In this document: positions 1 to 64,000 of the stretch, one piece after another
How positions within the stretch are numbered: position 1 is the first letter of the stretch
Layout of the letters: each line of letters begins with the position of its first letter
IMG/VR virus record: IMGVR_UViG_3300038416_000738
Source of the DNA: a virus
Length of the DNA stretch: 64,000 bases
Direction: 5' to 3' (one strand)
Program-made: the position numbers and the translations under genes
Notes under the pieces: generated by a model
The model's database searches: none
What the model was told of the DNA's origin: nothing
What the model saw: the letters and a program-made list of their open reading frames with translations, nothing else

Positions 1-207
1 TGAGTCGTGAAGGTCATTGTTCGAGTCGGGATGGTTGGCGGGGCGTGGATCGGTCAAGTGGTGACGGAGCGGGGCCGCGTGCTCGCGCAGTCGAATCCGC
101 TCGGCGACGGCGACGCGGCTCACGGGCGCGCGCTCGAGATGGCCATGGTCCACGGGTGGCAGATCGTCGAGCCGTCCGGTCTGGAAGGACTTCGGGTGGC
201 GTCGTGA
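1..207 (+). CDS. hypothetical protein (5' partial)
   Basis: ORF runs in from the window edge; stop TGA 205-207 overlaps next GTG start (GTGA coupling). Confidence 0.3.
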
Positions 208-458
208 AGCTCTTGATGCGCGGCTTCGGCAACGCGGATTCCGTGGACGGGTGCGAGCTTGCGCTTGTGCACCTGGACGCTGATCGGGTTCGGGAGATTC
301 TTGCCCTCCGCGAGCTTTTTCAGATGGCGAAGTCCAAGGCGCCGCGGCTCTGGAAGATGGCCCTTTGGCACACGGATGCGCGCATCGAGACGGCGGAGAT
401 TCCTTACGAAGCGCTTCTCGGTGCTCTCGACGCTCTTGGCGCTTCGGGGAAGCCGTGA
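204..458 (+). CDS. hypothetical small protein (ends ...ASGKP)
   Basis: GTG start overlapping upstream stop; sub-ORF of 45..458 frame; C-terminal GKP* shared with the next ORF. Confidence 0.35.
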   Translation: MKLLMRGFGNADSVDGCELALVHLDADRVREILALRELFQMAKSKAPRLWKMALWHTDARIETAEIPYEALLGALDALGASGKP

Positions 459-700
459 ACTTCTCCGCGCCGGTGAAAGAGCTTATCTGCCACATGGCGG
501 CATGCGGTTGGACCGTTCTTCCGAACGGCGCTTTCGTCGTGACGTCAGAAGGCGTTCGACCGGAGATGGTGCGCGAAGTCTTCGGGGACGACGCCATCGT
601 GAGCGGCGGCGTGTGGATCGTCAGGGGCGAGAGCGCCCGGAACTTCATGGCGCTCTATCGCCTCGCGGCGAGGTTCGACGGGAAAGCGGGGAAGCCGTGA
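457..700 (+). CDS. hypothetical small protein (ends ...KAGKP)
   Basis: GTG start in 'gggaagccGTGAa' junction, the same junction sequence as the previous gene; non-Arg-biased portion of 365..700 frame. Confidence 0.35.
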
Positions 701-933
701 AGGCGAAGAAAGGCGTGAGGCAAGAGGCTCGTGGTGAGGCGCTCGCGCGGCGAGCCGCGATGGTGACGGCGCTCCGCCGCGAGATCGCGAGGATCGCGGA
801 CGGCGTGACGTTCGGCGCGAAGCTCGGCGGCGGGGTCGAGGTGATTTTCACGTCCTTCGCAAAGTTCCGCGAGCACGAGCGCCGGGCCGCTCTCGTGGCC
901 TTGCCGGCGCCGTGGTTCACGGAGTGGACGTGA
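700..933 (+). CDS. hypothetical small protein
   Basis: GTG start overlapping previous stop; tail of 259..933 frame; the upstream part of that ORF is Arg-rich GC artefact. Confidence 0.3.
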   Translation, partial: KAKKGVRQEARGEALARRAAMVTALRREIARIADGVTFGAKLGGGVEVIFTSFAKFREHERRAALVALPAPWFTEWT

Positions 934-1044
934 ACGGCGCTTCACGTGCGCCGGCTCGCGCGAGCGGGGATCGCGGAGTTCGAGCGGGCATGCGGTATGC
1001 ATTGGTATGTGTTAGGATGCAACGGGATTCAAAAGGAGCCATCA

Positions 1045-1487
1045 TGAGCGAGGACGCAGAGGGCGAGAGCAATAAGTTCGGCGAGAGCGGGATCGAAGAG
1101 CTTCGACAGCTCGCGGGGATCTCCGGCTACACGCGCGAGTACGCGTTCGACGGGTTCACGGCGATCGAATGCCTGAACCTCCTCCGCGCCGTTCGCGCGT
1201 GCGAATGGGATATCTACGCCGACGCGCTCACCCCGGAGGAGCGGGAGCATGCGGCCAAGACGGGTAAGCTCTCGGAAGAGTGCGTGGCACGCCTCGATAC
1301 TGAGTTCGGAGACGACAGGGGCGTGGACGAGGACGATGACACGTGCGGTTCGTGCGGCGCGTCCCTCGTGCCGATTGCGGGCTCGCTCTGGCACAAGGTC
1401 GAGGAAGATTGTCGCGCGACCCGGGAGCCGAGCGCGGAAGAGGTCAATGCTTACGAGGTGGCTTTGGACGCGGAAGGGGGCGAGTGA
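1045..1487 (+). CDS. hypothetical acidic protein
   Basis: AAAGGAG RBS 6 nt upstream of ATG 1045; AT-richer promoter-like stretch 990-1030; sub-ORF of 912..1487. Confidence 0.55.
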
Positions 1488-1978
1488 TGGGGACGCGGGC
1501 GCTCGTGAGGGTTTTCGAGGACGGCAAAGAGATCGTGGCGATCTACCGTCAGATGGACGGGTACCCCGAAGAGCCGGGCCTCGGCGCCGAGGTGCGCGAT
1601 TTCGTCGTGAGCAAATCGCTCGTGAATGGTTTCACCGGCGACGCGAAGTTCAGGTCGTTCAACGGGATGGGGTGCCTCGCGGCGCAGCTCGTGACTTTCC
1701 TGAAGCACACGGGCCGCAAGCACTCGGTTCTCGACGGCGGCAAGTGGCTCGACATTTTGAACGGGGAATCGCCCGACATCGAAGTCGGTTCGGTCTACCT
1801 CTATCCGCCGGATACGAAAGACGTCGGCGAGGAATACGAGTACCACGTCTGCGCGGACGGCAAGGGCGGCGTCGAGGTGAAGGCTTTCGAGGTGTCTGGT
1901 CACGAGGGAGAGCGGAAGCTCGGGGCCGTCGAGATCCCCGCGAAGAAGGTCGCGAAGGAAAAGAAGGGAGGCGTGTGA
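1487..1978 (+). CDS. hypothetical protein
   Basis: ATG overlapping previous TGA (TGATG); same frame as ORF 1343..1978; protein-like composition. Confidence 0.55.
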   Translation: MGTRALVRVFEDGKEIVAIYRQMDGYPEEPGLGAEVRDFVVSKSLVNGFTGDAKFRSFNGMGCLAAQLVTFLKHTGRKHSVLDGGKWLDILNGESPDIEVGSVYLYPPDTKDVGEEYEYHVCADGKGGVEVKAFEVSGHEGERKLGAVEIPAKKVAKEKKGGV

Positions 1979-1979
1979 C

Positions 1980-2849
1980 ATGGGCGACGTGATTGGTTTC
2001 CCGGTGCCCCGTCATGACGGGAAGAAGAACGACGGGAAGAAGAACGACGCGAAGAAGAACGGCGCGTGGCTCCCGTATAGCGAGACGTCCTCGGGGCAGC
2101 TCACGCTCGACGCCGCGCGCAAGACCGTGGAGTCTGCGAAATGGGGCAAGGTCATCATGCTTGGCGGTGGATCGTCCGAGGATGAAGTCGACGACGTCGC
2201 GACGGTGATCCGGTTTCCGAGTGAGCGTGTCCGCGTGAGCGAAGGCTCGTGTGAGGGCGAGGGCGGCGAAGTCATCACGCTCCGGCCGCCGAACGCGTAT
2301 CACATGGCCTACAACCTCTACGTCCGCGCGAGTCAGCTCGACGAGAATCCCGCGACGTACGACGAGGCGGAAGCGATGTACCGGCGCGCGATCCTGCTCG
2401 ACCCGGGGCTCGCCATCGCGCACACGAATCTCGGCAACATCCTTTTTCGTCGCGGTGAGGATCGCGAGGCCGAGACGCTCTATCGCGCGGCCGTTGCGAT
2501 CGACGAACGCCAGCCGGAAGCGCATTACAACCTCGGTTACGTGATGCTCGAACGCGGCGACGCGCTCGCCGCGTCGGAGCACTTCGGCAAGGCGATCGCT
2601 CGGGACGCCCGCTTCGCGGACGCGCACTTCAACCTTGCGATGGCGTTCGAGCAGATGGGTCGGGGCGCGGAGGCGCGGACAAACTGGAAAAAGTACCTGG
2701 ATCTCGAGCCGAACGGCACGTGGGCGGACATCGCCCGCGCGCACTTGGCGCCGGTGGCGGGGTCGACGGCGGGGCCGGGGTCCGCGAGGCCGAAGCGGAG
2801 GCGCGGGCGCTCGAAGCGCGCGGAATCGGGCCTTACAGGGCCTACGTAG
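1980..2849 (+). CDS. TPR-repeat protein
   Basis: C-terminal half has consecutive TPR-like repeats (AYHMAYNLY.., AHTNLGNIL.., AHYNLGYVM.., AHFNLAMAF..); N-term KKND repeats. Confidence 0.7.
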   Translation: MGDVIGFPVPRHDGKKNDGKKNDAKKNGAWLPYSETSSGQLTLDAARKTVESAKWGKVIMLGGGSSEDEVDDVATVIRFPSERVRVSEGSCEGEGGEVITLRPPNAYHMAYNLYVRASQLDENPATYDEAEAMYRRAILLDPGLAIAHTNLGNILFRRGEDREAETLYRAAVAIDERQPEAHYNLGYVMLERGDALAASEHFGKAIARDARFADAHFNLAMAFEQMGRGAEARTNWKKYLDLEPNGTWADIARAHLAPVAGSTAGPGSARPKRRRGRSKRAESGLTGPT

Positions 2850-2866
2850 ACAGAATGTCTATATAG
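2847..2866. promoter_or_regulatory. palindromic operator TAGACA-GAA-TGTCTA followed by TATATAG
   Basis: perfect 15-bp palindrome read directly; identical element (inverse spacer) at 3828-3847; lies 55 nt upstream of ku ATG. Confidence 0.5.
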
Positions 2867-2919
2867 TTGCATGGGTCGGGAGTCGGCGTTATAAGGGTCG
2901 GAAAGGTGAGGTGAGCCAC

Positions 2920-3705
2920 ATGTCTTCGTCAGCGCGCGCAATCGGTTCAGGAACGATCTCGTTCGGGCTCGTGTCGATCCCGTTCAAGGTCTACACGACG
3001 GCGTCGTCCCACGACGCGTCGTTCAACATGCTCCACGGCAAATGCGGGAGCCGCATGAAGCAGCAGTACCTCTGCCCGGTCGAGAACGTGGTTGTCGACC
3101 GCACGGAGATGGTGAAGGGCTTCGAGTACGCCAAGGATCGGTACGTCCAGTTCACGGCCGAAGAGCTGAAGAAGCTCGAACCCGCGAAGACCGATTCGCT
3201 CGAGATCGTCGAGTTCGTGCCGGAGGAGAGCGTCGATCTCGCGTACCTCGAAAAGAGCTACTACATCGGGCCGGACAAGGGCGCCGGAAAATCGTACCAG
3301 CTCCTCGCGCAGGCGATGAAGGTCGCGAAGAAGATCGCGGTCGGCCGCTACTGGACGCGCGGGCGCGTGCAGCTCGTCCTCATTCGCCCGTACCGCGGGG
3401 GCCTCCTCATGTCGTACGCGTACTACGCGAGCGAGGTGCGCGCGTTCGAGGGCATCGCGCCGAGCGAGAAGACGGAGTTCAAGGAAATCGAGCTGGATCT
3501 CGCGGCGCAGCTCATCAAGCGGCTCGAAACCCCGGCATTCAAGGCGGACAAGTACAAGGACGAGTACCAGGACCGCATCCGGGACGCGGTGGACCAGAAG
3601 ATCGCGGGCAAAGAGATCAGCCTGCCCGACGCGGCGCCTCCGGCGATCATCGTCGACCTCTTCGAGGCGCTCAAGCGCAGCATCGCGGCGGGGATGGGGA
3701 AGTGA
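2920..3705 (+). CDS. ku: Ku DNA end-binding protein (NHEJ)
   Basis: N-terminal 'ISFGLVSIPFKVYTA' Ku core motif, ~260 aa, C-terminal extension typical of bacterial/phage Ku; GGTGAGG RBS. Confidence 0.85.
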   Translation: MSSSARAIGSGTISFGLVSIPFKVYTTASSHDASFNMLHGKCGSRMKQQYLCPVENVVVDRTEMVKGFEYAKDRYVQFTAEELKKLEPAKTDSLEIVEFVPEESVDLAYLEKSYYIGPDKGAGKSYQLLAQAMKVAKKIAVGRYWTRGRVQLVLIRPYRGGLLMSYAYYASEVRAFEGIAPSEKTEFKEIELDLAAQLIKRLETPAFKADKYKDEYQDRIRDAVDQKIAGKEISLPDAAPPAIIVDLFEALKRSIAAGMGK

Positions 3706-3754
3706 ACGAGGTCGTGAACCCGGGTTCACGGCACCGCCGTGGCCTCGGGTTCAC
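3702..3754. repeat. GTGAAC/GTTCAC cluster incl. perfect 16-bp palindrome GTGAACCCGGGTTCAC
   Basis: four copies of the hexamer (2 direct, 2 inverted) within 53 bp just after the ku stop. Confidence 0.5.
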
Positions 3755-3793
3755 GTCGCGCGGCCCAGGTCAAGGATCTCGTGGGTTTGCGAC

Positions 3794-3809
3794 TGGCACG
3801 ATGGGTGCA
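3794..3809 (+). promoter_or_regulatory. sigma54-like -24/-12 element TGGCAC-N5-GTGCA
   Basis: GG-N10-GC spacing correct, TGGCAC perfect; ~80 nt upstream of ATG 3888 with the palindromic operator between. Confidence 0.35.
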
Positions 3810-3827
3810 ATGAGGCTAAGTACCTAA

Positions 3828-3847
3828 GTAGACATTCTGTCTATATA
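3828..3847. promoter_or_regulatory. palindromic operator TAGACA-TTC-TGTCTA followed by TATATAG
   Basis: second copy of the 2847 element; 40 nt upstream of ATG 3888 with GGTGAGG RBS. Confidence 0.5.
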
Positions 3848-3887
3848 GGGTTTTGGGTTGGTGGGCTCAAAAAGGTGAGGAGCTGAC

Positions 3888-4310
3888 ATGGGTGATCGGA
3901 GCAACATCGTGGTGCGGGATAGGGACGGCAAGGACGTCGTATTCTACGCACACTGGTCCGGTAGTAGCATCGCGGCCGTCGTGCGGTGCGCACTCGCGAA
4001 GGAGTGGCGCTGGACGGACGACAACTACCTCGCACGGATCATTTTCTGCGAGCTGGTGAAGGGCCACGAGGCGGACGAGACGGGCTTCGGGATCGGGCGC
4101 TCCTTGGCGGGCGACCGCGAGCACCCGGTCGTGTTCGTGGACGTCCAGGAGCAGCGCGTCTCCTTCTGCAACGACTTCACCGAGGACGCGGCCGTCGACA
4201 CGAAGGCGAAGCTTCGCCGGGCGGACTTTACCTGGAGCTTCGCCGACTACGCGAAGATGACGGACGAAGAGGTGACGGACCTTCTGGACCGGTGTGAGGT
4301 CGAGCAGTGA
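3888..4310 (+). CDS. hypothetical protein
   Basis: ORF track; RBS AAAGGTGAGG; operator-controlled. Confidence 0.55.
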   Translation: MGDRSNIVVRDRDGKDVVFYAHWSGSSIAAVVRCALAKEWRWTDDNYLARIIFCELVKGHEADETGFGIGRSLAGDREHPVVFVDVQEQRVSFCNDFTEDAAVDTKAKLRRADFTWSFADYAKMTDEEVTDLLDRCEVEQ

Positions 4311-4909
4311 GCGCCGCGATCTCGTCGGGTACCGGGTTCATCTCGCTCAAGACGCCGGATGGCCCGGTCGCGGCGCCGTGCAGGTTCGAGCGGCCGAAGC
4401 GTCGGCGTTGGGCGTATTGCCGCGTGACCGGACAGCTTGCCAAGAAGTACGACCGCGTTCTTCGCTGGATGCAGAATATCTATGCGGATCCGGGGTGCAC
4501 GGTATCGGTTTTGGTGGCGGACGAACCGGATCCGAGGGGTCGGTGGTGGCGGTCGTCGGGCGGCGCGCTGGAACGCGTGCTCACGCGGCTCGAAGCTGTG
4601 ATGCTCGTTCCGCCGCGCGCGGGCTGGGAAGTCGACGAGGGTTGGGTCGCGAGCGGGGAGTACAAGAAGGGCGCGCCCGCCCGCGCGGAGCTTCGCTCGG
4701 AGATGCTCGAGGAGGGCGAGAGGGCGCGCGCGGGCAGCGCGAGGGCTCGCGCCGCGGAGAAGATGAAGAGGCTCGAGACGCGGGTCTCGGAGGCGCGGGA
4801 GAACATCAAGAAGTACGAGCGGCGCCAGAAGCTCGCGGCGACGCTCGTCTCGAAGTGGACGCGCAAGCTCGCGCAGCGCGAGCGGGCGCTCGCGAAGGCG
4901 AAAGTTTGA
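4307..4909 (+). CDS. hypothetical protein with C-terminal coiled coil
   Basis: GTG start overlapping previous TGA; K/R/E-rich coiled-coil C-terminus. Confidence 0.45.
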   Translation: MSAAISSGTGFISLKTPDGPVAAPCRFERPKRRRWAYCRVTGQLAKKYDRVLRWMQNIYADPGCTVSVLVADEPDPRGRWWRSSGGALERVLTRLEAVMLVPPRAGWEVDEGWVASGEYKKGAPARAELRSEMLEEGERARAGSARARAAEKMKRLETRVSEARENIKKYERRQKLAATLVSKWTRKLAQRERALAKAKV

Positions 4910-4944
4910 GCGAGTTCGTGAAAGGAAAGAAGAAGGAGAAGACC

Positions 4945-5217
4945 ATGGCCGAGGACTACAAGAGGACGAAGGTGAACATCGAGGAGCGCACGCTCATGAA
5001 GCGCATCAACCGTTTCCTCGCGGAGCAGAAGGGCGGGCGCAAGCTCTGCAAGAACAAGGCGGCGCGCTCGGGCGAAGGCTTGACCGATCGCGAGAAGAAG
5101 CTCGGCAAGTTCTACATCGTGAGCGACAAGAAGGTGGTCCAGCACCACGTCAACCTCGAGAAGTTCGCGCGCCAGATCGAGGTGCTCCGCTCGAACGAGG
5201 TGCTCCAGCCGTCCTAG
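4945..5217 (+). CDS. hypothetical small basic protein
   Basis: GAAGGAGAAG RBS then ATG 4945; K-rich non-GC-biased composition; sub-ORF of 4294..5217. Confidence 0.5.
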   Translation: MAEDYKRTKVNIEERTLMKRINRFLAEQKGGRKLCKNKAARSGEGLTDREKKLGKFYIVSDKKVVQHHVNLEKFARQIEVLRSNEVLQPS

Positions 5218-5297
5218 CGCGGCGCGCGGGTGACGCTGTTCGGTTCGGTGCGCGGAAGGGACTTGCGGGGGAACCGCGAACGACTTATAATCCTAAG

Positions 5298-7316
5298 GTG
5301 ACAAAACGGTATGATTGCGAAGAGAGGCATGAAGTGAACAAGGTGAGCAGGGCGGCGACGAAAGACAAGGCGATGGCGGTGGCGGCGGGGATCTCCGCGT
5401 TCGCGGGGATGCTCTCGCTCGCGGGCCTCTTCGGCCCCTTGGGCGACGCGATCGGGCACGTGCTCTCGGCGTCGCTCGGGGTCGTCGCTTGGGCCGGCGT
5501 CTTGATGCTCGTGCTCGGAGCCGCGTCTCTCTGGCGCGGCAAGGGTTACAAGGCTTTCCGCGGCTTCACGGATGCGGGACTCGTGCTCGTCTTCGCAACG
5601 CTCGTCCGCGTCTGGGGCGGCGATGGCGGGTTCTTGGGTGCGGGCCTCGGCGATCTCGCGGAGTCTGGGCTCGGGACCGTGGGGGCGTCTCTCATGGCGC
5701 TCTTCCTTGTTTTCCTGGTCTTCGCGTCCCGCGTCGACCTCCGCAGTATCGCGGCGCGCCGTGGTCGTAGTGGCGCGGCGCCGCTTCGTCCGGTGCGTGC
5801 GGACATGCCGCACACGCAGCCGATGTCTCCCGCGCCGGGGGCTTGGGCGGCGGAGCCGGAGTCGCTCGCGCCGGTGTCGGTCGCGGACGCCTGCTCGCAG
5901 GAAGATGCGGATGCGGGGACGTCATCGCCGGTGCCTTCGTCGTCGGTGCCTTCGTCGTCGGTGGCGTCGGAGCGGGAATCGTGGGAGCCGGAGTCGTCTT
6001 TCTCTGCGACGCTTCCTTGCGTCTCCGCTCCCGACGGGATCGGGTTCAAGAGCCGCGTTGTCCGCGAGTTCGAGAAGCCGGCGACGTCGCTTCTCTTGCG
6101 CACTGAAGCGTGCGCGGGCGCGGCCGGCGATGCGCAGCTCGCCGAAGAGTCTCGCCACCTCGTTTTGACGCTCTCGTCGTTCGACGTCGAGGCGAGCGTG
6201 CTCGCGGTGGTCCCGGGTCCGGTCGTCACGACGTTCGAGTGCGGGATCGAGGCAGGCACGAAGCTCTCGAAGGTGATGGGGCTCGAGGGGGACTTGTCGC
6301 TCGCGTTCGGCCGCAAGGTCCGCGTCGTGCCGTCGCGCCTCGGGCGCGTCGGGTTTGAGGTGCAGAACGAGGAGCGTGCTGCGGTAGGCCTTCGCGAGCT
6401 TCTCGAGGACGCGCGCTGGGAAGAGGCGAAGAAGTCGGCCTCGCTCCCCGTCGTGATCGGGCGCGACGTTCGCGGCGAGGGTGTCTACGCGGACCTCGCG
6501 ACGATGCCGCACCTCATCGTGGGCGGCGCGACGGGGTCGGGTAAGAGCGTGGGCACGAACGTTCTCTTGTCGTCGCTCCTCTTCGCGCGCTCGCCGGAAG
6601 AAGTCCGCCTCGTGCTCATCGACCCGAAGGTCGTCGAGCTTCAGCCCTACGCGGGCGTGCCGCACCTGCTCTGCCCGGTCGTGACGGAAGCGGATCGAGC
6701 GATCCGCGCGCTCTCGTGGTGCTGCGAAGAGATGGATCGTCGCTACCAGCAGCTCGCTCGCGGGGGGGTCAAGAACCTCGCGTCGTTCAACGGCAAGGTC
6801 TCGCGCACCGAGCGCATGCCGTTCATCGTGGTCGTGGTCGACGAGCTTGCCGACCTGATGATGCAGGAGAAGAAGGCCGTCGAGCCGCTCCTCGTGCGGC
6901 TCGGGCAGAAGGCGCGCGCCGCGGGCATCCACGTCGTCGTCGCCACGCAGCGCCCGTCCGTCGACGTCGTGACGGGGCTCATCAAGTCGAACTTCCCTTC
7001 GCGGGTGGCTTTTCGCACGGCGCAGGCGATTGACAGCAAAGTCGTGCTCGACGAGCAGGGCGCGGAGCACCTCCTCGGCAGGGGCGACGCGCTCGTGAAG
7101 ACCGGCGACTCGGATGCGCTCGTTCGGGTCCAGGTTCCGATGGTCACGGAGGACGAAGTCGGCGCGGTTGTCGGGCACCTTCGCTCGCAGGGCTTGCCGA
7201 ACTACGACGCGAGCATCCTCGCGGAATCCGAGCCCGTGGTGCTCGGAGACGACGGCAAGAGCGGTAAGCGGGGCAGCAAGCGCGCCGCTCGTGCGCCGGG
7301 GAAGGTGTGGTCGTGA
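5298..7316 (+). CDS. FtsK/SpoIIIE-family DNA translocase
   Basis: N-terminal multi-TM region, S/P-rich linker, C-terminal motor with Walker A GGATGSGKS, 'VVVVDELADLM' Walker B, 'ATQRPSVDV'. Confidence 0.9.
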   Translation: MTKRYDCEERHEVNKVSRAATKDKAMAVAAGISAFAGMLSLAGLFGPLGDAIGHVLSASLGVVAWAGVLMLVLGAASLWRGKGYKAFRGFTDAGLVLVFATLVRVWGGDGGFLGAGLGDLAESGLGTVGASLMALFLVFLVFASRVDLRSIAARRGRSGAAPLRPVRADMPHTQPMSPAPGAWAAEPESLAPVSVADACSQEDADAGTSSPVPSSSVPSSSVASERESWEPESSFSATLPCVSAPDGIGFKSRVVREFEKPATSLLLRTEACAGAAGDAQLAEESRHLVLTLSSFDVEASVLAVVPGPVVTTFECGIEAGTKLSKVMGLEGDLSLAFGRKVRVVPSRLGRVGFEVQNEERAAVGLRELLEDARWEEAKKSASLPVVIGRDVRGEGVYADLATMPHLIVGGATGSGKSVGTNVLLSSLLFARSPEEVRLVLIDPKVVELQPYAGVPHLLCPVVTEADRAIRALSWCCEEMDRRYQQLARGGVKNLASFNGKVSRTERMPFIVVVVDELADLMMQEKKAVEPLLVRLGQKARAAGIHVVVATQRPSVDVVTGLIKSNFPSRVAFRTAQAIDSKVVLDEQGAEHLLGRGDALVKTGDSDALVRVQVPMVTEDEVGAVVGHLRSQGLPNYDASILAESEPVVLGDDGKSGKRGSKRAARAPGKVWS

Positions 7317-7543
7317 GGAAAGTTCAAGTGGGCGGCGAGACGTGGGAGTTCACGACGGGCAAGGGCAATGCCGTCATCAAGAACCCGCGCACGGGCAAGA
7401 AGACGATCGTGAATTATTTGAAGCTCACGGGTCGCGATTGGAACACCATCGAGCGCGGGCAGTGGAAGAGGACGAGCGATGGCATGGTCACGCCGGGCCA
7501 CGTGAAGGCTTACATCGCGCGTTACCTCTCGGAGAAGTCATGA
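7307..7543 (+). CDS. hypothetical small protein
   Basis: GTG start overlapping ftsK-like stop; K/T-rich composition. Confidence 0.45.
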   Translation: MVVRKVQVGGETWEFTTGKGNAVIKNPRTGKKTIVNYLKLTGRDWNTIERGQWKRTSDGMVTPGHVKAYIARYLSEKS

Positions 7544-7680
7544 TGCCGCCGCTGTACTTCTTGATGCTCCTCGCGGTGACGGGGCTTCCGCCCGCCGTGC
7601 TCGTCTTCTGCCTCGTCGCGAACGAGGTGCGGTGGAATCGATGGCGCCGGGAGAACCTTGAAGGGGGAATGGAATCATGA
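7540..7680 (+). CDS. hypothetical small membrane protein
   Basis: ATG overlapping previous TGA; one hydrophobic helix; 46 aa. Confidence 0.3.
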   Translation: MMPPLYFLMLLAVTGLPPAVLVFCLVANEVRWNRWRRENLEGGMES

Positions 7681-8273
7681 ATCGCATGGGCTGTACGGGT
7701 GTGGTGATGGTCGTGGTAGTCGCTTGCGGGCTCTTCGCATGTGGCGGAGTCTCGGGCACGGATCTCGATGGCGGTGATCCTTTGGACGGTGGCGGCGATC
7801 CCGACGTCGTGCAGGTGGACGGTGGCCAGGGGAACGATGGACAGGGTGACGGAGCGCAGGTAGATGGCGTCGCTTCCGACGGCGGTGCGGACTCGGCGAG
7901 CGACGCGGGATCAGACGGCGACGGCGGCGTCACGTCGCCCCCGTGCGACGGCGGCTGCGGGGGCGGCCTCGCATGCTGCTCGAACAAGTGCGTGGACGAG
8001 TCGAGCGATTCCAAGAATTGCAACGGCTGCGGACTTGCTTGCACGGGGAGCAAGGGCGCGTGCAGCGCGGGGGCGTGCGTCTGCTCGATTGACCTCGGGA
8101 CGTGCTCGCACTCACCGTGCACGACGGGCGCGGCGCTCCCGAAGGGCTGCGACCCCAGTTACATCGTGACGATCACGTGCAACCTCTTCCCGTCGTGTTG
8201 CACGACGGCGTGGGACGCGACGTGCGTGAGCAACGCGGAGACGTACGGCGGCCTTGTCTGCACGGGTTGTTAG
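7677..8273 (+). CDS. Cys-rich secreted lipoprotein
   Basis: signal peptide + lipobox LFAC-G; D/G-rich linker; repeated C-x-C / NCNGCG motifs (24 Cys). Confidence 0.6.
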   Translation: MNRMGCTGVVMVVVVACGLFACGGVSGTDLDGGDPLDGGGDPDVVQVDGGQGNDGQGDGAQVDGVASDGGADSASDAGSDGDGGVTSPPCDGGCGGGLACCSNKCVDESSDSKNCNGCGLACTGSKGACSAGACVCSIDLGTCSHSPCTTGAALPKGCDPSYIVTITCNLFPSCCTTAWDATCVSNAETYGGLVCTGC

Positions 8274-8338
8274 CACGGGTTGTTAGCGCAGGGCCGACTC
8301 TCTTGTGAAGAGGCCGTGGAGGATGTATAGAGGGATAC

Positions 8339-9007
8339 ATGTCAACTCATCCCACGTACCTCCCGAAGAAGGACACTCAGCCCTGGCGCATCCTCAAGCT
8401 CCTCTCTGCGCGGATGCCGCTCACCTCCGCCCAGGTCGCCGCGGAGCTTTCGCTCGGCGTGAGGGTGACGGTGCAGGCGCTCTACCTCCTCGCCCATCGC
8501 TACGGATTCGTCTACCAGGGCAAGTCGATGAGCGGCTATCTCCTCACGAAGAAGGGCCACGCCATTGCGCGGCGCCTCGGGTTCAGCGGGAAAGCGCTCG
8601 GGAAGACGGTCGTGGAGGATTCTTCTTCTCCTTCTCCCGCATCGCCCAGGCGCGGGCACGGCGCGAAAGGCGAGGGCGGTGTGAAGCGTGTGGGGCGGCG
8701 CCAGGCGAAGCGTGGCGCCGAGAGCGTCGCCGTCGTCGCAGGTGACGACGATCTCGCGCGCATCATCCGCGAGCAGCAGGACAGTAAGCGCAAGGGAATG
8801 AGGGCCAAGCGCACAGGCACGCAGGTTCCGTCCCTGCCGGTCATCACGGGGGCGGGGGCCGGTGGGGCGGGCGCGGGCGCGAGGGCTTTCGCCGAGAAGC
8901 ATCCCGATCTCGTCAAGGAGCGCGCGGCTTGTCTCGCGCGCGTCGCGGCCATCGACGCTTACGCCGAAGCTTGTGAGAAGCTCTACGCGTCGAGCTTGGG
9001 GGGTTGA
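8339..9007 (+). CDS. putative winged-helix DNA-binding protein
   Basis: N-terminal ~90 aa resemble MarR/wHTH fold (LTSAQVAAELSL...VQALYLL); basic linker; weak. Confidence 0.45.
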   Translation: MSTHPTYLPKKDTQPWRILKLLSARMPLTSAQVAAELSLGVRVTVQALYLLAHRYGFVYQGKSMSGYLLTKKGHAIARRLGFSGKALGKTVVEDSSSPSPASPRRGHGAKGEGGVKRVGRRQAKRGAESVAVVAGDDDLARIIREQQDSKRKGMRAKRTGTQVPSLPVITGAGAGGAGAGARAFAEKHPDLVKERAACLARVAAIDAYAEACEKLYASSLGG

Positions 9008-9339
9008 GCGTGAAGTCGAAGATGAAGTCGAAGTCGGGGCGCAACGTTCCGAGCGAAGTCACGCGGTCGATCAACTTCCGGGTCCCGAAGTCCTGGGTCG
9101 GCAAGGTCGACGTACTACGAAAATCGAGCCTCGTTCCTGTGGAAGTCTCGCGCACGGCGATGTTTCGTTTCGCGCTGGGTCATGGACTCGAAATGCTCAT
9201 GAAGGGGAAGGGGAAGGGGAAGGGGAAGGGGAAGGGGAAGGGGAAGGGGAAGGGGACGGGCAAGAGCGCGATTCGCCCTGCCCGCTCGAGCAGTTCGCGT
9301 ACGCGGCGAGGTACCACGCGGAAAGCAGCACGAAGATGA
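9004..9339 (+). CDS. ribbon-helix-helix protein with (KG)9 repeat
   Basis: 'SINFRVPKSWVGKVD...RTAMFRFALGHGLEML' RHH-like; hexamer repeat encodes KGKGKG...; ends in ATGA overlap. Confidence 0.5.
   Translation: MSVKSKMKSKSGRNVPSEVTRSINFRVPKSWVGKVDVLRKSSLVPVEVSRTAMFRFALGHGLEMLMKGKGKGKGKGKGKGKGKGTGKSAIRPARSSSSRTRRGTTRKAARR
9202..9255 (+). repeat. (AAGGGG)x9 perfect hexanucleotide tandem repeat inside CDS
   Basis: counted directly; in frame = (Lys-Gly)9. Confidence 0.9.
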
Positions 9340-9557
9340 CAAGTGCGCGTCGAGTCATGGAGAAAAGAGTCCCGTTCTTCGTCGACAAGATCGCAGGCGC
9401 TTTGGGTTCGCTCAAGTGGGGCGTGTATGAGAGGATGGACTTCGGTGGGCAAGGAGAAGGGAAAGGAAAGACTCAGCTCGTCGCGTCATGGAGCAAGCGA
9501 TCCGAAGCCCGCGAGGCCGTGAGGCAGTTGAACAAGGAAGAGCGTGACAGCGGGTGA
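9336..9557 (+). CDS. hypothetical protein
   Basis: ATG in ATGA overlap with previous stop; C-terminal part of 8862..9557 frame with protein-like composition. Confidence 0.4.
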   Translation: MTSARRVMEKRVPFFVDKIAGALGSLKWGVYERMDFGGQGEGKGKTQLVASWSKRSEAREAVRQLNKEERDSG

Positions 9558-9825
9558 AACGCGCGTGAGCAAGGTTACCCTCTCGCCCAGGGCGAACGCC
9601 CGATACCTGATTCTCGAGGTCGAAGGCGACGCTAGCGTGTCGGTCTCGATCTCGAAGGAAGAGGGCCACCAGATCATCGCGCTCGAGATGGACAGCCCCG
9701 AGACATCGTCGTCACTCGGCCTCGCCCTCGTCGGTTGGCTTTCGAGGACGAGCTGGGATGGGGCGAGCGGGTTCGCGGGCAGCGAGCCTGCGAAAGCGCC
9801 GGGAAAGAGAAGGAGGCGCCGGTGA
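9544..9825 (+). CDS. hypothetical protein
   Basis: ORF track; start overlaps previous gene end. Confidence 0.35.
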   Translation: MTAGETRVSKVTLSPRANARYLILEVEGDASVSVSISKEEGHQIIALEMDSPETSSSLGLALVGWLSRTSWDGASGFAGSEPAKAPGKRRRRR

Positions 9826-9853
9826 GCGTGGGGTATCCTTCGGGACAGCGGAC

Positions 9854-10177
9854 ATGACGTGGCGTCCTAACCGGAAGCTGTACCTGTTCCACGTCGAGGA
9901 GTTCGACGCGCGACGCGAGAGTTGGTTTTATTGCGGCATCGTGCTCCTTCCCGACAACGCGACGCGGGGAGAAGTCGCGCACGCGCTCAAGGTCTTCGGG
10001 ATGGCATGCCCGAGGGAATCGGACCGCGTGTCGTGGAGTTACGTCATGCTTCCTGGCCCGGACGGCAAGGGGATGCTCCCGCGGCCGAGGGCGCACGTGC
10101 AGACCGGGGCGGGGGCGCCGATATGCCGGCTCGTGGTGAAGCCGAGCGCCGCGCGCCGCGTGCGTGAGGGCGGTTGA
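9854..10177 (+). CDS. hypothetical protein
   Basis: ATG 9854 in frame with ORF 9758..10177; composition protein-like (W/Y/F-rich). Confidence 0.45.
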   Translation: MTWRPNRKLYLFHVEEFDARRESWFYCGIVLLPDNATRGEVAHALKVFGMACPRESDRVSWSYVMLPGPDGKGMLPRPRAHVQTGAGAPICRLVVKPSAARRVREGG

Positions 10178-10250
10178 GATCGATTCTGCGAGCGGCACTC
10201 TTGACAGAAGAGGTCGTCAGACGAATACCCATTGAGTGGTTCCCAATTTG

Positions 10251-10313
10251 TTTGACGAATGATGACTTGATCTGCTAAGTCATCCTCTGCGTGTGAGAGT
10301 CTGCGTGTGAGAG
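10251..10313 (+). promoter_or_regulatory. promoter/operator region: TTGACG-N18-TAAGTC with 8-bp inverted repeat GATGACTT-N8-AAGTCATC and 13-bp direct repeat x2
   Basis: read directly in 225-bp intergenic gap upstream of the histone-like gene. Confidence 0.4.
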
Positions 10314-10402
10314 GCTCGTTTCCCGGATCGAGGAAGGACCCGCGCCATAGGTGCGCGACGGGTCCTGTTCCGGGGGCGACCGCAAGCGAAAGTGATAAGT
10401 CG

Positions 10403-11212
10403 ATGGGCAGCAAGAAGGTGAAGGTGCACGGCTCGAAGAACACGAAGACCGTTGCGAAAAAGGCGAAGGCCGTTGCGAAAAAGGCGAAGACCGTCGCGAA
10501 GCCGGTCGCGGTCGCGGCGAAGCGGGCGAAGAAGGGTGGAGCGAAGGCGGCTGCAAAGGTCGCCGTGACCGTGGCGCCGGGCTTGAAGACGCCGGGCGCC
10601 GTCGCCGCGACGTTCTCAGCCGAGCGTCCCGGGTACCTGCCGCGCGAGGGATCGCTCCCCGACATGATCTTCCGCCGGCTGATGGACAAGCCCATGCCCT
10701 ACGGCGAGCTTGCCCGGCACCTCGAAGCGGACTCCAAGCTCACGGGCGACGCGCTCACGAGCCAGCTCTCCGCGGCGCTCTACGATCTCTGCAACAAGCG
10801 CGGCGTCCTCGTTCGCGTCGACTACGACACGTTTCAGCCTGTTCCGGCGAGTCGTTCGCGCGGTGCCCTCTACACGGTCGCGGATCGTGCCCGTGCGGGG
10901 TACGAAGCGCGCAGCAAGCTCAGCGCCAAAAGGGGTGCGAGCGTGCCGACTGCCGCAGGGCCTGGACAGCTCGATTTGACGAGCTTCGGGCGCCCGATGA
11001 ACGGTGCCGCGTCGGCTGCGTCGGTTGCATCGGCGGCGACTGCGCAGGTGAGCGATGCGATGCTGATCGTGCTTCCCAAGCCCGAGAAGATGAGCGACGC
11101 GATGTACGCGGAGCTTCGCGCAGCGCGGCAGGCGGCGGCCGACCAGGTCCGTCAGGCGACGGAAGCGATCACTGCGATCGATCGCCTCCTCAAGGTTCCG
11201 AGCTTCTCCTGA
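10403..11212 (+). CDS. histone H1-like lysine/alanine-rich DNA-binding protein
   Basis: N-terminal AKKAKAVAKKAKTVAKPVAVAAKRAKKGGAKAAAK repeats typical of bacterial H1/Hc1-like proteins; globular C-terminal domain. Confidence 0.65.
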   Translation: MGSKKVKVHGSKNTKTVAKKAKAVAKKAKTVAKPVAVAAKRAKKGGAKAAAKVAVTVAPGLKTPGAVAATFSAERPGYLPREGSLPDMIFRRLMDKPMPYGELARHLEADSKLTGDALTSQLSAALYDLCNKRGVLVRVDYDTFQPVPASRSRGALYTVADRARAGYEARSKLSAKRGASVPTAAGPGQLDLTSFGRPMNGAASAASVASAATAQVSDAMLIVLPKPEKMSDAMYAELRAARQAAADQVRQATEAITAIDRLLKVPSFS

Positions 11213-11223
11213 GGGGCAGTTCC

Positions 11224-12804
11224 GTGCTTCGTCCTTCCGTTGAAACCGAACGCCTCTCGACCGTGCAACGCGCCGCGCGGCACGTGCTCGACAAGGTCTC
11301 GCGAGGCGAGTCCGGTTTCGGCTCGATGGAGGTCTTCCCGTCCGACGTGCCGAGGGCGCTCTCGGGATCAACGGAGTACATCTGGCGTGCGCAGCTCGCG
11401 TGGGCCTGGTGGAAGGCGGCCTATCTCTCGTGCAGAATCCTGGGGCGCGGGGTCGGCAAGCATCGGAACTACACGCTCCTGCCTGCGGGTCGCGAAGCGC
11501 TCGAGCGAATCGCGAGCGATCCAGTCCTCGCGTCGTTCTACGTGAAGGCGAAGCGGAACACGGCTTCCGAGAGCTATCCCTCGGATTGGTTTCGGCCCGA
11601 AGCTCTCCGGGCGCCTCCTCCGAAGGAGGAGGACGCGGAAGAGCAGGACGCGGAAGAGGAGGACGCGGAAGAGGAGGACGCTGAAGACGAAACTTCTGTG
11701 GGAGGACAGGAAGAGCAAGGGCCTGCCTCCGAGGACAGGGAGAAGGATAGGAGCACGGGCATCGAGGTCGAACGCGAGCGACGTTGGGATCTCATGATCG
11801 GTGTGCTCGAGAAGGTGAGCACGCAATTCGGTGACTTGAAGACCGAGATCACTTCCCTCAAGGCCGAGGTCAAGGCGCAGTCGGATTTCGTGCTCGAGGT
11901 CGCACAAAGGATCGAGGCTTCGAGCCGGTCGAGCGTGACGAGCGTGCCGAGCGTGACGCGTGAAGATCTCGGGCGCGTCTCGGCAGAAATCGTGCAAGCG
12001 ATCGTTTCGGAGAAGACGAAGCTCCTTCACGTCGGCGCCAATTTTCTCGAATCCATTCGTTCCGTGCATTCGAAGCTCGACGAGGAGGAGCAGCGCCGGC
12101 AGGCGTGGGGCGAGAAGCTCTTGGCGTCGGTCGGCGGGATCGGATCCGAAGTTGCGGTACTCGCGAAGCGCGGAAAATCGCATGAGGAACTCGAAGTCTT
12201 CATCTCGGGACGCATTCAGCAGCTCGCGGACGACCTGAGGGGCGACCAAGAGGATCTTCTCGAGGCGGCTGCCGAGACCTTCGACAAGCGTCTCGGTGCG
12301 CTCGACAAACGTGTGGCCACGGCTGTCGCGAAGACGCCGGACTTGAGCGGCTTCAAGGAGGATCTGGCTGGCTTGAGGGAGGACTTCTCCGGCGTGAGGG
12401 AGGACTTCTCGAGCGTGCGCGAAGACGTGGAGGCGCTGCTCGAGTCGATCGACGAGTTCGATAAGGGCTTCATCTCGAGGCTCGAGGAGTACAAGAAGCA
12501 GGGCTCGGCGACGAACGAGACCTTCGTGCGCGTGACCGAGGGCGTGCAGGACATTCTGCGTGCGACGCGCGCCGTTTGCAGTGCGATGGTAGAGGTCAGC
12601 GTGCAGCGCAGCGCGGCGGCGGGTGCGTCGCCGGAGGAGATTCGCAGGAGGGCCGAGGGCGCGATCGACACCTTGGAGACTGCCTCGAAGGCGATCAAGG
12701 GGCGCGTGTCCTCGCTCGGCGCGGGCATCATCAAGAACACGGCTTTCGATGTGGACGACGGCGACAGCGACGGTGACAAGGGTGCGGAGGAAGAAGAGTC
12801 ATGA
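11224..12804 (+). CDS. large coiled-coil protein with acidic EEDAEE repeats
   Basis: 526 aa; 18-bp imperfect repeats at ~11625-11690 encode (EEDAEE)n; long heptad-like regions. Confidence 0.6.
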   Translation: MLRPSVETERLSTVQRAARHVLDKVSRGESGFGSMEVFPSDVPRALSGSTEYIWRAQLAWAWWKAAYLSCRILGRGVGKHRNYTLLPAGREALERIASDPVLASFYVKAKRNTASESYPSDWFRPEALRAPPPKEEDAEEQDAEEEDAEEEDAEDETSVGGQEEQGPASEDREKDRSTGIEVERERRWDLMIGVLEKVSTQFGDLKTEITSLKAEVKAQSDFVLEVAQRIEASSRSSVTSVPSVTREDLGRVSAEIVQAIVSEKTKLLHVGANFLESIRSVHSKLDEEEQRRQAWGEKLLASVGGIGSEVAVLAKRGKSHEELEVFISGRIQQLADDLRGDQEDLLEAAAETFDKRLGALDKRVATAVAKTPDLSGFKEDLAGLREDFSGVREDFSSVREDVEALLESIDEFDKGFISRLEEYKKQGSATNETFVRVTEGVQDILRATRAVCSAMVEVSVQRSAAAGASPEEIRRRAEGAIDTLETASKAIKGRVSSLGAGIIKNTAFDVDDGDSDGDKGAEEEES

Positions 12805-13670
12805 TGACGCCGATGAAGAAGCTCGCGCTCGCCGAGCGCAAGGAGTACGACGCGGCGAAGCCGGAGGAGCGTAAGGCGTGCGGAAAGGCGGGTATCGGGG
12901 CTTTCATCCACATGCGTCATCCGGACGTGATGGTGAACAACGTGCGGCATCGCTGCCGGCTCCTCGCAGCAGGCGATGCTGCGGACATCTTCTGGGCGCG
13001 TGTCGAGGATGGGATGCCGCTCGTGACGGCCGTCACGCTTTTCGCCGAGTGCGCGCGCGTCTGGCGTGAGAAGAACGGCAAAGGCGAAGGCGTGACCCAG
13101 GACGACGTCATCCGTGAACGGCTCATCCGGTACGACAGCGAGGGCCACATCCGGACAACGGCGGCTGGCAAGGTGTACCGGGCCTCGTCGACCTTCGGGC
13201 GCTCGAAGCGCATCGCGAGCGGCGAGGAGTCGGCCAAGAAGACCCCGTCTGGACGCCACAAGACGATCGTGCGTGAGGCCATCGCTGCTTGGATCGCCTC
13301 GCGTTTGCCGAAGAACGACGAGCGCGCTGCGGCGTGGGCCATGGAGGCGATGCGCGAGGTCGAGCTGCTCCTCACGACGTTCTCGAACCGTTTCTCGAAC
13401 CAGCCGCCCGACAAGAGCGGTCTGAGGAACGCGTGCGACTTACTCGGGATCCCGAGGCCGGTGTGGGGCAGGCCCGCGGACCAGGCCCGTGCACGGAAGA
13501 ACCAGCGCGCGGCGCTGAGGAAGATTCATCCGGACGTGATCGGCGACGACAGCGGGGTCGAAGCGTTCCAGGCCATCAACGACGCCTATGAGGCCATCGT
13601 CGCCTACAACGACAGCCTCGGTAGCAGGAACGGAAATGGGAACGGTAACGGTAACGGAGAGAAGGAGTGA
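12801..13670 (+). CDS. J-domain (DnaJ-like) protein
   Basis: C-terminal 'ARKNQRAALRKIHPDVIGDD...AFQAINDAYEAI' with the invariant HPD tripeptide; (NG)5 tail. Confidence 0.7.
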   Translation: MMTPMKKLALAERKEYDAAKPEERKACGKAGIGAFIHMRHPDVMVNNVRHRCRLLAAGDAADIFWARVEDGMPLVTAVTLFAECARVWREKNGKGEGVTQDDVIRERLIRYDSEGHIRTTAAGKVYRASSTFGRSKRIASGEESAKKTPSGRHKTIVREAIAAWIASRLPKNDERAAAWAMEAMREVELLLTTFSNRFSNQPPDKSGLRNACDLLGIPRPVWGRPADQARARKNQRAALRKIHPDVIGDDSGVEAFQAINDAYEAIVAYNDSLGSRNGNGNGNGNGEKE

Positions 13671-13675
13671 CACGC

Positions 13676-14245
13676 ATGGCTTCCAAGCACGACAAACACG
13701 ACCTCATGAGCATCCTCGAAGAGTGGGAGCCGAGTCCCGACGACACGGGGCTCGCGAGTCGCGGGGCGTCGCTCCTCAACTACGCGGCGGAGCGCAAGCC
13801 CGGCGCGCCGATCCCTTGGCCGATGATGACGAAGAAGATTCTCGGCATCGCGCGGATGCCGAGCGCCGACTCGAAGATCGTGATCGACATGCGCAAGCGC
13901 GCCTCGCAGATCCGTCTCGTGCTCGAGCGCGACTACAAGCGCGGGCTCGACAACATCGCCGGCCTCGGCGTGCGCGCGACGTTCAGCGACGACGACTTCG
14001 CGAACACGACGCTCACGCGCGCCGCCAAGCAGCACGAGCGCTCGGGCCGAAAGCTCATCGAGAAGCGCGCGCTCGTCGACCCGAAGAAGATGAAGAACAA
14101 GAAGTTGAAGACGTGGGTCGAAAATCTCTCGCCGGTGCTCACGTCGCACAACGATCGTTTGCTCAAGCTCCTCTTGCCGCCCGGCGAGGAGAAGGGCGAC
14201 GAGGAAGGCGGCAAAGAAGGCGGCAAGGATGGGTCGAAGAAGTGA
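13676..14245 (+). CDS. hypothetical protein
   Basis: ATG 13676 in ORF 13667..14245; K-rich C-terminus. Confidence 0.5.
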   Translation: MASKHDKHDLMSILEEWEPSPDDTGLASRGASLLNYAAERKPGAPIPWPMMTKKILGIARMPSADSKIVIDMRKRASQIRLVLERDYKRGLDNIAGLGVRATFSDDDFANTTLTRAAKQHERSGRKLIEKRALVDPKKMKNKKLKTWVENLSPVLTSHNDRLLKLLLPPGEEKGDEEGGKEGGKDGSKK

Positions 14246-14253
14246 GCGCGCAG

Positions 14254-14574
14254 ATGAACGCGGATTCGGGTGCGCTTTCGGAGATTGACATGCTCATGAA
14301 GGCGAGGCAGTCGGATCCCAGCCACGCTTTCAAAAGCGAGCTGCGTTCTCTCTTCGACGATTTCAAGGCGAGGGTAGGCCGCGATCCGGACGAGCGCGAG
14401 AGGCAGGCCATCGTGTTCTGGCTCGCCGGCGAGTGGATCTCCATCGCAGCTTTCGCGTGCGGGCGGGTGGATGCGAGCTTCTCGAGCGTCGCGGAGCGCG
14501 TCCGCTCGGAGTTCGAGCGCGGGCTCCGGAAGATGGTAGACGACGGGACAGCGCGAGCCGTGGAGCAGGAATGA
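14254..14574 (+). CDS. hypothetical protein
   Basis: ATG 14254 (alt GTG 14242) in tail of ORF 13588..14574; W/F-containing composition. Confidence 0.45.
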   Translation: MNADSGALSEIDMLMKARQSDPSHAFKSELRSLFDDFKARVGRDPDERERQAIVFWLAGEWISIAAFACGRVDASFSSVAERVRSEFERGLRKMVDDGTARAVEQE

Positions 14575-15392
14575 AGCCTTTTCTTAAATGGGCCGGCGGT
14601 AAGACGAAGCTCGTGCCGACCATCCTCGCGCGCGTTCCCGTGTTCGAGGGCTCGTATCACGAGCCTTTCGTTGGCGGCGGCGCCGTGTTCATGGCGCTCC
14701 ATGCGGCCGGCAAGCTCTCGCGTGCGCACCAGGTGGGCTATGCAGTCCTGAACGACGTGAACGCGGAGCTGATGAACGCGTACGCGGTGGTGCAGGACGG
14801 GGCCACGGACTTCGTGAAGAAGCTCCTCGAGATCAAGCACTCGAAGGAGACGTACTACAAGGTGAGGGCCAAGGAAGAAACGGAGCCGCTCGCGCGCGCT
14901 GTGCGTTTTTGTTACCTCAATAAAACCTGTTTTAACGGCCTCTATCGCGTGAATCGCGCCGGGCACTTCAACGTCCCCATCGGAGACTACAAGAACCCGG
15001 TCATCGTGGAGCCCGACGTCGTCGCCGCATGGCACGCGGCACTCGCGGGCGTGACGCTCCGCTCCGAGGACTTCGAGCCGCGCATCCTCGCCGCGAAGAG
15101 GGGCGACTTCATCTACGTGGACCCGCCGTACCTGCCGCGCTCGAAGACCGCCGACTTCACCTCGTACACGGCGGATCGCTTCGCGCTGAAAGAGCACGAG
15201 CGGCTCGCAGCGGCGCTCGTGACGGCAGACCGTCGCGGCGCGAAGTTCATCGCGAGCCAGGGCGACAGCGAAACGATCCGTGCACTCTACAAAGAGTTCG
15301 GGATCGAGAGCGTCTCGGTGACGCACGCGATCGCCGCGAAAAAAGCGTCGCGTGTGAAGGTCGGCGAGGTTCTGATTTCGAACGTGCGCTGA
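14571..15392 (+). CDS. dam: DNA adenine methyltransferase (Dam/D12-class, GATC-type)
   Basis: N-terminal 'KPFLKWAGGK' SAM motif, 'NKTCFNGLYR', catalytic 'DPPY'; ATG in ATGA overlap. Confidence 0.85.
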   Translation: MKPFLKWAGGKTKLVPTILARVPVFEGSYHEPFVGGGAVFMALHAAGKLSRAHQVGYAVLNDVNAELMNAYAVVQDGATDFVKKLLEIKHSKETYYKVRAKEETEPLARAVRFCYLNKTCFNGLYRVNRAGHFNVPIGDYKNPVIVEPDVVAAWHAALAGVTLRSEDFEPRILAAKRGDFIYVDPPYLPRSKTADFTSYTADRFALKEHERLAAALVTADRRGAKFIASQGDSETIRALYKEFGIESVSVTHAIAAKKASRVKVGEVLISNVR

Positions 15393-15733
15393 TCCGGGTC
15401 GCGACCGGACTGCGACGGAGAAAAATCGTACGTCGAAGTGTCACATCAACTTTCCGAGCGCAACTTTCGGCAAGTACATTTCTGATCGCGCTCATGCATC
15501 ATTGCCGCGTCATGCCGCTCGATTTTTTCGGTTGACCGTCCCGGTCGCAGCCCACTATTGCATCCCGAGTCGAGGCGACTCGACGAGCTGACGCCAGGGC
15601 TAGGTGCCTGGAAGCCGGCAACCTGAAGGAGAAGGTCGAACGAGCGTTCCCTCGTGAGACTGTCCTCCGAAGGAAGATGTCCGTCCGAACGCCGGGGTGC
15701 CGGCGGGGCGGCTCACGGGGAAAGGTGTGCCCG

Positions 15734-16246
15734 ATGGGTGAGATCAGAGAACTGACGATCGCGCAGGCGCTTCGGCGCATCAAAGACATCAAGGGCAAGA
15801 TCGCGAAGCACGCGCAGAACGCCCAGTCGAGCGTGACGCACAAGACGAAGAGCGTGCCCGCGTACGTCTTCTCCACGGAGCTGGAGCTTTCGCAGCAGTT
15901 CGTCTCGGAGATGATCGATCTCCAGACGCGCGTGGCCGTCGCGAACACGAAGGCGACCGTCGACTTTGAGGGCAAGTCGAGGCCGCTCACCTGGTGCACG
16001 AAGAGGCTCGCGGAGCTGAAGGGCGCCATCGCGTGGCACGAGGCCCTGCCCGTCCGCGCGCAGGACAAGACGGTCGAGGAGGAGAGCGTGTGGAACTCGA
16101 AGCTCGCGGACAACGTGAGCGTGGAGGTGGAGTACACGTGCCACTTGCCCGAGGCGAAGAGGGCCGAGAGGGTCGCGGCGCTCCAGGCGAAGTTCGCCGA
16201 GCTGAACGACCTCGTGGAGACGATGAATCACCGCACGCCCGTGTGA
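15734..16246 (+). CDS. hypothetical protein
   Basis: ATG 15734 with GGAAAGG RBS; flanked by two >300-bp non-coding regions. Confidence 0.5.
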   Translation: MGEIRELTIAQALRRIKDIKGKIAKHAQNAQSSVTHKTKSVPAYVFSTELELSQQFVSEMIDLQTRVAVANTKATVDFEGKSRPLTWCTKRLAELKGAIAWHEALPVRAQDKTVEEESVWNSKLADNVSVEVEYTCHLPEAKRAERVAALQAKFAELNDLVETMNHRTPV

Positions 16247-16447
16247 GGGAGGCGGTGGCAAGTTCCGGGGGCGGAAGGTGGAAGAGAGGACGGGCGATAG
16301 GAGCATCAATTCAGGACGGCGCAAGCCTTCCCTCGCCTATTCGGTACGGACACCCGCGGTCAGCGCTCAGACAGTGGCAGCGATGAGCTTCGAGGATTCA
16401 AGGGTGAAGCGTAGAGCGGTGAACAAAGCTCTCGCGCTCGTTTGATC

Positions 16448-16474
16448 GGAAGCCTTCCGCTTCCCGGATTTTTT
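16448..16474 (+). terminator. rho-independent terminator (GGAAGC-cttcc-GCTTCC + T6)
   Basis: perfect 6-bp stem followed 4 nt later by TTTTTT. Confidence 0.5.
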
Positions 16475-16515
16475 AGATTCCTAAAGTTCTGCCTTGGCAC
16501 TTTTGTGCCGGGGTG

Positions 16516-16545
16516 GGTTCGTGGTTCGTGGTTCGTGGTTCGTGG
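16516..16545 (+). repeat. (GGTTCGT)x4 tandem heptamer repeat upstream of RBS
   Basis: counted directly; preceded by GGCAC-tttt-GTGCC hairpin at 16496-16509; 24 nt before ATG 16569. Confidence 0.8.
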
Positions 16546-16568
16546 AAAAAACAACAGGAGCAATTGCT

Positions 16569-17117
16569 ATGGCCAAAGACAACGTGAAGAACGCACCGGC
16601 GCAGGCGCCGGCCGCGGAAGAAGGAATGAGCGAGTGGACGGGCAAGTTCGGCGGCAGCGTCGACGGATGGTGGAGCCCGCCCGAGGAAGCCGGCACGTAC
16701 GTGATGAAGGGCATCCTCGTGAACTTCATCAACAAGGACCGGAGCGACAAGCTCCAGTCGAACTCGCTCGTCTTCGAGCTGCTCGAGGACTGCGAGTTCG
16801 TCAAGAACGGCGGCTCGGAGAAGCTCAAGGGCGCGAAGGGCGACATCGTCAAGGCGCCCAAGGGCACGACCATCGGTGTCCCCGAGTGGAAGCAGCTCGA
16901 AGGCATGTGGCCGAACAAGGCGGGCTTCAAGGCGTACATCACCCACCCGGGTGCGCGCCGCCCGATCGGCAAGGGCCGCTCGATGCTGGAACTCAAGATC
17001 CAGATGTCGAACGGCGCGGTTCGCCACGTCGAGGTCCACGAGGAAGAGGACACGAGCGACGCGGCGGGCGGCGGCATGGCCCCCGAGGAGAAGTTCCAGG
17101 TCGAGACGGCTTCCTGA
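16569..17117 (+). CDS. hypothetical protein (probably highly expressed)
   Basis: AGGAG RBS; own upstream regulatory region and a strong terminator immediately downstream. Confidence 0.6.
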   Translation: MAKDNVKNAPAQAPAAEEGMSEWTGKFGGSVDGWWSPPEEAGTYVMKGILVNFINKDRSDKLQSNSLVFELLEDCEFVKNGGSEKLKGAKGDIVKAPKGTTIGVPEWKQLEGMWPNKAGFKAYITHPGARRPIGKGRSMLELKIQMSNGAVRHVEVHEEEDTSDAAGGGMAPEEKFQVETAS

Positions 17118-17144
17118 GAAGTCAGATCGAGGAACGATGAAGGA

Positions 17145-17183
17145 AGCGGGCGCTGGAAGGAGACTTCGGGCGCCCGCTTTTTT
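17145..17183 (+). terminator. rho-independent terminator
   Basis: perfect 9-bp stem AGCGGGCGC/GCGCCCGCT with 16-nt loop followed by TTTTTT. Confidence 0.7.
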
Positions 17184-17200
17184 CTATGAAGGAGGAGAGA

Positions 17201-17638
17201 ATGAACAAGCTTCGACTTTACATCGCCACCGCCTCGAACCCGCTCGAGGAAGCAGAGCGCAGGATCGCTGACGCGAGGGCCGCAGGGTTCGAGATCACGC
17301 ACGACTGGACCAAGGACGTTCGGAGCGCGGGGAATGCTTCGCCGGATGACCCGAGGATTCGGACGTCTGCCGCGAAGGCCGATCTTCGTGGGGTAGAGAC
17401 GGCCGACGTCGTGTGGCTCATTCAGCCCGAAAACGCGAGCACCGGGGCGTGGGTCGAACTCGGTTACGCCTTGGCGCTGAAGGAGGCCGAAAACTCGAAG
17501 CACGCCGCGAAGCGTCCGAGGATCGTGGTCTCCGGCGCTTCCACGCGCTGCATCTTCGCCGACCTCGCCGACGATCGCTTCACGGATCACGACGACGCTT
17601 TCGTCTTCATCCGCGGGATGCTCGGAGCTTCGACATGA
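17201..17638 (+). CDS. nucleoside 2-deoxyribosyltransferase-like (Rossmann) protein
   Basis: GAAGGAGGAG RBS; 'VWLIQPENASTGAWVELGYALA' matches the G-x-x-x-E-x-G-x-A motif of the NDT/DNPH1-like family. Confidence 0.55.
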   Translation: MNKLRLYIATASNPLEEAERRIADARAAGFEITHDWTKDVRSAGNASPDDPRIRTSAAKADLRGVETADVVWLIQPENASTGAWVELGYALALKEAENSKHAAKRPRIVVSGASTRCIFADLADDRFTDHDDAFVFIRGMLGAST

Positions 17639-17865
17639 GCGCGGCGACCGCGTTCCCCAAGGCGACGGAGTCGTCCGCCGCGCTCGCGAGCGAGTGGAAA
17701 GAGAAGACGGGGTGGAACCCGACGCCGGAGGAATACCAGCGTTACCTCGCTCGCGAGATCGAGATGGCAAAGGAGAACATCGCGAAGGGGTGCCCCGCGG
17801 ACGTCGTGCTCCATTCGTCGCGCACCGTCACGCTCGTGCGTGAAGAGCTGCAGAAAGGGAAATGA
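17635..17865 (+). CDS. hypothetical protein
   Basis: ATGA overlap; 76 aa. Confidence 0.45.
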   Translation: MSAATAFPKATESSAALASEWKEKTGWNPTPEEYQRYLAREIEMAKENIAKGCPADVVLHSSRTVTLVREELQKGK

Positions 17866-18356
17866 CCATGGCGAGGATTCCTGGAACGACTTTCCACGAC
17901 GCAGACCCTCCCAAGGCGGATCCGAAGAGCCTCAACACCCTGCGCGATGCGGCGTACGACAACGCTAAGGCGCACGGCTTTCACGACCAACCGCGCACGA
18001 TGGGCGACGGGATCGCTTTGCTCCACACCGAGATCTCGGAAGCGTTCGAAGCGTACCGCGAAGGCGGCGGCGTGGCCGAGATCTGGTACGAGGAGAAAGT
18101 GCCCGCGTACCACGAGAGCGGTGCGCCCATCCTCTCACGCGGCAAGCACGTCTCGGTCGTGGTGGTGCACGAGCGCCAGAACGACGACCCCGAGCGCCCG
18201 TACAAGCTCTGCGGAGTCCCGTCGGAGATCGCGGACCTCTTGATCCGCGCATTCGACTTCGCGGGCGAGCACCGGATCGACATCGAGAAGTTCGTGCTCG
18301 AGAAGATGGCCTACAACAAAACGCGATCGTTCAAGCACGGCAACAAGGTCCTGTAG
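17862..18356 (+). CDS. MazG-like nucleotide pyrophosphohydrolase
   Basis: 'LLHTEISEAFEAYRE' (E-x-x-E) and 'EIADLLIRAFDFAGEHRIDIEKFVLEKMAYNKTR' typical of the all-alpha NTP-PPase fold. Confidence 0.7.
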   Translation: MTMARIPGTTFHDADPPKADPKSLNTLRDAAYDNAKAHGFHDQPRTMGDGIALLHTEISEAFEAYREGGGVAEIWYEEKVPAYHESGAPILSRGKHVSVVVVHERQNDDPERPYKLCGVPSEIADLLIRAFDFAGEHRIDIEKFVLEKMAYNKTRSFKHGNKVL

Positions 18357-20228
18357 ATGCAGGTGCAGCTTGAGAGGTACGGCGCGCCCGGCGCGGCGGG
18401 CGCAGTGAAGTTCTCGCTCAAGAAGGGCAGCGAGGGGGACTTCCGATGCCTGCTCTCACCGTACGGGTGGCAGGCGAGCGTGCCGTCTTCGAAAGCGCCG
18501 GACGTGAAGGTCCTGTCGCAGCGCGATTTCCTCGTGCCCGTGCACGCCGCGATGCTCGCATGCGCGGCGCTCTCGAAGGCGAGGGTCGAGATCTTTGCCC
18601 CGAAGGAAGTCCAAGCGGCGGTCCGCTCCGCGGCGTGGAAGTGTAACGCGCCGAAGCTTTACGCTTACCAGAAGCAGGGCGCGGAGTTCCTCCGATCGCG
18701 GCGCCGGGCCATCCTTGCCGACGACATGGGCACCGGCAAGACGGCGCAGTCGCTTTCGGCGCTCGACGCCTCGAAGGCCGCGCTCATCGTCGTGCCTCCC
18801 GTCGTGCTCGGATCTTGGTTCGAGGAGGCGAGGCGCTGGCGACCCGATCTCACGGCGCGGATCTGGCAGCCCCCCTACGGGATCTGGGCGGAGCCGGGCG
18901 AGATCTGCATCATCGCCTATTCGAAGCTCCCCTATGAGAGCATCGAGTCGAGACTCAGGTGCCCTACGTGCGGCCGCCTCTCGGCATCCTATGTGGACGA
19001 GGCGAGCGTGCTCGTCGAGGAGTTCGTCGAGGAAGACCGCCGCGGGATCGAGAAGAAGATCCAGAGGTGGTCGTACCGATGTGACAAGGATCATGGGGGA
19101 CTCTGCGGCCAAGGTTTCACGGCGCGCGACGACGAGGCCGAGGTCGAGCACATCTGGATCGGGCCGCGGCCGAAGCACGCCGTGCAGCTCATCGTCGACG
19201 AGGCCCACTGGTGCAAGAACCGAAATGCGAAGCGCACGATCGGCGTGCGGACGGTCGCGGCGCAGTGCTGGACGACCTGGATGCTCACGGGAACGCCGCT
19301 CCTCAACGAGCCGATGGAGCTTTGGACGCTCTGCCAATCCTTCCCTGGTCAAGGAAAAGGCAGCTCGGGCGCGAGCGACGCGTTCGGGTCCTTCCCGAAG
19401 TTCGTCGAGATGTTCCACGGCAAGAGGAAGTTCTGGGGCGGCTACGACTGGGCCGTGGACGACGAGGTCGAGCCCGAAGCCCGAGCACGCTTCGCGACGC
19501 TCGCGCTCCGGCGCACGAGGCAGGAGGTGCTCCCAGAGCTGCCAGAGAAGACGCGACGTTTCCTCGAGATCGCGGTCGACGTGCGCGGCATGCCGCACTG
19601 GGGCGAGCCGGAGAACTCCGCGCTCGGCAGACTGAGCGACGATGAGGTGCTCGGGGCCTGCGCACCCGAGGGATCCCTGTCCACGGTGCGCCGCGAGCTT
19701 GCCTCGCGGAAGCTCGACTCGCTCGAGCAGCTCGTCGAGGAGTACGAGGCGACGGGCGAGCCCGTCGTGGTGTTTAGTTACCACAAGGATCCGATCAAGC
19801 AGCTCGGCGCGCGCAAGGGTTGGGCGTGGATCACGGGCGAGACGAACGATCGCGACCGGACGGCGCACGTCGCGGCTTTTCAGGCGGGAAAACTCAAGGG
19901 CCTCGCCGGGACCATCGGCGCGATGGGTGTCGGGGTCACGCTCACGCGGTCCTCGAACATGCTATTCCTCGACCGCGACTTCGTCCCGGCGAACAACCTC
20001 CAGGCGGAGGACCGCGAGATGCGGATCGGACAGAAGCGCGCCGTGCTCATCACGATCCTCGTGACGGATCACCCCGTCGACAGGCGGGTGCGCGCCGTGC
20101 TCGAGAAGAAGGAGAGGTTGCTCGAGGCGCTCGATCTCTCCGAGGGATCGAATGTGCGCGCGGAGGTTGCGTCCCACAAGGGCAGAATAAAGATGGCTGG
20201 CAAGGTCCCTGATTCGGAGGTCTCATGA
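18357..20228 (+). CDS. SNF2-family helicase with Cys-cluster insertion
   Basis: 'LADDMGTGKT' motif I, 'LIVDEAHWCKN' motif II, helicase C-terminal motifs; CPTCG...RCDKDHGGLCGQ insertion between. Confidence 0.85.
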   Translation: MQVQLERYGAPGAAGAVKFSLKKGSEGDFRCLLSPYGWQASVPSSKAPDVKVLSQRDFLVPVHAAMLACAALSKARVEIFAPKEVQAAVRSAAWKCNAPKLYAYQKQGAEFLRSRRRAILADDMGTGKTAQSLSALDASKAALIVVPPVVLGSWFEEARRWRPDLTARIWQPPYGIWAEPGEICIIAYSKLPYESIESRLRCPTCGRLSASYVDEASVLVEEFVEEDRRGIEKKIQRWSYRCDKDHGGLCGQGFTARDDEAEVEHIWIGPRPKHAVQLIVDEAHWCKNRNAKRTIGVRTVAAQCWTTWMLTGTPLLNEPMELWTLCQSFPGQGKGSSGASDAFGSFPKFVEMFHGKRKFWGGYDWAVDDEVEPEARARFATLALRRTRQEVLPELPEKTRRFLEIAVDVRGMPHWGEPENSALGRLSDDEVLGACAPEGSLSTVRRELASRKLDSLEQLVEEYEATGEPVVVFSYHKDPIKQLGARKGWAWITGETNDRDRTAHVAAFQAGKLKGLAGTIGAMGVGVTLTRSSNMLFLDRDFVPANNLQAEDREMRIGQKRAVLITILVTDHPVDRRVRAVLEKKERLLEALDLSEGSNVRAEVASHKGRIKMAGKVPDSEVS

Positions 20229-20512
20229 CGACGGACAACGTGGTGGAGATGAAGAAAAGCGAAACGAAGGACGAGGGGCCGCTCTCGCCCGAGGAGATCG
20301 TGCCGCCGTTCACGCAGATCGTGACGGCGATGACGATGGGCGACGAGGGGTTCCCTTCCGAGGCGCTCTACGGTCTCGACGGCGTGGGCCGCGTCTGGGA
20401 GTGGATTCCCGGTAACCCCGAGTTCGAGGGTTCACGCGATGGATGGGAGCTTCTCCCGAACGTGACCTTCAAGGAGGGCGTCGAGCCGCCCGCGAAACGC
20501 AAACCGAGGTGA
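20225..20512 (+). CDS. hypothetical protein
   Basis: ATGA overlap; 95 aa. Confidence 0.45.
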   Translation: MTTDNVVEMKKSETKDEGPLSPEEIVPPFTQIVTAMTMGDEGFPSEALYGLDGVGRVWEWIPGNPEFEGSRDGWELLPNVTFKEGVEPPAKRKPR

Positions 20513-20520
20513 GGTGAGTC

Positions 20521-20808
20521 ATGACGAAGGCAAAGAAGAAGGCTGCGAAGAAGGCTCAGAAAGTCAAGTCGAAGGCTGCACCGAAGAAGGCGTTGAAGAA
20601 GTCGGTGAAGAAGTCGGCGAAGAAGATGACAAAGAAATCGTCGAAATCGTCGAAAACGTCGGCGGTGAAACAAACGACCGAGAAGGTGCTCGTTTCATCG
20701 GACGGCATGGGTGGTGAGGGGTATCCCGAGAGCGATTCTCATGAGGATGCCAATGACGTCGGAGGCTTGGCCTCGTATGACGAGATCGACCCAGGGTTTG
20801 GCGGATGA
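20521..20808 (+). CDS. lysine-rich histone H1-like protein
   Basis: N-terminal KAKKKAAKKAQKVKSKAAPKKALKKSVKKSAKK...; acidic C-terminus. Confidence 0.55.
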   Translation: MTKAKKKAAKKAQKVKSKAAPKKALKKSVKKSAKKMTKKSSKSSKTSAVKQTTEKVLVSSDGMGGEGYPESDSHEDANDVGGLASYDEIDPGFGG

Positions 20809-21077
20809 CTCGTTCGCGGAAGATGTCTTTCAAGATGGTGACGAACGAGGTCAAGACGGTGGCGGACGAGGTGCTCTGGCTCGCGCGCCACCGCAAAGAG
20901 GACGCGTGGTCCTTGGTGCGTGACTTCAAACGACTCACGCGCGGCCGTCGCGGCGAGCTTGGGCCGCTCGCTGCGACGTTGATCTCGAATCTCGAGTTCG
21001 CCTTGAAGGATGAGCAGAAAAGACTCAGGGCCGAGGCTAGAAAGAAGAAAGCGAAGAACGGAAGGGCGGTCCGATGA
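20805..21077 (+). CDS. hypothetical protein
   Basis: ATGA overlap; 90 aa. Confidence 0.45.
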   Translation: MTRSRKMSFKMVTNEVKTVADEVLWLARHRKEDAWSLVRDFKRLTRGRRGELGPLAATLISNLEFALKDEQKRLRAEARKKKAKNGRAVR

Positions 21078-21691
21078 AGAGCCTTACGCTCATCGCCGCG
21101 ATGACTCCGGACGGCGTCATCGCCGAGGACGGCAAGATCCCGTGGCACGTCCGCTCGGACATGCTTCGGTTCAAGCGCCTCACGACGGGCCACGCGATCA
21201 TCATGGGACGAAAGACGTACGAGTCGATCGGCAAGGTTTTGCCGAATCGCCACAGCCTCGTCGTGTCGCGATCCCCGCACGTGGCGTCGCTCGCGGGTCT
21301 CATCGAGCCGAAGGCGGTCGATGCCTCGGCCGCCTCGTCGCTGTCGTGGTGGACGACGTTCGATCGCGCCCTCGAGCGCGCGTACGCGCATGACCCGTCA
21401 CCGTTCGTCATTGGCGGCGGCGAGATCTACAAGCTCGCGCTGCCGCTCGCGACCACGCTGGAGATCACGTACATCGCGCGGGCCGAGGAGCGCGGCAAGC
21501 GCGACCGACGGATTGGGATGGAGAAGGTGACGCGCTTCCCGATCATTCGCCCGGATCCGTGGGACTGGCGATGCGTCCGTGCGGAGCCCGCGGCGGAGTC
21601 CGTGAGGGGCGAGGACGGGAGCGAGACGCTTTCGGAAGTAGAGGGCGTCGAGTTCCTCACCTTCGAGAGGAGGACGCGTCATGGAGACTGA
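21074..21691 (+). CDS. folA: dihydrofolate reductase
   Basis: 'LIAAMTPDGVIAEDGKIPWHVRSDMLRFKRLTTGHAIIMGRKTYESIG' canonical DHFR N-terminus; '...FVIGGGEIY'. Confidence 0.9.
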   Translation: MKSLTLIAAMTPDGVIAEDGKIPWHVRSDMLRFKRLTTGHAIIMGRKTYESIGKVLPNRHSLVVSRSPHVASLAGLIEPKAVDASAASSLSWWTTFDRALERAYAHDPSPFVIGGGEIYKLALPLATTLEITYIARAEERGKRDRRIGMEKVTRFPIIRPDPWDWRCVRAEPAAESVRGEDGSETLSEVEGVEFLTFERRTRHGD

Positions 21692-21908
21692 GGAATGGGA
21701 ACGCGGCGAGGAGCCGTTCAACGTCGGCAAGTGCAAGTGCGTCGGCGAGACGAAGATGGCGATCCGGGTCGAGGGGAAATTCCGCGACGGCGCGCAGGGT
21801 TCGATGTGGTGCCCGAAGAGCGTGCTTCACAAGAAGAGCAAGGTCCGCAAGAAGGGCGACGAGGGCGCCTGGATCGTGAAGACGTGGTGGGGAGAGAAGA
21901 ACCTGTGA
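21681..21908 (+). CDS. hypothetical Cys-containing small protein
   Basis: ORF track; overlaps DHFR end. Confidence 0.4.
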   Translation: METEEWERGEEPFNVGKCKCVGETKMAIRVEGKFRDGAQGSMWCPKSVLHKKSKVRKKGDEGAWIVKTWWGEKNL

Positions 21909-22156
21909 CGCCCGCGGTCTGTTGTCATGGGACCCGAGAATGCGACGGCCAGGGCGACAAGCACTGGTGTCGCGTCTCGGGACAACCGAGTCGCGAGGGT
22001 CTGACGGTGCAGCTCGAGATCTTGACGAAGGAGAACGAGGCGCTCCGAAGCGCACTCGCGCGGAGCGAGCGCGAGCGGGCCGCGTACCTCGAAGCCCTGA
22101 CCGAGACACAAGCGCGGTGCACGGAGCTTCGCGAAGAGCTGAGGAAGCGCACGTGA
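21905..22156 (+). CDS. hypothetical coiled-coil protein
   Basis: GTG overlap start; leucine-zipper-like C-terminus. Confidence 0.35.
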   Translation: MTPAVCCHGTRECDGQGDKHWCRVSGQPSREGLTVQLEILTKENEALRSALARSERERAAYLEALTETQARCTELREELRKRT

Positions 22157-22332
22157 CGCCGAAGAGCGTGAGCCCTTCGATTCGTCGTGGTCACTGCGAG
22201 CGGCGCGATGCGGAGCTGGCGTGGGGGAGGCTTCGCACGGAGGGAGTACCGATCGTCTTGGCCGTTTTCTTGGCCGTCTTGATCGTCTGGCTTATCGTTC
22301 ATGCACCAACAACCATGGCGGTGAGGCGGTGA
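22153..22332 (+). CDS. hypothetical small membrane protein
   Basis: GTG overlap; one TM helix; stop lies within the 8-bp repeat. Confidence 0.3.
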   Translation: MTPKSVSPSIRRGHCERRDAELAWGRLRTEGVPIVLAVFLAVLIVWLIVHAPTTMAVRR

Positions 22333-22344
22333 GGCGGTGAGGCG
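22317..22344 (+). repeat. (GTGAGGCG)x3 tandem octamer repeat at gene junction
   Basis: counted directly; contains the stop of the upstream ORF and abuts ATG 22345. Confidence 0.8.
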
Positions 22345-22545
22345 ATGATGAAATTCCGGGTGACGTTCGATGATGGGAAAGAGGTCGTGGACGAGGAAGC
22401 CTCGTTCCCGAGCGGCGCGGCGATCCTGGCCGCTGCGCGCTTGAAGCTCACGGGCGCCCGCGGTTGCGTGGTCGTGGATGCAGATGGTTCGCGCACGCGT
22501 TGGCGCGTGCAGCAGACCTGGTACGCGCGGCCGGAGGAATCGTGA
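22345..22545 (+). CDS. hypothetical protein
   Basis: ORF track. Confidence 0.4.
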   Translation: MMKFRVTFDDGKEVVDEEASFPSGAAILAAARLKLTGARGCVVVDADGSRTRWRVQQTWYARPEES

Positions 22546-22739
22546 TCGAGATTACGTCGAGGTGCCCGCACTGCAAGGACGCTTTCAAGGGGATCGTGAT
22601 GCGCGTGATCTTGGGCGAGCTTCGACCGAACATGGCGATTGTGTGCCCATGCAACCGCATCGCTTTTTTCATCCACGAATTTTCTGAAGAGCAAGAGGAG
22701 CCCTACATGATGACGAACAAAATCCGGAGCGTCCGATGA
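22542..22739 (+). CDS. hypothetical Zn-ribbon protein
   Basis: CPHC...CPC; GTG overlap start. Confidence 0.35.
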   Translation: MIEITSRCPHCKDAFKGIVMRVILGELRPNMAIVCPCNRIAFFIHEFSEEQEEPYMMTNKIRSVR

Positions 22740-23329
22740 GGGCGGTCCTCGCCGCCGCGTCCGCGGTCACCCTGACCTTCGGCTGCGACACGCTCGCGAC
22801 GCTCGCCGCGCCGGACTTTGCCAAGCTCGCGGCGCGCGGCATCTCGTGGCGCGCGGGATACATTGACCACGTCACGCCGGACGAACTTGCGGCGCAGCTC
22901 GCTGCTGGGATCGCGTTCGCGCCGGTCACGTACGCGCTCGAAGTGGATCCGTCGCACACGCTCTCGAGGCTCGCTGCGCTCGGCATCCCGAAGGGCGTGA
23001 CGGTGTGGCTCGATATCGAGGGATCGAATCTCGATGCTGCGAGCATTACGACGCAGATTAATGCTTGGTCGAAGGCCGTCGTCGGCGCGGGCTACCAAGC
23101 TGGGCTTTACGTCGGCGCGGGATGCCCGCTCAGCGACGCGCAGCTCTTCGCGCTTCCGTACATCTCGCGGTACTGGCATTCATGTTCGGATGTCTCGAAC
23201 GTCCGCGCCCGAGGCTATTGTCTCATCCAGCTCACTCCGAATGACGTTACGGTCGAGGGCGAGGACGTCGATATTGACGTCGTCCAGCGCGACTACAAGG
23301 GTGGCTACCCGACGTTCGCGGCGGCATAG
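22736..23329 (+). CDS. putative glycoside-hydrolase-like (DUF1906/GH25-like) protein
   Basis: 'VWLDIEG', 'GLYVGAG', 'ISRYWH' reminiscent of the Rv2525c/GH25-like TIM-barrel family; weak. Confidence 0.45.
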   Translation: MRAVLAAASAVTLTFGCDTLATLAAPDFAKLAARGISWRAGYIDHVTPDELAAQLAAGIAFAPVTYALEVDPSHTLSRLAALGIPKGVTVWLDIEGSNLDAASITTQINAWSKAVVGAGYQAGLYVGAGCPLSDAQLFALPYISRYWHSCSDVSNVRARGYCLIQLTPNDVTVEGEDVDIDVVQRDYKGGYPTFAAA

Positions 23330-23338
23330 GAGGCGGGT

Positions 23339-23653
23339 ATGTCCAAGAGCGATGGAACAAAAAATCCTGCAGCAGCAGCGCCCGCGGCGACTCCCAAACC
23401 GGTCATCGTTTTGCCGGTGGAGGGGCGTCCGGATGGCAAGCTCGCTTACGAGACGTGGGTAAGGAAGGTCGGTCACGCCGACGTGGCGGTGGCGTGGGAG
23501 AAGCTCGGGGCGGGCGTCCAAGCGATCTGGACGGCTGTTGCGGAGGCATGCGATCGCCAGACGATGGCCTTCCTGGCCTCGGAGAAGAGACGTCTCGAAG
23601 CTTTCCGGGCGAGGACGGCGCCGGCTCCGGTGGTGACGAGACAAAAGCCATAG
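23339..23653 (+). CDS. hypothetical protein
   Basis: ORF track. Confidence 0.45.
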   Translation: MSKSDGTKNPAAAAPAATPKPVIVLPVEGRPDGKLAYETWVRKVGHADVAVAWEKLGAGVQAIWTAVAEACDRQTMAFLASEKRRLEAFRARTAPAPVVTRQKP

Positions 23654-23755
23654 GTGATCGCCATTTGCAGCATCGCTGCGTAGCGTGGTAGAAGAGCGGG
23701 AGAGCGAGAACGTGTCGCAGGGTGTGACGCGCCATCGCCTACGAGGCTCGGAACG

Positions 23756-24124
23756 ATGGCGAAGGCGAAGAAGCGCAAGAGCGTGAGATCGAGGTCGAAG
23801 ATCCGATCGAGGGCCAGCGGTGCCCGCGCGAGCAAAGTCAACGGAAACGGAAGTGGAAACGGAAACGGAAACGGAAACGGATTGGGCGTCGATGCGTCTC
23901 ATGAGAAGAGGACGAGGGCGCGCCACGGCAACGTGATGACCGTGACGTTCCGCATCCCGGTGAACCTGAAGAAGGGCATCGAGGAGGACGCCAAGCACCT
24001 CGGGATGACGACGACGCGGTGGATGGTCGAGGCGGCGGAGGACAAGCTCGAGGGCAAGCCGCCGCGATGGTGGAAGGGTGCGCCGCCGCCCGAGTGGATC
24101 GAAGCGCGCGATCGCTCTTCGTAG
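23756..24124 (+). CDS. ribbon-helix-helix (CopG/Arc-like) protein with (GN)n repeat
   Basis: 'MTVTFRIPVNLKKGIEEDAKHLGMTTTRWMVEAAEDKL' classic RHH; basic N-terminus; own upstream 100-bp gap. Confidence 0.6.
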   Translation: MAKAKKRKSVRSRSKIRSRASGARASKVNGNGSGNGNGNGNGLGVDASHEKRTRARHGNVMTVTFRIPVNLKKGIEEDAKHLGMTTTRWMVEAAEDKLEGKPPRWWKGAPPPEWIEARDRSS

Positions 24125-24136
24125 CTCGCGAGGGAC

Positions 24137-24397
24137 ATGAGCGTTTACAGGACGTCGTCCAGGTGTGTGAACGACGACTTCAAGGAGGCGTTCGCTTTCT
24201 GGTGTGACGTGCGCGGTAAGAGCGGCGACTTCGGGGATTTGGTGACGTTCGTCGAGGCATGGCCTGCGATCCAGCGCGAACAGTCTCGCGCGATCGTTGT
24301 CGTGATGTCGTTCGCGTGTTCGCGTGTCGCGCGTACTGCATTTATACTTGCACCTCGCGCGAGCGTCTGCGAACGTGATTGCGGCGTCGCCGATTAG
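24137..24397 (+). CDS. hypothetical protein
   Basis: ORF track; weak. Confidence 0.3.
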   Translation: MSVYRTSSRCVNDDFKEAFAFWCDVRGKSGDFGDLVTFVEAWPAIQREQSRAIVVVMSFACSRVARTAFILAPRASVCERDCGVAD

Positions 24398-24413
24398 GTG
24401 AAGCGGCGCGGAG

Positions 24414-25124
24414 GTGAGGACGATGACGGCTGTTGTCAGTGGCGTGCCGCTCGCGACGCAGATCGCGCAGATCGCGGCTTTGGATCAGGACAGAGCGAGA
24501 GCATCGGCAGAGGCGAGCGCGCTTGGTCCACGCGAGGTCCCGAAGGCGCTCATCCGCGCGGTGCGCGCGGAGCTTCGCGCGCTCCTCGACGGCGACCTCG
24601 AAGACAACCTCGAGCAGATCGGCGCCGTGACGATGCGCGCCCGCGAACTCTTCATGACGATCCGCGGGCCGGGGGCGAAGTACACGCGCGGGCTCGGTGC
24701 TTCGGGTCCGCAACCGCTTGCCACGATGGCGAGCAGCACGGGCGTGTACATGGGCTCCAGCCTGCAGCAGGTTGGGGGATATGCCAATCCGGAGCAGTTC
24801 GGCGCGCAGGCGATCCGCCAGCTCGTGAGCCTCGTGCCCGAGATCCTCGCAGCGAAATCGAACTCGCCCGACAAGCTCATGAAAGCGATCGCCATCGCGA
24901 AGAAGGAAGGGCAGGAAGACATCGTTCGCGCGCTTCGCAAGAAGCTTCTCGGGGACGATGGTGAGGAGAACGGAGCGGCGCCGCAGCTCGAAGCACACGA
25001 GCATCACGAGCACGGCGCGAACGGCGTGAACGGTGTGAACGGCGCCGCGAACGGCGTCGTCTTGGACGCGAGTAACCTCTCGCCCGATGTGGCCGAGGAG
25101 CTGGGACTCGCGGTGCCGTCGTGA
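24414..25124 (+). CDS. hypothetical protein with (NGV)n tail
   Basis: ORF track; 9-bp GTGAACGGY repeats at 25018-25060. Confidence 0.5.
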   Translation: MRTMTAVVSGVPLATQIAQIAALDQDRARASAEASALGPREVPKALIRAVRAELRALLDGDLEDNLEQIGAVTMRARELFMTIRGPGAKYTRGLGASGPQPLATMASSTGVYMGSSLQQVGGYANPEQFGAQAIRQLVSLVPEILAAKSNSPDKLMKAIAIAKKEGQEDIVRALRKKLLGDDGEENGAAPQLEAHEHHEHGANGVNGVNGAANGVVLDASNLSPDVAEELGLAVPS

Positions 25125-26221
25125 TGGATGCTTGGTACATCCCGGCGTGGAACGGCGACTGGCGTCTCGAGCCGCACCCGAAGTCGCCCGAGAAGCTCAC
25201 GAGACTCGTGATTAAGCGACCGACTTCCGATGAGAAGCGCGTGCTGAAGAAGCTTCGCGCGGCGTTCATCGAGAAAGGTTGGGTCTCGACCGAGGGTGCG
25301 GGCGGCATGCAGAACCCGTCGCGTTTTCTCGAGCGGCGCGTCCTCGTCTCTGCGCCGCTCGCGGAGGTCGGACCGATCGTCGCGTCGATCGTGAAGCCCG
25401 GCCCGAACGTGCTAACCGCGGTGCGCTCGAAGGACGGCCGTATCGAGGTTTGCGAGACGTCGGCGCCCTCGCGTGCGAAGCTCGACGAGGACGCGCCCGC
25501 ATCGAAAGATCCTTACCGCACGTCCGCGAGCGGCGACGCACCGAAGAAAGAGAAGAAAGAAGAAAAGGAAGAGCCCTTCTCGACGCCGAGTGAAGCGAGC
25601 AAGGCGCTCGCGAAGAAAGAAGACGCGGCAGCGGCGGCGACCGTGAAGCGCCCGACCCCGTGCTGTCCCGATTGCTTCGTCGACAAGAGCGAGCTGAACA
25701 AACCGGCGACGGAGGTCCTCCTCGCGTTCATGAACGAGCAAGAGCATGCGTCCTGGGCGAAGAACAGGTTCGTTGTCGTGCGCGGCGGAATCACGGGACA
25801 CCGCTACTTGATCGCTCATAGGAATTCCCTCATCGCGCAGCAGAATCGCCGGATGGCGTTTGACCTCGATGACGATCAAGTGATGCACTTTCACGATTGG
25901 GTCGTACCTCCCGAAGAAGAAGTGCTCGCCGCGATGCTCATCCTCAAGTTCCGCGAGCCATGGCTCAGGAATGAGGCGACCGCGCTCGGTCGTCACAGGT
26001 ACGTGTTCAAGAATCCGTTCGGCGACGGCGGCGATGGCGTGCGCGATTCGATGTGGACGTATGGGATCGGCGCCACGCTTCTCGATTGGATTGGGACGTC
26101 GAAGCGTTCGAGGCCGCCGCTGGCGGTCTTGACGGATGGGTCCGGCAACCCGACGTTGGTGGACCAGAATCCCGAGGTTTGGACGTTGCCCGCGTTGCCG
26201 GGCGTGCCTCCCGAAATGTGA
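25121..26221 (+). CDS. hypothetical protein
   Basis: ORF track; 366 aa; W-rich N-terminus, K/E linker, CCPDC motif. Confidence 0.55.
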   Translation: MMDAWYIPAWNGDWRLEPHPKSPEKLTRLVIKRPTSDEKRVLKKLRAAFIEKGWVSTEGAGGMQNPSRFLERRVLVSAPLAEVGPIVASIVKPGPNVLTAVRSKDGRIEVCETSAPSRAKLDEDAPASKDPYRTSASGDAPKKEKKEEKEEPFSTPSEASKALAKKEDAAAAATVKRPTPCCPDCFVDKSELNKPATEVLLAFMNEQEHASWAKNRFVVVRGGITGHRYLIAHRNSLIAQQNRRMAFDLDDDQVMHFHDWVVPPEEEVLAAMLILKFREPWLRNEATALGRHRYVFKNPFGDGGDGVRDSMWTYGIGATLLDWIGTSKRSRPPLAVLTDGSGNPTLVDQNPEVWTLPALPGVPPEM

Positions 26222-26248
26222 CGACGACGACAAGAAAGAAAAAGGACC

Positions 26249-26911
26249 ATGAGCGAGACGATGATCTTCCAATGTGATTTCTGCGGAGCGAAGTCCGAAG
26301 AGGAGTCAGCCGCGTGGCCGAGACGCGAGCGGTGTCGCGTGGAACTCGTGCTTCGCGGGCACCGCTTTGCGGTGGCTCCGCCGCCGCCCTCCGCTTTCTA
26401 CCCGCCCTTTCCGATGCAGGCGGGTCCTCCGATGCCGCCTCCGATGGATCCGTGGCAAGCGGCCGTAGCGGCAATGGGGCTCCCCATGCCGCCGCCGCCG
26501 GCGGCCTTCGCGCCGGGGGCGACGTTTGCGGCCTCTCCTCCGGAGGACGAAGACGCCCGCATGGGCCTCGTGCTCTGCGACGATTGCACGTCGCGCATCG
26601 CGGCCCTCCTCGGCTTCAAGATCGAGACGCACGAAGAGATCTCGCTTCGCCAAGAGATGATCGCGCGCGAGATCGCTTCGGCGGTGAACTCGATGCCCCG
26701 CGGCTCGGGCTTCGGTGGTTCGTGGAAGGCGGAGATGGTCGACCAGTTCCCGACGGGCGAACGCGGCTCGCACGTGACGACGGGTTTCGTCAAGCAGTGG
26801 CCGAACCCGAACCCGCCAGTCTCTGGGGTCGAGAAGGCGGAGAAGTCTTCGGAGTCGAAGGACGATAAGGACAAGGGCGAGTTCAAGCCCATGGTGCCGG
26901 ACGCTTCGTAG
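26249..26911 (+). CDS. hypothetical proline-rich protein with N-terminal CxxC
   Basis: ORF track. Confidence 0.5.
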   Translation: MSETMIFQCDFCGAKSEEESAAWPRRERCRVELVLRGHRFAVAPPPPSAFYPPFPMQAGPPMPPPMDPWQAAVAAMGLPMPPPPAAFAPGATFAASPPEDEDARMGLVLCDDCTSRIAALLGFKIETHEEISLRQEMIAREIASAVNSMPRGSGFGGSWKAEMVDQFPTGERGSHVTTGFVKQWPNPNPPVSGVEKAEKSSESKDDKDKGEFKPMVPDAS

Positions 26912-26943
26912 ATCTCATCCTCGCGCGAGCGACAACGACACGG

Positions 26944-27216
26944 GTGTGGGGTAACTTGAATCTCGCGATGCGCAAGACGAAGCACGCGCCGACTTTCTTG
27001 CCCGCGGTGAGGCCTCCGTTCCGCGCGGAGGCCCCCAAAGACCGCGTCGGCGAATGGCGTAAGCACATCGAAGAAGCGATGCAGGATGCGCGCAGCATGG
27101 GGATCGGCGCGCGGGTGGTCTCTCAGGACGGAATTCTTTTGGCTCGTTTCGAAAACGCTGTGCGATTCATGACACCGCAGTCGCGAGACTACGGGATGAA
27201 ACCCAAGAAGCCATGA
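26944..27216 (+). CDS. hypothetical protein
   Basis: ORF track. Confidence 0.4.
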   Translation: MWGNLNLAMRKTKHAPTFLPAVRPPFRAEAPKDRVGEWRKHIEEAMQDARSMGIGARVVSQDGILLARFENAVRFMTPQSRDYGMKPKKP

Positions 27217-27992
27217 TGACGAGGCGCGCGTTCTCCTCGTGGATGGAGCCGAACCAAGTTTCCATCTATGACGGAACCAAGTGGGTCGTCGGGAGCACGT
27301 CTGCACCGAGCGTGCTTGCGGGTGATGTCACAGGTCCGCCAACAAGATTCCGGACGCTCCGTGATCCCAAGGTTCTTCGTCCCTTCGTCTTGAAGTGTCC
27401 TTCGTGCTCGGCCCCCGTAGAGAGCGGCCGAACCCATTGTCGGTACTGCTGCGTGCCGCTCGCGTGGGAGCCCGTGGAGTCCCTCTCGAAAGACGATCGT
27501 TTCTACGAGATGATCGAAGAGGTTCTGGACGACGGCGAGCCCGTCGGCGCGACGCTCGGGTTCGGCCCGACCGAAGTCTCGTGCATGTCGGAAGTGCACC
27601 TGCAGACGCAGGCATCGATCGTGCTGCGCCCTTCCCACCTCTACGTTCCGCCGAACATCGCCGACGATTTCTCGATCGTGGACCTCCGCATCGGGTCCCG
27701 CTCGCAATTCGTTTCCGTGGGTGCGCTCCCAGCATCCGTGTTCTCGGTGGGGCGGGGCTCGCCCATCGCGTGCGGGGACACCGTGACGCCCGGGTTGATC
27801 GTCAAGCTCGTCGTGCGAAACGAGAGCCTTCGGGATCTGAAGTTTCGCGCGATGCTCCGGTGTAAGACGCTGGAGGGGGTTGGTCGGTCGCTGTCGCGCA
27901 TACCTGGTCCACTCGAGCAGATCGAGCAGATCGAGCAACTCTGTTATTCCGCTACGTTGCTAAATTCCCATACAGTCGGGAAAGGGCGATGA
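27213..27992 (+). CDS. hypothetical protein
   Basis: ORF track; CPSC...CRYCC motif; (EQI)3 from 9-bp repeats at ~27918. Confidence 0.5.
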   Translation: MMTRRAFSSWMEPNQVSIYDGTKWVVGSTSAPSVLAGDVTGPPTRFRTLRDPKVLRPFVLKCPSCSAPVESGRTHCRYCCVPLAWEPVESLSKDDRFYEMIEEVLDDGEPVGATLGFGPTEVSCMSEVHLQTQASIVLRPSHLYVPPNIADDFSIVDLRIGSRSQFVSVGALPASVFSVGRGSPIACGDTVTPGLIVKLVVRNESLRDLKFRAMLRCKTLEGVGRSLSRIPGPLEQIEQIEQLCYSATLLNSHTVGKGR

Positions 27993-28564
27993 AGATTATT
28001 TTTCTCGACTTCGACGGCGTCTTGAACTCGCACATCTTCATGATGAAGGAGCGTCTTCGAGATTCGTTGAAATCCGGCGGCGTCGCGGGGATCGATCCCG
28101 AGGCGGTCGCGCGCCTCAACGCGATCTGCGTGCGAACCGGCGCCGTCGCTGTGGTGTCCTCGTCGTGGCGCTACGGGCACCCGCTCGTCGAGCTTCGGGA
28201 GATCCTTGGCGCTGCGGGTTTCGTCGGCGAGGTGATCGACACGACGCCGCTCCCGAAAGAGTTGATCGGCGAGCAGATCGAGAACGTCTTCGATAAGCAC
28301 GGCGCGAATGCACCGCTCGACGTGGTCACGAAAGAGATCGCGTCGATTGCCGTCTCCCACGCGCGCGGCGCAGAGATCGACAGGTGGCTTGCGTCGAACG
28401 CCGGGGCTCGTGAAGTGGGCGCGTTCGTCATCTTGGATGACGACTCTGACACCGATCCGCACAAGGACCGTCACGTGAAGACGAGCTTCTCGGTCGGCCT
28501 ACGCGACGAACACGTCGAGCTTGCCGTAGAGATTTTGGGCCGGCCATGGAAGAGGACCCGATGA
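27989..28564 (+). CDS. HAD-superfamily hydrolase/phosphatase
   Basis: motif I 'IIFLDFDGVL' (DxDG[VT]); Rossmann-like remainder; 'ILDDD' motif IV-like. Confidence 0.7.
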   Translation: MKIIFLDFDGVLNSHIFMMKERLRDSLKSGGVAGIDPEAVARLNAICVRTGAVAVVSSSWRYGHPLVELREILGAAGFVGEVIDTTPLPKELIGEQIENVFDKHGANAPLDVVTKEIASIAVSHARGAEIDRWLASNAGAREVGAFVILDDDSDTDPHKDRHVKTSFSVGLRDEHVELAVEILGRPWKRTR

Positions 28565-28743
28565 GCCGGGAGCTGAGCGATGATCGCTTGAAGCAGCTCT
28601 TGAAGTGCGTGAGCGAGGTGGACGGCCGGAAGATTCCGCCGAACACGCCGTGCTTTTGGGATGAGCACGATCGAGTCGCGGCGACGTACACGGATCTTCA
28701 GGACATGATCAAGGAGTTGCTCCAGCTCCGCGGCGCCTCGTGA
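28546..28743 (+). CDS. hypothetical protein
   Basis: ORF track. Confidence 0.35.
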   Translation: MEEDPMSRELSDDRLKQLLKCVSEVDGRKIPPNTPCFWDEHDRVAATYTDLQDMIKELLQLRGAS

Positions 28744-28793
28744 GCCTGTGAGTCTGGGCTGAAAGAGCTTGGTGGTGGTCGTACGTTTGCAGT

Positions 28794-29090
28794 ATGCTCG
28801 CGACCTCCATGAAAAATGCAGCGGCAGAGACGGGCGAGAAGAACCGGGTGACATGTGAGTGCGGCAGTCCGCTTCCGGTTCATTTTCTCGAGCTTGCGGA
28901 CGAGCGCTTCAGTCACATTTGTCAGTGCGAGCGGAAGTACAAAGTCGAAGGCGGCGCCTTCGTGCGCGACGGTTTCGAGGTGAACCCGTTTGCGCGCTTC
29001 GACGATGCGCTGGCCAAGGCGAAGAAGACGAAGAAGGCGCGGGCAAAAAAGACGAAGAAGGTGGAGACGGCGACGCGAAAGGAAGGGTGA
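28794..29090 (+). CDS. hypothetical Cys-containing protein
   Basis: ATG inside conserved GTTTGCAGTATG 12-mer; CxC...CQC. Confidence 0.4.
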   Translation: MLATSMKNAAAETGEKNRVTCECGSPLPVHFLELADERFSHICQCERKYKVEGGAFVRDGFEVNPFARFDDALAKAKKTKKARAKKTKKVETATRKEG

Positions 29091-29094
29091 GCCT

Positions 29095-29604
29095 ATGCAG
29101 TCGAGCGGGAGCGTGAGCATTGCGGAGGGCGTGCGCTGGGACGGGATCGACAAGACGCCGGAGGTCCATCCGACGGCAGTCGCTGAATACGTCAAGAACG
29201 GTTGGATTATCTTGATGGCGTACAACGTTCGCGACGACGTCCACGAGCAGACGTGGGCGCGTGGCTACCAGGAGAGCACTGTGCGGAGCGAATACCGTCC
29301 CGTCGTTCTCATGGGCCAGACGAACCTCGACGCGATTCACGAGGAGAACGCGCGCCTCGTGGCCGTGAATGCGAAGCTCGCGGAGAGCGACCGACAGCAC
29401 CAGGAGCTGAAGAAGAACCACGAAGGACTCTCGAGGTCCCTCGCCGATGTCTCGCGACGCCTCGCTGAGGCTGAGGGGCATTCTTCGGACTGGCTCCGGC
29501 GCGCGACGGAGCACGACGCGCAGAAGCGCAAACTCGAGACAGACATCGGCAAGATCCGCACAGCGATCGGCGAGATCCGGATGAAGGAGATTCTCGGTGG
29601 CTAA
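29095..29604 (+). CDS. hypothetical protein with C-terminal coiled coil
   Basis: ATG 29095 in frame with ORF 28990..29604. Confidence 0.5.
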   Translation: MQSSGSVSIAEGVRWDGIDKTPEVHPTAVAEYVKNGWIILMAYNVRDDVHEQTWARGYQESTVRSEYRPVVLMGQTNLDAIHEENARLVAVNAKLAESDRQHQELKKNHEGLSRSLADVSRRLAEAEGHSSDWLRRATEHDAQKRKLETDIGKIRTAIGEIRMKEILGG

Positions 29605-30001
29605 CATCGAACCCCCCATGCAGATGGGTGCCGAGCGCATCGCGAAAGAACGTGCGCGGCAGATCTCGGAAGAGAACTACGACGAGTGGCATGATGACGA
29701 GCACGATGGTGCCGAGATCGCGATGGCGGCAGCGTGTTACGCAGCCTCGGCGGCCAGCAGTCGCATTTACGTAATGAAGGAGTTCGCGGCGGGCGTGACT
29801 TTCGACGACCCGTGGCCGTGGGACGACTGCTACGACAAACGGCCTTACGACGGAAACGTGCTCCGGGAGCCCGTATCGGATGCGCAGCGGATCCGGATGC
29901 TCGAGAAGGCGGGCGCACTTGTCGCGGCCGAGATCGATCGCTTGCTCCGTAAGCCTTCCCGTCCCAAACGCTCTTCATCGAAGAGGAAGAAGGGCGCGTG
30001 A
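29597..30001 (+). CDS. hypothetical protein
   Basis: GTG start; ORF track. Confidence 0.45.
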   Translation: MANIEPPMQMGAERIAKERARQISEENYDEWHDDEHDGAEIAMAAACYAASAASSRIYVMKEFAAGVTFDDPWPWDDCYDKRPYDGNVLREPVSDAQRIRMLEKAGALVAAEIDRLLRKPSRPKRSSSKRKKGA

Positions 30002-30150
30002 CCTGGGCGGAGAAGGACGTCGAGACGTGGGAAGAGCCTTGCAAGAAATGCGGGTCCCATCGTGTCGGAGAAATCGAGTGCAACACGGACAACCCCGACG
30101 CGCTCGAGCACGCGTACTGGGTCTGCGTCGATTGCGGCGAGGAGCGATGA
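29998..30150 (+). CDS. hypothetical Zn-finger miniprotein
   Basis: GTGA overlap; CxxC...CxxC; 50 aa, below ORF-track cutoff. Confidence 0.3.
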   Translation: MTWAEKDVETWEEPCKKCGSHRVGEIECNTDNPDALEHAYWVCVDCGEER

Positions 30151-30344
30151 CGATGGGATGCGGAGCGCGCGTCTGGGACAACGGCGACATGATCGATTGC
30201 GGCGAGAAAGTGCTGCGGGGAAACCGGTGCGCGAGGCACGTGCACGACGAGGTGTGCTCGCTGCTCCTCGAGATCAAGAAAAAGAAAGCGGCGGTTGCAA
30301 GGTTGGAGAAGAGGCTCGCGGAGCTTCAGACGGAGTCAGGATGA
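30147..30344 (+). CDS. hypothetical small protein
   Basis: ATGA overlap; Cys-containing. Confidence 0.35.
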   Translation: MTMGCGARVWDNGDMIDCGEKVLRGNRCARHVHDEVCSLLLEIKKKKAAVARLEKRLAELQTESG

Positions 30345-30532
30345 AAGAGCCGGACGAGAACTCGAGCGCCGAGGAGTGGAGGGCGTGGGCTCACGATCAC
30401 GTGGACATGTATGAGCGGACCGTCGTTGTTCCCGCGAAGGTGCTCCTCGCGCTCGTCGCGGCGCGTGACGCGGCGCGCGAGCAGGCGGTCGCGATCCGCG
30501 GCGCCTGGGACGCTGAGAGGGAAAGGCTCTGA
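30341..30532 (+). CDS. hypothetical small protein
   Basis: ATGA overlap. Confidence 0.35.
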   Translation: MKEPDENSSAEEWRAWAHDHVDMYERTVVVPAKVLLALVAARDAAREQAVAIRGAWDAERERL

Positions 30533-30840
30533 TGAAGAAGGATCGGAAACCTCCCAAGGTCGTCGGGCTCGACAGGGCGATCGAGAAGATGCCCGAAGAA
30601 GAGCGGGCCGGGGCGCGTGAAGCGGTGCTCGAGATGCTCAAGAATTTCGACCCGGACAAATGCAAGCCCGTGCGACCGCTCCCGGACGGCGCAAAGGACT
30701 GTCCCGACTGCGGGAAGAAGCTTCGCGTCAAGAAAGGCGCGTCGGAAATCCCTGCCGTCATGGGACGCGCAGCGAGGCTTGTGCACTTCGCCGAGTGCCG
30801 CGCGTGTGGGGAGTTTTTCATGCTCGAGGCGAAGTCGTGA
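30532..30840 (+). CDS. hypothetical Zn-ribbon protein
   Basis: CPDCG...CRACG. Confidence 0.45.
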   Translation: MKKDRKPPKVVGLDRAIEKMPEEERAGAREAVLEMLKNFDPDKCKPVRPLPDGAKDCPDCGKKLRVKKGASEIPAVMGRAARLVHFAECRACGEFFMLEAKS

Positions 30841-31349
30841 GCCGCGATCGAGATAGTCGGTCAAACGAGAGCGTCGAGGCGTTGAAGAAAGAGAACGCGG
30901 ATCTTCGCGCACGGTTGTCGAATGAATCGGTGGGACCGGCGGAACGCTTCGCGCTCGGGAACGTCGAAATTGAGCGGCTCCGGAAAGAGAACGATGAGCT
31001 TCGGGAGAGGACGACGTTTCTCTCCATCTGCGGTCCGCATGAACTCGTCGGCTTCGAGATCGGCAGCGGGTGTACCCGCATGTGGAACAATGGCGAGAAG
31101 ATCACGAACGATGACCTCGGGCGACTCGTTGCCGTGTTTAACGAAAAGTTCCATTACGGCCTCTTTGTCCAGTACCACATGGCGAACAACGACCGCGGCC
31201 AGTACAGGCTCTTCGCGATCTACCGTCACACGGACGTCGGCGCCGACCCGGAGCGCAAAAGGCAGCTCCCGCGCGAGGACGAGACCGCGATGAAGAACTT
31301 CGTTCGCGGGTTCATCGCGGCCGTGGAGAGCGAGAGGAAGGACGGATGA
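30837..31349 (+). CDS. hypothetical protein with N-terminal coiled coil
   Basis: GTGA overlap; composition protein-like (FHYGLFVQYHMANND). Confidence 0.5.
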   Translation: MSRDRDSRSNESVEALKKENADLRARLSNESVGPAERFALGNVEIERLRKENDELRERTTFLSICGPHELVGFEIGSGCTRMWNNGEKITNDDLGRLVAVFNEKFHYGLFVQYHMANNDRGQYRLFAIYRHTDVGADPERKRQLPREDETAMKNFVRGFIAAVESERKDG

Positions 31350-31612
31350 GCGCGAACCACGATGGTTACGAACAGGCGATGCGTGACGTGATTGGCGTGC
31401 TCGATGCGGCGGACGCGCTCGGCGGTAGTGGCCCGCGAGCCGTTCGGGTCGCGATCGAGCGCCTTCGGGAGAACAACCTCCGGTATAGGGCGGAGCGTGA
31501 AGTCGCCGATCATCTTGTGGAGCATGCGGAGGGTTGCGCATCACTCCATGATGCTGGTGAACCTGGTGCGCGCGGCCTTCCGTGCGACTGTGGAGCGGAG
31601 GGATTGAAGTAA
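31346..31612 (+). CDS. hypothetical protein
   Basis: ORF track. Confidence 0.4.
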   Translation: MSANHDGYEQAMRDVIGVLDAADALGGSGPRAVRVAIERLRENNLRYRAEREVADHLVEHAEGCASLHDAGEPGARGLPCDCGAEGLK

Positions 31613-31613
31613 G

Positions 31614-31832
31614 ATGGGTGCGATGCCTTCCCCGAAGCCTCACACCTGCTCGCCGCTCCTCGCGCAAAAGGCGAAGAACGCGTCGTGCGAAGAATGCGAG
31701 CGGCAGTCGTACATCGTGTGCGACTGCCCCGAAGGATGGTTCCCGCCGCACCGGCGCGTCGAACTCCGGAAGCTCGCGCATGGGTTCGGCGGCGTGCTCG
31801 CGCACCATCCGACGTGCGCGAAATGTCGATGA
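31614..31832 (+). CDS. hypothetical Cys-rich protein
   Basis: ORF track; 8 Cys. Confidence 0.4.
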   Translation: MGAMPSPKPHTCSPLLAQKAKNASCEECERQSYIVCDCPEGWFPPHRRVELRKLAHGFGGVLAHHPTCAKCR

Positions 31833-31857
31833 CCCGGACTCGTTGTATTCTTGGACG

Positions 31858-32166
31858 ATGTCTCGAGTCTCTTGGCCAGCGGCGCTCCTCCTCTCGGTGC
31901 TCCTCGTCTGCATGACGTACCTCGTCTCGAAGGGGACGATCCCGAGCCACGCGCTCTTCGCGATCGCGGGCATCGTGGTCGGTTACGTGATCCCGAAAGC
32001 GCGGGCCGACGCCGCCGGCATCGGCGCCCTCGCGTCCCGGGCACACGTACGCAGTTCAGAGGATTTCTCGCCGGAAGAGATCCCGACGAAGAAGGATCTT
32101 CGTTCCGAGGCCGTGACAGCGGTGATGCCGGCGGCGAAGCGGCCTGAACCAAAGTCTGAAGATTGA
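31858..32166 (+). CDS. hypothetical membrane protein
   Basis: two hydrophobic helices. Confidence 0.4.
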   Translation: MSRVSWPAALLLSVLLVCMTYLVSKGTIPSHALFAIAGIVVGYVIPKARADAAGIGALASRAHVRSSEDFSPEEIPTKKDLRSEAVTAVMPAAKRPEPKSED

Positions 32167-32201
32167 TCGCGAAGGTCGCGAAGAACGAAGGAGAGGGAAA
32201 G

Positions 32202-32453
32202 ATGGACGACAAGGACGAGGCTCAGGAGAAGCTCAGGGCGAAGAATTTCCGGCTCGGATTCTACAAACACCACAAGGGGCCCCTATACGAAGCGACAGGC
32301 GTCTCGATCGACGAGGCGACGCTTGCGCCGCTCGTCCATTACACGTCGGTCTCGCACGGCACTCGATGGACGCGCACGCTGGAGAACTTCACTGAGGAAG
32401 TCGACGTGGGTGGCGAGAAGAAGCCGCGCTTCCGATACTGCGACGGTTCGTGA
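32202..32453 (+). CDS. hypothetical protein (DUF1653-like?)
   Basis: 'YKHHKGPLYE' resembles DUF1653 core; alt start 32163. Confidence 0.4.
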   Translation: MDDKDEAQEKLRAKNFRLGFYKHHKGPLYEATGVSIDEATLAPLVHYTSVSHGTRWTRTLENFTEEVDVGGEKKPRFRYCDGS

Positions 32454-32503
32454 TAGCTGCGCTACGTGTTCGTGATATCTTTCCTGAGGGACGGGTTTGA
32501 TCC

Positions 32504-32770
32504 GTGGCAGCGAGACCAGAAACGTTCGACGCGCTCGTCGCGAAGCTCTCGAAGCAGAACTCTATCCTCGTCAAGAGACAGATGGCGGGCGTCGACTACG
32601 TCACGCTCGACGACGGCGTCGTGTCGCTGCGCAAGAATGATGGGCGCATCGTCCTCGAGATGGCCTACGAGACTTGGCAGAAGCTCGAGGAGGCCGCCGA
32701 GAAGGCGAAGAGCGAAGAGTCCGCGTGTGAAGTGAGGAGCGAATGCATCCAAGGAGGAAACGAACCATGA
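32504..32770 (+). CDS. hypothetical protein
   Basis: ORF track. Confidence 0.35.
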   Translation: MAARPETFDALVAKLSKQNSILVKRQMAGVDYVTLDDGVVSLRKNDGRIVLEMAYETWQKLEEAAEKAKSEESACEVRSECIQGGNEP

Positions 32771-33447
32771 CGACTTACGCGTTCGTGAATCAGTCGAAAG
32801 CGGCCGAGCTTGCCCCAGTCGCGGTGCTCGGGCAGATGGTTTCCGACATCCAGGAAGCGTACGACCTCGTCTTCGCGCCAGCCCTCGGCACGCTCACGGT
32901 GACCGTCGAAGTCGGGCCGGCGAAAGAGAGCACGGATCGCGTGCTCGTCTTGAAGGACATGCTTCCCGAGGCGCCCGGTGCGCTCGCGTACCATTCTGTC
33001 GACGACAAGGGCAGGCCAGTGCTTTTCCTCGGCGTCGAGACGATCCGTTCCGACGGCAACTTCTCGGGGCAAGCGCTGCTCGACCAGATCAGCATCGCGG
33101 CATCGCACGAGATTTTCGAGACAGCGGCCGACCCGTTCTGCGTCCTCTACTGCTTCGTGGACGGCAAGAACGTGATGCTCTCCTACGAGGTCTGTGATCC
33201 GGTACAGGGCGGCAGCTTTAAGCAGGGCAAAACCGCGATCTCGAATTTCGTCCTCACGGATTACTGGGACGCGGGCGCCCAAGGTCCGTACGACTACTGC
33301 CACCAGCTCTCGACGCCGCTCTCATGCGACGCCGCGGGCTACCAGGCTTGGTCGGATGGGACGCAGACGTTCGGGTCCAAGATGTCCGAGATGAAGAAGC
33401 ACACGGTCAAGAACTACGGGCGCAAGACGATGCAGAAGGCGGCCTGA
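32767..33447 (+). CDS. hypothetical protein
   Basis: ATG 32767 in ORF 32743..33447. Confidence 0.5.
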   Translation: MTTYAFVNQSKAAELAPVAVLGQMVSDIQEAYDLVFAPALGTLTVTVEVGPAKESTDRVLVLKDMLPEAPGALAYHSVDDKGRPVLFLGVETIRSDGNFSGQALLDQISIAASHEIFETAADPFCVLYCFVDGKNVMLSYEVCDPVQGGSFKQGKTAISNFVLTDYWDAGAQGPYDYCHQLSTPLSCDAAGYQAWSDGTQTFGSKMSEMKKHTVKNYGRKTMQKAA

Positions 33448-33453
33448 AGGATC

Positions 33454-33714
33454 ATGGCGCTCCGAATCACGATCGAGTCGGTCCCCGTTCAGAACCCGCA
33501 GAAGAAGCGAACGATCCGTGTGCTCGAGATCTCGCACGCGAGTGAACTCGAGGATGTCCCGCTCGAGGGCACCTCGGACTACTTCGTCGTCTCGCTCGGC
33601 GACAGCGCAGGCAAGAAGAAAGAGGGCACCATTCGCGGGCACCAGCGCATGATGTGGGGCCCGTGGAAGCTCGTCTCGAAGGCCATCCACGCGCTCAAGC
33701 TCGACCTGGAGTGA
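33454..33714 (+). CDS. hypothetical protein
   Basis: ORF track. Confidence 0.45.
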   Translation: MALRITIESVPVQNPQKKRTIRVLEISHASELEDVPLEGTSDYFVVSLGDSAGKKKEGTIRGHQRMMWGPWKLVSKAIHALKLDLE

Positions 33715-33715
33715 T

Positions 33716-33979
33716 ATGCGCGGAGTGGAAAGGATGGTTCGAGCTGTTCGTTCGATCCGGTGCGACACGTGCGGGCGCGAGCAGTTTCTCTTGAGCGAGG
33801 TGTTTCCCATGGGTCTTTCCGAGGACGAGGCGAAGATTATCGGGTGGACGGAGGTGAACGCGGGGTCGCGCGGTTCGCTCGTCGATTTCGGCGGCAAGTG
33901 TGCGTGGCTCTGCCCGCTTCATGCTGAAGGCGGCATCTCGAAGCTCCGAGCGGTGGCGAAAGAGGCGGGCGTTAAATGA
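33716..33979 (+). CDS. hypothetical Cys-containing protein
   Basis: ORF track. Confidence 0.45.
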   Translation: MRGVERMVRAVRSIRCDTCGREQFLLSEVFPMGLSEDEAKIIGWTEVNAGSRGSLVDFGGKCAWLCPLHAEGGISKLRAVAKEAGVK

Positions 33980-34245
33980 ACGATGTTGTTGCCCCTCGTG
34001 TGGAGGAGGAGAAGATTTGCACCTCGTGCAAGGAGCCGCTGCCTCCGGAGATGTTCGACGAGTCAGACTCATCGAAGGACGGCCTGTCGCTGAGGTGTCG
34101 ATCGTGTGAGACGCGTCTCGCGCGCCTCGAAGAGGATCGCGAATCTGCCCGAAGGAAAGCGGCGGAGGAGGCGCGGGGAGCTGAGACGAAGCGCGAGTAC
34201 GTCGGGATTCGCGGCGGTCTTCTCATCGCAGGTTACGTCAAGTAA
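33976..34245 (+). CDS. hypothetical Zn-ribbon protein
   Basis: CTSC...CRSC. Confidence 0.45.
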   Translation: MNDVVAPRVEEEKICTSCKEPLPPEMFDESDSSKDGLSLRCRSCETRLARLEEDRESARRKAAEEARGAETKREYVGIRGGLLIAGYVK

Positions 34246-34271
34246 AGGATAGGGAATGGCTTGGTTGAGGA

Positions 34272-34562
34272 GTGCGGGGAAAGGCAAAGGCGATCGTGAC
34301 GACGCTCCATGACGTCTGCAAGGCGCTCCACGCGCGTTGCGAGTTCGCGTTCCAGGAGGACCCGGATACGGAAGTCGGGAAAGTCCGGCGCAATAAGACC
34401 GATCCGGAGTGCTGGCTCTTCTACGTCTACGTCTTTCACGAGAGTCCCGCGGGCCGCTCTGTTCAGCGATCGAACGTCGTCTCCGTTTCGGCCGCGGGCA
34501 TCGGCGTGCACGGGCTCGACGAGCAGGCCATCGCGACGATCTTGAAGGAACCCATTCTGTGA
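34272..34562 (+). CDS. hypothetical protein (upstream partner of DUF433)
   Basis: ORF track; stop overlaps the DUF433 start. Confidence 0.4.
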   Translation: MRGKAKAIVTTLHDVCKALHARCEFAFQEDPDTEVGKVRRNKTDPECWLFYVYVFHESPAGRSVQRSNVVSVSAAGIGVHGLDEQAIATILKEPIL

Positions 34563-34831
34563 TGTTTGTTCATGAGGATGCGCGCTTCGAGGTGAAGGTG
34601 CATCCGCACGTCGAGCTTCGAGACGGCAGTCCGCTCATCGAGGGCTCGCGCGTCCCGGTGCGCCGTCTTTGGGACTTTCACAAGCGTGGCGTGCCGATCG
34701 CGACGCTCATCGCGCGCTACCCGCTCCTTGGGCCCGCGCGCGTCCTCAGCGCGCTCGCGTTCGCCTATGACAACGAAGCCTTGATCGCATGGGACTTGGA
34801 GCGGTTGGCCGAGGAAGAAAAGCGAGGATGA
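34562..34831 (+). CDS. DUF433-family protein
   Basis: 'IEGSRVPVRRLWDFHKRGVPIATLIARYP...LSALAFAYDN' matches DUF433 (antitoxin-like HTH) core. Confidence 0.55.
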   Translation: MFVHEDARFEVKVHPHVELRDGSPLIEGSRVPVRRLWDFHKRGVPIATLIARYPLLGPARVLSALAFAYDNEALIAWDLERLAEEEKRG

Positions 34832-35130
34832 AGATGGACATCTTGAGCGCGCAGCTCTCCGCCGCGACGGACAAGGCGATGGTCGAGCTTCATGGCAAGA
34901 CGATCGAGAGGGTGCAGCGTGAGACGGCCATCACGTGGGCGGGTAGAGCCCTCGCTTCGTACGCGCTTTTGGCACAGACAGGCGAACTCCAGCGTTTGCT
35001 CGACGCGGAGGAGTATGGGCACGAGGCGCTCGAGCACGCCGCCCTCGCGGACCCGAGCCTCTGTGGCGCGATTGCACTTCACCTTGCAGACGCGAAAGAG
35101 CGCGCAATGAGAGCGACAAATCCGCTGTAA
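34828..35130 (+). CDS. hypothetical protein (downstream partner of DUF433)
   Basis: ATGA overlap. Confidence 0.4.
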   Translation: MKMDILSAQLSAATDKAMVELHGKTIERVQRETAITWAGRALASYALLAQTGELQRLLDAEEYGHEALEHAALADPSLCGAIALHLADAKERAMRATNPL

Positions 35131-35187
35131 GGTGCCCTAGCCCGGGACAGTTGGCGACGAAGGGCAGATGGGCGTAGGCTTAGGTCC

Positions 35188-35400
35188 ATGGCAATCGTCG
35201 GCATTCTCACCCTTGTGATCGCTGTGCTCGGTTGGATCTTGTGGGCGGCGCTTTCCGGTTTCACGCGAGGGACGTTCGCGGAGACCGGCAAGATCGCTTT
35301 CGCAGCGGGCCTCCTCGCTTTCTGCATCGCATCGGGCTCACAGAGCTGCTCGGTGGGCACAGGCGGCGGCGGCAGCGGCGGCTCAGCGCAGCACCACTGA
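35188..35400 (+). CDS. small membrane protein
   Basis: two TM helices then G/S tail. Confidence 0.35.
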   Translation: MAIVGILTLVIAVLGWILWAALSGFTRGTFAETGKIAFAAGLLAFCIASGSQSCSVGTGGGGSGGSAQHH

Positions 35401-35410
35401 CGCATTCCTG

Positions 35411-36085
35411 ATGAAAGCTCGCCTCGTGATGGGCGCCCTGGGCGCGGCCGTGGTGGTGGCTTGGTGGAAGCGAAAGCGGCCGAGCACGAACGTGATGAGC
35501 GTTGCGGAAGATCATCGGGTTGGGCTCGTCTTCTACGATCCCGATCTCGCGAAGTTCGGCAATGCGATGAGTCCGTTCGTGGAGATGCCGTCGTTCAGAG
35601 ACGCTCACCTCGCGATGCAGAGGCCCTTCGAGGATCGGTACAACCCGCGCTACGAATCGCAGGATTATTTTTCGCCCATGATGCTGCCTCCGTCGCCAGC
35701 GCGTCCCGAGGTGCCGGACGAAGTTCACCGCGCGTACGATTACCTCGTCTCGTTCGTCGCGGATCATCCGGCGATCGCGGAGACCCTCATGATCAGCTAC
35801 GCGGGAGCGCGGCTGCCGGACGGGAGTTACGTCGACACGCGGCCGCCGGGCCGGGGAATCATTTCGGTGGAGGAGTCGCGACAGCAGCCTGCTCTGAACG
35901 CCGTCTCGTTCGGGATCGAGACGCGCGCGGAAGCAAACCGCTTGAGGGCTGTCTTCGGCGATGAGGTCCTCGGCGTGCCGATCGTTTACTCCGTCCGCGA
36001 GGAGTGGCGAAAGCAGATGCCCCGCATCGGTCGTCCGCTGCGCGACGACCTCATCCGGTCGACACCCGCGAAGGAGACAAGATGA
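35411..36085 (+). CDS. hypothetical membrane-anchored protein
   Basis: N-terminal TM/signal anchor. Confidence 0.5.
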   Translation: MKARLVMGALGAAVVVAWWKRKRPSTNVMSVAEDHRVGLVFYDPDLAKFGNAMSPFVEMPSFRDAHLAMQRPFEDRYNPRYESQDYFSPMMLPPSPARPEVPDEVHRAYDYLVSFVADHPAIAETLMISYAGARLPDGSYVDTRPPGRGIISVEESRQQPALNAVSFGIETRAEANRLRAVFGDEVLGVPIVYSVREEWRKQMPRIGRPLRDDLIRSTPAKETR

Positions 36086-36276
36086 AACAGAACCAGAACT
36101 TTGGTTTGTGGCTCAAGGGCTTCGGCTGGCTCAAGACAGTCGGTCTGCGCATCATCGGAACACGGGCGCAAATTCTCGACACGCTGACGTGGATGCGCAC
36201 GTACGGGGTGCGTGGGTTTCCAACAGCGCCCGACCCTAACGATGCGCCGTGGGTTATTCGTCGTATTGGGAGCTAA
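36082..36276 (+). CDS. hypothetical small protein
   Basis: ATGA overlap. Confidence 0.35.
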   Translation: MKQNQNFGLWLKGFGWLKTVGLRIIGTRAQILDTLTWMRTYGVRGFPTAPDPNDAPWVIRRIGS

Positions 36277-36298
36277 CCGGACGAGCACGGGATGATCC

Positions 36299-36613
36299 AT
36301 GGGCATCGAATTTCCTGTCAGCGTGGAGTGCGACAAGTGTTCGAAGCGAACGACGTTTCGCGTCGTCATCACCAAGCTCAAGCCGAATGCCGAGATGCAT
36401 CTCAAGATGGTTCATGGGTGGTTGGCGACGTCGTTACCTGAGAGCGGTGAGCTTCTCGTTACGTGTCCCGACTGTAATCCGATGCTCGTGAGCATTGCGC
36501 CACCACCGCTGTCGCCATCGTCGCTCGCAGATCTCGAAGAGGTCGTTGAAGTGGTTGGCGATCCAGCTACGGATCCCACCATGCTTGCTGGTGAAGTGCG
36601 TTCGAAAAAGTGA
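36299..36613 (+). CDS. hypothetical Zn-ribbon protein
   Basis: CDKC...CPDC. Confidence 0.4.
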   Translation: MGIEFPVSVECDKCSKRTTFRVVITKLKPNAEMHLKMVHGWLATSLPESGELLVTCPDCNPMLVSIAPPPLSPSSLADLEEVVEVVGDPATDPTMLAGEVRSKK

Positions 36614-36662
36614 AATGATCGTCGTGAAGCGGGTGACGGGTGCTTCCATTCGCGCGTGAGCC

Positions 36663-36845
36663 CTAATCTTTCGCGAGCGGCATGTACCAGTAGGTGAAGT
36701 GCGAGCGCTGGATCTCTTCCCACGGAGCCTTGGGGATCTCGACGCGCATCACGCGCTTCCAAACCTCGTACGGATCGAGGTAGCGGTGGCTATCTTGCGG
36801 ATGCTTCATCGTTTTCGCTGCACGCTTCTTCATCGGCCTCTTCAC
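36663..36845 (-). CDS. hypothetical small basic protein (only minus-strand candidate)
   Basis: non-GC-biased K/W/Y-rich composition; divergent from + gene at 36940 across an AT-richer spacer. Confidence 0.35.
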   Translation of the reverse strand: MKRPMKKRAAKTMKHPQDSHRYLDPYEVWKRVMRVEIPKAPWEEIQRSHFTYWYMPLAKD

Positions 36846-36939
36846 CCGGGACGTGGTACCACAAAATGTCGTACGCTCTCCTCGTGGTCCGTCCCTTGCA
36901 TTCAGTTGGTATGAGATGTATACCTGTGGGAGTCAAGTG

Positions 36940-37107
36940 ATGAACGATGATTCGAAGAAGGCGGACGCGGGTGAGATGGATGCAGGCGAGATGGACGCGA
37001 ACGATCGCGTGACCTTGGCGATCCTGAAGGCAGAGGCCGTCCTCGGCGACGCCATCCGTGGGAAGAGGTCGAGCGTGCCGAGGCGGCGGTGGCTAAGGAA
37101 GAACTGA
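36940..37107 (+). CDS. hypothetical small acidic protein
   Basis: weak. Confidence 0.25.
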   Translation: MNDDSKKADAGEMDAGEMDANDRVTLAILKAEAVLGDAIRGKRSSVPRRRWLRKN

Positions 37108-37249
37108 GCGCTGTTTTTCGGCGACGCCGGTCTCGAGTCCCGGGAGGTCCCGATGAGAACGACTTCCTTGCGTTTTCTTTCGCGCAGCGTGGTGTCGGTT
37201 CGGCGGGCGTGGTGCTCAGGGTGCTCCGAACACTGCGGGGGCGTAAGCC

Positions 37250-37630
37250 GTGACCAAGGCGACCAAGAACAAGCGAAAGCGGACCGAGATGCTCCGAGAA
37301 GTCGCGAGGATCTCTGAAGCGTCGAGCAAGTTGCTGGGCAAGACGCGCGACAACGCGGATCAGATTGTCCGGCTGCTCAAGGCGGGCTTGGACGATGCAG
37401 ACGATGCCGGCGACGCTGACGATGTTTCTGTCAGTAAAGAAGCGCTTCTGCGTCAACTCGTCGTCGAGATCTGCGGGCACTACGATCCGATGTTCGGGCA
37501 CATCAATCTTCATCGACTCGATGACCAACTCTGGATGTCGAGGGCGCGGGAGGCGCTAGGCGAAGAGACGTGGCTCGAGATGTTTCCCTGGTGGGTCAGT
37601 TTCCGGGAGGAAGCAGGAAAGAAGAAGTGA
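37250..37630 (+). CDS. hypothetical protein
   Basis: GTG start; ORF track. Confidence 0.45.
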   Translation: MTKATKNKRKRTEMLREVARISEASSKLLGKTRDNADQIVRLLKAGLDDADDAGDADDVSVSKEALLRQLVVEICGHYDPMFGHINLHRLDDQLWMSRAREALGEETWLEMFPWWVSFREEAGKKK

Positions 37631-38031
37631 TGCTCGAGTTGAAGGACGGGCGCTACATCGCTGCCGTTTGGTTCGTTCCGCTCCGGAACGCCGTCGACAG
37701 GAGCGGGACCTTTTTCCAGCGCGCGGACTGGCTCGCCACGCTCTACCGGGACGAGGGTGACGAGACGTTCAAGCTCCATTATCGCTTCCGGTATTACGTC
37801 GATGACAAGATCCAAGGCTCGAAGGATGGGCGCAGCGGGTACCTCGTGGATCTCGTGGGCAAGACCGAATGCGAGGCGACGGCGATCGTCTCCTCCGCGG
37901 CGAGCGTGATCGCCAAGACGTGCAAGGGTGCGGACATTCACAAGATCGTCCTCCGCTCGAGCGACGCGCGCTTCGTCGCCTCGCGCCTCGAGAAAGAAGA
38001 CTTCGTGCATTTCGAGCGCAATCGTGGCTGA
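37630..38031 (+). CDS. hypothetical protein
   Basis: TGATG overlap. Confidence 0.5.
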   Translation: MLELKDGRYIAAVWFVPLRNAVDRSGTFFQRADWLATLYRDEGDETFKLHYRFRYYVDDKIQGSKDGRSGYLVDLVGKTECEATAIVSSAASVIAKTCKGADIHKIVLRSSDARFVASRLEKEDFVHFERNRG

Positions 38032-40264
38032 CGCCCTCGTCTCCAAGAAAGCGGAACGTGGTAAGCCTGCCGAGGAAGTCTCGAACGAGGATCCGGCGGC
38101 GCCGAAGATCGGGCGCTGGTATTGGGTGTCGGACGACGACGGTGAGGGCGGCACGAAGAAGTGGTTTGGCTGCGTCACGCGCGTGGGATCGAACTACGTC
38201 GAGATCACGGCGCCGAGCCGCGGCTACGACCGCGTCCACGAAGACGAGTTTTGGAAGCGCTGCGAGCACGAGCCCGATCCCGAGCGCGTCATTCGCGACG
38301 AGATCGCCTCGCGCCAGGCCGAGGTCCGCGGGCTCATGGACAAGGTGAAGGAGATCACCGCGCGCCTCGCCATCACCACGGGACCGGTGCTCCCCTCGGC
38401 GGGCTCCGAGACCCAGGCGCTCGCGCTCCGCGGAGCGGGCGACAAGGACATGGGCAAGTACAAGAAGGCGCTCGTCCTCGCGAAGGAGAAGACGCTCCCG
38501 GAGCTTTTCAAGGAGATCAGGGACGTGAACGAGGGGCTCGGGCGATGGCTCGCCGCGGAATTGATCCCGATGGAGGCCCAGGCCGAGGCGATGGAGCCAG
38601 CGATTGAGGCCATCCAAGATCGCATCTTCTCGGTCGAACTTTACGCGGGTCTCGTCGAAGAGATCATCCAGATCCGGCAGGGTGAGCCCGCCCCCGTCGG
38701 CGAGAAGATCCGACTGATGCAGCGTCGCTGTTATTGTGATGAGGAGTGTTTGGCGCGCTACGAAGTCGGCGGCATGGAATTCAAGGACATGCACGCCTTC
38801 GATCGCTGGCTCGCGAAGAAGGAAAATATGGAACGGATCCTCCCGTTCCCACGCTGCGTCGCTGCGTTCCAAGTGCGGCGCGCCAAGAAGGAGCGCGAGT
38901 GGGGGAACTTGGCCGAGTTTCTCAACATCATTAACGAGGAGAAGACGGACAAGTTCACGTACCTCTATCTCCGCAACGGCGCGCAGCTCTTCTGCCTCGG
39001 GACGGGCATCGAGTTCGGCGAGCAACTTTTCCCGGACATGGCTTCCTGGAAAGTGTCGAAAGGTGGCCCGCTCTACGCGAAAATGTTCTCGGATCGCGTC
39101 GACAAGATCATCACGAAGGACGAGTACGACGCGATGGTCGAGGAAGAGGAGAAAGAAATCGCGGAAGAAGAAGCGGAGGCGAAGAAGCACCCGGAGAAGG
39201 ATCGCTGGAGGTCCAGGAGTTACTTCCGCGAATCACGCGACTACAAGCCCTTCGATCGCTCGAACGTTCACTACGACGAGATGGTCAAGCACGTGCAGGA
39301 CGAGATGAAGAGGCACAACCGCCTCGTGCTCGTGCTCCAGGGACTGCTCGATCGGTCGCCCGTCTTCCACCCACACCCGCCTTGGGCCGTGTGGACGGAC
39401 GCAGGTTTCGGGCAGGCCCTCGAACTCGTCTACGACGACACGCGCGCGCTCGCGCCTGGCGAGCGCCCCGACTTCGAGGCGTACCGCGCGCGCCTGAACG
39501 CGTCCCTGAAGGCCGGTTCGATCACCATCGGTCAAGAGATCCAGTGGGAGAAGGAGGAAGCGATCAAGGAGAACGCCCGGATGGATCGCGACTACCGCCA
39601 CAAGCGGAGCGACTACCGCCCGACGCGCTACCGTCCCTACGGAAACCCCGGTCCCGGCAAGCTCGCGCGCGTCTTCGAGTGGAAACCCAAGTCGAAAAAG
39701 TGCGTCTACGAGTGGAAGCGGGAGCGCCAGACGCAGACGTGGAAGGACGACGGTAGCTCCATCCGCTGCACGTTCATGGTCGATGCTTCGAAAGTCTTCC
39801 ACGTCGATGCCTACAAGCCCGGAGACTTCCACCAATTCTTCGATGACCCGCGGACGCGCGCCGACTACCTCGAGTGGGCGCCCTTCCTCCTCGCGGCCGA
39901 GGAGTACCACGCGGGAAACCGCAAGGCGCCGAAGCCGCTCGAACCGATCCCGCGGCGCAAGACCGAGGACGGCGCGTGGAAGTACAGGAAGAAAAAGCAG
40001 CGGAAAGCTTGGCTCGGGAAAGCGATCCGTTTGAAACAGGCCGTGACGACGCAAGGCGGGGCGGCCCATGAGAAGGGGACGCTCTGGCGGGTGATCGATG
40101 GTCGCGGCGACCACTTCTCCATCGCGGGCATCGACGACGAGGGACGCCGCCTTCTTGGTGAGGACAAGCGCTTCGTCATGAACGTCCACATGGGCAAGTT
40201 CGAGCTGGACAACGCGGTGCCGCCCGAGCCGCCCGAGCCGGAGGAGGAAGAGGAAGAAAAATGA
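38024..40264 (+). CDS. large hypothetical protein (747 aa)
   Basis: GTG start overlapping previous stop; long uninterrupted ORF with balanced W/Y/F/K/E-rich composition; no recognisable motif. Confidence 0.7.
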   Translation: MADALVSKKAERGKPAEEVSNEDPAAPKIGRWYWVSDDDGEGGTKKWFGCVTRVGSNYVEITAPSRGYDRVHEDEFWKRCEHEPDPERVIRDEIASRQAEVRGLMDKVKEITARLAITTGPVLPSAGSETQALALRGAGDKDMGKYKKALVLAKEKTLPELFKEIRDVNEGLGRWLAAELIPMEAQAEAMEPAIEAIQDRIFSVELYAGLVEEIIQIRQGEPAPVGEKIRLMQRRCYCDEECLARYEVGGMEFKDMHAFDRWLAKKENMERILPFPRCVAAFQVRRAKKEREWGNLAEFLNIINEEKTDKFTYLYLRNGAQLFCLGTGIEFGEQLFPDMASWKVSKGGPLYAKMFSDRVDKIITKDEYDAMVEEEEKEIAEEEAEAKKHPEKDRWRSRSYFRESRDYKPFDRSNVHYDEMVKHVQDEMKRHNRLVLVLQGLLDRSPVFHPHPPWAVWTDAGFGQALELVYDDTRALAPGERPDFEAYRARLNASLKAGSITIGQEIQWEKEEAIKENARMDRDYRHKRSDYRPTRYRPYGNPGPGKLARVFEWKPKSKKCVYEWKRERQTQTWKDDGSSIRCTFMVDASKVFHVDAYKPGDFHQFFDDPRTRADYLEWAPFLLAAEEYHAGNRKAPKPLEPIPRRKTEDGAWKYRKKKQRKAWLGKAIRLKQAVTTQGGAAHEKGTLWRVIDGRGDHFSIAGIDDEGRRLLGEDKRFVMNVHMGKFELDNAVPPEPPEPEEEEEEK

Positions 40265-40377
40265 TGACGGCCGCCGCGTCAGGCCTTGCCGAGCCCGGCG
40301 TCCGTGAGCATACAAGTTGCATGTGATGCTGCAGAGAGGACTTGTGAGGAATGCAAGTCAGTGTTATGCAGTGGTAG

Positions 40378-40698
40378 TTGTTGGTATCTCAACCTGCGAG
40401 GAGGACGGCGATGTGCGAGGCGTGCGACAAGATGGCCGAGTTGGGGAAGATCGCGGGCGCGGCCCGCGACCATGAGGAGGCCGTAGCCGACGTGGCGGAC
40501 GCGGCGATGGCGCTCGCGGGGTCCGACGACGTCGAGATGGGGCCGGAGACGACGAGGGTCCCGACCGCGCTCTTCGAGAAGCTCCTCGAGGTCTGCGCGG
40601 AGCTGGATGTGGCGCAGGAGATCGCGCTCGAGACGCTCGACGCGGCCGTGGCGCGGCTCGGCGAGGCTGGGATCGAGACTGGAGGTCTGTCGTCATGA
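40378..40698 (+). CDS. hypothetical acidic protein
   Basis: ORF track; alt start ATG 40411. Confidence 0.4.
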   Translation: MLVSQPARRTAMCEACDKMAELGKIAGAARDHEEAVADVADAAMALAGSDDVEMGPETTRVPTALFEKLLEVCAELDVAQEIALETLDAAVARLGEAGIETGGLSS

Positions 40699-41060
40699 AA
40701 CCCGGCCGGTTCTTGGTCGCCGCTGTTTTCACGGCATCGTTTTTCGCGTCTTCCTCTTCGGGAGCGCTCGCGCTGCCGGCGGCTCATGCCGGTGATGAGT
40801 CCTTCGGGAGTACCGTCCTCGGCTGTTATCACCCGGGAGCCACGTTCACCTCCGCGACGTACGCGCGCGGACGGGACCGGCATGCTTGGACGGGCTGGAT
40901 CAAGTTCCGCGAGGGTCGTCACGAAGGCTTCGCGATGTCTTTCCAGATGGACATGAAGACGACGCGGGGAGAGACCTTCTATCGCGTCCTGCCGGTCACG
41001 GACGACGGGACGATGCAGGCTGCGTCCGGTTGCTACCTCCGCGAATGGCAGCGGTATTGA
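40695..41060 (+). CDS. secreted hypothetical protein
   Basis: cleavable signal peptide (…ALALPAAHA). Confidence 0.5.
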   Translation: MKPGRFLVAAVFTASFFASSSSGALALPAAHAGDESFGSTVLGCYHPGATFTSATYARGRDRHAWTGWIKFREGRHEGFAMSFQMDMKTTRGETFYRVLPVTDDGTMQAASGCYLREWQRY

Positions 41061-41070
41061 GGAGGATGCT

Positions 41071-41397
41071 ATGACGCCGAAGTCGAGTCGTTTTTGGCAG
41101 AAGCGCGAGAAGCGCTCTTTGGTCGACGCGAAGATGGAGGCCGAGCGCCTCCTTCGGAAGCTCGGTGAGAACAATTTGTCGCCGTCTGCGCGAAGCCTCC
41201 ACGAGCGGCGGCTCAGCGCGGCGCTTCGCGAGTGTGGCCCCTGCCGCGCGACGTGGTTCGAGGGTCGCGCGTTCATCGAGATCGCGCATCGGATGGTCCG
41301 CAAGGCTGCGGCGGTCGTCGGAATCGCTGCTCCGTCGCCCGTCGCGACGCCTCCGAACGCGCGCAGGACGGTCGGTTACTCGCGGAGGATCGCGTGA
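41071..41397 (+). CDS. hypothetical protein
   Basis: ORF track. Confidence 0.4.
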   Translation: MTPKSSRFWQKREKRSLVDAKMEAERLLRKLGENNLSPSARSLHERRLSAALRECGPCRATWFEGRAFIEIAHRMVRKAAAVVGIAAPSPVATPPNARRTVGYSRRIA

Positions 41398-41753
41398 CGC
41401 GCCCCATTCTGGACGACATCAAGCAGCTCCTCCTTGCGCGCGGTTGGAAGATCGACGGTGACGTTCGCGCGAATGCGCAGGGCGAGCTTCACGAGTTCAT
41501 TCATCCTGAAACGAGTCGTCGCCGCGCATGGCTCGACGCCGTCCTCGACGAGGGCGCGCGCGAGATTGCTGGGCCGGGAACCCTGCGCCCTGCCTCCTCG
41601 GCATCGCTTTCGTCGGACCCCGGGCCGAGGATCATGTGCGCGGTCGTGAGGGGCAAGCATACGAATCCCAAATGTTCCTATGCTCAATCGAACACGCTCG
41701 AGCCGAATCCGTGGAGCGGCGAGCACGAACTCAAGGAGGACCTTGGGCCATGA
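41394..41753 (+). CDS. hypothetical protein
   Basis: GTGA overlap. Confidence 0.4.
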   Translation: MTRPILDDIKQLLLARGWKIDGDVRANAQGELHEFIHPETSRRRAWLDAVLDEGAREIAGPGTLRPASSASLSSDPGPRIMCAVVRGKHTNPKCSYAQSNTLEPNPWSGEHELKEDLGP

Positions 41754-41810
41754 AATTCGAGAACGAGAGCACGACACGCCGCGATCTCCCGCCGCGCTGC
41801 CGGCGAGTGG

Positions 41811-42401
41811 ATGCAGCCGATGACGAACGACCCGTGGATCGTCTCGATGCTCATCCAGTCGATCAACGACCACAAGCAGATCGTGGAGAGTCATCCGGCG
41901 TCGCTTTCGTCGCGCATGGCTCGGAAAGACGCTTCGAAGCGTCGCGAGGAACTCTTGCCGCTGCCCGCGCCTTTTTACGTCGTGGACTTGAAGGACGAGT
42001 TCGTCTCGCGCCCGCCGTCTGGAGCCGCGCGTCGTGTTTCGGGTCGCGCGATCGAATGGTCGCATCGCTGGGACGTGCGTGGTCACGAATGTATCCGCAT
42101 TGAACGTGGAGCGGCACCTGCCGATCCGAAGGAGATCACGAAGCTGAAGAAGCGTGGCTATCGCGTCTACGAAGCGGGAGAGATCTCCGCGGACGACGCT
42201 GCGAGGCTCATGAAGCGCGGCGTGCGCGCGCCGGGTCCGCAGGAGTGGATCGCGGTGCTCTCGTACTGGCGCGACGCGTTCGTGAAGGGTCCGGAGTCGC
42301 GGCCGTGCCCGCTGCGCGGGCGGAGGCGCCTTGACGATGCCGACCGGAACACCGATCTCGATCAAGTGCCCGAAATGCAAACGCGGCAAGTGGGGTCGTG
42401 A
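41811..42401 (+). CDS. hypothetical protein
   Basis: ORF track; overlaps next ORF by ~65 nt. Confidence 0.45.
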   Translation: MQPMTNDPWIVSMLIQSINDHKQIVESHPASLSSRMARKDASKRREELLPLPAPFYVVDLKDEFVSRPPSGAARRVSGRAIEWSHRWDVRGHECIRIERGAAPADPKEITKLKKRGYRVYEAGEISADDAARLMKRGVRAPGPQEWIAVLSYWRDAFVKGPESRPCPLRGRRRLDDADRNTDLDQVPEMQTRQVGS

Positions 42402-42627
42402 TCGTAATCGCAAAGGCATCCAAGCTGTCGGTTGCGAAGTGAGGCCGACGCGCTCGCAGCACTCGGGTCACGGTGGCGGCGGTTCCGCGTTTTACGGTCA
42501 TCGTTCGATCGTGTGCTGTCTTGATTGCGGGCATGTATGGCCGACGACGCTCTACACATGGGCACGCATCGACTGGACTCATTGCGCGCGTCCCCATTGT
42601 GACTGCAGGCCGTTTGTGAGAGCTTGA
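42337..42627 (+). CDS. hypothetical Zn-ribbon protein
   Basis: CPKC...CLDCG; start uncertain (TTG 42331 / ATG 42337). Confidence 0.4.
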   Translation: MPTGTPISIKCPKCKRGKWGRDRNRKGIQAVGCEVRPTRSQHSGHGGGGSAFYGHRSIVCCLDCGHVWPTTLYTWARIDWTHCARPHCDCRPFVRA

Positions 42628-42652
42628 CATACCACTTTGCATCTGTTACAGT
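42624..42652 (+). promoter_or_regulatory. sigma70-like promoter TTGACA-N17-TACAGT
   Basis: AT-rich 70-bp island in GC-rich DNA; AAGGAG RBS then ATG 42695. Confidence 0.45.
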
Positions 42653-42694
42653 CATGTGAAGCTGATTGAAGTTGTTTGACTAAAGGAGCACCCC

Positions 42695-42988
42695 ATGAAG
42701 AAGAAGCGGTTCTGCAAGGTCGCGCTCGAGAAGGTCTCGCGCACCGATCTCATCTGCATTGGTTGCGGTAACTTTAGGACGGAATGGGCCATCGTTCCCA
42801 TCGGTGGCGCGGAGCCGGTCGCCGGACTTCACACGAAATGCATTCCCGGGATGCACGTGCGCCACGCGCGGAAACCCAAGACCGAGCAGGCTGTCGCGAA
42901 GGATGCTGCGGGCAGCGTGACGAAGGTGCCCGAAGAGCGGCGATACACGCGTGGGTACGACAAGGACCACGACGGATACACGGGCTGA
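42695..42988 (+). CDS. hypothetical Cys-containing protein
   Basis: ORF track. Confidence 0.45.
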   Translation: MKKKRFCKVALEKVSRTDLICIGCGNFRTEWAIVPIGGAEPVAGLHTKCIPGMHVRHARKPKTEQAVAKDAAGSVTKVPEERRYTRGYDKDHDGYTG

Positions 42989-42996
42989 GCCGGTCC

Positions 42997-43287
42997 ATGG
43001 GAACCTCGAAGGCGGAAATCGGCCACTGGTTCGACAGCGGCAAGCAGCGCGGCGCGACGCACATGATCGTCGTCTGCGACACGTGGGATTGGCAAGACGA
43101 GCCCATCTACATCATGCCCGGCGAGGACGTGGCGGCGAAGTGCGGGACCATCGCGGAGCGCTACAAGCGCGGCGAGAGCATGCTCAAGGTGATGGAGGTC
43201 TACGCGATGCACCTGCCGAAGGAAGACCAGTTGAACGAGTACCGCGCGAAGCACTTCGAGTCCCCGCATCCCGGAGGTTATAAGTGA
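42997..43287 (+). CDS. hypothetical protein
   Basis: ATG 42997 in ORF 42784..43287. Confidence 0.45.
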   Translation: MGTSKAEIGHWFDSGKQRGATHMIVVCDTWDWQDEPIYIMPGEDVAAKCGTIAERYKRGESMLKVMEVYAMHLPKEDQLNEYRAKHFESPHPGGYK

Positions 43288-43748
43288 CGAGCTATTTCGA
43301 CGATGCGGCGCGCGCCGTTCGTGAGGTCCCGAAGACGCTTGGCGACGAGGACTACCTCGCCGCGGTCGCGGAGATCGAGAAGGACGTCATCCGGGACGTG
43401 ATCCTTTGCACGGGCGACCGGGAGTTTCCGGACGAGCTTCGCGAGAAGATCATGACCGTCATCGCGTGCAAAGGCGTCTACGTGCTTTCGGGTCTTCCTC
43501 CGACCGAAGACGCGCGCGTCCAGGCGCTCGTGATGCGCTACTCCGAGTTGATCGAGGATCTCCACTCGGCGTTCCACGCGCTCGCGAGCCGGCGCACTAG
43601 GGCGCGCTGGGGTTTTTGGTCGGACTCGCCGCGCCAGAACATCGTGTCCCGGAAATGTCATGACGAGCCCGAAGACGAGCCGACGCCGTCGGAGCGGGAG
43701 GACTGGGCCGCAGAAGAGAAGCACGACTTCATCAAGGAGGGGCGATGA
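43284..43748 (+). CDS. hypothetical protein
   Basis: GTGA overlap. Confidence 0.5.
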   Translation: MTSYFDDAARAVREVPKTLGDEDYLAAVAEIEKDVIRDVILCTGDREFPDELREKIMTVIACKGVYVLSGLPPTEDARVQALVMRYSELIEDLHSAFHALASRRTRARWGFWSDSPRQNIVSRKCHDEPEDEPTPSEREDWAAEEKHDFIKEGR

Positions 43749-43954
43749 AGAAGCGGGCGAAGAAAGAGCGACTGTGCAACGCAGAGATCTCTGGATTCAC
43801 GCTTCGGTGCTGCCTGCCGAAGAATCACAAGGGACAGAGGCACCGCATCGCCACTTGGGACAACTTCGGAGAAGGCTTGGAGGTGTTGTGCGGCGATCCG
43901 AAATGCGACTGCCAGAATCACGCGTGCCGGCCGCGACGCGAGGCGATGTTATGA
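43745..43954 (+). CDS. hypothetical Cys-rich protein
   Basis: ORF track. Confidence 0.4.
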   Translation: MKKRAKKERLCNAEISGFTLRCCLPKNHKGQRHRIATWDNFGEGLEVLCGDPKCDCQNHACRPRREAML

Positions 43955-44622
43955 AACCCGACGAGTTGACGCTCGCGCACTGCGAAGAGGCGCTTGGCGA
44001 GAAGGCTCTCGCGTGGGCGGGACGCTGCTACGAGATCGCGTGCGCGATCGTGGACGCGAAGCTCGTTCGCGGCGTCGCGGTCTACGGACATTGGCTCGGA
44101 CCCGTGGACGAGAAGTCCACGTTCTGGCGCGGGGGAACGTTGCCGTTCGTGCAGCATGGATGGATCGTCCTTCACGATGACGAGCGCATCCTCGATCCGA
44201 CTCGGTGGGCTTTCGAGGCGCGCGCACCGTACCTCTTTCTCGGTCTGCCGACGAAGCTGGACGGGCGCGCCTGCTACGACGAGGGCGGCAACAGTTTCCG
44301 GGGCGCGATGCGCGAGGCGCCGCCGGACTTCGATCCGGATGACAGGATGTTCGACATCACGAAGAGCGTGATGGACAGCGCGACGTGGAGGTTTGTCGAG
44401 GAATATCTCCGGCTCGACGTCACCGAGCAAGAGCCGGGAATCCTCACCCTGCACCAGCTCATGTGGCTCGCGAACTCGCCGCTCGCGCAGCTCGGCGAGC
44501 ACGCTTCGAAGGTCTACGCAGCGATCAAGAAGCTCGATCTCGAAGCGTTCATCCCGATCGACAACGCGCGGCGCGTCGAAGAGGGTCGATGGAACCCGAA
44601 GCGCCGCATGGCAGGACGGTAA
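43951..44622 (+). CDS. hypothetical protein, possible papain-like (Cys-His-Asp) fold
   Basis: ordered C(…RCYEIAC), H(…QHGWIVLH), D(…HDDERILD) spacing resembles NlpC/P60-transglutaminase-like peptidases; speculative. Confidence 0.45.
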   Translation: MKPDELTLAHCEEALGEKALAWAGRCYEIACAIVDAKLVRGVAVYGHWLGPVDEKSTFWRGGTLPFVQHGWIVLHDDERILDPTRWAFEARAPYLFLGLPTKLDGRACYDEGGNSFRGAMREAPPDFDPDDRMFDITKSVMDSATWRFVEEYLRLDVTEQEPGILTLHQLMWLANSPLAQLGEHASKVYAAIKKLDLEAFIPIDNARRVEEGRWNPKRRMAGR

Positions 44623-44625
44623 CTC

Positions 44626-45861
44626 ATGATGTTGAAGATGGTTCAGGAAGGACGAACGGACATGCCCGCGATCGAAGACAACTTGCAAGCCGGTGTCGAG
44701 GCCAAGGTGACCGTGGAGATGGGGCCCTTGCTCGAGAAATGCGACAGCCTGCGTGCGGCGCTCGCGGTTCACGCGGAAGCCGCGAGACGGGATTGCGAAC
44801 GCCGGGTGCGCAACGCCATCTTTGCCGTGCTCGGGATGCCCGAGGTTCCCGAGGCTTCTGTTTTTGCGGAGTCGAAGGTGCGACTCGTCGAGCAGCTCAC
44901 CTCTTTCGCACGGCACATGGGTCTCGAGCTTGCGCTACCGCTTGTGCCAGGTTCGCTCGTCGAACCTCTGTCGTCTTCTGTGGAGCCCACCCCTTCGTCG
45001 TCGATCGCGGATCCCGTCAAGGCTCCACCTCGGCTCGAGCGGCGCGCCGCGCGGCCTGAGGACGTCGAGGCCGCGTGGAAGCTCGTGGAGGAGATCGAGG
45101 TCTTGCGGAGCGACGTCACCGCGGAGAAATACCACCACACGCGCCTCGGGCCTTTGCTCCAGGCCGTCGTCGCGGAGGTGCGCATCTTTCAAGATCGCTT
45201 GCCTCCCCATCACGAGGCGAGCGAGAGGCTCGGTAGCTACCTGCCCGTGCTCGGCGCGCTCAAGACCGAGGGGGGTGTCACCGGTTTCATCCGGGGTCTC
45301 GCGTTTGGCTCGACCGGCGACTGGGAGAACATCGCGCGGAAATGCCGGCGCAAGGTGGCCGATTATGATCGCGACGCTGAGAAGCCGGTCACGCCGTCGC
45401 GTCGCCCGTCCCAGAAGGAACCGGTCACCGCGCTTGGCGCGGCCCTCGCGAAGGCGAAGCTGGTCGAAGACAAGAAGGCTCCTGCGGCGGCGCACTCGTG
45501 GCCGAAGCTCCCGCTCTTGCGCGCGCTCGAGGGCCCGATCCTTCTCGCGGGAGGTATGCTCGTCCCGGAGAAGATCGTGTCGATCAAGGAGCGCTTTGGC
45601 TTCGACGTCGAGTGGCATGTGATCGATCACGACAGCCCGCGCGGCGAGAACACGCTCGAGAAGCGCGTGCGCGCGGGGAAGGTCGGGGCCGTGATCCTGC
45701 TCGAAGGCGTCATGCGGCACTCGACGTGGAAGAGCATCGTCGACGCGTGCGACAACGCGAGCGTCGCGTATGCGATGGGCGATAAGGCCGGTACGGCGAG
45801 CCTCGAAGCTGCGTTCAACGATCTCGAGCGCAAGCTCGGCGCGGGAGCGGAGAAGAAATGA
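44626..45861 (+). CDS. hypothetical protein (411 aa)
   Basis: ORF track. Confidence 0.55.
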   Translation: MMLKMVQEGRTDMPAIEDNLQAGVEAKVTVEMGPLLEKCDSLRAALAVHAEAARRDCERRVRNAIFAVLGMPEVPEASVFAESKVRLVEQLTSFARHMGLELALPLVPGSLVEPLSSSVEPTPSSSIADPVKAPPRLERRAARPEDVEAAWKLVEEIEVLRSDVTAEKYHHTRLGPLLQAVVAEVRIFQDRLPPHHEASERLGSYLPVLGALKTEGGVTGFIRGLAFGSTGDWENIARKCRRKVADYDRDAEKPVTPSRRPSQKEPVTALGAALAKAKLVEDKKAPAAAHSWPKLPLLRALEGPILLAGGMLVPEKIVSIKERFGFDVEWHVIDHDSPRGENTLEKRVRAGKVGAVILLEGVMRHSTWKSIVDACDNASVAYAMGDKAGTASLEAAFNDLERKLGAGAEKK

Positions 45862-46079
45862 AAAAGGTGAGCGTTTCTTTCCAGACGATTGTCAACGTCG
45901 AGGGCGTCGGTTTCGAAGGGGAGAAACCCTCCGAGGAACGGATCGCGGCGCACATCCAACGTTATTTCGAAAAACGATTGGCGGACGACGTTGGTCGCGA
46001 CACTTGGGACCCGACGGCGGGCGTGTTCATCGTCTCGGTCTCGAAGATCGAGACAGAGATCAAGGAGAAGCGGAAATGA
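45858..46079 (+). CDS. hypothetical protein
   Basis: ATGA overlap. Confidence 0.4.
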   Translation: MKKVSVSFQTIVNVEGVGFEGEKPSEERIAAHIQRYFEKRLADDVGRDTWDPTAGVFIVSVSKIETEIKEKRK

Positions 46080-46423
46080 CGATCACGGAATACCTGCAGT
46101 CGCTCGGCAAGACGCCGGACGAAGTCGCCATGAGCTTGCGGGCCCAAGGCATCAAGGGCGAGAAGCTCTCCTACACGATGTGTCCGATCCTCAACGGGAT
46201 CTACAAGGCGTGTCCGGATTATTGGTCAGGCCTCCGCATCGTGAACGGCACGAAGGGTGACGACGGTCACTGGTACTACAGGGCGACGCTTCACGACGCG
46301 CAGATCATGGATCCGAGTCTGCCGGAGCCCGTGATGGACTTCATTGGCGCGTTTGATCACGGTACGTACCCGGATCTCGAAGCGAAGAGCGTCAAAGAGG
46401 TGACGATGAGAGTCTGGGAGTGA
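46076..46423 (+). CDS. hypothetical protein
   Basis: ATGA overlap. Confidence 0.45.
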   Translation: MTITEYLQSLGKTPDEVAMSLRAQGIKGEKLSYTMCPILNGIYKACPDYWSGLRIVNGTKGDDGHWYYRATLHDAQIMDPSLPEPVMDFIGAFDHGTYPDLEAKSVKEVTMRVWE

Positions 46424-46605
46424 GGATCGCGATGAACGATGAAGAACTCGCGAAGTACATCTTCGCATGGCTGGAGACTCGAAACCGCGCGGCGCTGCGA
46501 GACGTTTTGGAGAGCATGACGATTGCGGATCGCAGGCTTGCTTTGGAGGAGCTGGCATTTATTCTGCTCCATAAGGGTCGTCCGCCCAACTGGGTCGCTC
46601 CGTAG
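46420..46605 (+). CDS. hypothetical protein
   Basis: ORF track. Confidence 0.35.
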   Translation: MRIAMNDEELAKYIFAWLETRNRAALRDVLESMTIADRRLALEELAFILLHKGRPPNWVAP

Positions 46606-46703
46606 ATTGATCGGGTCGATCTGGGGAGTGATTTGCACTCAAGTTTGCAGTATGACGGAGGACCGATGAATCTGAACACGAACGACGTGAAGAAACGCGC
46701 GCG

Positions 46704-47054
46704 GTGAGCATGTCGCCCTTCTCGTTCTTCATCTCGCTCGGCGTGAGCATGGCGATGAACGTCGGGCTCGTTTTGTTCCTTCGCTGGGGAACGAAGCGTT
46801 TCCAGATTTGGATCAAACACATGGAGGGCGTTCTCGAGAGGAACAAAGAGCAGCAGATCGAGATCTTCTGCTTGCAGACGAAGCTCTCGGAGGTGCAGAT
46901 CAGGCTCGCGCTCAGGGAGAAACAGAAAGGCGTTCAGCTCGACGAACAGACGAAGGGACTCATTCGCCTCGCGGTCTCGAACCCGTCGCCGAGCGAGGCA
47001 TCGGCCGCGGCGTTTATCGTCTGCAAACGATTGAAGGAGAGGATCGATCGATGA
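46704..47054 (+). CDS. hypothetical membrane + coiled-coil protein
   Basis: N-terminal TM helix. Confidence 0.45.
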   Translation: MSMSPFSFFISLGVSMAMNVGLVLFLRWGTKRFQIWIKHMEGVLERNKEQQIEIFCLQTKLSEVQIRLALREKQKGVQLDEQTKGLIRLAVSNPSPSEASAAAFIVCKRLKERIDR

Positions 47055-47184
47055 ATCCGAAAACGAGAAGGCTTCGTAGGCACCGACGCAGCGTGCGCAA
47101 ATTCGTGGTGAAGCTCGTGCAGTCGAAGCACGGTTTCCGGATGCGGCGTGTCTCGCCCATCCCGGACGACTTCGGGAATTATCC

Positions 47185-47415
47185 GTGAGCACCGTCACGA
47201 AGGGGATCCGCGATCGTGAAGCCTGGTGGGCTTGGCGCTGGGATCGCACCGACGCGAAGGACCTCGAGATCCCGTTCACGAGCATCACGCGATGGCGACG
47301 CGGATCTTTCTTGACCGTGTACCGCATGGAGACGCCCGGCGACGTGAAGTACTGGTTCTACTTTCCCTTCAACGTTGGCATCGGTTTCTCGGTGCCCGTT
47401 CGCGTGAAGTCATGA
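47185..47415 (+). CDS. hypothetical protein
   Basis: GTG start. Confidence 0.35.
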   Translation: MSTVTKGIRDREAWWAWRWDRTDAKDLEIPFTSITRWRRGSFLTVYRMETPGDVKYWFYFPFNVGIGFSVPVRVKS

Positions 47416-48341
47416 GAGCCGAATCGAAGATGGACGCGATGGAGGCGTTCAAAGCGGCAAGGCTCGACGACGAATTCGTGGATCTCGTGGTGAAGAAGTC
47501 GGACTCGGAAGGCGCTGGCTGTCGTCACGTCATCTTCATGGACGGAAACGGTTTCCACATCTACGACGAATTCGGACACGCTGCGGCGGCGCAAGCGGGT
47601 GACGTACTCCGCGTCTTCGGAGATCTGAGGAACATCCGCGGCGTCGGGCGCCTCGTCGGCGGCAAGCTCGTGGAGCTTTATCGATACTGGCCGAAGCGGA
47701 GCGCTGGCCTCTCGCCGGCGGAGCGCGAGCGATGGGCCGAGCTTCGCGAAAAAGAGAAGAAGGAAGGCAAGCTTTCTGAGAGCGAGGAATACGAGTTCAG
47801 GATGCTTTGGGACATGCGCGCCGGCGAGGCTGCCGCGATGCTTCCCGTGCCTGCGTGCTGCGAGGCCGCGCGAAGCGATCCAGCGATCGTGTTCTACGTC
47901 AACGTGTACGGCGAAGATTCGAGCGAGGTGGAGGGGCACTGGGAACTGAAGACGCACGAGAAGCTCGTCCGGTTGAGGGAAGGCGCAGGTCGTGCTCGGA
48001 TGGCACTCGAAGGGCGCCACGTCGATCGCATTTTTACTTCGCCGCCCGAGCCGAAGTTCTGTCCCTATTGCGGAGCGCCGCTCCCGAAGATGCGTCGCAA
48101 GAATCCCGCTCCAGAAAACGTGTGCCGTGTCGAGGACGGCGGCTACCACTGCTCGACGTGCAAAGAGAGGCTCCACGCCTGTCTCTGCGATCCGCCGGAA
48201 ACTGCTTTCGAGTTCGAGGATGGTCCCGTTCGTCATGCAAATGCGAACACACTTCGCACGGCGGCTGACGTCGCGGTCCATCCTCCGCGTCTACCGGCGT
48301 TCGAATCCGTGACCCGACCAACCAAATCAGGTGTGAAATGA
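47412..48341 (+). CDS. hypothetical protein with C-terminal Zn ribbon
   Basis: ATGA overlap; CPYCG...CSTC. Confidence 0.55.
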   Translation: MRAESKMDAMEAFKAARLDDEFVDLVVKKSDSEGAGCRHVIFMDGNGFHIYDEFGHAAAAQAGDVLRVFGDLRNIRGVGRLVGGKLVELYRYWPKRSAGLSPAERERWAELREKEKKEGKLSESEEYEFRMLWDMRAGEAAAMLPVPACCEAARSDPAIVFYVNVYGEDSSEVEGHWELKTHEKLVRLREGAGRARMALEGRHVDRIFTSPPEPKFCPYCGAPLPKMRRKNPAPENVCRVEDGGYHCSTCKERLHACLCDPPETAFEFEDGPVRHANANTLRTAADVAVHPPRLPAFESVTRPTKSGVK

Positions 48342-48688
48342 AGTGGCTCGTGTCGTGGTTCATCTCCGTCGCGGTGGGCCTCTCGTGCGCGTACTTCGCC
48401 ACGATCGAGTGGCGCTGGTTCGCGGTCCCGCTCGGCGCGCCGCGCGTGACCTTCCTCCACATGTGTGGCCTCCTCTGCCTGCTCCGCGCGATGCGCGGCG
48501 TGAAGATGACGGACCTCACCATCGTCGACCTCGCGAGAAAGGCGGGCATTTCTGGCCCGGACGGCGAAGGCGACGTGGCCGACTTCGCGCGGGCGATGAA
48601 GTCGTCCCTCGCGAACTTGGTCATCGGGGTGCTGCTCCTCGTCATGTCCGCGATCATCCACAACGACTTCATGGTGTGGTGGCCGTGA
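48338..48688 (+). CDS. hypothetical membrane protein
   Basis: 3 predicted TM helices. Confidence 0.45.
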   Translation: MKWLVSWFISVAVGLSCAYFATIEWRWFAVPLGAPRVTFLHMCGLLCLLRAMRGVKMTDLTIVDLARKAGISGPDGEGDVADFARAMKSSLANLVIGVLLLVMSAIIHNDFMVWWP

Positions 48689-48864
48689 TGACGCTCGAAG
48701 ACCTGGACGACCTTCGCCAGAAGATTCGCGACCGCGTGAAGCTCTACACGAGGGACGGGGAGGGCCGTGCGAAGATGGACCCGATCGCCGTGGAAGAACT
48801 CCTTAACGAATGTGCGGAAGCCATAGACGAACTTCGCGGCATCAAGGCCGAAGCGAGGATGTGA
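48688..48864 (+). CDS. hypothetical small protein
   Basis: TGATG overlap. Confidence 0.3.
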   Translation: MTLEDLDDLRQKIRDRVKLYTRDGEGRAKMDPIAVEELLNECAEAIDELRGIKAEARM

Positions 48865-48868
48865 CGCG

Positions 48869-49018
48869 ATGGACCCGGGGACGTTCTTCGCCGTGTTCGT
48901 CGGGGGCGGCTTTCTTCTCGTCGTCTTCCTCTTCGCCCTCTCTGTGGTCGTCGACTGGCGGATGAAGAAGCTCCCGCCTCCAAGCCAAAAGGAGACGAAG
49001 AGGGAGATTAAGAAATGA
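48869..49018 (+). CDS. hypothetical small membrane protein
   Basis: 49 aa with one TM helix; below ORF-track cutoff. Confidence 0.25.
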   Translation: MDPGTFFAVFVGGGFLLVVFLFALSVVVDWRMKKLPPPSQKETKREIKK

Positions 49019-49260
49019 GCACGTGTCACGAACTCCGCCGTTCGGACGGGACCATGATCGCGTGGCTCCAGGAGCGCCCGGCGTACTGCGACCGCGGTCG
49101 GTGGCACCAGGGCATCGAGGTCCCCATCTGGAAGAGCGATATGGACCCGAACCCTCGCTACTACTTCGATCTCGAGCGCGGAAAGGCCGAGACGATCGCG
49201 TACCTGGTGGCGAAGAAAGTCGACGTCGAAGGCGCGGCATGGGTGGAGGCGAGTTACTGA
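49015..49260 (+). CDS. hypothetical protein
   Basis: ATGA overlap. Confidence 0.4.
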   Translation: MSTCHELRRSDGTMIAWLQERPAYCDRGRWHQGIEVPIWKSDMDPNPRYYFDLERGKAETIAYLVAKKVDVEGAAWVEASY

Positions 49261-49268
49261 AGAATTGT

Positions 49269-49296
49269 TTGCATCCCAGATTGATTCAAGTAAAGT
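49269..49296 (+). promoter_or_regulatory. sigma70-like promoter TTGCAT-N16-TAAAGT
   Basis: AT-rich island between genes; same architecture as 42624 and 50651. Confidence 0.4.
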
Positions 49297-49299
49297 CAC

Positions 49300-49677
49300 G
49301 TGACCATGAATCGCTTGAAGCCGGCCCTACCGCCTGGCACGCACTACGCGGACAGCAAGAACATCGTCGTGAGGTCGATCGTCGGTACGGACTCGAACAC
49401 CACGTGGCGCGACAACATTCGGAACCTCTTGAAGACGGCGCGCGGCGGAGCCGACAGCGAGTGGCGGCGATTCGGTTACGGTCTCCTTTATGACGTGGTG
49501 GGCTGGACACCGGGCCAATACGCGCTCGGGATGTACGCGGCGCTCCACGACTGCGGGGTGATCCTCTCCAAGAAAAAGTTTGGCGAGAAGGACCTCTCCC
49601 GGATCCGGGAGAAACTCGAGCAAGCAGGTTTCAATCTCGTCCCCGAATGGAAAGCGGCGAGTGGTGGAGCGAAATGA
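49300..49677 (+). CDS. hypothetical protein (partner of nucleotidyltransferase)
   Basis: ORF track; stop overlaps NTase start. Confidence 0.45.
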   Translation: MTMNRLKPALPPGTHYADSKNIVVRSIVGTDSNTTWRDNIRNLLKTARGGADSEWRRFGYGLLYDVVGWTPGQYALGMYAALHDCGVILSKKKFGEKDLSRIREKLEQAGFNLVPEWKAASGGAK

Positions 49678-50624
49678 ATTTCGACGTCGCGTCCCGCACG
49701 ATCCTCCTCGTCCGCCACGGCTCGCACGCCTACGGCATGAATACACCTACGTCGGACTTGGATTCGAAGGGCGTGTGCATCGAGCCGAAGGCATTTCATT
49801 TCGGGTTCCTTCACACGTTCGAGCAAGAGACGCGCGAGGCGAAGAAAGGCGCCGCGGAGGACCGCGTCGTTTACTCGCTCAAGAAGTTCGCGGGGCTCGC
49901 GGCCGAGTGCAACCCGAACATCATTGAGGTGCTCCACGTGGCGGACGAGCACGTGCTCGCTATCGACGCGTTCGGCGAGGAGCTTCGCGCGATGCGGCAC
50001 GCTTTCGTCTCCGCGAAGGCGCGCTGGACATTTGCGGGTTACGCGCACTCGCAATTGAAGCGCATCAAGACGCACCGCAAGTGGCTCGTCGACCCGCCGA
50101 AGGCGCCGCCGACCCGCAAGGAGTTCGGCCTCTCCGAGGTGAGCAAGATCTCGAAGGCCGAGTTGGGCGCGTTCGACGCCGCCGTGGATCAGTCCCTCGA
50201 GATCGAACTCTCGCGCGAGCTGATGACGGTCTTCACGCGCGAGAAGCAGTACCAAGCGGCCAAGAGGCACTACGACCAGTTCGAGAACTGGAAGAAGACG
50301 CGCAACGCCGCGCGCGCCGAACTCGAGGCGAAGTTCGGGCTCGACACGAAGCACGCCGCGCACCTCGTGAGGCTCCTCCGCATGTGCAAGGAGATCATGA
50401 CGACTGGCGAGGTCGTCGTGAAGAGGCCCGACGCCGCGGAGTTTCTCTCCATCCGGGCCGGGGCATGGACCTACGACCAGATCGTCGAGTACGCCGAGAG
50501 GACCGAGGCCGAGTGCGCCGCACTTTACGATGCAGGCGCGACCGTCCGCCACGAACCCGACCGCATCGCCATCGACGCCGCGATCGTGGGCATGACTGAA
50601 CGTTACCTCGCCGCATACGGTTGA
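49674..50624 (+). CDS. Pol-beta-superfamily nucleotidyltransferase
   Basis: 'HGSHAYGMNTPTSDLDSKG' = GS-X10-D-x-D active-site signature of MNT/CD-NTase-type nucleotidyltransferases; 317 aa. Confidence 0.6.
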   Translation: MNFDVASRTILLVRHGSHAYGMNTPTSDLDSKGVCIEPKAFHFGFLHTFEQETREAKKGAAEDRVVYSLKKFAGLAAECNPNIIEVLHVADEHVLAIDAFGEELRAMRHAFVSAKARWTFAGYAHSQLKRIKTHRKWLVDPPKAPPTRKEFGLSEVSKISKAELGAFDAAVDQSLEIELSRELMTVFTREKQYQAAKRHYDQFENWKKTRNAARAELEAKFGLDTKHAAHLVRLLRMCKEIMTTGEVVVKRPDAAEFLSIRAGAWTYDQIVEYAERTEAECAALYDAGATVRHEPDRIAIDAAIVGMTERYLAAYG

Positions 50625-50650
50625 TGGTGGTCAGCCGTGAACGAAGTCAC

Positions 50651-50678
50651 TTGCATACCGGCATGGTTCATGTACAGT
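50651..50678 (+). promoter_or_regulatory. sigma70-like promoter TTGCAT-N16-TACAGT
   Basis: in 175-bp AT-richer gap before gene 50801. Confidence 0.4.
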
Positions 50679-50800
50679 CACTTGACGCGACGATGATTGA
50701 TTCTTACTTCTCTCGTACTGCGGTTTGACGTACGGGTCGGGGCATGCGAACTTGCGGCCCCCAACGTAACGACGGCTAGAGTGATGGCAAGGAGGACCGG

Positions 50801-51478
50801 GTGAGCGAGTCCGTGCAGAAGAAAAGTGGTGGGTTTCTCGATAAGTTGAAGGGTCTCGTCGCGGAAGAAGTTCCCGACCGCCCCACACGCCAGACGCCGG
50901 TGCCGGCGGCGCCGGCACACGCCGTGCAACACGTGGGACAGGATCATTACGATCCCGCGCCGGGGAGCGCCCTCGTGGGTGCTGATCCTGCGGCGCTCGC
51001 GAAGCTCGAGGCGCGTCTCCAGGCCGCGTGTCCCGCTCCGTACGCCAAGTTCATGGAGCAGTACGATTCGCTCAAGGAAGACATCTCCGACGAGCGCACG
51101 CGCTTCAAGGTCGCCTTGAAGACGACGCACACGACCGGGGTCGAGATCTCCGGAGCCCTCGAGACGCTCCTGTCGGCGATGGACTCCGCGAAGCACGAGT
51201 TCGAGCACTCGTGGGACGAGAACCGGAAGAAGCGCGTCGCCGAGTCCGACCAATCGATCTCGTCCTCCGACGAACTCATCAAGTCGAGCGAGGAGCAGAT
51301 CAAAGCCATCCAGGAGAAGATCGCCGCGCTCCGCACGAAGCGCGACTCGGACGTCGCGAACGCGAAGGAGGAGATCCGTAGGCTCGACGGAATTCGCGGC
51401 GGTTTCGAAGCTGCGCACCACCAGGTGACCTCGCGCCTCTCGAACCTCAAGGAGCGCCTCGCGGCGCTGGGGACCTGA
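50801..51478 (+). CDS. hypothetical coiled-coil protein
   Basis: GTG start; S/E/K-rich heptads. Confidence 0.5.
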   Translation: MSESVQKKSGGFLDKLKGLVAEEVPDRPTRQTPVPAAPAHAVQHVGQDHYDPAPGSALVGADPAALAKLEARLQAACPAPYAKFMEQYDSLKEDISDERTRFKVALKTTHTTGVEISGALETLLSAMDSAKHEFEHSWDENRKKRVAESDQSISSSDELIKSSEEQIKAIQEKIAALRTKRDSDVANAKEEIRRLDGIRGGFEAAHHQVTSRLSNLKERLAALGT

Positions 51479-51479
51479 C

Positions 51480-52523
51480 ATGGCTGAATCGACGATCTCG
51501 AAGCTGCAGAAGAAGGAACTCTTCGGCCAGAACCTCATCACGCTGATCCTCGTGGGTGCGCTCGCGGCCGCAGGGATCTACTGGTGGGGATCGATCGTGC
51601 CGTTCCTCGTTGACGCGGCGACGAACACCCTGAAGCTCATCGGCCTATGCGCCGCGATTGGACTCGTGGGCTACGCTGTCCTCGACAAGCGCATCCGGAC
51701 GCTCTTCCTCTACGGATACCGTTCGCTGACGCGCTGGCTCACGGGGCAGTTCGTCGAGATCGACCCGATCGGTATCCTGAACACGTACGTGTCGCGGCTC
51801 GAGGAGCGACTCGCCGAGATGGACAAGTCCATCGGGAGCCTTCGCGGCCAGCGCGACAAGCTCAAGGCCACGATCGAGAAAAACGAGAGCGATCGAATCC
51901 ACAACCTTCAGCTCGCGCAGCAGGCGCAGAAGCACTCGAAAGACAACGAAGCCGAGATGAAGCAGGAGCTTGCGCTCCGCGCGCGGCAGGCGGGACGTCT
52001 TCAGAAGTCGAACATGACACTCGGCAATCTCCTCGAGCGCATGGAAGTGCTCTTGAAGGCGCTCCAGAAGATGCGTGCGGCTTCGGCGCTCCTTTGCGAA
52101 GACATCAAGGGCGAGGTCGAGGTGAAGACCGCCGAGCGAAAGGCGCTTCTCGCTGGTTACGGTGCCTTCACGAAGGCGCAGGCGATCATGGAGGGCGGGG
52201 GCGCGGAGCGCGAGATGTTCGATCTCACGATGGAGAAGCTCACCGACGATTACGCGAACAAGATGGGCGAGATCGAGACGTTCCTCGACATGTCGAAGGG
52301 CTTCATCAACGGTATGGATCTCGACCAGGGCATCTACGAGGAGGACGCGCTCGCGCAGCTCAAGGCTTGGGAGGAGAAGGGCAGCGCCCTCCTCAACACG
52401 AAGCCGAACGTCCGCGTGGACGCGGCCCCCGGCGTCCGCATCACCGAGGTTGCGGGCGAAGCGGAAGAAGCGGCGCCCGACAGCTTCTCCGAGCTTTTCA
52501 AGAACAACGACGCGAAACGGTAA
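51480..52523 (+). CDS. membrane-anchored coiled-coil protein
   Basis: two N-terminal TM helices then ~250 aa coiled coil. Confidence 0.6.
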   Translation: MAESTISKLQKKELFGQNLITLILVGALAAAGIYWWGSIVPFLVDAATNTLKLIGLCAAIGLVGYAVLDKRIRTLFLYGYRSLTRWLTGQFVEIDPIGILNTYVSRLEERLAEMDKSIGSLRGQRDKLKATIEKNESDRIHNLQLAQQAQKHSKDNEAEMKQELALRARQAGRLQKSNMTLGNLLERMEVLLKALQKMRAASALLCEDIKGEVEVKTAERKALLAGYGAFTKAQAIMEGGGAEREMFDLTMEKLTDDYANKMGEIETFLDMSKGFINGMDLDQGIYEEDALAQLKAWEEKGSALLNTKPNVRVDAAPGVRITEVAGEAEEAAPDSFSELFKNNDAKR

Positions 52524-52539
52524 CGACGCGAAACGGTAA
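52508..52539 (+). repeat. 16-bp tandem duplication CGACGCGAAACGGTAA x2 spanning the stop codon
   Basis: counted directly. Confidence 0.85.
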
Positions 52540-52550
52540 GGACATCCATC

Positions 52551-54329
52551 ATGGCGACTCGAATCAAACCCCTGCCCAAGATCATCGCGGCCGTGGCCAT
52601 CGCTGCGGGCCTTTTCTTCGGGATCCGGTTCCTCGTGAACGCGCAGCCCGGCCACGAAGCTTCCGTGCCGAAGACGGCCGCGCTCCCGACGCTCGACGAG
52701 CATGTCTCGAAGGCCGCTGTGCCCGAAACGCCGCTGCCGGGCGCCGCGCTCGCGGGCAAAGGCACGGACGTGCGCATGATGGTGTGGGCGTGGAACGCGC
52801 AGATGGGACTCCTGTACGCGAACGGCGGCGCCGACACGACGCAGGGCTCGCTCATGGCCGGCCACAACGTGAACCTCCACTTCACCCGCGAGAACGACAC
52901 GAGCAAGATGGCGGCGCAGCTCATGGCCCTCGCGACCGATGTCGCGAAAGGTGGCGAGTCGAAGAACGGCGTCCACTTCATCACGCTCATGGGTGACGGC
53001 ACGCCGAGCTGGTTCGCCGGACTCAACGCGGACCTGAAGAAGATCTGCGCGGACTGCACCGCCGAGACCGTCGGCGTCCTCGGCTACTCGCGCGGCGAAG
53101 ACAAGTTCATGGGACCCGCGGAGTGGAAGTCGAATCCGAAGAAAGCCCAGGGCGCGCTCATCGCGGGCGTCATCCGCGACGGGGACTGGAACGCCGCGAT
53201 GAAATGGGCTGGTGACAACGGGATCCCGAACAACCCGGACGAGAAGACGTACGACCCGGACGCGCTCAACTGGGTGAGTGTGGACGACTACCTCGAGGCC
53301 CCGAAGAAATACATCCTCGGCGTCTGCGAAGACCGTCCCGTCGTGCACGCCGGCCACAAGACCGGGCAGACGAAGAACGTGTGCGTGAACGGCGTCGTCA
53401 CGTGGACCCCCGGCGACGTGAACGTCGCGCAGCAGAAGGGCGGCCTCGCGAGCATCGTCTCGACGAAGGAGTACCGGAGCCAGATGCCGTGCGCGCTCAT
53501 CGGAATCCGGAAGTGGGATCGCGCGCACAAGGACGTCGTCGAGGGGATCCTCCAGGCGGCCTTTGACGGCGGCGACCAGGTGCGGAGCTACCCGCGCGCG
53601 CTCGACCGCGGCGGCGAGATCAGCGCGGCGGTCTACAAGGAGGAGAGCGGCGCGTACTGGGTCAAGTACTTCAAGGGCGTCACCGAGAACGACAAGACGG
53701 GCCTGCCGGTGCCGCTCGGCGGATCGTCGGTCTCCGATCTCGCCGACGACATGCAGGTCTTCGGTCTCACGGCAGGCTCCACAAACCTTTTCGCCGCGAC
53801 GTACACGACGTTCGGCGACATCGCCGTCCAGCAGTACCCGAAGCTCGTGCCGAACTACCCGCCTGTCGCGGACGTGCTCGACACGTCCTATGTCGAGGAT
53901 CTCGCGAAGAAGGCCCCAGTGATGACGACGTCCGCGGACGTGGCCGTCTACAAGAAGGATGCGGCGATCACGGAAGTCGTCTCGAAGAAGAGCTGGTCGA
54001 TCACGTTTCAGACGGGGAGCGCGGCCTTCACGCCGGAAGCGCAGAAGACGCTCGACGCACTTGAGAAGGACCTCGTCATCACGGACCTCATGGTGGAGAT
54101 CGACGGTCACACGGACAACACCGGCGACGCCACGGGGAACAAGACGCTTTCCGAGGCGCGTGCCCAGGCGGTGAAGGCGTGGCTCATGAAGCAGTCGACG
54201 ACGAACTTTCCCGCCGACCGCTTCAGCGTCAAATCGTTCGGGCAGGACAAGCCCGTCGCGTCGAACGACACGGAGACGGGTCGCGCGAAGAACCGCCGCG
54301 TCGACGTCATCATGGGGTCGGGGAACTGA
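52551..54329 (+). CDS. membrane-anchored protein with C-terminal OmpA-like domain
   Basis: N-terminal TM; C-terminal '[18 protein letters not shown]...[10 protein letters not shown]' OmpA/MotB signature; central ~400 aa domain unassigned (possibly SBP-like). Confidence 0.75.
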
Positions 54330-54721
54330 TGGCGATCGAGCCGCACGTCCTCTCCGTGTCGACGGCCGTGTCGAGCCGTGCTCGCGAGCTTCGGAGCTAC
54401 GGCAAGTGGCTCGAGGACGCAAGCATCGGGGGTCAAACGGAAGCTGTCGCGCGCGACGTCGCTCCCGTGCTTCTCGCGGCGGCGGACGTGATCGACGCGG
54501 CGCTGGGAGCGGCGCTGGCTAAGCATCGTGAACCCGCAGCGCGCCGCGAAGTGAAGCTCGTCGGCGTGGCGGACATCCCGACTCAGGACATGCGCTACGA
54601 CCTCCGCGCGCTCGGCATCGACGTCGGGAAGTTGACCGACGTGGAAGTCCGTCGCGAATTCGAAGACCGTTTCGGTTCGATCTTTCCCAAGAACCCCAAT
54701 ATTCCTCATCCGGATCGGTGA
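54329..54721 (+). CDS. hypothetical protein
   Basis: TGATG overlap. Confidence 0.45.
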   Translation: MAIEPHVLSVSTAVSSRARELRSYGKWLEDASIGGQTEAVARDVAPVLLAAADVIDAALGAALAKHREPAARREVKLVGVADIPTQDMRYDLRALGIDVGKLTDVEVRREFEDRFGSIFPKNPNIPHPDR

Positions 54722-54725
54722 AACG

Positions 54726-55013
54726 ATGAAGAATCCCATCGAGAGGCTCGAGGAGAGCGTTGCAATCTTGCTTCCGGGCGCGAAAGCGTCGCTCGATCGT
54801 CCGAAGAATCTCGAGAGCGGCCATTGGTGGCTCGACATCTCCGAGAGCGGGCGCCACGCTGTCGTGGAGTGGCGCCCGGGCAAAGGCTTTGGCGTCAGTC
54901 TTCTTGGTAAGAACGACGGTTACGGTGAGGGGCCCGACGAGGCGTTCACCGAGAGCCAAGAGGATGACGTTCTCAAGAGAATCTTCGCGCTCCTCACCCG
55001 GAAGGAGGCGTGA
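54726..55013 (+). CDS. hypothetical protein
   Basis: ORF track. Confidence 0.4.
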   Translation: MKNPIERLEESVAILLPGAKASLDRPKNLESGHWWLDISESGRHAVVEWRPGKGFGVSLLGKNDGYGEGPDEAFTESQEDDVLKRIFALLTRKEA

Positions 55014-55298
55014 ATGAAGACCGCGAAGCTCTTTGAGCGGATGAACGCAGGCACGGAGGAGTCACGCCTACTCCGTGAGGCCTACGAGGCCGGCGCCGTT
55101 GCAGCAGCCGACCACGCTGACCAGTACAACGGATCAACGACACACGAATACTGCCTTGGCGACTGCATCCTCAGCAAGATGAACATCCGGAAACGTCGTC
55201 CGAGGAAGAACGAGCGCAAGATCCTCTCCCACAAAGAGCTTCTCGAAGTCCTCGGTCCGCGGCGTCGGGGCAAAGTGATCGTGTACCTCCCGAGGTGA
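55014..55298 (+). CDS. hypothetical protein
   Basis: ORF track. Confidence 0.4.
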   Translation: MKTAKLFERMNAGTEESRLLREAYEAGAVAAADHADQYNGSTTHEYCLGDCILSKMNIRKRRPRKNERKILSHKELLEVLGPRRRGKVIVYLPR

Positions 55299-55525
55299 AT
55301 GCGATGAGCGAATCGAACGAAAGCCGGACGCATGAACTCGAGAAGGACGCCCTCACGGGAGACCGTCAAGCCGTGATGAGGCTCGTGTCGGACTACCGAC
55401 TCGTCCGCGCGAAGATCGAATGGGTGAAGAATCTCCAGTATCGCGACGGCACGATCGACGGCGTGAACGCGCATCAGTTCTTCAGCGAGGTAGAGGACAT
55501 CTTGGTCGGGGAGGACGACGAGTGA
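55295..55525 (+). CDS. hypothetical protein
   Basis: ORF track. Confidence 0.4.
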   Translation: MNAMSESNESRTHELEKDALTGDRQAVMRLVSDYRLVRAKIEWVKNLQYRDGTIDGVNAHQFFSEVEDILVGEDDE

Positions 55526-55698
55526 AGCTCACGGCTCGAGAGAAGCGCGCGATCTCGGAACTCGAGAAGCTCGCGAAGCGATGGCCGAAGAAGCTCGTTC
55601 TTTTCTCCTGGTCGGGAACCCTTCATGTTCTCAAGCCGGGAAAATCTCGCACGATGGGACAGGCCATCGTTGCCACTTTCGGCAGCATATCCTCATGA
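55522..55698 (+). CDS. hypothetical small protein
   Basis: GTGA overlap. Confidence 0.3.
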   Translation: MKLTAREKRAISELEKLAKRWPKKLVLFSWSGTLHVLKPGKSRTMGQAIVATFGSISS

Positions 55699-55958
55699 CA
55701 CTCTATGAACCTCAGGGCTATACGCCCGAAGAGCTAAAGCGACACGGCGAGATGATTGCAGACCGCCTCGCGCTGACACCCGAGCAGGTCAAATGCCTCG
55801 TGCCCGAGCTTCGCAACGCGCTCGCCCCCGCAGTGATGGGCATGGGGACGGATGGTCCGCGCACGGAGGAAGACGTTCTCGACATCCGGCGCGCCTTCGC
55901 CCGCATCGTCGCGCTCGCGAACGCGCTCGCAGTGAGATGTTCTTCGGGGGAGCGATAG
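55695..55958 (+). CDS. hypothetical protein
   Basis: ATGA overlap. Confidence 0.4.
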   Translation: MTLYEPQGYTPEELKRHGEMIADRLALTPEQVKCLVPELRNALAPAVMGMGTDGPRTEEDVLDIRRAFARIVALANALAVRCSSGER

Positions 55959-56200
55959 TGGTGAAGACGTACCAAGCCGGGAAGCTGTCGCCCGAAGAGG
56001 CGCGCATGAAGACGAACGAGTACTTCGTCCTCGGCCTTTATGAATGCTTCGCGCTCGGTAACCCCGCCGGCGCGGAGGTCTTCTGGCGTGCCGCGCTGGA
56101 TGTTTGGGAGCACCGTGGCTTTGCCGCGTCGAGACGACGGTACCTGCAGTGGTTCGAGAACGCCCTTGCGAGAGGAGGGTGGGATGACTGCTGCGATTGA
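55937..56200 (+). CDS. hypothetical protein
   Basis: alt GTG 55958. Confidence 0.4.
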   Translation: MFFGGAIVVKTYQAGKLSPEEARMKTNEYFVLGLYECFALGNPAGAEVFWRAALDVWEHRGFAASRRRYLQWFENALARGGWDDCCD

Positions 56201-56600
56201 AAAGCCTTCGTGGCCGTGGTGGGCCGTCGCTGGTGGGCTCGGGGTTTACTATTTCAGCAAATATTTTGGAGTGAAGCAGATGCAAGAGATTCTCAAGGAG
56301 TTGGAGGAGACGCGCTCGGCTCGTGACGCAGCGGTCGCGACCGCGGGGCAAGCGATGGTGCTCGTCGCGAGCCTCACGGCGCTCGAGAAGCTCTTGCGCG
56401 GCAAGCTCAAGGCCGTAGAGGACGCGCTGAAGAAAGAGCGCGAGGACTCTATGGAGGCGCACCACAAGAACTTCGAGGCGCGCCAGAACCTCGAGAAGGC
56501 GAACGAGGATTGGAAACGCAAGCATGCCGACCTCGAAGCGCGCTGCGCCGAACTCGAAGCGAAGCTCAAGGAGAAGAAAGTCAAAGTTCCTGCCCGATGA
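56184..56600 (+). CDS. membrane-anchored coiled-coil protein
   Basis: N-terminal TM then coiled coil. Confidence 0.5.
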   Translation: MTAAIEKPSWPWWAVAGGLGVYYFSKYFGVKQMQEILKELEETRSARDAAVATAGQAMVLVASLTALEKLLRGKLKAVEDALKKEREDSMEAHHKNFEARQNLEKANEDWKRKHADLEARCAELEAKLKEKKVKVPAR

Positions 56601-56821
56601 AAGAAGAGATGTTCGAGGCTTTCCACGTGATCGAGCTGGCGCCCGGTACCTATTTCTGCGGTTCGCAGGACGCGGACAAGAAAGTCCGGTGGGCTTCCGT
56701 CGGCACTCCTCTGCTCGCTAAACGCGCGGATCCCGCACGCGGCGATCTGACGGAAATCCAGAAGGTCTTTCCCCAAGCACGATTCGTTTACGTCCGCACC
56801 ACCTGGAGCCTCGGTTCATGA
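56597..56821 (+). CDS. hypothetical protein
   Basis: ATGA overlap. Confidence 0.4.
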   Translation: MKEEMFEAFHVIELAPGTYFCGSQDADKKVRWASVGTPLLAKRADPARGDLTEIQKVFPQARFVYVRTTWSLGS

Positions 56822-57597
56822 GCTTCCGCGACGCGTGGATCCCGAATGGTCGCGTTTCGAAACGCGTTCACCTGATTTTCGGGGCAGCGACCGTCGTTCT
56901 GCTCATCGCGGCTTGGGCGATGCGCCCGGCTTTCTTGCCCGGTCCTCTGGACGTCGTGCATGCGTTTCCGAACCTTGTCGACCAAGGTCTCTTGCCGCAG
57001 CTCTTCGTCTCGCTCTCGACGAACTTCCAGGCCATCGGTCTGTCGTGCCTCCTCACGCTGCCGCTCGCGTACCTCACGGTGCTGCCGGCGGTGCGCCCGT
57101 TCGTCCGCGCGCTCTCGAAGATGCGTTTCCTCGGCCTCACGGGCTTCGTCGTTCTTTTCACGATCCTCTTTGGCGGGGGCCACGGACTGAAGGTTGCGCT
57201 CCTCGTCTTCGGCATGGGCGTCTTCCTCGTCACGAGCCTCTACGATGTCGTCGAGGCGATCCCGCGCGAGGAGTTCGACCACGCGCGGACGCTCCGGATG
57301 GGGCCGTGGGGGAGCGTCGTCGAGGTCGTCGTGCTCGGCCACCTCGACGCCGTGATCGACGCGGTTCGCCAGAACGCGGCGATGGGTTGGGTGATGCTCA
57401 CGCTCGTCGAGGGGCTCGTGCGGTTCGAGGGCGGCCTCGGGTCGATGATGCTCGCTGAGGACAAGCACATCCGCCTCGACTCGGTCTTCGCGATCCAGAT
57501 CGTCGTCCTCGGCGTCGGCGTCGCGCAGGACTTCGCCTTCGTGTGGCTCAAGAAGATCCTCTGCCCGTACGCGAGCCTTACCTTGGAGAGGCAATGA
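56818..57597 (+). CDS. ABC transporter permease (TauC/SsuC-like, BPD_transp_1)
   Basis: 6 TM helices; 'EAIPREEFDHARTLRMGPW' EAA-loop motif characteristic of binding-protein-dependent permeases. Confidence 0.8.
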   Translation: MSFRDAWIPNGRVSKRVHLIFGAATVVLLIAAWAMRPAFLPGPLDVVHAFPNLVDQGLLPQLFVSLSTNFQAIGLSCLLTLPLAYLTVLPAVRPFVRALSKMRFLGLTGFVVLFTILFGGGHGLKVALLVFGMGVFLVTSLYDVVEAIPREEFDHARTLRMGPWGSVVEVVVLGHLDAVIDAVRQNAAMGWVMLTLVEGLVRFEGGLGSMMLAEDKHIRLDSVFAIQIVVLGVGVAQDFAFVWLKKILCPYASLTLERQ

Positions 57598-57929
57598 CGC
57601 CCGAGCATGAATTGTTCTTCGGCTGCCTTGGCGTGCTCGTCGTCAGCGCGGGCCTCTTCGCCGGTATCGTTGTCTGGGCGCTGAAGGGCGGCGGCAAACC
57701 CATCAAGGGTCTGCCGCGAGCGCCGAGCTACGCGTTCACGTGCGTCTTCGGCGCGCTCTGGAACGCGATCATCGTGAGGTCGCTGCCGGGCACCATTTTC
57801 TGCTTGGCGCTCGCGGGACTATTCCAATTGGGAAGTGGGTGGTCGTACCGGCGCCAGACGTGGACCGTGGCATCGGTCATCGCGGGAGTTGCGATCGTGT
57901 TCGACATCTGGCTCGTGAGGTCCCTGTGA
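57594..57929 (+). CDS. hypothetical membrane protein
   Basis: 3 TM helices. Confidence 0.45.
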   Translation: MTPEHELFFGCLGVLVVSAGLFAGIVVWALKGGGKPIKGLPRAPSYAFTCVFGALWNAIIVRSLPGTIFCLALAGLFQLGSGWSYRRQTWTVASVIAGVAIVFDIWLVRSL

Positions 57930-58180
57930 CGTTTGTCGACGAGCTTGCCCAGGCCGCGCTGCGCGGGTTCTTCGGCGACGCCGAGGGCTTCAAGAACATG
58001 GATCAGGACGCCTCGCGCAAGGCCGCTGCGCGCGAGGTGCGGAAGGTCCTCACCCGGTACTTCTCGTGGTGGGCGCCGCAACCAGAAGTCACGAAGAAGT
58101 CAGAAGTCCATCGTCCCATCATCGCTAAACAGATATCCGCCCACACGAACGGCGTGGGCGGGAAGAAGGAGCACTCATGA
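57926..58180 (+). CDS. hypothetical protein
   Basis: GTGA overlap. Confidence 0.35.
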   Translation: MTFVDELAQAALRGFFGDAEGFKNMDQDASRKAAAREVRKVLTRYFSWWAPQPEVTKKSEVHRPIIAKQISAHTNGVGGKKEHS

Positions 58181-58545
58181 TCAAGCACCAAGTCCACTCG
58201 AAGTTCAAAGTCTTCATCTCTGACGCGGAGAGTGAGGACGCCGTGGAACAACTCTTCCGTCAAGCGGACGTCTTCACCAAGGACAACAGCGTCGCGCCGA
58301 AGAGCATCGGTGTCGAATACCTCGAAGGACAGAAGCGCCTCATCCTCAGCATCGGGTATCGCGACGACGAGCCGGGGTACCCCGTGAACCTGAAGTCCGT
58401 GCTCCTCGGCAAGCTCGCGATGAACTCGTCCACGATCGAGGCAGCGTTGGAAAAGGCGGCGGACGAGACGGACAACGTCATCTGCCACGAGTTCTTCGTC
58501 ACCGAGGGCGGCGACTTCGTGATGGTGCTCCTCTCGCACGGGTGA
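58177..58545 (+). CDS. hypothetical protein
   Basis: ORF track. Confidence 0.45.
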   Translation: MIKHQVHSKFKVFISDAESEDAVEQLFRQADVFTKDNSVAPKSIGVEYLEGQKRLILSIGYRDDEPGYPVNLKSVLLGKLAMNSSTIEAALEKAADETDNVICHEFFVTEGGDFVMVLLSHG

Positions 58546-58546
58546 C

Positions 58547-58864
58547 ATGAAACTGCGGAAAGAAAAAGACTTCGTTCCGACGTTGCTTCTCGTGTTTGGA
58601 CCACCCCGCGTCGTCTTCTCCATGGACGAGTGGGAGGAGGAAGTGGATCGGCAGAAGCTCCTCGCCGCTGTCGGCCTGCTTCGCCGTTGGGACGGCCGGA
58701 CATGGGGCTGGTCGATGGCCGTGAGGGCGAAGGAAGACGGGCGCGAGGGCAAGCAGGTGTGGCACTGGTCGAGCAGCGGCAATTTCATGGAATCGAAACA
58801 CGTTGGTGTTGAAGATTTCGAGCGCGCGTGGGCGGAAGTCACAGGCAAGAGGCGCGCGTCATGA
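58547..58864 (+). CDS. hypothetical protein
   Basis: ORF track. Confidence 0.4.
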   Translation: MKLRKEKDFVPTLLLVFGPPRVVFSMDEWEEEVDRQKLLAAVGLLRRWDGRTWGWSMAVRAKEDGREGKQVWHWSSSGNFMESKHVGVEDFERAWAEVTGKRRAS

Positions 58865-59118
58865 AATGTCCGCGATGCGATATCGAATTGGTGACGAAGT
58901 ATGGCCGTGAGGTGCACTGGGATGATCGGGATTGCGTCGAACATCTCCAGCGACACCTCCGCGCCCTTCGCGCTGAAGTCGCACGCAAGGACGCGGCGCT
59001 CGAGAAGCTCCTGGACTTGATGGACAAATGGAGCCCCGATACGGCGATTCACATTCTGCACGCAGCCCTCGCCCCGGCTGCGGAGTCGGAGTTCAAAGGG
59101 GTGCCGGTGACGCCGTGA
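58861..59118 (+). CDS. hypothetical protein with N-terminal CxxC
   Basis: ATGA overlap. Confidence 0.4.
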   Translation: MKCPRCDIELVTKYGREVHWDDRDCVEHLQRHLRALRAEVARKDAALEKLLDLMDKWSPDTAIHILHAALAPAAESEFKGVPVTP

Positions 59119-59924
59119 ATCACGAGTACAAGGACGTCCTCATCAGCATCCAAAACGTGGGCCTGTCGTACGGCGGCAAGCCGATCCTCGAGGATCTGTC
59201 CGCGGAGGTGCGCGACATCGTTCGGCCTGATGTCGTGACGGGGCAGGTCATCGGCGTGCTCGGGCCGAGCGGGATCGGTAAGACGCAGCTCTCGCGGATT
59301 ATGACGGGGCTTCAAGAGCCGACGTCGGGCGAGATCCTCGTGGGCGGCAAGAAGGTCGCGGCCGGCGTCGTCGGTTACGTCGCGCAGAATTACCCGCTCC
59401 TTCGCCACAAGACCGTCCTCGGCAACCTGAAGGTGGCGGCGCGCCGCGCCGGCGCGTCGGGCGAGGGGGCGGCGCAGAAATCGAACGACATGCTCTCGAA
59501 GTTCGGGCTCGCGGACAAGGCGCTCGATTTCCCCGCGGAGCTTTCCGGCGGCCAGCGGCAACGCGTCGCCATCGCGCAGCAGCTCCTCTGCTCCGAACAC
59601 TTCCTCATCCTCGACGAGCCGACGACGGGTCTCGATCCCATCATGAAGGACAAGGTGTGCGAACTCATCAAGCAGGTTGCATCGCTCTCAGAAGAGAACA
59701 CGATCTTCGTCGTGACGCACGACATCGCCGCGATCCTCACCATCGCCGATCACCTCTGGCTCCTCGGGCGAACGCGCGACGGCGAGGGACGCTCGCTCGG
59801 CGCGAAGATCCTCCACACGTACGATCTCATCGAGCGCGGCCTGGCGTGGCAGGAGCGCCCGCAAGACCTGCCCGCGTTTGCGGAGATGCAAAGGGAAGTG
59901 CGCGAGCGCTTCGCGACGCTATGA
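59115..59924 (+). CDS. ABC transporter ATP-binding protein (TauB/SsuB-like)
   Basis: Walker A 'GPSGIGKT', signature 'LSGGQRQR', Walker B 'LILDEPT', H-loop 'VTHD'. Confidence 0.85.
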   Translation: MNHEYKDVLISIQNVGLSYGGKPILEDLSAEVRDIVRPDVVTGQVIGVLGPSGIGKTQLSRIMTGLQEPTSGEILVGGKKVAAGVVGYVAQNYPLLRHKTVLGNLKVAARRAGASGEGAAQKSNDMLSKFGLADKALDFPAELSGGQRQRVAIAQQLLCSEHFLILDEPTTGLDPIMKDKVCELIKQVASLSEENTIFVVTHDIAAILTIADHLWLLGRTRDGEGRSLGAKILHTYDLIERGLAWQERPQDLPAFAEMQREVRERFATL

Positions 59925-60217
59925 GCGCCGAAGACGGTCTTCCGACGCCGCGACCTTCGCGCGAGCGTGCCGCGTGGCTCGTTCACCCGGTGAGCAGCGT
60001 CGGACGCCTCACGATTGCCTCCTCGCAATACGAGGAGCTTCGCGCTGAGGCGCTCGCGTTGAAGGGCGAGAAGGACAGCGTCCTCGCCGCGGGCGAGGAA
60101 CTTCTCCGGTCGCTCGGAGAGTTCACGCGTCAGAGCATGCATGCGAACCCGGAATGGAAGAGTGGAATCGAGGCGATGGAGAAAGCCCTTTTCGAAGCCA
60201 AGAAAGTGAAGCCGTAA
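59921..60217 (+). CDS. hypothetical protein
   Basis: ATGA overlap. Confidence 0.4.
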   Translation: MSAEDGLPTPRPSRERAAWLVHPVSSVGRLTIASSQYEELRAEALALKGEKDSVLAAGEELLRSLGEFTRQSMHANPEWKSGIEAMEKALFEAKKVKP

Positions 60218-60549
60218 TGCTCGACATCGAGGTCATCCGGAAACGCATCTCGAAACCCACACCCGCGATCATCTCGTCGGACGAGGACGACACGCCGGAG
60301 CAGGCGCGTGACCTCGAGATCCGTAACCAGAACATCCTGGCGTGGGCCGAAGATCGCCGTGACCTTGCTCGCGCACTCGCGGAGATCGAGCGCCTCGAAG
60401 ACGAGAACGCGCTCCTCAAGAAATCGGCGGAGCCGGAGATGCTCGCGCTCCTCGAGCGCTTCTTCGCATGCCTCGATCAAAAGCAAGAGATCGAAGGAGA
60501 GATGCGCGCCCTCGTGACCGTGGCGAAGGTTACCAAGGTCTTGCCTTGA
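60217..60549 (+). CDS. hypothetical coiled-coil protein
   Basis: TAATG overlap. Confidence 0.4.
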   Translation: MLDIEVIRKRISKPTPAIISSDEDDTPEQARDLEIRNQNILAWAEDRRDLARALAEIERLEDENALLKKSAEPEMLALLERFFACLDQKQEIEGEMRALVTVAKVTKVLP

Positions 60550-61217
60550 TCACGTTCGCGATCCTCCTCGGCGTTTTCGTGGGCCTCATGATGTTCGCGA
60601 TTCCGGTGCTCGCCGGCAGGCGCGCGCCACCGAGGTCGATCGCGCCCATCGAGACGCCCTACATCCGGGCCGCGGTTCACGAGGCGGGCCACGTCGTCGC
60701 CGCGTGGAGCTGCACGTTCGTGCGCAACATGCCCGAGGTCCTCGTCCGCATGGAGGGGTCGGGGCACGTGCAGATCGCGTACTTCAACATCGGCAAGCCC
60801 GACGAGCGATGGTGTTACCTCGCGATCCTCCTCGCGGGCGCCGCGGCCGAGGCGACGATCTTCAAGAAAGGGCGGAGCGCTCAAGCGGCGTCCGACCTCC
60901 GCGCAGCCCTCGCGGAAGCCAAAGCGATCGGCGACGCATCGCCGCCTTGGAAGCCGATCGAGACGGGCGCGTCGATCGACTTCGTTCGGCTCTTTCAAGA
61001 GCCGCTTGATCCGAAGGTGCTCGGGGTCCTCGTGCAGGGTTACCGCATGAGCAAGCGCCTCGTCCTGCGCAAGCGAGCGAGGCCGTTCCACCAGACGGTC
61101 TCGATGCTCATCGCCTCGGGGCGGGCGTCCGAGGCCCAGCTCGAGAAGATCCTCGGCTCGCGTTTCGTGGCGCGCTCGGTCGCGCCGCTCGGCGCCCGGT
61201 TCGTGGGGCTCGGATGA
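60546..61217 (+). CDS. membrane-anchored HExxH metallopeptidase (FtsH/M41-like peptidase domain)
   Basis: N-terminal TM; 'AVHEAGHVVAAW' then '~75 aa' then 'LAILLAGAAAEATIF' parallels FtsH 'YHEAGHA...LLGGRAAEE'; start uncertain (TTG 60546 / ATG 60588). Confidence 0.55.
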   Translation: MITFAILLGVFVGLMMFAIPVLAGRRAPPRSIAPIETPYIRAAVHEAGHVVAAWSCTFVRNMPEVLVRMEGSGHVQIAYFNIGKPDERWCYLAILLAGAAAEATIFKKGRSAQAASDLRAALAEAKAIGDASPPWKPIETGASIDFVRLFQEPLDPKVLGVLVQGYRMSKRLVLRKRARPFHQTVSMLIASGRASEAQLEKILGSRFVARSVAPLGARFVGLG

Positions 61218-61417
61218 CAGGCCGCCAGCTCGCGCTGCTGATGCTGGACGTCGTCTCGGGCGACACGGCGAGCCTCTCGAAAGAGAGTGACGACGTGACC
61301 ATGGCGCGCATGTCGACGTGGGCGCGAAATCGCGCGGCGTTCGTGCGGCTCGCGATCAAAATTCCAGAAGCGCTTCCGTCCGTTTTCGCGTCGCGCCTCC
61401 AACCGGGAGAACGATGA
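61214..61417 (+). CDS. hypothetical protein
   Basis: ATGA overlap. Confidence 0.35.
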   Translation: MTGRQLALLMLDVVSGDTASLSKESDDVTMARMSTWARNRAAFVRLAIKIPEALPSVFASRLQPGER

Positions 61418-61476
61418 AAAAGGAAAAAGGACGGTATCGATGATCCGAAAAGCAGTACAGTAAGGAACCACTGACC

Positions 61477-61620
61477 ATGAGCGGAATTCGAAGGTGCGAG
61501 GCGTGCGGGAACTTGTTCAAGATCAAGAACGACGGTCCCGAACCGAGGACCGATGCGAGCCGACGGGACGTTCCCGAAGCACGTCTGTTCCAAGTGCAAG
61601 GAGCCAAAGAAGGAGCATGA
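61477..61620 (+). pseudogene. possible frameshifted Zn-ribbon miniprotein
   Basis: CEAC in this frame; matching CSKC...* half lies in +1 frame (61553-61636). Confidence 0.25.
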
Positions 61621-61814
61621 GCAAAAGCAAGGATGACATCTGCCGGCGCCCGGGCTGCGGCAAGCGTCGGTGCTGGCACATGGGTCAAGGTGGATTGGGG
61701 ATGTGTGGACCCGGCAAAAACGGTTTCACTGGAGATTCGACCTTTGAGCAAGCGTTGAGGGACGGCGGCTTCGTGGAGAGCGAAGTTCTCTTAGAGGAGG
61801 AAGGGCGACGATGA
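61617..61814 (+). CDS. hypothetical Cys-rich small protein
   Basis: ATGA overlap; CxxxGCGKRRC. Confidence 0.35.
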   Translation: MSKSKDDICRRPGCGKRRCWHMGQGGLGMCGPGKNGFTGDSTFEQALRDGGFVESEVLLEEEGRR

Positions 61815-62059
61815 AGCGGATCATCCAAGAAGGCATCACCCAGTACAAGGCGTCGTGCTCCGAGTGCGGCGCTCGGTTCACCTACGAGCGCGAAGACGTG
61901 CACCACAACTACGTTCACGGCGGCGACTACGTCTCGTGCCCGAGCTGTGGACACTCGTGCAGGCATCACGGTGCATCCGGAACATCGTGGCCGGGATGCG
62001 GAGGTGGCTTGCGCCTGCCGAATTCGTGGCGAAACGATTGGAGCTGTCAGCGATCATGA
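61811..62059 (+). CDS. hypothetical Zn-ribbon protein
   Basis: CSECG...CPSCGHSC. Confidence 0.4.
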   Translation: MKRIIQEGITQYKASCSECGARFTYEREDVHHNYVHGGDYVSCPSCGHSCRHHGASGTSWPGCGGGLRLPNSWRNDWSCQRS

Positions 62060-62490
62060 GCAACGGCGACGACAAGCAGACGTTCCACATGGCCGCTGTC
62101 GCGGGGATGATGACCGGCTACGTGCTCGGCGAGGACGACGAGACCGGTTTCGACGCGCAGCATCGCCTCACGGAGCACGTCCTCGGACACCCAGTCTGGA
62201 CTCACGAGTTCGCAGAAGAAGCGCTCTGGCAGCGCGTGCGGGACGCGCTCCTCGCGCAGCACCCCGAACTCAGTTCGCTTCCACCGTACGACAGGGAGAA
62301 AGCGAAGAGGGCCAAAGCGGCCGACAACGTCATGACGTACGTGCATGCCTACGTGAGGGCAGCGACCGTGGCATGCGGGGAGACCATGACTTTTTTCAAG
62401 GGGATCGCCGAACGGACGGAGAATCCTTTCGAGAGTCTCCGGAGAATTGCGCCGGACAAACCGATTCTCGGCGTCGTCGTGAAGGAGTGA
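62056..62490 (+). CDS. hypothetical protein
   Basis: ATGA overlap. Confidence 0.45.
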   Translation: MSNGDDKQTFHMAAVAGMMTGYVLGEDDETGFDAQHRLTEHVLGHPVWTHEFAEEALWQRVRDALLAQHPELSSLPPYDREKAKRAKAADNVMTYVHAYVRAATVACGETMTFFKGIAERTENPFESLRRIAPDKPILGVVVKE

Positions 62491-62491
62491 C

Positions 62492-62713
62492 ATGATGCCG
62501 ACGTTCAAGCTCGCAAAGGACGAGACGGTACTCGAGGACGACTACCCGATCGTTCCTCGCTACGTGTACATCTGCGACAAGCGGTTCACCCGTTATGAGG
62601 GGTTCGTTGAAACGACGGTCGCGAAATGGAAAGCGTTGAACGGCTTCACCGAGATCCGTCGATGCGATTTATTCGATCACAAAGACGCGAAGCTCGGCGA
62701 CGCGGTGGAATGA
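62492..62713 (+). CDS. hypothetical protein
   Basis: ORF track. Confidence 0.4.
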   Translation: MMPTFKLAKDETVLEDDYPIVPRYVYICDKRFTRYEGFVETTVAKWKALNGFTEIRRCDLFDHKDAKLGDAVE

Positions 62714-62916
62714 GGAAGAGAATGTCGTTCAAGGGACATCGTGAAGTTGAGAGCGCTCTCGGTCGCCTCGCGCCAGGCGATCGTCGTGAGCTTGAACTCT
62801 TCCTCCGGTACAGGCGACTCGTGGGCGAAGCTGTGCGTGCGGGTTGCACGATCCGGGAAGCCGAGCGCGCGATCTATCCCGACGTCTATCTCGGGTCGAG
62901 CGAGGAGCGGCCGTGA
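62710..62916 (+). CDS. hypothetical protein
   Basis: ATGA overlap. Confidence 0.4.
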   Translation: MRKRMSFKGHREVESALGRLAPGDRRELELFLRYRRLVGEAVRAGCTIREAERAIYPDVYLGSSEERP

Positions 62917-64000
62917 AATCGATCCCCGTCTTCTACACGCCCAAGATGGTCGTCAGCTCCGAGCGCGCCTCGCCGAGCGCGGGCAAACCGGCCGCCGTCG
63001 TCGCGTCATGGAAAGAAAAATTCCCGATCGAGATCGTCGAACCCATACCCGTCACCGTGGTCGAACTCGCGCGGGCACACGATCGCAAATTCGTGGAGGA
63101 CGTGCTCGCTTGCCGCGCGCCGAACGGCTTCGGCAATCGATCGCGTGAGGTCGCGGACTCGCTCCCCTACACGTCGGGCGCGATGCTCTCGGCGGCGCGC
63201 CGCGCGCTCGAGACGAAGAGCGTGGCAGCGGCGCCGTGTTCGGGTTTCCATCACGCGGGCCACGCGCGGGCGGAAGGGTTCTGCACGTTCAACGGGCTCA
63301 TGGTGACGGCGCTTGCCCTGAAAGAGGAGAAGCTCGCTGAGAGCGTAGGCATTCTCGACCTCGACATGCATTACGGCAACGGCACCGACAACATCATCCA
63401 GAAGCTCGGAATCGATTGGGTCCATCACTTCACCGCGGGCATGAACTGGACGCGGCCCGACCAGGCGAAGGTGTTCCTGGAAGAGGGGCTCGAGGAGAAT
63501 CTCGACCGGATAGTGGTCAACAACGTCGACATCGTCCTCTACCAAGCCGGCGCTGACCCACACATCCACGACCCGTACGGCGGGTGGCTGACGACCGAGC
63601 AGCTCCGCGAGCGTGACAGGATCGTCTTCCAGACGTTCTTCGATTACGGGATCCCCGTCGCGTGGAACCTCGCGGGCGGCTACCAGGTGGAGGAAGACGG
63701 GAGCATCCCGAAGGTGCTCGAGATCCACGACCACACGATGTTCGAGTGCATGAATTGTGACGGATACGAGGACGTCGAGCAGTTTCGGCAGGAGCGAGAA
63801 CAGCCGACCGGTTTCCAGATCGTGGACATCACTGTCGGGTCCACGTGGCTCTACGTTTCGCTCGCGCGCGCATCCAGTGAATATGTTCTTCTCGTGCAGC
63901 GCGATCGTTTCGAACGGATTCGCAAGGCGACGACGGAGCAGCTCCAGCGTTACGAGCTTCTCGCGGACGGAAGCGCGGTCCACTGGCCAGCGATCGACGA
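62913..64000 (+). CDS. histone-deacetylase-family (HDAC/acetylpolyamine amidohydrolase-like) protein, 3' partial
   Basis: GTGA overlap start; 'CSGFHHAGHARAEGFCTFNG' and 'ILDLDMHYGNGTDNI' match the HDAC-fold catalytic HH and D-x-H...D metal-binding motifs; runs off window end. Confidence 0.7.
   Translation, partial: MKSIPVFYTPKMVVSSERASPSAGKPAAVVASWKEKFPIEIVEPIPVTVVELARAHDRKFVEDVLACRAPNGFGNRSREVADSLPYTSGAMLSAARRALETKSVAAAPCSGFHHAGHARAEGFCTFNGLMVTALALKEEKLAESVGILDLDMHYGNGTDNIIQKLGIDWVHHFTAGMNWTRPDQAKVFLEEGLEENLDRIVVNNVDIVLYQAGADPHIHDPYGGWLTTEQLRERDRIVFQTFFDYGIPVAWNLAGGYQVEEDGSIPKVLEIHDHTMFECMNCDGYEDVEQFRQEREQPTGFQIVDITVGSTWLYVSLARASSEYVLLVQRDRFERIRKATTEQLQRYELLADGSAVHWPAID

What the first reader, a model, noticed from the sequence alone, without database searches (positions are those of the whole stretch)
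2847..3847. ku bracketed by two copies of a perfect palindromic operator plus a sigma54-like element
The element TAGACA-N3-TGTCTA followed by TATATAG occurs exactly twice in 64 kb: 55 nt upstream of ku, and 40 nt upstream of the next gene. The two spacers are complementary (GAA/TTC), so the 15-mer is identical on either strand. A TGGCAC-N5-GTGCA element with correct GG-N10-GC spacing sits at 3794-3809 upstream of the second copy. This suggests a dimeric repressor controlling an NHEJ/early operon, possibly with enhancer-dependent sigma54 transcription.
Basis: seen in the sequence. Interest (0 to 1): 0.55.

Follow-up and report, generated by a model that had tools for sequence, protein, structure and literature searches.

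The report
Operator-like palindrome on sigma-54-type phage promoter
Two copies of a 25-27 bp palindrome flank a phage-like Ku gene and most likely bind an unidentified regulator; the neighbouring sigma-54-like element is one of at least eight repeated enhancer-type promoter cassettes in a ~260 kb uncultured element, a rare way for a phage-like genome to drive its genes.

Summary
TAGACA-N3-TGTCTA+TATAG occurs only at 2847-2866 and 3829-3848, with 0 expected by chance. The two 15-mers are reverse complements. TGGCACGATGGGTGCA sits at 3794-3809.

The palindrome is longer than reported: CTAnnTAGACAnnnTGTCTAnnTAG, 25-27 bp. The "TATAG tail" is its outer arm.

Relatives from other metagenomes keep the outer arms and the left inner arm. 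The right inner arm drifts.

The sigma-54-like element holds up best. The -24/-12 core is conserved in five lineages while its spacer varies. It belongs to a repeated cassette: GT(G/C)AAC-N4-GTTCAC sites at fixed distances, then nGGCAn-N5-nTGCA. There are eight copies in the leftmost ~11 kb of the source contig, two of them in this window.

The gp140 cassette has a leader ~35 nt longer than the others. The extra sequence is the palindrome, at about +4..+30.

The ku leader is a paralogous copy of the gp140 leader. It carries a conserved sigma-70-like TTGCAT-N17-TATAAG just downstream of its palindrome. So the "bracketing" of ku probably reflects leader duplication.

No regulator, sigma-54 gene or enhancer-binding protein was found in the 71 kb available, and there is no ligase, so this is not an NHEJ operon.

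Verdict: a probable operator plugged into sigma-54-type cassettes. All evidence is computational.

The parts
906..1011 (+). Second sigma-54-type cassette in the window: GTTCAC 915-920, GTGAAC-N4-CTTCAC 930-945, GGGCATGCGGTATGCA 986-1001. It drives the operon 1044-2849, which ends with the TPR gene.
   Evidence: (nhmmer E=2.8e-10)
1980..2849 (+). TPR-repeat gene. Its stop codon TAG (2847-2849) forms the first three bases of the site-1 core.
   Evidence: TPR_11 E=1e-20
2842..2866 (.). Site 1: 25-bp dyad CTACGTAGACA-GAA-TGTCTATATAG (15-mer core 2847-2861).
2867..2895 (+). Sigma-70-like ku promoter: TTGCAT (2867-2872), 17-nt spacer, TATAAG (2890-2895). Inferred start is near 2902, which puts the dyad at about -60..-36.
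   Evidence: Hexamers are conserved and the spacer diverges in L017/L018. TTGCAT is 7/9 intergenic on the + strand. The strict consensus scan did not call it.
2903..2911 (+). Shine-Dalgarno AAGGTGAGG of ku, paralogous to the one before gp140.
2920..3705 (+). ku (261 aa).
   Evidence: PF02735 E=1.8e-43; phrog_4873
3713..3755 (+). Inverted-repeat block after ku: GTGAAC-CCGG-GTTCAC (3714-3729) and GTTCAC (3749-3754), at -80/-70/-45 from the -24 element. It is a candidate enhancer (UAS) and also folds as a long hairpin.
3794..3809 (+). Sigma-54-type -24/-12 element TGGCAC-GATGG-GTGCA. Inferred start is near 3820.
3823..3849 (.). Site 2: 27-bp dyad CCTAAGTAGACA-TTC-TGTCTATATAGG (core 3829-3843), about +4..+30 of the sigma-54-type promoter. 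An extra adjacent unit CTAAGTAC lies at 3816-3823.
3872..3882 (+). Shine-Dalgarno AAGGTGAGGAG of gp140.
3888..5217 (+). Operon downstream of site 2: gp140 (3888-4310, phrog_31860, widespread phage family), gp200 (4307-4909) and gp90 (4945-5217). All are of unknown function.

Best explanation
The window is the left part of a ~260 kb phage-like extrachromosomal element from peat metagenomes. Its leftmost ~13 kb is organised in short operons. Each operon is preceded by the same composite cassette: two 16-bp palindromes GT(G/C)AAC-N4-GTTCAC centred 72.5 and 47.5 bp upstream of a -24/-12 element (nGGCAn-N5-nTGCA), then a short leader. I read these as sigma-54-type promoters fired by an enhancer-binding activator that recognises the GTGAAC/GTTCAC sites (inferred). 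The gp140 cassette carries an extra ~35 nt in its leader. That extra sequence is the 25-27 bp dyad CTAnnTAGACAnnnTGTCTAnnTAG, at about +4..+30. I propose it is the operator of an unidentified sequence-specific dimeric or tetrameric DNA-binding protein that blocks the sigma-54 holoenzyme or early elongation (inferred). The ku gene entered between the TPR gene and this cassette together with a duplicated copy of the gp140 leader (dyad plus Shine-Dalgarno). A sigma-70-type promoter, TTGCAT-N17-TATAAG, lies inside that copy. At ku the same protein would therefore sit directly against the -35 hexamer and either hinder or assist RNA polymerase. This would co-regulate ku and the gp140 operon. Shown: the sequence features, their statistics, their conservation and their positions. 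Inferred: protein binding, the direction of regulation, sigma-54 dependence and the transcription start sites.
For: Motif statistics: 2 copies against 0.00 expected, with no other copy in 71 kb. Extended dyad symmetry is seen. Conservation: 16 of 31 columns are invariant across 7 copies from 4 lineages, while four-fold sites of the flanking genes are only 0.68-0.80 identical. The central triplet is GAA or its complement TTC in 6 of 7 copies, in either orientation. That is expected for a two-fold symmetric double-stranded DNA site. Position: the distance from the -24 element to the ATG is 51-59 nt in ordinary cassettes and 94 nt in the gp140 cassette, and the difference is the dyad. In relatives the same leader slot holds other palindromes: GCCACAT-N4-ATGTGGC in L020 and L023 and a different repeat in L111. 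This looks like exchangeable operator/regulator specificities. Sigma-54-type core: TGGCAC and TGCA are invariant and the spacer variable in window, L017, L018, L111 and L112. There are 8 cassettes in L011 and a further 13 hits in relatives, all on the gene strand and, wherever gene calls are available, just upstream of a start codon. GTTCAC sits at -70 and -45/-46 although the intervening sequence has diverged. ku promoter: both hexamers are conserved with a diverged spacer, and TTGCAT is strongly enriched in intergenic DNA. Precedent for sigma-54-like phage promoters: phage YuA (PMC10914365).
Against: No DNA-binding regulator could be tied to the dyad. Pfam and PHROG searches found no transcription factor, sigma factor, RNA polymerase or sigma-54 activator among 131 ORFs. 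The two candidates picked by eye (gp111 as RHH-like, gp222 as wHTH-like) gave only low-confidence models (pLDDT 60 and 50) and no significant fold matches. The right inner half-site is not better conserved than neutral sites: TGTCTG, TGTCGA and CGTCAC occur. At ku the dyad lies upstream of the promoter and could be a non-functional relic of the duplication. The cassettes are paralogues, so part of the fixed spacing may be inherited rather than selected. Most cores show a partial dyad GCAx-N5-x'TGC, and there is an extra conserved block TCGCGGGGTT just upstream; neither is typical of sigma-54 promoters. The host is unknown, and only 71 of ~261 kb could be read.
Confidence: 0.5

Rival explanations
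1. The dyad works as an RNA hairpin. It would sit at the 5' end of the gp140 mRNA and between the TPR gene and ku in read-through transcripts. It could stabilise or process the message, or act as a translational operator for an RNA-binding protein.
For: Both copies lie on the transcribed strand upstream of a Shine-Dalgarno sequence. Predicted hairpins are -8 to -12 kcal/mol, with z-scores of -2.4 to -3.2. The A-to-G changes in L017 and L112 keep U-G pairs, and L112 forms an 11-pair stem. The whole 3703-3890 region folds unusually well (z = -5.0).
Against: There is no covariation beyond shuffled controls. L018 copies lose pairing with no compensating change. The loops are GAA in one copy and UUC in the other, which are different RNA loops but the same double-stranded DNA site. 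If the TTGCAT promoter is real, site 1 is not part of the ku mRNA.
Confidence: 0.2
2. The two copies are mainly a by-product of how ku was acquired. The gp140 leader was duplicated, or cassettes recombined, and the palindrome has been kept perfect by template switching or gene conversion. Site 1 would then have no regulatory role.
For: The ku leader and the gp140 leader are paralogous from CCTA to the ATG. ku-less relatives have the cassette directly after the TPR gene (L111) or after another gene (L112). The ku stop codon lies inside a duplicated GTGAAC (3702-3707), as the TPR stop does in L111. A ~3 kb indel between the two 260-kb relatives begins at a cassette edge, as with the PeSL cassettes of T4-like phages (PMC2839356, PMC4122927). 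Site 1 decays in L018.
Against: Site 1 stays a perfect dyad in both the window and L017, although neutral sites differ by 20-30%. Site 2 is retained in four lineages, so at least that copy is under constraint.
Confidence: 0.12
3. The 'sigma-54-like' core is not a sigma-54 promoter. It would instead be a dyad-symmetric binding site (GCAx-N5-x'TGC) or the promoter of an element-encoded polymerase or sigma factor, and the GTGAAC/GTTCAC repeats would be terminator hairpins of the upstream operons.
For: The variable positions x and x' are complementary in 15 of 21 cassettes. The repeats fold into strong hairpins directly after stop codons. No rpoN or enhancer-binding protein gene was seen. About 190 kb of the element is unread.
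Against: All cassettes keep GG-N10-GC and match TGGCAC-N5-TTGCA closely. The x/x' changes within orthologues are not compensated (L018, L111, L017:3217). The hairpins lack U-tracts. The repeats keep their distance to the core to within 1 bp, which a terminator does not need.
Confidence: 0.25
4. The dyad plus TATAG is itself a promoter for a phage RNA polymerase, either T7-like (...TATAG) or an N4-like hairpin promoter with a 3-nt loop.
For: There is a superficial resemblance: a 6-bp stem with a 3-nt loop, and CTATATAGGG.
Against: There are only two copies in 71 kb with ~140 genes. No single-subunit or giant virion RNA polymerase ORF was found; the longest ORF is 778 aa with no PHROG family hit and no RNA-polymerase family appears among the listed hits. 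The TAGACA-to-TATAG spacing (9 nt) is wrong for a sigma-70-type promoter.
Confidence: 0.05

Closest known systems
Palindromic repressor operators of temperate phages and plasmids (lambda/434/P22 cI-Cro operators; Arc/Mnt/MetJ-type RHH operators built from short repeated subsites)
   Same: Dyad symmetry, 15-27 bp, repeated at neighbouring promoters, and overlapping or abutting core promoter elements. It is built from small subsites (CTAnnTAG, TAGA...TCTA). Related genomes carry different palindromes in the same slot, as with immunity specificities.
   Different: No cognate protein is identified. One copy lies downstream of a sigma-54-type start and the other upstream of a -35 hexamer. There is no adjacent divergent repressor gene. 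One half-site drifts in relatives.
Bacterial sigma-54 (RpoN) promoters with upstream activator sequences for enhancer-binding proteins (e.g. glnAp2/NtrC, pspA/PspF)
   Same: A -24 GG / -12 GC core that matches TGGCAC-N5-TTGCA, and two dyad sites about 70-100 bp upstream of the inferred start at fixed phase.
   Different: Eight near-identical cassettes occur in tandem along a phage-like genome. The activator and its origin (host or element) are unknown. There is an extra conserved block, TCGCGGGGTT, and a partial dyad within the core.
Sigma-54-like promoter reported in Pseudomonas phage YuA (Ceyssens et al. 2008, as cited in PMC10914365)
   Same: A phage genome that uses a sigma-54-like promoter alongside sigma-70-like ones.
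   Different: YuA is a ~58 kb siphovirus with single examples (size and morphology from my own knowledge). Here a whole block of operons carries the cassette together with enhancer-like sites and a plug-in palindrome.
PeSL composite promoter/stem-loop cassettes of T4-like phages (PMC2839356, PMC4122927)
   Same: A repeated intergenic stem-loop plus promoter unit between small variable genes, with gene gain or loss at cassette borders (ku present or absent; ~3 kb indel).
   Different: PeSLs carry sigma-70 early promoters, whereas these carry a -24/-12 core. Recombination at the cassettes is inferred here from very few comparisons.
Phage-encoded Ku (mycobacteriophages Omega/Corndog; Mu Gam) - from my own knowledge, Pitcher et al. 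2006
   Same: A stand-alone Ku homologue in a large phage-like genome, with an FtsK-like gene nearby as in cluster J mycobacteriophages.
   Different: Its regulation has not been described. Here ku has its own promoter with an operator-like dyad. No ligase is present.

Membership tests
Palindromic transcription-factor operator | Dyad symmetry over about 14-30 bp | tested here: met
   The dyad is 25-27 bp. In this window the 6-bp inner arms are perfect and the outer arms are CTA/TAG.
Palindromic transcription-factor operator | Recurs at regulated promoters far more often than chance allows | tested here: met
   There are 2 copies against 0.00 expected. Both lie in the only two intergenic gaps around ku.
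Palindromic transcription-factor operator | Overlaps or abuts core promoter elements | tested here: inconclusive
   Site 2 is at about +4..+30 of the -24/-12 promoter. Site 1 ends 1 bp before the TTGCAT -35 hexamer. The promoters and starts are inferred, not mapped.
Palindromic transcription-factor operator | Both half-sites conserved in relatives | tested here: inconclusive
   The outer arms, the left inner arm and GTC are invariant in 7 copies. The rest of the right inner arm varies.
Palindromic transcription-factor operator | A cognate DNA-binding protein exists | tested here: not met
   No HTH or RHH family hit was found in 131 ORFs. The gp111 and gp222 models are low-confidence with no significant matches. 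About 190 kb of the element and the host are unread.
Sigma-54-dependent promoter | -24 GG and -12 GC exactly 10 nt apart, matching TGGCAC-N5-TTGCW | tested here: met
   3794-3809 has one mismatch to the consensus. All cassettes keep GG-N10-GC.
Sigma-54-dependent promoter | Core conserved and spacer free to vary at orthologous sites, on the gene strand at leader distance | tested here: met
   This holds in five lineages. The core lies 51-94 nt before start codons.
Sigma-54-dependent promoter | Upstream activator sites for an enhancer-binding protein | tested here: inconclusive
   GT(G/C)AAC-N4-GTTCAC dyads are found at fixed positions -80/-70/-55/-45 from the core. Binding was not tested, and the same repeats could be hairpins.
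Sigma-54-dependent promoter | RpoN and an AAA+ enhancer-binding protein available in the host or the element | not testable with these tools
   None was found in the 71 kb read. The ComM/Mg-chelatase-like AAA+ protein upstream has only a faint Sigma54_activat hit. The host is unknown.
NHEJ operon (Ku + LigD) | Ku gene | tested here: met
   PF02735 E=1.8e-43.
NHEJ operon (Ku + LigD) | Adjacent ATP-dependent ligase, polymerase or nuclease (LigD) | tested here: not met
   No ligase family appears among the listed Pfam/PHROG hits of the 49 larger ORFs (only the 25 best families per search were shown). The neighbouring genes have no assignable function.
PeSL-like mobile regulatory cassette | Repeated stem-loop plus promoter unit between variable small genes | tested here: met
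   There are 8 cassettes in ~11 kb. ku presence or absence and a ~3 kb indel occur at cassette borders.
PeSL-like mobile regulatory cassette | Sigma-70 early promoter in the unit | tested here: not met
   The unit carries a -24/-12 core, and no -35/-10 pair was found within it.
Phage RNA-polymerase promoter (T7-like or N4 hairpin) | Cognate phage RNA polymerase gene and many promoter copies | tested here: not met
   No such ORF or family hit was found in the window, and only two copies exist.

The most novel reading that the evidence does not exclude
A ~260 kb phage-like element runs an entire block of at least 8 operons from host sigma-54 through a dedicated enhancer-binding activator that recognises GTGAAC-N4-GTTCAC. 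Individual cassettes would be tuned by exchangeable plug-in operators such as the TAGACA-N3-TGTCTA dyad. The same cassettes would serve as recombination joints for gaining genes such as ku.
Probability: 0.3. Interest if true: 0.7.

Novelty: new variant of a known kind. Interest (0 to 1): 0.5.

Why it matters
Phage transcription programmes are nearly always built on sigma-70, phage sigma factors or phage polymerases. Activator-gated sigma-54 promoters are tight, all-or-none switches and have been reported in phages only as isolated cases. A large element that carries a tandem series of such cassettes, each able to accept a separate operator, would be a new and compact way to wire conditional expression of accessory genes, including a DNA-end-binding Ku. 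It would also give defined DNA parts (a 16-bp enhancer site, a -24/-12 core and a 27-bp dyad) that can be tested directly. If the dyad turns out to be only a duplication relic, the finding is an ordinary promoter-region repeat.

Tried and rejected
1. IMG/VR scans. The 20-mer gave 10 hits, all in unrelated low- or mid-GC contigs, some directly upstream of an XRE-type repressor gene or an ArdC-like gene. Their neighbouring proteins have no homologue in the window, L011 or L017. Scans with the conserved flanks gave chance hits or nothing.
2. Relatives of gp140. None were found in viral contigs. GTDB genomes gave only distant relatives and no host clue. Cluster look-up of the closest Ku proteins returned no organism names.
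3. Rfam on 2700-4000 gave no match.
4. Reading the dyad as a sigma-70 promoter fails. TAGACA as -35 or TATAG as -10 gives spacings of 9 nt, or no partner hexamer.
5. LexA/Cheo-box reading of GTGAAC-N4-GTTCAC. The core resemblance comes from my own memory. The sites lie 70-100 bp upstream of the inferred starts and recur in every cassette, so I treat them as candidate enhancer sites. This was not tested.
6. Literature search for TAGACA/TGTCTA operators found only the unrelated GntR-type TGTCTAGACA arrangement.
7. gp111 versus the Arc repressor gave no meaningful alignment, and the PDB sequence search was empty.
8. An apparent gene-content difference between the near-identical contigs L011 and L014 was an artefact of gene calling; the DNA is 99.99% identical.
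9. Paralogy between gp163 (1487-1978) and gp140 is not significant.
10. Population variants L011-L016 carry no differences in the region, so they were uninformative.
Full report
OBSERVATION

The sequence and a pattern search confirm TAGACAGAATGTCTA at 2847-2861 and TAGACATTCTGTCTA at 3829-3843. Each is followed by TATAG. These are the only two matches in the window, and 100 shuffles gave none. Allowing two mismatches adds no site, either in the window or in the extra 7 kb of the same contig. The two 15-mers are reverse complements of each other.

Ku is at 2920-3705 (Pfam Ku E=1.8e-43). The next gene, gp140, is at 3888-4310. TGGCACGATGGGTGCA is at 3794-3809 and is the only match of this quality in the window (0.12 expected).

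The element is longer than reported. CTA upstream pairs with the TAG of "TATAG". The unit is therefore CTAnnTAGACAnnnTGTCTAnnTAG, at 2842-2866 and at 3824-3848 (27 bp, 3823-3849, at site 2). It consists of two 8-bp mini-palindromes CTAnnTAG whose centres are 17 bp apart.

CONTEXT

- The window is identical to part of a 261,538-bp metagenome contig. Ku-carrying contigs with the same sequence occur in several ENA, JGI and Logan samples; that they are peat samples is my own reading of the sample identifiers.
- A related element lies on a 258,892-bp contig.
- Almost all of the ~135 ORFs lie on the + strand.
- Family hits are: Ku, an FtsK-like translocase, an SNF2 helicase, Dam methylase, DHFR, RNA-repair-type nucleotidyltransferase and HAD proteins, an ABC ATPase and an OmpA domain.
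- No virion genes, sigma factor, RNA polymerase, ligase or recognisable transcription factor were found.
- I therefore call it a phage-like extrachromosomal element. Its nature and its host are not established.

RELATIVES

Homologues of gp140 led to four further lineages.

- L017 and L018/L019 have the order TPR-ku-gp140.
- L112 has another gene before gp140.
- L111 has TPR directly before gp140 and no ku.
- L020-L023 are more distant and are arranged differently.
- Four-fold degenerate sites of TPR, ku and gp140 are 0.68-0.80 identical between the three ku lineages. This sets the neutral background.

THE DYAD IN RELATIVES

- Across seven copies, CTA, TAGACA, GTC and ATAG never change.
- The rest of the right inner arm varies: TGTCTG in L017 and L112, TGTCGA and CGTCAC in L018.
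- The central triplet is GAA or TTC in six of seven copies, in either orientation.
- Counting pairs on the seven copies shows 82% pairing but no covariation beyond shuffled controls. The comparison therefore does not separate a DNA site from an RNA hairpin.
- The same triplet appearing in both orientations fits a two-fold symmetric double-stranded DNA site better than an RNA loop.

THE SIGMA-54-LIKE ELEMENT

- Upstream of gp140, TGGCAC and TGCA are invariant in five lineages. The five bases between them read GATGG, GGTGT, AGCGG, GGTGG and GTAGT.
- A search for GG-N10-GC cores with flanking GTGAAC/GTTCAC found the same architecture repeatedly: eight times in L011 (the window's own contig, within ~11 kb), and also in L017, L018 and L020. 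Every copy is on the gene strand, and wherever gene calls are available each sits just upstream of a start codon.
- A profile built from these cassettes finds only two copies in the window, at 906-1011 and 3715-3821, and none in the remaining 60 kb.
- The half-sites sit at -80, -70, -55 and -45 (plus or minus 1) from the core start. Each cassette keeps a different subset, and the sequence between them is unalignable.
- That amounts to two 16-bp dyads about 98 and 73 bp upstream of the inferred start. This is the layout of enhancer-dependent sigma-54 promoters (established knowledge of RpoN promoters).
- Caveats:
  - The cassettes are paralogues.
  - The repeats also fold into a strong hairpin just after the ku stop codon.
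  - Most cores show a partial dyad GCAx-N5-x'TGC.
  - A block TCGCGGGGTT precedes the core.
  - No rpoN or activator gene is visible in the 71 kb read.
- I put about 0.65 on genuine sigma-54 dependence.

WHERE THE DYAD SITS

- In ordinary cassettes the core starts 51-59 nt before the ATG. In the gp140 cassette it starts 94 nt before the ATG.
- The extra ~35 nt is the dyad, inserted after the shared block TGCAAT(A/G)AGGCTAAGT(G/A)CC.
- With the start inferred at about 3820, the dyad covers about +4..+30.
- In relatives the same slot holds other palindromes: GCCACAT-N4-ATGTGGC in L020 and L023, and CCACGT...ACGTGG with a TGGACAC repeat in L111.
- A constant promoter with exchangeable palindromes in the leader is what regulator/operator pairs of differing specificity would produce.

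ku

- The ku leader (2841-2919) aligns with the gp140 leader from CCTA through AAAGGTGAGG to the ATG, so it is a duplicate.
- Inside it lies TTGCAT-N17-TATAAG (2867-2895). Both hexamers are conserved in L017 and L018, while 7 of the 17 spacer positions differ.
- TTGCAT occurs nine times on the + strand, and seven of these are in the 10.7% of the window that is intergenic. Several are followed by TAnnnT at 16-17 nt.
- The strict consensus scanner did not call the ku promoter. TTGCAT matches TTGACA in only 3 of 6 positions, and the -10 hexamer ends in G or A.
- If the promoter is real, ku starts near 2902 and the dyad lies at -60..-36, touching the -35 hexamer.
- ku-less relatives show that the cassette predates ku. 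In L111 the TPR stop codon lies inside the first GTGAAC. In the window the ku stop lies inside a duplicated GTGAAC at 3702-3707.
- A ~3 kb indel between L011 and L017 begins at a cassette edge. This resembles the PeSL promoter/stem-loop cassettes of T4-like phages (PMC2839356, PMC4122927).
- "ku bracketed by two operators" is therefore most simply a consequence of leader duplication, not a designed bracket or loop.

MECHANISM

Best explanation (0.5): the dyad is the operator of an unidentified sequence-specific dimeric or tetrameric protein. At gp140 that protein would block the sigma-54-type promoter from just downstream of the start. At ku it would sit against the -35 hexamer and either hinder or help RNA polymerase. 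The two transcription units would thus be coupled.

Rivals:
- an RNA hairpin in the leaders (0.2);
- a duplication relic with no role at site 1 (0.12);
- a promoter for a phage polymerase (0.05).

Separately, the -24/-12 core could be something other than a sigma-54 promoter (0.25).

CANDIDATE REGULATORS

By eye, gp111 (9004-9339) has a strand-helix-helix pattern and gp222 (8339-9007) a winged-helix pattern. The models have pLDDT of 60 and 50, and neither gave a significant fold or sequence match. They remain untested suggestions.

COMPARISON WITH KNOWN SYSTEMS

- The dyad behaves like a classical phage or plasmid operator, but it fails the membership test that needs a cognate protein.
- The core and its upstream sites meet the sequence criteria for sigma-54 promoters. 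The factor requirement cannot be tested here.
- Phage use of sigma-54-like promoters has a precedent in YuA (PMC10914365). A tandem series of such cassettes with enhancer-like sites and plug-in palindromes was not found in the literature I searched.
- It is not an NHEJ operon, because no ligase is present.

VERDICT

This is a new variant of known kinds. Interest is moderate (0.5), and it comes mainly from the cassette family that the finding led to.

Noticed in passing
window 906-1011 and 3715-3821; L011 positions 920-10902 (8 copies): A repeated ~105-nt cassette: GT(G/C)AAC-N4-GTTCAC dyads at fixed offsets, then TCGCGGGGTT, then nGGCAn-N5-nTGCA. It precedes each short operon in the leftmost ~13 kb of the element and is absent from window 4-64 kb.
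   Followed up: yes
window 3794-3809 and equivalent cores in L011/L017/L018/L020: Most cores are partly dyad-symmetric (GCAx-N5-x'TGC, with x and x' complementary in 15 of 21). Changes within orthologues are not compensated. This is unexplained.
   Followed up: partly
window 3702-3707 versus L111 289-294: The ku stop codon TGA lies inside a GTGAAC copy 6 nt before the cassette's first GTGAAC. In the ku-less relative L111 the TPR stop lies inside that GTGAAC. This may mark the recombination joint of the ku insertion.
   Followed up: partly
window 16516-16545 (and the inverted repeat GGCACTTTTGTGCC just upstream, about 16493-16510): A perfect tandem repeat (GGTTCGT) x 4.3 in a 322-nt intergenic gap, preceded by a short hairpin. 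It could be iteron-like or a protein-binding array.
   Followed up: no
window 36277-36975: A 700-nt gap in + strand coding with the lowest GC in the window (0.575). It holds two of the few minus-strand ORFs my GC3-based caller picked (36434-36649, 36663-36833) and a TTGCAT-N17-TATACC promoter-like site at 36896. It may be a divergent regulatory or toxin-antitoxin-like island.
   Followed up: no
window + strand: 2867, 15558, 36896, 40317, 42637, 49269, 50651: TTGCAT is strongly enriched in intergenic DNA (7 of 9 occurrences). It often has TAnnnT 16-17 nt downstream and a short palindrome beside it, for example GTCACGTGAC after the -10 at 49269. This is a likely sigma-70-type promoter class of the element.
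   Followed up: partly
L020 3140-3185; L020 503-520; L023 7945-7962; L111 402-430: Relatives carry other perfect palindromes in the equivalent leader or promoter slots: TGACCATAAT-GGG-ATTATGGTCA inside TTGACC-N18-TAAGTA, GCCACAT-N4-ATGTGGC, and CCACGT..ACGTGG.
   Followed up: partly
L011 6840 / L017 3259-6295: A ~3 kb block of genes that includes a further cassette is present in L017 and absent in L011. Its left breakpoint is at a cassette edge.
   Followed up: partly
window 9004-9339: The 111-aa protein has an N-terminal strand-helix-helix pattern, then a (GK)n repeat and a basic tail. Only three close homologues exist in 5.8 billion proteins.
   Followed up: partly
contigs k141_837401 (261,538 bp) and contig_44825 (258,892 bp): Two independent assemblies of related elements have nearly the same length, and ku lies about 12.6 and 18 kb from one contig end. 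This hints at complete genomes with a defined end near the cassette block.
   Followed up: no
L001, L004, L008-L010 (IMG/VR, 30% GC) and L003/L006: The same 20-mer TAGACAnnnTGTCTATATAG sits directly upstream of an XRE-type repressor gene in unrelated low-GC phages. In L003/L006 it sits inside a TTGCAA-N18-TATATA promoter before an ArdC-like gene. These proteins have no homologue here.
   Followed up: yes

What the first reader, a model, noticed from the sequence alone, without database searches (positions are those of the whole stretch)
5298..7316. Full-length membrane-anchored FtsK/SpoIIIE translocase on the element
This is a complete FtsK-type motor with an N-terminal multi-TM domain, which is atypical for a phage. 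Actinomycete ICEs use such proteins (TraB-like) for dsDNA conjugative transfer. Membrane-containing phages use FtsK-HerA ATPases for packaging. Its presence argues the element may move as dsDNA by a non-canonical route.
Basis: partly seen in the sequence, partly recalled or inferred. Interest (0 to 1): 0.5.

Follow-up and report, generated by a model that had tools for sequence, protein, structure and literature searches.

The report
Membrane-anchored, gamma-less FtsK of giant element
The gene is real and encodes a membrane-anchored FtsK-type DNA pump that has lost the domain which reads chromosome polarity signals, and it is a conserved core gene of a rare, undescribed family of roughly 210-600 kb mobile elements probably hosted by myxobacteria.

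Summary
The ORF at 5298-7316 is real; the likely start is GTG 5334, giving 660 aa. It encodes a bona fide FtsK-family dsDNA translocase: four N-terminal TM helices, a disordered ~100-aa linker, then alpha and beta motor domains about 45% identical to solved FtsK motors. It is not "full-length". The gamma winged-helix domain (KOPS reading, XerD activation) is absent. In its place is a 26-38 aa flexible tail ending in a conserved [KR]-V-[WL]-S-COOH, present in 31 of 32 clade members. The protein sits in a small clade (81% NJ bootstrap; about 5-6 clusters among 1.84 billion representatives) beside Polyangia-type chromosomal FtsK. So it is an old, remodelled capture, not a recent one. All members seen in context lie on gene-dense, mostly one-strand contigs of 67-600 kb, in a conserved FtsK–Dam–MazG–SNF2 backbone. 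The window's contig (261.5 kb) has a left end reproduced in independent assemblies, 15 kb upstream of ftsK. TraB and packaging-ATPase membership tests fail, and no clt-like repeats were found. Soluble FtsK-like motors are common in phages; membrane-anchored ones are rare. No phage or conjugation hallmark gene was found in the 64 kb, so the element's nature and the pump's biological role remain inferred.

The parts
5334..7316 (+). ftsK-like gene, 660 aa (the maximal ORF starts at GTG 5298, 672 aa)
   Evidence: ORF list and translation. Identical 660-aa product P0001 in public assemblies. Pfam, NCBIfam and PDB hits.
5286..5327 (+). Promoter-like perfect -10 hexamer TATAAT (5286-5291) and ribosome-binding site GAGAGG (5322-5327), in the 116-nt intergenic spacer upstream of GTG 5334
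   Evidence: Read directly from the sequence. The consensus scanner did not call a full sigma-70 promoter, so this is an inference.
5337..5732 (+). N-terminal four-helix membrane domain (residues 2-133 of the 660-aa protein), homologous to FtsK_4TM
   Evidence: Hydropathy. AF2 helices 2-30, 34-67, 74-93 and 99-133 with pLDDT 73-85. PF13491 passes its cut-off in 5 of 10 clade members; the window protein scores 10.7 bits. Precomputed PF13491 hits exist in P0007, P0011 and P0014.
5757..6062 (+). Disordered Pro/Ser/acidic linker (residues 142-243)
   Evidence: AF2 pLDDT about 30. Contains 15-nt coding tandem repeats at 5925-5998.
6078..6362 (+). FtsK alpha domain
   Evidence: PF17854, E 3.2e-13.
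6390..7229 (+). FtsK beta (RecA-like) motor domain. Walker A at 6525-6548 and Walker B at 6825-6845. It lacks the 24-56 aa insert that chromosomal Myxococcota FtsK carries before Walker B.
   Evidence: PF01580, E 1e-58. Motifs and insert lengths. Foldseek against 6t8b, TM-score 0.88.
7230..7313 (+). C-terminal disordered tail that replaces the gamma domain. The terminal tetrapeptide K-V-W-S is encoded at 7302-7313.
   Evidence: AF2 pLDDT 34-42. 31 of 32 clade members end in [KRT][VLQ][WL]S, and the rest of the tail is variable.
2920..3705 (+). Context: Ku homologue (261 aa), upstream of ftsK. The gene order is Ku, then 140 aa, 200 aa, 90 aa, then FtsK. Ku was seen only in this element's lineage.
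   Evidence: PF02735, E 4e-43. Gene call. 30% identical to Omega gp206. The same Ku-x-x-FtsK order occurs in phage Omega.
8339..9007 (+). Context: 222-aa protein whose N-terminus reads as a winged-helix DNA-binding domain (my reading of the sequence; Pfam found no family at E<=0.01), 1 kb downstream of ftsK. It is conserved next to ftsK in a second element (L134). Other relatives carry an unrelated HTH protein at the same place.
   Evidence: Alignment A4, 40% identity. Pfam faint HTH hits in L005 and L007. Not related to FtsK gamma (hhalign probability 0.1%). Pfam on the 222-aa protein itself: no family.
9004..20228 (+). Context: conserved backbone that follows ftsK in all close relatives examined. 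It comprises a 111-aa ORF (9004-9339), a 139-aa ORF (9758-10177), Dam-type MTase (14571-15392), a 170-aa protein (15734-16246, 64-67% identical across elements), a 182-aa protein (16569-17117), an NDT-like protein (17186-17638), MazG (17862-18356) and an SNF2 helicase (18357-20228).
   Evidence: tblastn synteny against L004, L005 and L007. Pfam and PHROG hits. Alignment A2.

Best explanation
The gene encodes an active, hexameric, ATP-driven double-stranded-DNA pump of the FtsK family. It is tethered to the host inner membrane by an FtsK-type four-helix domain and lacks the gamma domain. It therefore cannot read KOPS-type polarity signals or switch on XerCD.

It is not a passenger gene. It is a core gene of a rare family of gene-dense elements of roughly 210-600 kb. 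The window's element is a 261.5-kb contig whose left end recurs in independent assemblies, which would fit a linear genome. Its closest cellular gene relatives are in Polyangia-type Myxococcota.

The most likely role is inferred, not shown. The pump would sit at the membrane or closing septum like cellular FtsK and move the element's own very large DNA out of harm's way or into a daughter compartment. A linear or dif-less replicon needs no dimer resolution, which would explain why gamma could be lost. Loading or direction would come from the membrane geometry and from a partner that docks on the conserved C-terminal x-V-W-S peptide, held on a flexible tether.
For: Shown:
- Motor identity and intact catalytic motifs.
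- A four-helix membrane domain homologous to FtsK_4TM.
- Absence of gamma, and a disordered tail in its place.
- A terminal [KR]V[WL]S in 31 of 32 clade members, on an otherwise variable 26-38 aa tail. This is the signature of a short docking motif.
- A monophyletic clade with 81% NJ bootstrap. Motor identity averages 63% within the clade, 56% to Myxococcota chromosomal FtsK, and 48% to Omega gp203 and E. coli FtsK.
- Only about 5-6 clusters at 50% identity among 1.84 billion representatives.
- Conserved synteny FtsK–Dam–170 aa–MazG–SNF2 on contigs of 67-600 kb.
- Its own promoter-like -10 element and RBS.
- A reproducible contig end about 15.0 kb upstream of ftsK in independent ENA and JGI assemblies, with near-identical total lengths of 261,538 and 261,519 bp. 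The terminus is G-rich and repetitive.
- ftsK also lies 14-22 kb from a contig end in related 279-kb and 285-kb contigs.

From established knowledge: FtsK gamma binds KOPS and activates XerD (PMC3130261, abstract in the listing). Linear replicons do not form dimers through crossovers.
Against: - No experiment or expression data exist.
- The septal-clearance role is extrapolated from cellular FtsK.
- The window protein's own 4TM score is below Pfam's cut-off.
- Whether the element is maintained in dividing cells (plasmid-like or lysogen-like) is unknown.
- No partition, replication-initiator, capsid or conjugation genes were recognised in the 64 kb.
- The partner of the tail is unknown. A positionally conserved TPR protein upstream is not detectably homologous between elements and is absent from two of them.
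- The reproducible contig end could also be an assembly break at a G-rich repeat in a circular genome.
Confidence: 0.5

Rival explanations
1. TraB-like conjugative pump: the protein exports the element as double-stranded DNA into a neighbouring cell, as Streptomyces TraB does.
For: The protein is membrane-anchored and in the FtsK family. The contig start carries ArdC-N/MPTase and HicA genes, which are common on conjugative elements. Myxobacteria live in tight cell contact (general knowledge).
Against: NCBIfam TraB scores 58.8 bits against a cut-off of 800, while the FtsK model scores 347 bits. There is no C-terminal winged-helix domain to read clt repeats. No cluster of 8-bp repeats lies near the gene. 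No T4SS, relaxase or Spd-like genes were seen in 64 kb. The likely host has two membranes (OmpA-domain protein in the window), which a lone inner-membrane pump cannot span.
Confidence: 0.1
2. Genome-entry pump of a giant virus-like element: the gene lies in the first about 6% of a genome with fixed ends. It would be expressed early and pull the remaining roughly 245 kb through the inner membrane, a functional analogue of T5 second-step transfer.
For: ftsK sits 14-22 kb from a reproducible contig end in three related elements. All genes from 2.7 kb onward point away from that end. The neighbours are early or anti-defence-like: ArdC, Ku, Dam, SNF2. A membrane-fixed pump needs no KOPS reader. IMG/VR motor-only phage FtsK-likes often end in Trp-rich basic tails that resemble membrane-targeting helices (the resemblance is from memory). 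That would make membrane association a shared requirement.
Against: It has not been shown that the element is a virus. No virion genes were found in the window. Its JGI contigs are not in IMG/VR. In the 209-kb and 600-kb relatives the gene is not near that end. No precedent is known to me.
Confidence: 0.12
3. Capsid-packaging ATPase of a membrane-containing virus, of the FtsK-HerA/A32/PRD1 P9 type.
For: It belongs to the same ATPase superfamily. No terminase was recognised in the window. The element is not recognised as a tailed phage by IMG/VR.
Against: Packaging ATPases of that class are small, lack the FtsK alpha domain, and are only remotely related to FtsK. This protein is 45% identical to cellular FtsK motors, and HerA/DUF87 is sub-threshold. 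No jelly-roll capsid gene was seen. Only 25% of the contig was examined. According to a 2021 review, no membrane-containing prokaryotic virus of large size is known (PMC7824862).
Confidence: 0.05
4. Host take-over: the gamma-less copy goes to the divisome, mixes with or displaces host FtsK, and blocks chromosome dimer resolution or division to the element's benefit.
For: It retains the divisome-targeting type of N-terminal domain but lacks the XerD-activating domain. The motor is 56-59% identical to Myxococcota FtsK, close enough for mixed hexamers to be conceivable.
Against: Catalytic motifs are fully conserved across a clade that has diverged to 44-50% full-length identity. That argues for selection on pumping, not just on occupancy. 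The conserved terminal motif is left unexplained.
Confidence: 0.1
5. Ordinary or recently captured host ftsK: a chromosomal gene or fresh passenger with no element-specific role.
For: The nearest cellular relatives are Polyangiaceae FtsK. GC content is similar to that of Polyangiaceae MAG contigs.
Against: The clade is separate. Three architectural changes are shared by the whole clade: no gamma domain, no pre-Walker-B insert, and the KVWS tail. Synteny is conserved in at least five diverged elements. The neighbourhood consists of one-strand, ORFan-rich small genes.
Confidence: 0.03

Closest known systems
Chromosomal FtsK of Myxococcota (Polyangiaceae/Sorangium type); more broadly E. coli and P. 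aeruginosa FtsK
   Same: A 4TM N-terminal domain, a disordered linker, and alpha and beta motor domains. The motor is 56-59% identical to Myxococcota FtsK and 44-46% identical to the solved motors, with TM-score up to 0.88.
   Different: There is no gamma (KOPS/XerD) domain. The linker is short, about 100 aa. The 24-56 aa insert before Walker B is missing. The C-terminal tail carries the KVWS motif. The gene is encoded on a mobile-element-like contig rather than in a chromosome.
Phage-encoded FtsK-like motors: cluster J mycobacteriophages (Omega gp203) and Bacillus gamma-like and SPO1-like phages
   Same: An FtsK alpha-beta motor encoded by a large mobile genome. It is 47% identical to Omega gp203. 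The Ku – two or three small genes – FtsK order matches Omega. Function is unknown in all of these phages (PMC3706429; PMC4113786).
   Different: The phage proteins lack the membrane domain (PMC3706429; 34 of 36 IMG/VR examples). Omega has a different ~90-aa C-terminal domain. The small genes lying between Ku and FtsK are not homologous to Omega's.
Streptomyces TraB (conjugative dsDNA translocase)
   Same: A membrane-associated FtsK-family hexameric dsDNA pump on a mobile element. It needs no XerCD.
   Different: Sequence relation is only distant (58.8 bits against a cut-off of 800). There is no C-terminal wHTH and no clt or TRS repeats. The host envelope is of a different type.
F-plasmid TraD–TraM coupling (functional analogy only, from memory)
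   Same: A hexameric membrane-anchored DNA-transport ATPase whose flexible C-terminal tail ends in a short conserved peptide. In F, that peptide docks a DNA-bound adaptor.
   Different: The ATPase family branch is different. No adaptor has been identified here. The analogy is untested.

Membership tests
FtsK/SpoIIIE chromosomal DNA translocase | Alpha plus beta motor domains with Walker A, Walker B and the arginine-finger region | tested here: met
   PF17854 E 3e-13; PF01580 E 1e-58. PDB FtsK E 2e-97. Motifs intact. Foldseek TM-score 0.88.
FtsK/SpoIIIE chromosomal DNA translocase | N-terminal 4TM membrane or divisome domain (PF13491) | tested here: met
   Four helices in AF2. Five of 10 clade N-termini pass the Pfam cut-off; the window protein alone is sub-threshold at 10.7 bits.
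FtsK/SpoIIIE chromosomal DNA translocase | C-terminal gamma winged-helix domain (PF09397) that reads KOPS/SRS and activates XerD | tested here: not met
   No PF09397 hit. Only a 28-aa disordered tail follows beta. All about 30 clade members lack it, whereas chromosomal hits carry it.
FtsK/SpoIIIE chromosomal DNA translocase | Housekeeping chromosomal locus | tested here: not met
   One-strand, ORFan-rich context with Ku, Dam, MazG, SNF2, ArdC and HicA. NCBIfam FtsK equivalog scores 347 bits against a cut-off of 1566.
TraB (actinomycete conjugative translocase) | Match to NCBIfam NF041214 at its cut-off | tested here: not met
   58.8 bits against 800.
TraB (actinomycete conjugative translocase) | C-terminal wHTH plus a clt locus of repeated 8-bp TRS motifs near the gene | tested here: not met
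   No C-terminal domain. No such repeat cluster in 1-12000. The only 8-bp tandem (GGCGGTGA x4) lies 15 kb away at 22317-22348.
FtsK-HerA-type viral packaging ATPase (PRD1 P9 / STIV B204 / A32) | Small stand-alone HerA/A32-like ATPase without an FtsK alpha domain | tested here: not met
   DUF87/HerA scores 17.9 bits, below the 23.2 cut-off. A full FtsK alpha domain and a 4TM domain are present.
FtsK-HerA-type viral packaging ATPase (PRD1 P9 / STIV B204 / A32) | Linked double-jelly-roll capsid gene and internal-membrane virion | not testable with these tools
   Only 64 kb plus about 10 kb of the 261.5-kb contig could be read. Nothing capsid-like was recognised there.
Phage-encoded FtsK-like motor (cluster J type) | Gamma-less FtsK alpha-beta motor in a bona fide phage genome, with no membrane domain | tested here: inconclusive
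   The motor is 47% identical to Omega gp203. However, a membrane domain is present, and the phage nature of this element is unproven.
Type VII secretion EssC/EccC | Multiple tandem FtsK-like ATPase domains; equivalog score | tested here: not met
   A single ATPase domain. Scores of 105 and 97 bits against cut-offs of 778 and 509.

The most novel reading that the evidence does not exclude
The KVWS-type FtsK is the DNA-delivery or DNA-packaging motor of a new lineage of giant (about 260-600 kb), probably linear, virus-like elements of Myxococcota that are not tailed phages. This would be a bacterial counterpart of the large membrane-associated viruses that use FtsK-superfamily pumps. It would explain three things: why no terminase, portal or HK97 capsid gene was seen, why the JGI contigs are absent from IMG/VR, and why the pump is membrane-anchored and needs no polarity reader.
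Probability: 0.08. Interest if true: 0.9.

Novelty: new variant of a known kind. Interest (0 to 1): 0.5.

Why it matters
FtsK homologues on phages and plasmids have been noted for twenty years without an assigned function. This clade offers a cleaner handle than the soluble phage motors. It keeps the membrane anchor, has shed exactly the domain that ties FtsK to chromosome polarity and dimer resolution, and has gained a short invariant C-terminal peptide that should identify its partner. It also flags an undescribed family of very large elements, about 210-600 kb, nearly all ORFans. That family has no nucleotide match in a 50,697-record phage collection and no close FtsK relative in IMG/VR, in the 80 best GTDB species-representative hits, or in PLSDB plasmids. 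If the pump is the element's segregation, entry or packaging machine, it bears on how very large mobile genomes are physically handled in bacteria.

Tried and rejected
- **Nucleotide search against phage records.** Two segments of the window (4000-9000 and 37000-61000) gave no match.
- **IMG/VR scans.** I scanned with the protein, the clade alignment, the 778-aa ORF, the 170-aa backbone protein and its alignment. No close relative was found.
- **GTDB-representative and JGI metagenome scans with the clade alignment.** Absence there cannot be claimed.
- **PLSDB plasmids.** Only motor-level hits at 48% identity or less were found.
- **KOPS-like polar words.** The most skewed 7- and 8-mers are purine-rich codon strings (GAAGAAG and similar). 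These are explained by all genes lying on one strand, so the test was uninformative.
- **clt-like repeats near ftsK.** None were found.
- **'Gamma in trans'.** The 71-aa ORF downstream has no Pfam hit. The downstream 222-aa protein that reads as a winged-helix protein shows no profile similarity to gamma (hhalign probability 0.1%).
- **TPR protein as receptor for the tail.** It is conserved in position in 4 elements, but it is not detectably homologous between them and was not seen in two others. The idea is kept only as a weak lead.
- **Homology of the Ku–FtsK intervening genes with Omega gp204 and gp205.** None was found.
- **Walking beyond the window end.** This failed: one wrong start codon, then only short JGI fragments were returned. 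The 261,519-bp JGI contig's DNA was not returned either.
- **Hallmark search in the window.** Pfam, PHROGs and NCBIfam on about 90 ORFs, with small ones concatenated, found no capsid, portal, terminase, tail, T4SS, relaxase, integrase or partition gene.
- **My own coordinate error.** I first placed Ku at 3042-3827, which is the wrong frame. It is corrected to 2920-3705.
Full report
**1. The observation**

The + strand carries an uninterrupted ORF at 5298-7316 (672 codons). Its GC3 is 0.86, typical of real genes in this 63-67% GC window. The public gene call starts 12 codons later at GTG 5334 (P0001, 660 aa, 100% identical). The sequence agrees with that start. A perfect TATAAT sits at 5286-5291 and GAGAGG at 5322-5327, six bases before GTG 5334. 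I therefore take 5334-7316 as the gene.

- Pfam gives FtsK_alpha (E 3e-13) and FtsK_SpoIIIE (E 1e-58).
- The best solved relatives are the P. aeruginosa and E. coli FtsK motors (E about 1e-97, 44-46% identity).
- The AF2 model superposes on the DNA-bound FtsK motor 6t8b with TM-score 0.88. This is far ahead of TcpA, EccC/EssC and HerA.
- Walker A (GATGSGKS), Walker B (IVVVVDE) and ATQRPS are intact.

**2. Architecture**

- *Membrane domain.* Hydropathy and AF2 agree on four long N-terminal helices (residues 2-133, pLDDT 73-85). The window protein alone scores only 10.7 bits on Pfam FtsK_4TM. Five of ten clade members pass the curated cut-off and two more come close, so the domain is homologous to the FtsK membrane domain.
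- *Linker.* Residues 142-243 form a disordered Pro/Ser/acidic linker.
- *Motor.* Residues 244-632 are the alpha-beta motor.
- *Tail.* Residues 633-660 are disordered.
- *No gamma domain.* There is no PF09397 hit and no room for the domain. The next ORF (71 aa) has no family hit.

The part of FtsK that reads KOPS and activates XerD is missing.

**3. The family**

A search of 5.8 billion proteins returned about 30 clusters of 597-694 aa proteins that share this architecture. They are 44-84% identical to the query over the full length. Behind them come several hundred Myxococcota chromosomal FtsKs of 750-1100 aa that carry both the 4TM and gamma domains.

On the motor alignment the short proteins form one clade. 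An NJ tree shows it, and it is recovered in 162 of 200 bootstrap replicates. Motor identity of the window protein averages 63% within the clade and 56% (maximum 59%) to Myxococcota chromosomal FtsK. It is 48% to Omega gp203 and to E. coli FtsK.

Three derived characters mark the clade:

- loss of the gamma domain;
- loss of a 24-56 aa insert before Walker B, leaving 10-13 aa;
- a C-terminal tail of 26-38 residues that varies in sequence and charge but ends in [KRT][VLQ][WL]S-COOH in 31 of 32 members.

An exhaustive HMM search of 1.84 billion 50%-identity representatives finds only about 5-6 representatives of this type, so the family is rare. Two other gamma-less groups branch separately: P0029/32/33/44/53 and P0036/37/109/111. 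Whether all gamma-less forms share one origin is unresolved (38% bootstrap).

That is not what is seen. The gene is of Myxococcota type by descent, but it is old and remodelled.

**4. Context**

The window is positions 9,685-73,684 of a 261,538-bp metagenomic contig.

- *Gene organisation.* Every confidently coding ORF in the window is on the + strand, and most are small ORFans.
- *Recognisable genes.* These are TPR, Ku, FtsK, Dam-type MTase, an NDT-like protein, MazG, SNF2 helicase, DHFR, a GH-like putative lysin, HAD_SAK_2 and RlaP (RNA repair), an OmpA-domain protein and an ABC ATPase.
- *Missing hallmarks.* No capsid, portal, terminase, tail, T4SS, relaxase, integrase or partition gene was recognised.
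- *Conserved backbone.* In four diverged relatives, ftsK is followed by the same backbone at 37-67% amino-acid identity. The relatives are contigs of 278,829 bp, 67,190 bp (the same protein also occurs on a 218,816-bp contig), 600,485 bp and 285,329 bp. The backbone is a 111-aa ORF, a 139-aa ORF, Dam, a 170-aa protein, a 182-aa protein, NDT-like, MazG and SNF2. The small genes in between differ.
- *Ku.* It was found only in the window's lineage.
- *Position of ftsK.* It lies 15.0, 22.1 and 14.1 kb from a contig end in the 261.5-kb, 278.8-kb and 285.3-kb contigs. It lies 3.7 kb from the other end in a 208.6-kb contig and mid-contig in the 600-kb one.
- *Reproducible end.* Independent JGI assemblies give a 261,519-bp contig. 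They also give a 63.6-kb contig that stops 14,999 bp upstream of ftsK. The ENA contig stops 15,017 bp upstream.
- *The terminus itself.* The first 145 nt are a G-rich 51-nt repeat, followed by a perfect 9-bp hairpin. At 2.4-2.7 kb there is a divergent, AT-richer spacer with GGCGGATAGG repeats.

I read this as a genome of about 261.5 kb with fixed ends. A circular genome that always breaks at the G-rich repeat is not excluded.

- *Absence from collections.* The element has no nucleotide match in 50,697 phage records. Its JGI contigs are not in IMG/VR.
- *One link to cultured phages.* The 778-aa ORF at 37928-40264 is 43-45% identical to hypothetical proteins of Mesorhizobium phage Cp1R7A-A1 and Erythrobacter phage vB_EliS-L02.

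Whether the element is a virus, a plasmid or something else is therefore open.

**5. Comparison with known mobile FtsKs**

- FtsK-like motors are common in phages. tblastn finds them in 412 phage records, mainly Bacillus phages and cluster J mycobacteriophages.
- The literature records them without assigning a function (PMC3706429; PMC4113786).
- They are soluble. Cluster J proteins lack the membrane domain, and 34 of 36 IMG/VR FtsK-like ORFs that I examined have no TM segment. The membrane anchor is what is unusual here, not the motor.
- Omega has the same Ku – two small genes – FtsK order. The Ku proteins are 30% identical. The intervening genes are unrelated, so a shared module is possible but unproven.
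- TraB membership fails on score (58.8 bits against 800), on the absent C-terminal DNA-reading domain, and on the absence of clt-like repeats.
- Packaging-ATPase membership fails on architecture.
- A 2021 review notes that no large membrane-containing prokaryotic virus using such ATPases is known (PMC7824862).

**6. How it most likely works**

*Shown:* an intact FtsK motor, an FtsK-type membrane anchor, no polarity or XerD module, a tethered invariant terminal peptide, and core-gene status in a family of giant elements.

*Inferred:* the protein forms hexamers on dsDNA at the inner membrane, plausibly at the septum because that is what this N-terminal domain does in cellular FtsK. It would pump the element's own DNA without regard to KOPS.

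- A replicon with fixed ends needs no dimer resolution, which rationalises the loss of gamma.
- The variable tether with an invariant x-V-W-S-COOH looks like a docking motif for a partner that supplies loading or specificity.
- A protein that reads as a winged-helix protein (or, in other relatives, an unrelated HTH protein) is encoded within about 1 kb downstream in every element examined. It is not related to gamma, and its link to FtsK is only positional.

I give the molecular function high confidence. I give the segregation or septal-clearance role about even odds against the sum of the rivals. The rivals are TraB-like export, early genome-entry pumping from the nearby genome end, packaging, and interference with host division.

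**7. Novelty and verdict**

The gene is a new variant of a known kind. It is an FtsK-family translocase with a previously undescribed, clade-defining architecture (4TM – short linker – alpha-beta – KVWS tail, no gamma). It sits on a previously undescribed family of very large elements.

Interest is moderate. The protein itself is a modest surprise. The element it marks, and the untested possibility that the pump is its entry or packaging motor, are the more interesting leads.

Noticed in passing
L009:1-180 (contig positions 1-180, i.e. 9.7 kb upstream of window position 1): The contig begins with a very G-rich stretch of about 145 nt made of a 51-nt direct repeat (copies at 1-51 and 52-102). 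It is followed by a perfect 9-bp hairpin, ATACCTCAC-N6-GTGAGGTAT. Independent assemblies end within 19 bp of the same place and give total lengths of 261,538 and 261,519 bp. This suggests a real genome terminus, or a constant assembly break at the repeat.
   Followed up: partly
L009:2379-2734: This is a divergent, AT-richer intergenic region where transcription switches from the - strand (HicA and ArdC-N/MPTase genes at 272-2378) to the + strand. It contains several copies of a GGCGGATAGG-like motif (2470-2700). It may be an origin or an early control region.
   Followed up: no
window 2920-3705: A Ku homologue (261 aa) lies upstream of ftsK in the order Ku – 140 aa – 200 aa – 90 aa – FtsK. This matches the order Ku gp206 – gp205 – gp204 – FtsK gp203 in mycobacteriophage Omega. 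The Ku proteins are 30% identical and the intervening genes are unrelated. Ku is absent at this place in the four other elements examined.
   Followed up: partly
window 37928-40264: The largest ORF in the window (778 aa, no Pfam, PHROG or NCBIfam hit) is 43-45% identical (E 4e-149 and 8e-133) to hypothetical proteins of two cultured large siphophages, Mesorhizobium phage Cp1R7A-A1 (gene 066) and Erythrobacter phage vB_EliS-L02. It is the only strong link between this element and cultured phages.
   Followed up: partly
window 15734-16246: A 170-aa protein of unknown function is 64-67% identical across five elements, which makes it more conserved than FtsK (about 49%). It has no family hit. From memory it resembles DIP1984-type helical proteins, but this was not tested.
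   Followed up: partly
L026, L028, L030, L031, L032, L034, L047 (IMG/VR loci; C-termini of the FtsK-like ORFs): Soluble, motor-only FtsK-like proteins on IMG/VR contigs (GC 30-59%, contigs up to 340 kb) often end in short basic, Trp-rich tails such as WWSRIWNS, WLRRLWNS, WWRKIWAF and ICDRWRS. Twelve of 36 have a W in the last 8 residues, compared with 9 of 200 long chromosomal FtsKs. From memory they look like amphipathic membrane-targeting helices. They may be related to the KVWS ending seen here.
   Followed up: partly
window 22317-22348 and 16516-16545: There are two perfect or near-perfect short tandem arrays in intergenic DNA: GGCGGTGA x4 and GGTTCGT x4.3. GGCGGTGA occurs 7 times on the + strand and never on the - strand in the window. 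Function is unknown. Neither array is close to ftsK.
   Followed up: no
window 27989-28564 and 49647-50624: A HAD_SAK_2 domain protein and an RlaP-type nucleotidyltransferase are both present. Both are components of 'Swiss-army-knife' RNA-repair systems. A relative (L134) carries an RNA ligase near ftsK. This suggests a counter-defence RNA-repair capacity like that of large phages.
   Followed up: no
window 7677-8273 and 52551-54329: Two host clues. The 198-aa DUF8252 protein just downstream of ftsK has a faint match to the Myxococcus MXAN_6577-like cysteine-rich family (E 0.007). A 592-aa protein carries an OmpA peptidoglycan-binding domain, which implies a host with two membranes.
   Followed up: no
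window 9201-9264: (GAAGGG) x10.7 encodes a (Lys-Gly)n run inside the 111-aa ORF (9004-9339), which is conserved downstream of ftsK in all close relatives. By eye, the N-terminus of that ORF looks like a ribbon-helix-helix DNA-binding fold. This was not tested.
   Followed up: no

Follow-up and report, generated by a model that had tools for sequence, protein, structure and literature searches.

Two lysine-rich proteins encoded on a large mobile element, here called A and B, are the products of genuine, selected and conserved genes and not low-complexity artefacts, and we conclude that they resemble the tail of histone H1 by convergence, not by descent. Both genes lie in the stretch of 64,000 nucleotides that we analysed (the window), gene A at 10403-11212 (269 aa) and gene B at 20521-20808 (95 aa); these and all other features described below are on the plus strand. 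Modelling gives A a winged helix of the type found in PadR/MarR/ArsR proteins and thereby predicts that it binds DNA, without membership in these families at the level of sequence, and the winged-helix family to which it belongs is previously undescribed. Our favoured explanation, to which we give somewhat better than an even chance, is that A is a regulator with an inflated basic arm that works with a partner protein, and that B is a disordered protein of two oppositely charged parts. A and B are selected, element-encoded proteins that probably bind nucleic acid.

Lysine tracts and the element that carries them

Independent gene callers placed both ORFs exactly where the initial annotation had put them, and about 20 metagenome contigs carry identical proteins. 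Lysine accounts for 6.4% of the window's predicted proteome (126 proteins). The maximum number of lysines per 40 residues is 14 in A and 20 in B, and it is at most 10 in every other window protein. At a lysine frequency of 6.4%, the binomial tail gives P = 9e-8 for 14 or more in 40 and P = 5e-14 for 20 or more, which become 1.8e-3 (A) and 1e-9 (B) when corrected for 19,229 windows. The lysine richness previously ascribed to these proteins is therefore real, their tracts being extreme outliers among the 126 proteins.

The tract of A contains 17 Lys, 16 Ala, 10 Val and 2 Pro in residues 1-60, with no Asp or Glu (net +18), and that of B contains 22 Lys, 9 Ala and 1 Pro in residues 1-50, again with no Asp or Glu (net +22). 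Both are built from in-frame repeats: a 21-nt unit present 2.8 times in A (10443-10500), and in B a 12-nt unit present 3.6 times (20583-20625) and a 9-nt unit present 3.1 times (20634-20661). The tracts of A and B have third-position GC (GC3) values of 0.87 and 0.78, respectively, and lysine is preferentially encoded by AAG, as elsewhere on the element; together, these values indicate that the reading frames are right. By composition, both proteins fall into the class of bacterial H1-like, Lys-rich, low-complexity tails (repeat-built, acid-free and of about 40 or more residues). The tract makes up about a quarter of A and about half of B, and the description of the two as Lys/Ala-repeat proteins accordingly holds for part of each. 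In A, it applies to residues 1 to about 56-74, and the other ~195 residues form a winged helix, a linker and a C-terminal helix; in B, residues 1-50 are Lys-rich, and residues 51-95 are acidic. The two tails could not be aligned with each other, and paralogy is unsupported.

Kinship with histone H1 or Hc1, which the wording of the initial annotation implied, found no counterpart in any profile or PDB-chain search, and the likeness is one of composition only. In Pfam at E<=1, A matched zero families, HTH families included, and B gave sub-threshold noise with nothing relevant; the Linker_histone, Hc1 and HC2 models matched neither protein. Neither protein matched a PHROGs family. NCBIfam gave no match for A, again with no HTH family among PHROG and NCBIfam results at E<=1, and for B only chance matches to a sigma factor and an adenylate kinase, in segments rich in lysine. 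Profiles for H-NS, HU/IHF, Fis and Lsr2 in Pfam, NCBIfam and PHROGs likewise matched neither, and when all PDB chains were searched with phmmer (E<=10), neither protein had a match. The S/TPKK motif ([ST]P[KR][KR]) is absent from A and B.

The DNA around these genes has a GC content of 63% with a positive GC skew throughout the window. A gene map trained on codon usage contains ~126 genes, nearly all on the plus strand; the gaps between them have a median length of 1 nt, and the window is rich in in-frame microsatellites (39 tandem-repeat rows). It contains no tRNA genes, and no Rfam family matched anywhere within it, the region upstream of A included. We inspected the window together with its 10-kb flanks (~84 kb). 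This DNA consists of small ORFs, almost entirely co-oriented and most of them without a known family, and at least 84 kb is devoid of recognisable housekeeping functions. The recognisable products are HicA, an ArdC-type anti-restriction protein, a ComM-like ATPase, Ku, an FtsK/SpoIIIE translocase, Dam-type (orphan Dam) methyltransferases, SNF2, DHFR, OmpA, an ABC ATPase, a histone-deacetylase-family enzyme, Ro60/TROVE, RNA ligase, NUDIX and a pyrophosphatase family, for which "MazG-like" is a reading of the PHROG name. The RNA-repair domains RlaP and HAD_SAK_2 occur in the window, with Ro60/TROVE and the RNA ligase nearby. That A and B are encoded on a mobile element, as had been proposed for them, is supported by abundant accessory genes typical of such elements (ArdC, HicA, Ku, the FtsK-like protein, orphan Dam, DHFR and the MazG-like pyrophosphatase) and by the co-oriented small ORFs.

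Near-identical DNA is present on many metagenome contigs from several samples. The longest (ena:ERZ27250124:k141_837401) is 261,538 bp, so the element measures at least 261 kb, and a relative that is ~75% identical (contig_44825) has a length of 258,892 bp. A group of 243-kb contigs starts ~1.1-1.4 kb upstream of A, near a (GAAGGG)x10.7 microsatellite at 9201-9264, and this start has the appearance of a break in the assembly. Across the ~84 kb that we inspected, we found no capsid, terminase, portal, relaxase, T4SS or replication initiator, and a PHROG scan of the ten largest unknown proteins gave no virion hallmarks. The phage collection held no near-identical DNA, and relatives of A were found neither in the viral contig collection nor in 185,579 species-representative genomes; the element's SNF2 had no match in viral contigs. 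A tblastn search with FtsK against plasmids and phages returned generic motor-domain matches (~42-47%) that do not discriminate between element types. PADLOC similarly reported generic methyltransferase, SNF2 and FtsK-like domain matches only, and no defence system with A or B. Gene content and organisation together make it well supported that the host DNA is a large uncultivated bacterial mobile or extrachromosomal element.

Protein A, its basic arm and its partner

An AlphaFold model of A, built on seven homologues, begins with a Lys/Ala-rich disordered tail (10403..10624; residues 1-74, densest in 1-56) in which pLDDT is <50. This tail varies in length and sequence among orthologues, and its charge is kept. 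The model then places a winged helix at 10655..10879 (residues 85-159; pLDDT 82-88), with the three helices (85-95, 100-110 and 115-132) and the beta-hairpin wing (136-139/156-159) of that fold, and after it a further helix at 10883-10933 (residues 161-177). The fold is not closest to GH1/GH5, as H5 ranks 21st, behind bacterial and archaeal regulators. Within a disordered linker lies the short motif GPGQLDLTSF (10958..10987; residues 186-195), whose consensus, [EG]P[GR]Q[LRI]DL[ST][SGA]F, is kept in most members of the A family down to ~35-48% identity. This motif is a candidate peptide docking motif and may loosely resemble sliding-clamp-binding peptides. The protein ends in an amphipathic helix (11096..11191; residues 232-263; pLDDT ~79-83) that is conserved family-wide and, by analogy with PadR and MarR, is a candidate dimerisation element.

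The A family is tiny. A word search of 5.8 billion sequences recovered six homologues, a profile of the tail-less core found nine representative clusters among 1.84 billion proteins, and six further short metagenome loci also belong to the family. We found a net-positive N-terminal arm (+5 to +22) in every confident member, ahead of an invariant YLPR-G domain start. The long Lys/Ala arm (48-84 residues, +15 to +22) is limited to the immediate clade of the window, and more distant members carry arms of 20-36 residues with charges of +5 to +10. In one member (P0014), the arm runs to 137 residues and contains four AT-hooks of the canonical form K-R-G/S-P-G-R-P-R-K (GRP cores). The long tract of A is thus a lineage-specific expansion by in-frame tandem repeats, and comparison of the arms suggests that the arm may serve as a DNA-anchoring accessory module whose type is exchangeable between members.

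Codon comparison with the related locus L013 separates the two parts of the protein. In the winged-helix core, there are 32 synonymous and 6 non-synonymous codon differences, and in the tail there are 7 synonymous and 25 non-synonymous differences plus 8 gapped codons, with the charge kept. A constrained core, set against a fast tail that retains its charge, fits a modular tail. The initial annotation had allowed that the lysine repeats might be a low-complexity artefact without conservation; the substitution pattern of the A core and the syntenic B-like genes in two diverged relatives (see below) show the opposite.

The 225-nt gap 5' of A is among the 8 largest in the window, and it contains a conserved non-coding block of ~85 nt (10200..10284) that is a candidate promoter/operator. 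This block is nearly invariant in comparison with L013, even though protein identity between the two elements has fallen to ~75%. It holds a TTGACA hexamer and two palindromes, each single in the window: TCGTC-A-GACGA at 10214-10224 and a perfect 7-8-7 palindrome, ATGACTT-N8-AAGTCAT, at 10262-10283. A simple scan found no full sigma-70 consensus promoter upstream of A. Between 10307 and 10402, L013 carries 1-nt indels, which indicates that this region is non-coding and that the ATG at 10403 is the true start of A. An alternative start at GTG 10307 is excluded by these frame-breaking indels and by the conserved MGS/MVS-KK N-termini. We also considered whether CTGCGTGTGAGAG, repeated in tandem (x2) upstream of A, might be a dispersed binding site, and rejected this: the tandem occurs only there and is single-copy in L013, and it therefore represents a recent duplication and not a regulon motif.

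Directly downstream of A is a gene at 11224..12804 that encodes a partner protein of 526 aa with a pI of 4.8. A homologue of this partner is found directly 3' of the A homologue in all seven loci in which that region is visible, at gaps of 4-42 nt, and across loci it is an acidic coiled-coil protein of ~450-570 aa. Its layout comprises an N-terminal helix and beta-hairpin domain (~1-120), an acidic disordered stretch (~124-171) that contains a 15-nt repeat (11626-11687), and ~330 residues of long helices. In the N-terminal domain, the pattern W-R-x-Q-L/I-A-W ... G-x-G-x-x-K-H-x-x-Y-x-L is invariant in the alignment. Profile searches, Pfam and NCBIfam included, gave no family match above threshold for the partner. 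Because its AlphaFold model, built on two sequences, is of low confidence (mean pLDDT 46), we used only the secondary-structure layout. Relatives of 44-75% identity share the wider gene order, FtsK-like ... A - partner - ~300 aa - ~185 aa - Dam methyltransferase ... SNF2.

Protein B and its gene string

Protein B divides into a basic half (20521-20670; residues 1-50) and an acidic half (20671-20805; residues 51-95) that has a net charge of -10 and ends in ...SDSHEDANDVGGLASYDEIDPGFGG; its overall charge is ~+12. A Shine-Dalgarno sequence, GAGGTGAGGTGAG, lies upstream of B and is a good match. The gene sits in a translationally coupled string (18357..21691) with overlapping ATGA stop/start junctions: a SNF2-family helicase identified by Pfam (18357-20228), ORF95 (20225-20512) between SNF2 and B, then B itself, ORF90 (20805-21077), whose product has a basic C-tail, and a DHFR also identified by Pfam (21074-21691). 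The order of this string is the same in L013 and L014.

A word search with B recovered one non-identical homologue only, P0008, at 74% identity. The acidic C-terminus (...SDSHEDANDVGGLASYDEIDPGF) is the best-conserved part of this pair, and the Lys tract differs by an indel. Two syntenic B-like ORFs, both after SNF2, are present in L013 (20192-20491, 99 aa) and in L014 (11689-11910, 73 aa). In all four B orthologues, a basic part of 40-50 residues carries a charge of +19 to +22, and the remainder carries -5 to -12. The layout of B is conserved and its sequence evolves fast, the pattern one would predict for a disordered protein that is functional and keeps its opposite charges apart.

Proposed roles and comparison with known systems

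In the explanation that we favour, an ancestral short basic arm of A would have grown into a disordered Lys/Ala polycation of ~56-74 residues by slippage of in-frame tandem repeats. The protein would dimerise, probably through its C-terminal helix, and its winged helix would confer specificity, with the palindromes that precede gene A as the likeliest sites; if so, A would control the operon to which it belongs. From the tail would come an electrostatic, non-specific affinity for DNA, which could make binding tighter or longer-lived, or allow sliding or bridging, and A would act with the acidic coiled-coil protein encoded directly downstream, possibly with interplay between that partner and the tail. 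For its part, B would be intrinsically disordered and co-expressed with the SNF2-type DNA translocase. Its Lys-rich half would be drawn by charge to nucleic acid or some other polyanion, and its acidic C-terminus may fold back to dampen this binding or may recruit a partner.

The initial annotation pointed instead to nucleoid remodelling, self-silencing or protection of the element's own DNA, and A and B could in principle be histone-like nucleoid proteins that coat, compact or silence element or host DNA in bulk, in the style of Hc1, Hc2 or the H1 C-terminal domain. Both are strong polycations (+18 over 60 residues and +22 over 50), H1-like Lys repeats condense DNA in vitro (PMC3643593), and mobile elements commonly bring nucleoid proteins of their own (PMC6606824). 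B, moreover, has the small size and the predominance of tail that could suit a bulk binder, and the element encodes a SNF2 translocase beside B as well as the histone-deacetylase-family enzyme. We nevertheless consider bulk coating unlikely. Neither protein is homologous to any histone-like family, and the basic half of B is joined to a net-acidic remainder that lowers its overall charge to ~+12. In A, a winged helix of regulator type predominates, and the gene has operator-like palindromes and an obligate partner; its own palindromic upstream region and this partner speak for a regulator or adaptor that acts at specific sites and has the tail as an accessory, and not for a bulk compactor. In addition, the arms of 20-36 residues in most members are too short for bulk compaction, which therefore cannot be the core function of the A family. 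A and the coiled-coil protein could also form a segregation or organisation module for the DNA of this very large element, in which A would be a site-binding adaptor (compare TubR, AspA and ParR), the partner a scaffold or filament, and the tail a means of spreading or bridging. This we hold to be quite unlikely: there is no adjacent NTPase of the ParA, TubZ or ParM type, each palindrome is present in one copy and not in an iterated centromere-like array, the partner model is of low confidence, and a conventional partition system may lie in the remaining ~180 kb of the element. A broader version, in which A and its partner form a DNA-organising or segregation module of this clade of ~260-kb elements and, with B and the HDAC-family enzyme, a chromatin-like toolkit that packages or marks element DNA, strikes us as improbable, and so does its division of labour into a polycation coat, a remodeller (the SNF2 translocase, co-translated with B) and a lysine deacylase.

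The tracts might also target a polyanion other than duplex DNA, such as polyphosphate granules or RNA, or they might be packaged together with the element's DNA and neutralise its charge, whether inside a virion or in the course of transfer. B is small, disordered and highly basic, traits that are usual among internal DNA-condensing proteins. The many RNA-repair genes on the element would suit an RNA target, and polyphosphate granules are the site at which AlgP, a classic H1-like protein of bacteria, is located (PMC9239181). Against this, the tail of A is joined to a winged helix of the DNA type, and in P0014 it gives way to AT-hooks, which bind the DNA minor groove, and packaging is hard to reconcile with 84 kb free of virion genes and an element missing from the viral contig collection; we give these possibilities only a slim chance. 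Finally, the tracts could be functionless products of slippage, tolerated and not selected, since they are repeat-encoded, vary in length and sequence between close relatives and lie in a window rich in in-frame microsatellites. This idea is scarcely credible: Lys codons are AT-rich, yet the tracts persist at 63% GC; net charge is kept, with almost no acidic residues, across orthologue tails despite their fast turnover; a basic arm is present in every confident A-family member, in one of them as AT-hooks; and the whole layout of B is retained at 74% identity and lower.

If our favoured explanation of A as a regulator with an inflated arm and B as a bipartite charge protein is true, it supports the idea that polycationic disordered tails are modular, slippage-evolvable tuners of the DNA residence of specific proteins, and it adds a type that is neither H-NS nor HU to the element-borne DNA-architectural proteins. 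Its practical value is modest. Lys-rich tails as modular DNA anchors are a known theme, met here on a poorly understood giant element, and this element is itself the more interesting object: it comprises at least 261 kb of mostly no-family genes, is missing from viral and genome catalogues, and carries an unusual cargo of RNA-repair genes, an HDAC-family enzyme and Ku.

In linker histones H1/H5, the tail is C-terminal, Lys/Ala/Pro-rich and has S/TPKK motifs, whereas the tails of A and B are N-terminal and Pro-poor. From PadR, MarR and ArsR-SmtB proteins, A differs by its long basic disordered tail and its ~50-residue disordered linker with a short motif, and no ligand-binding or metal site is evident in it. 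The tracts of both proteins are Lys/Ala-rich and built of short repeats like those of Hc1, Hc2 and AlgP, and B is similarly small and mostly tract, but A, unlike these proteins, is mostly folded domain. A conserved acidic C-terminal half such as that of B is not known from Hc1, Hc2 or AlgP. The Lys/Ala tract of Hc2 also arises from short in-frame repeats of variable number (PMC2848022). It is common for a mobile element to encode a nucleoid protein of its own, of the H-NS, HU or Lsr2 type (PMC6606824); with Sfh/Pmr (H-NS-like), TF1 (HU-like) and CgpS (Lsr2-like), A and B share the idea of an element-borne DNA-architectural or silencing protein, but they stand outside the H-NS, HU/IHF, Fis and Lsr2 families.

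The closest parallels are proteins that join a folded domain related to DNA or RNAP to a repeat-built, disordered Lys/Ala extension whose repeat number varies between lineages, as A does: Streptomyces DdbA, the mycobacterial Hlp/HupB and Ku-PAKKA proteins, and Anaeromyxobacter CarD. DdbA, mycobacterial Ku and CarD are precedents for polycationic DNA-binding tails (PMC3643593, PMC3553676, PMC2919716), and by analogy with them a DNA affinity of the polycationic tails of A and B is plausible; the exchange of the A-family arm for AT-hooks in P0014 gives this indirect support. In contrast to this class, the tail of A is N-terminal, Val-rich and not Pro-rich, and without PAKKA or S/TPKK; A is, furthermore, encoded on a mobile element and not a chromosome, and has an obligate coiled-coil partner gene. 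In CarD, Myxococcus has an AT-hook domain of HMGA type and Anaeromyxobacter an H1-like one, and the two are exchangeable with function kept (PMC2919716); the A family parallels this interchange, with the Lys/Ala tail of the window's A and the four AT-hooks of P0014. If our reading is true, the A family would be the second natural case, after CarD, in which H1-like and AT-hook tails interchange on one DNA-binding scaffold, in this instance on a mobile element and in a new winged-helix family.

Extents, flank and gene content of the element

The contig carrying near-identical element sequence (k141_837401) and a relative at ~75% protein identity (contig_44825) have nearly equal maximal extents of ~260 kb (261,538 bp and 258,892 bp, respectively). 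In both, the distance between one contig end and gene A, which encodes a winged-helix protein with a Lys/Ala-rich basic tail, is 20-27 kb. Together, these near-equal extents and the similar position of A hint that the element genome is linear with defined ends, or that the contigs share a repeat. The flank upstream of the window start (L010:1-8657) holds the sole minus-strand block seen. Besides small ORFs, this block carries genes for a HicA toxin and for an ArdC-like anti-restriction protein (ArdcN and MPTase-PolyVal); DUF7007 and a ComM-like Mg-chelatase ATPase come next, on the plus strand. This segment, which ~2 kb separates from the terminus of the 261.5-kb contig, may mark a boundary of the element or be similar to a leading region.

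A GAAGGG hexanucleotide repeated 10.7 times (9201-9264) encodes the (Gly-Lys)x10 tract of a small basic protein (9010-9339; 109 aa, pI 12), and four of the six retrieved metagenome contigs begin ~50-250 bp downstream of this microsatellite, which places their starts ~1.1-1.4 kb upstream of gene A. The microsatellite is probably an assembly break point or a site whose length differs from one population to another.

The element encodes Ku, and the majority of its genes belong to no known family. A search of the viral contig collection and of 185,579 representative genomes did not recover the element.

RNA-repair-type genes, a deacetylase-family gene and non-coding stretches

RNA-repair-type genes form a cluster that spans 49674-50624 of the window and L007:13727-17108, in the locus that runs past the window end. 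The portion inside the window encodes an RlaP nucleotidyltransferase and a HAD_SAK_2 domain protein, and the portion just beyond it encodes a Ro60/TROVE protein with a vWA domain, an RNA ligase and a NUDIX hydrolase. No Rfam RNAs, including Y-RNA-like RNAs, were detected within the window. The same locus contains a gene that begins at ~62913 and extends past the window end (L007:10858-12036), encoding a 392-aa histone-deacetylase-family (PF00850) protein with DUF2442. Its substrates could be acetyl-lysine proteins or acetyl-polyamines; a connection between this protein and the Lys-rich proteins of the element is pure speculation.

The two largest apparently non-coding stretches of the window, of 577 and 638 nt, lie within 36086-37249 and 61418-62055, respectively, and are candidate locations for an origin, for regulatory RNAs or for promoters; neither has an Rfam match. 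The first of them lies where the GC content of the window is at its lowest (0.596) and adjoins a minus-strand ORF (36663-36833), one of only three in the gene map.

Basic tails, in-frame repeats and the linker of protein A

Basic low-complexity tails are also present on small element proteins other than A and the 95-aa product of gene B. These include a likely ribbon-helix-helix (YlcI/YnfO-like) protein that combines a basic N-terminal tail with an (Asn-Gly)x7 repeat (23756-24124), a Cys-rich protein whose C-terminal end is AKAKKTKKARAKKTKK (28794-29090), and ORF90, which adjoins B and ends in RKKKAKNGR (20805-21077). Small, likely DNA-binding proteins with basic tails seem to be a habit of the element.

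The acidic EEDAE tract of the coiled-coil partner encoded directly downstream of A derives from a 15-nt in-frame repeat present in 4.1 copies (11626-11687), and the basic tail of A is likewise built from repeats. The two could be co-evolving countercharges. Within the otherwise variable, disordered linker of A, the peptide GPGQLDLTSF (residues 186-195; 10958-10987) is conserved, and most family members retain it. This motif bears a loose likeness to beta-clamp-binding motifs (QL[SD]LF).
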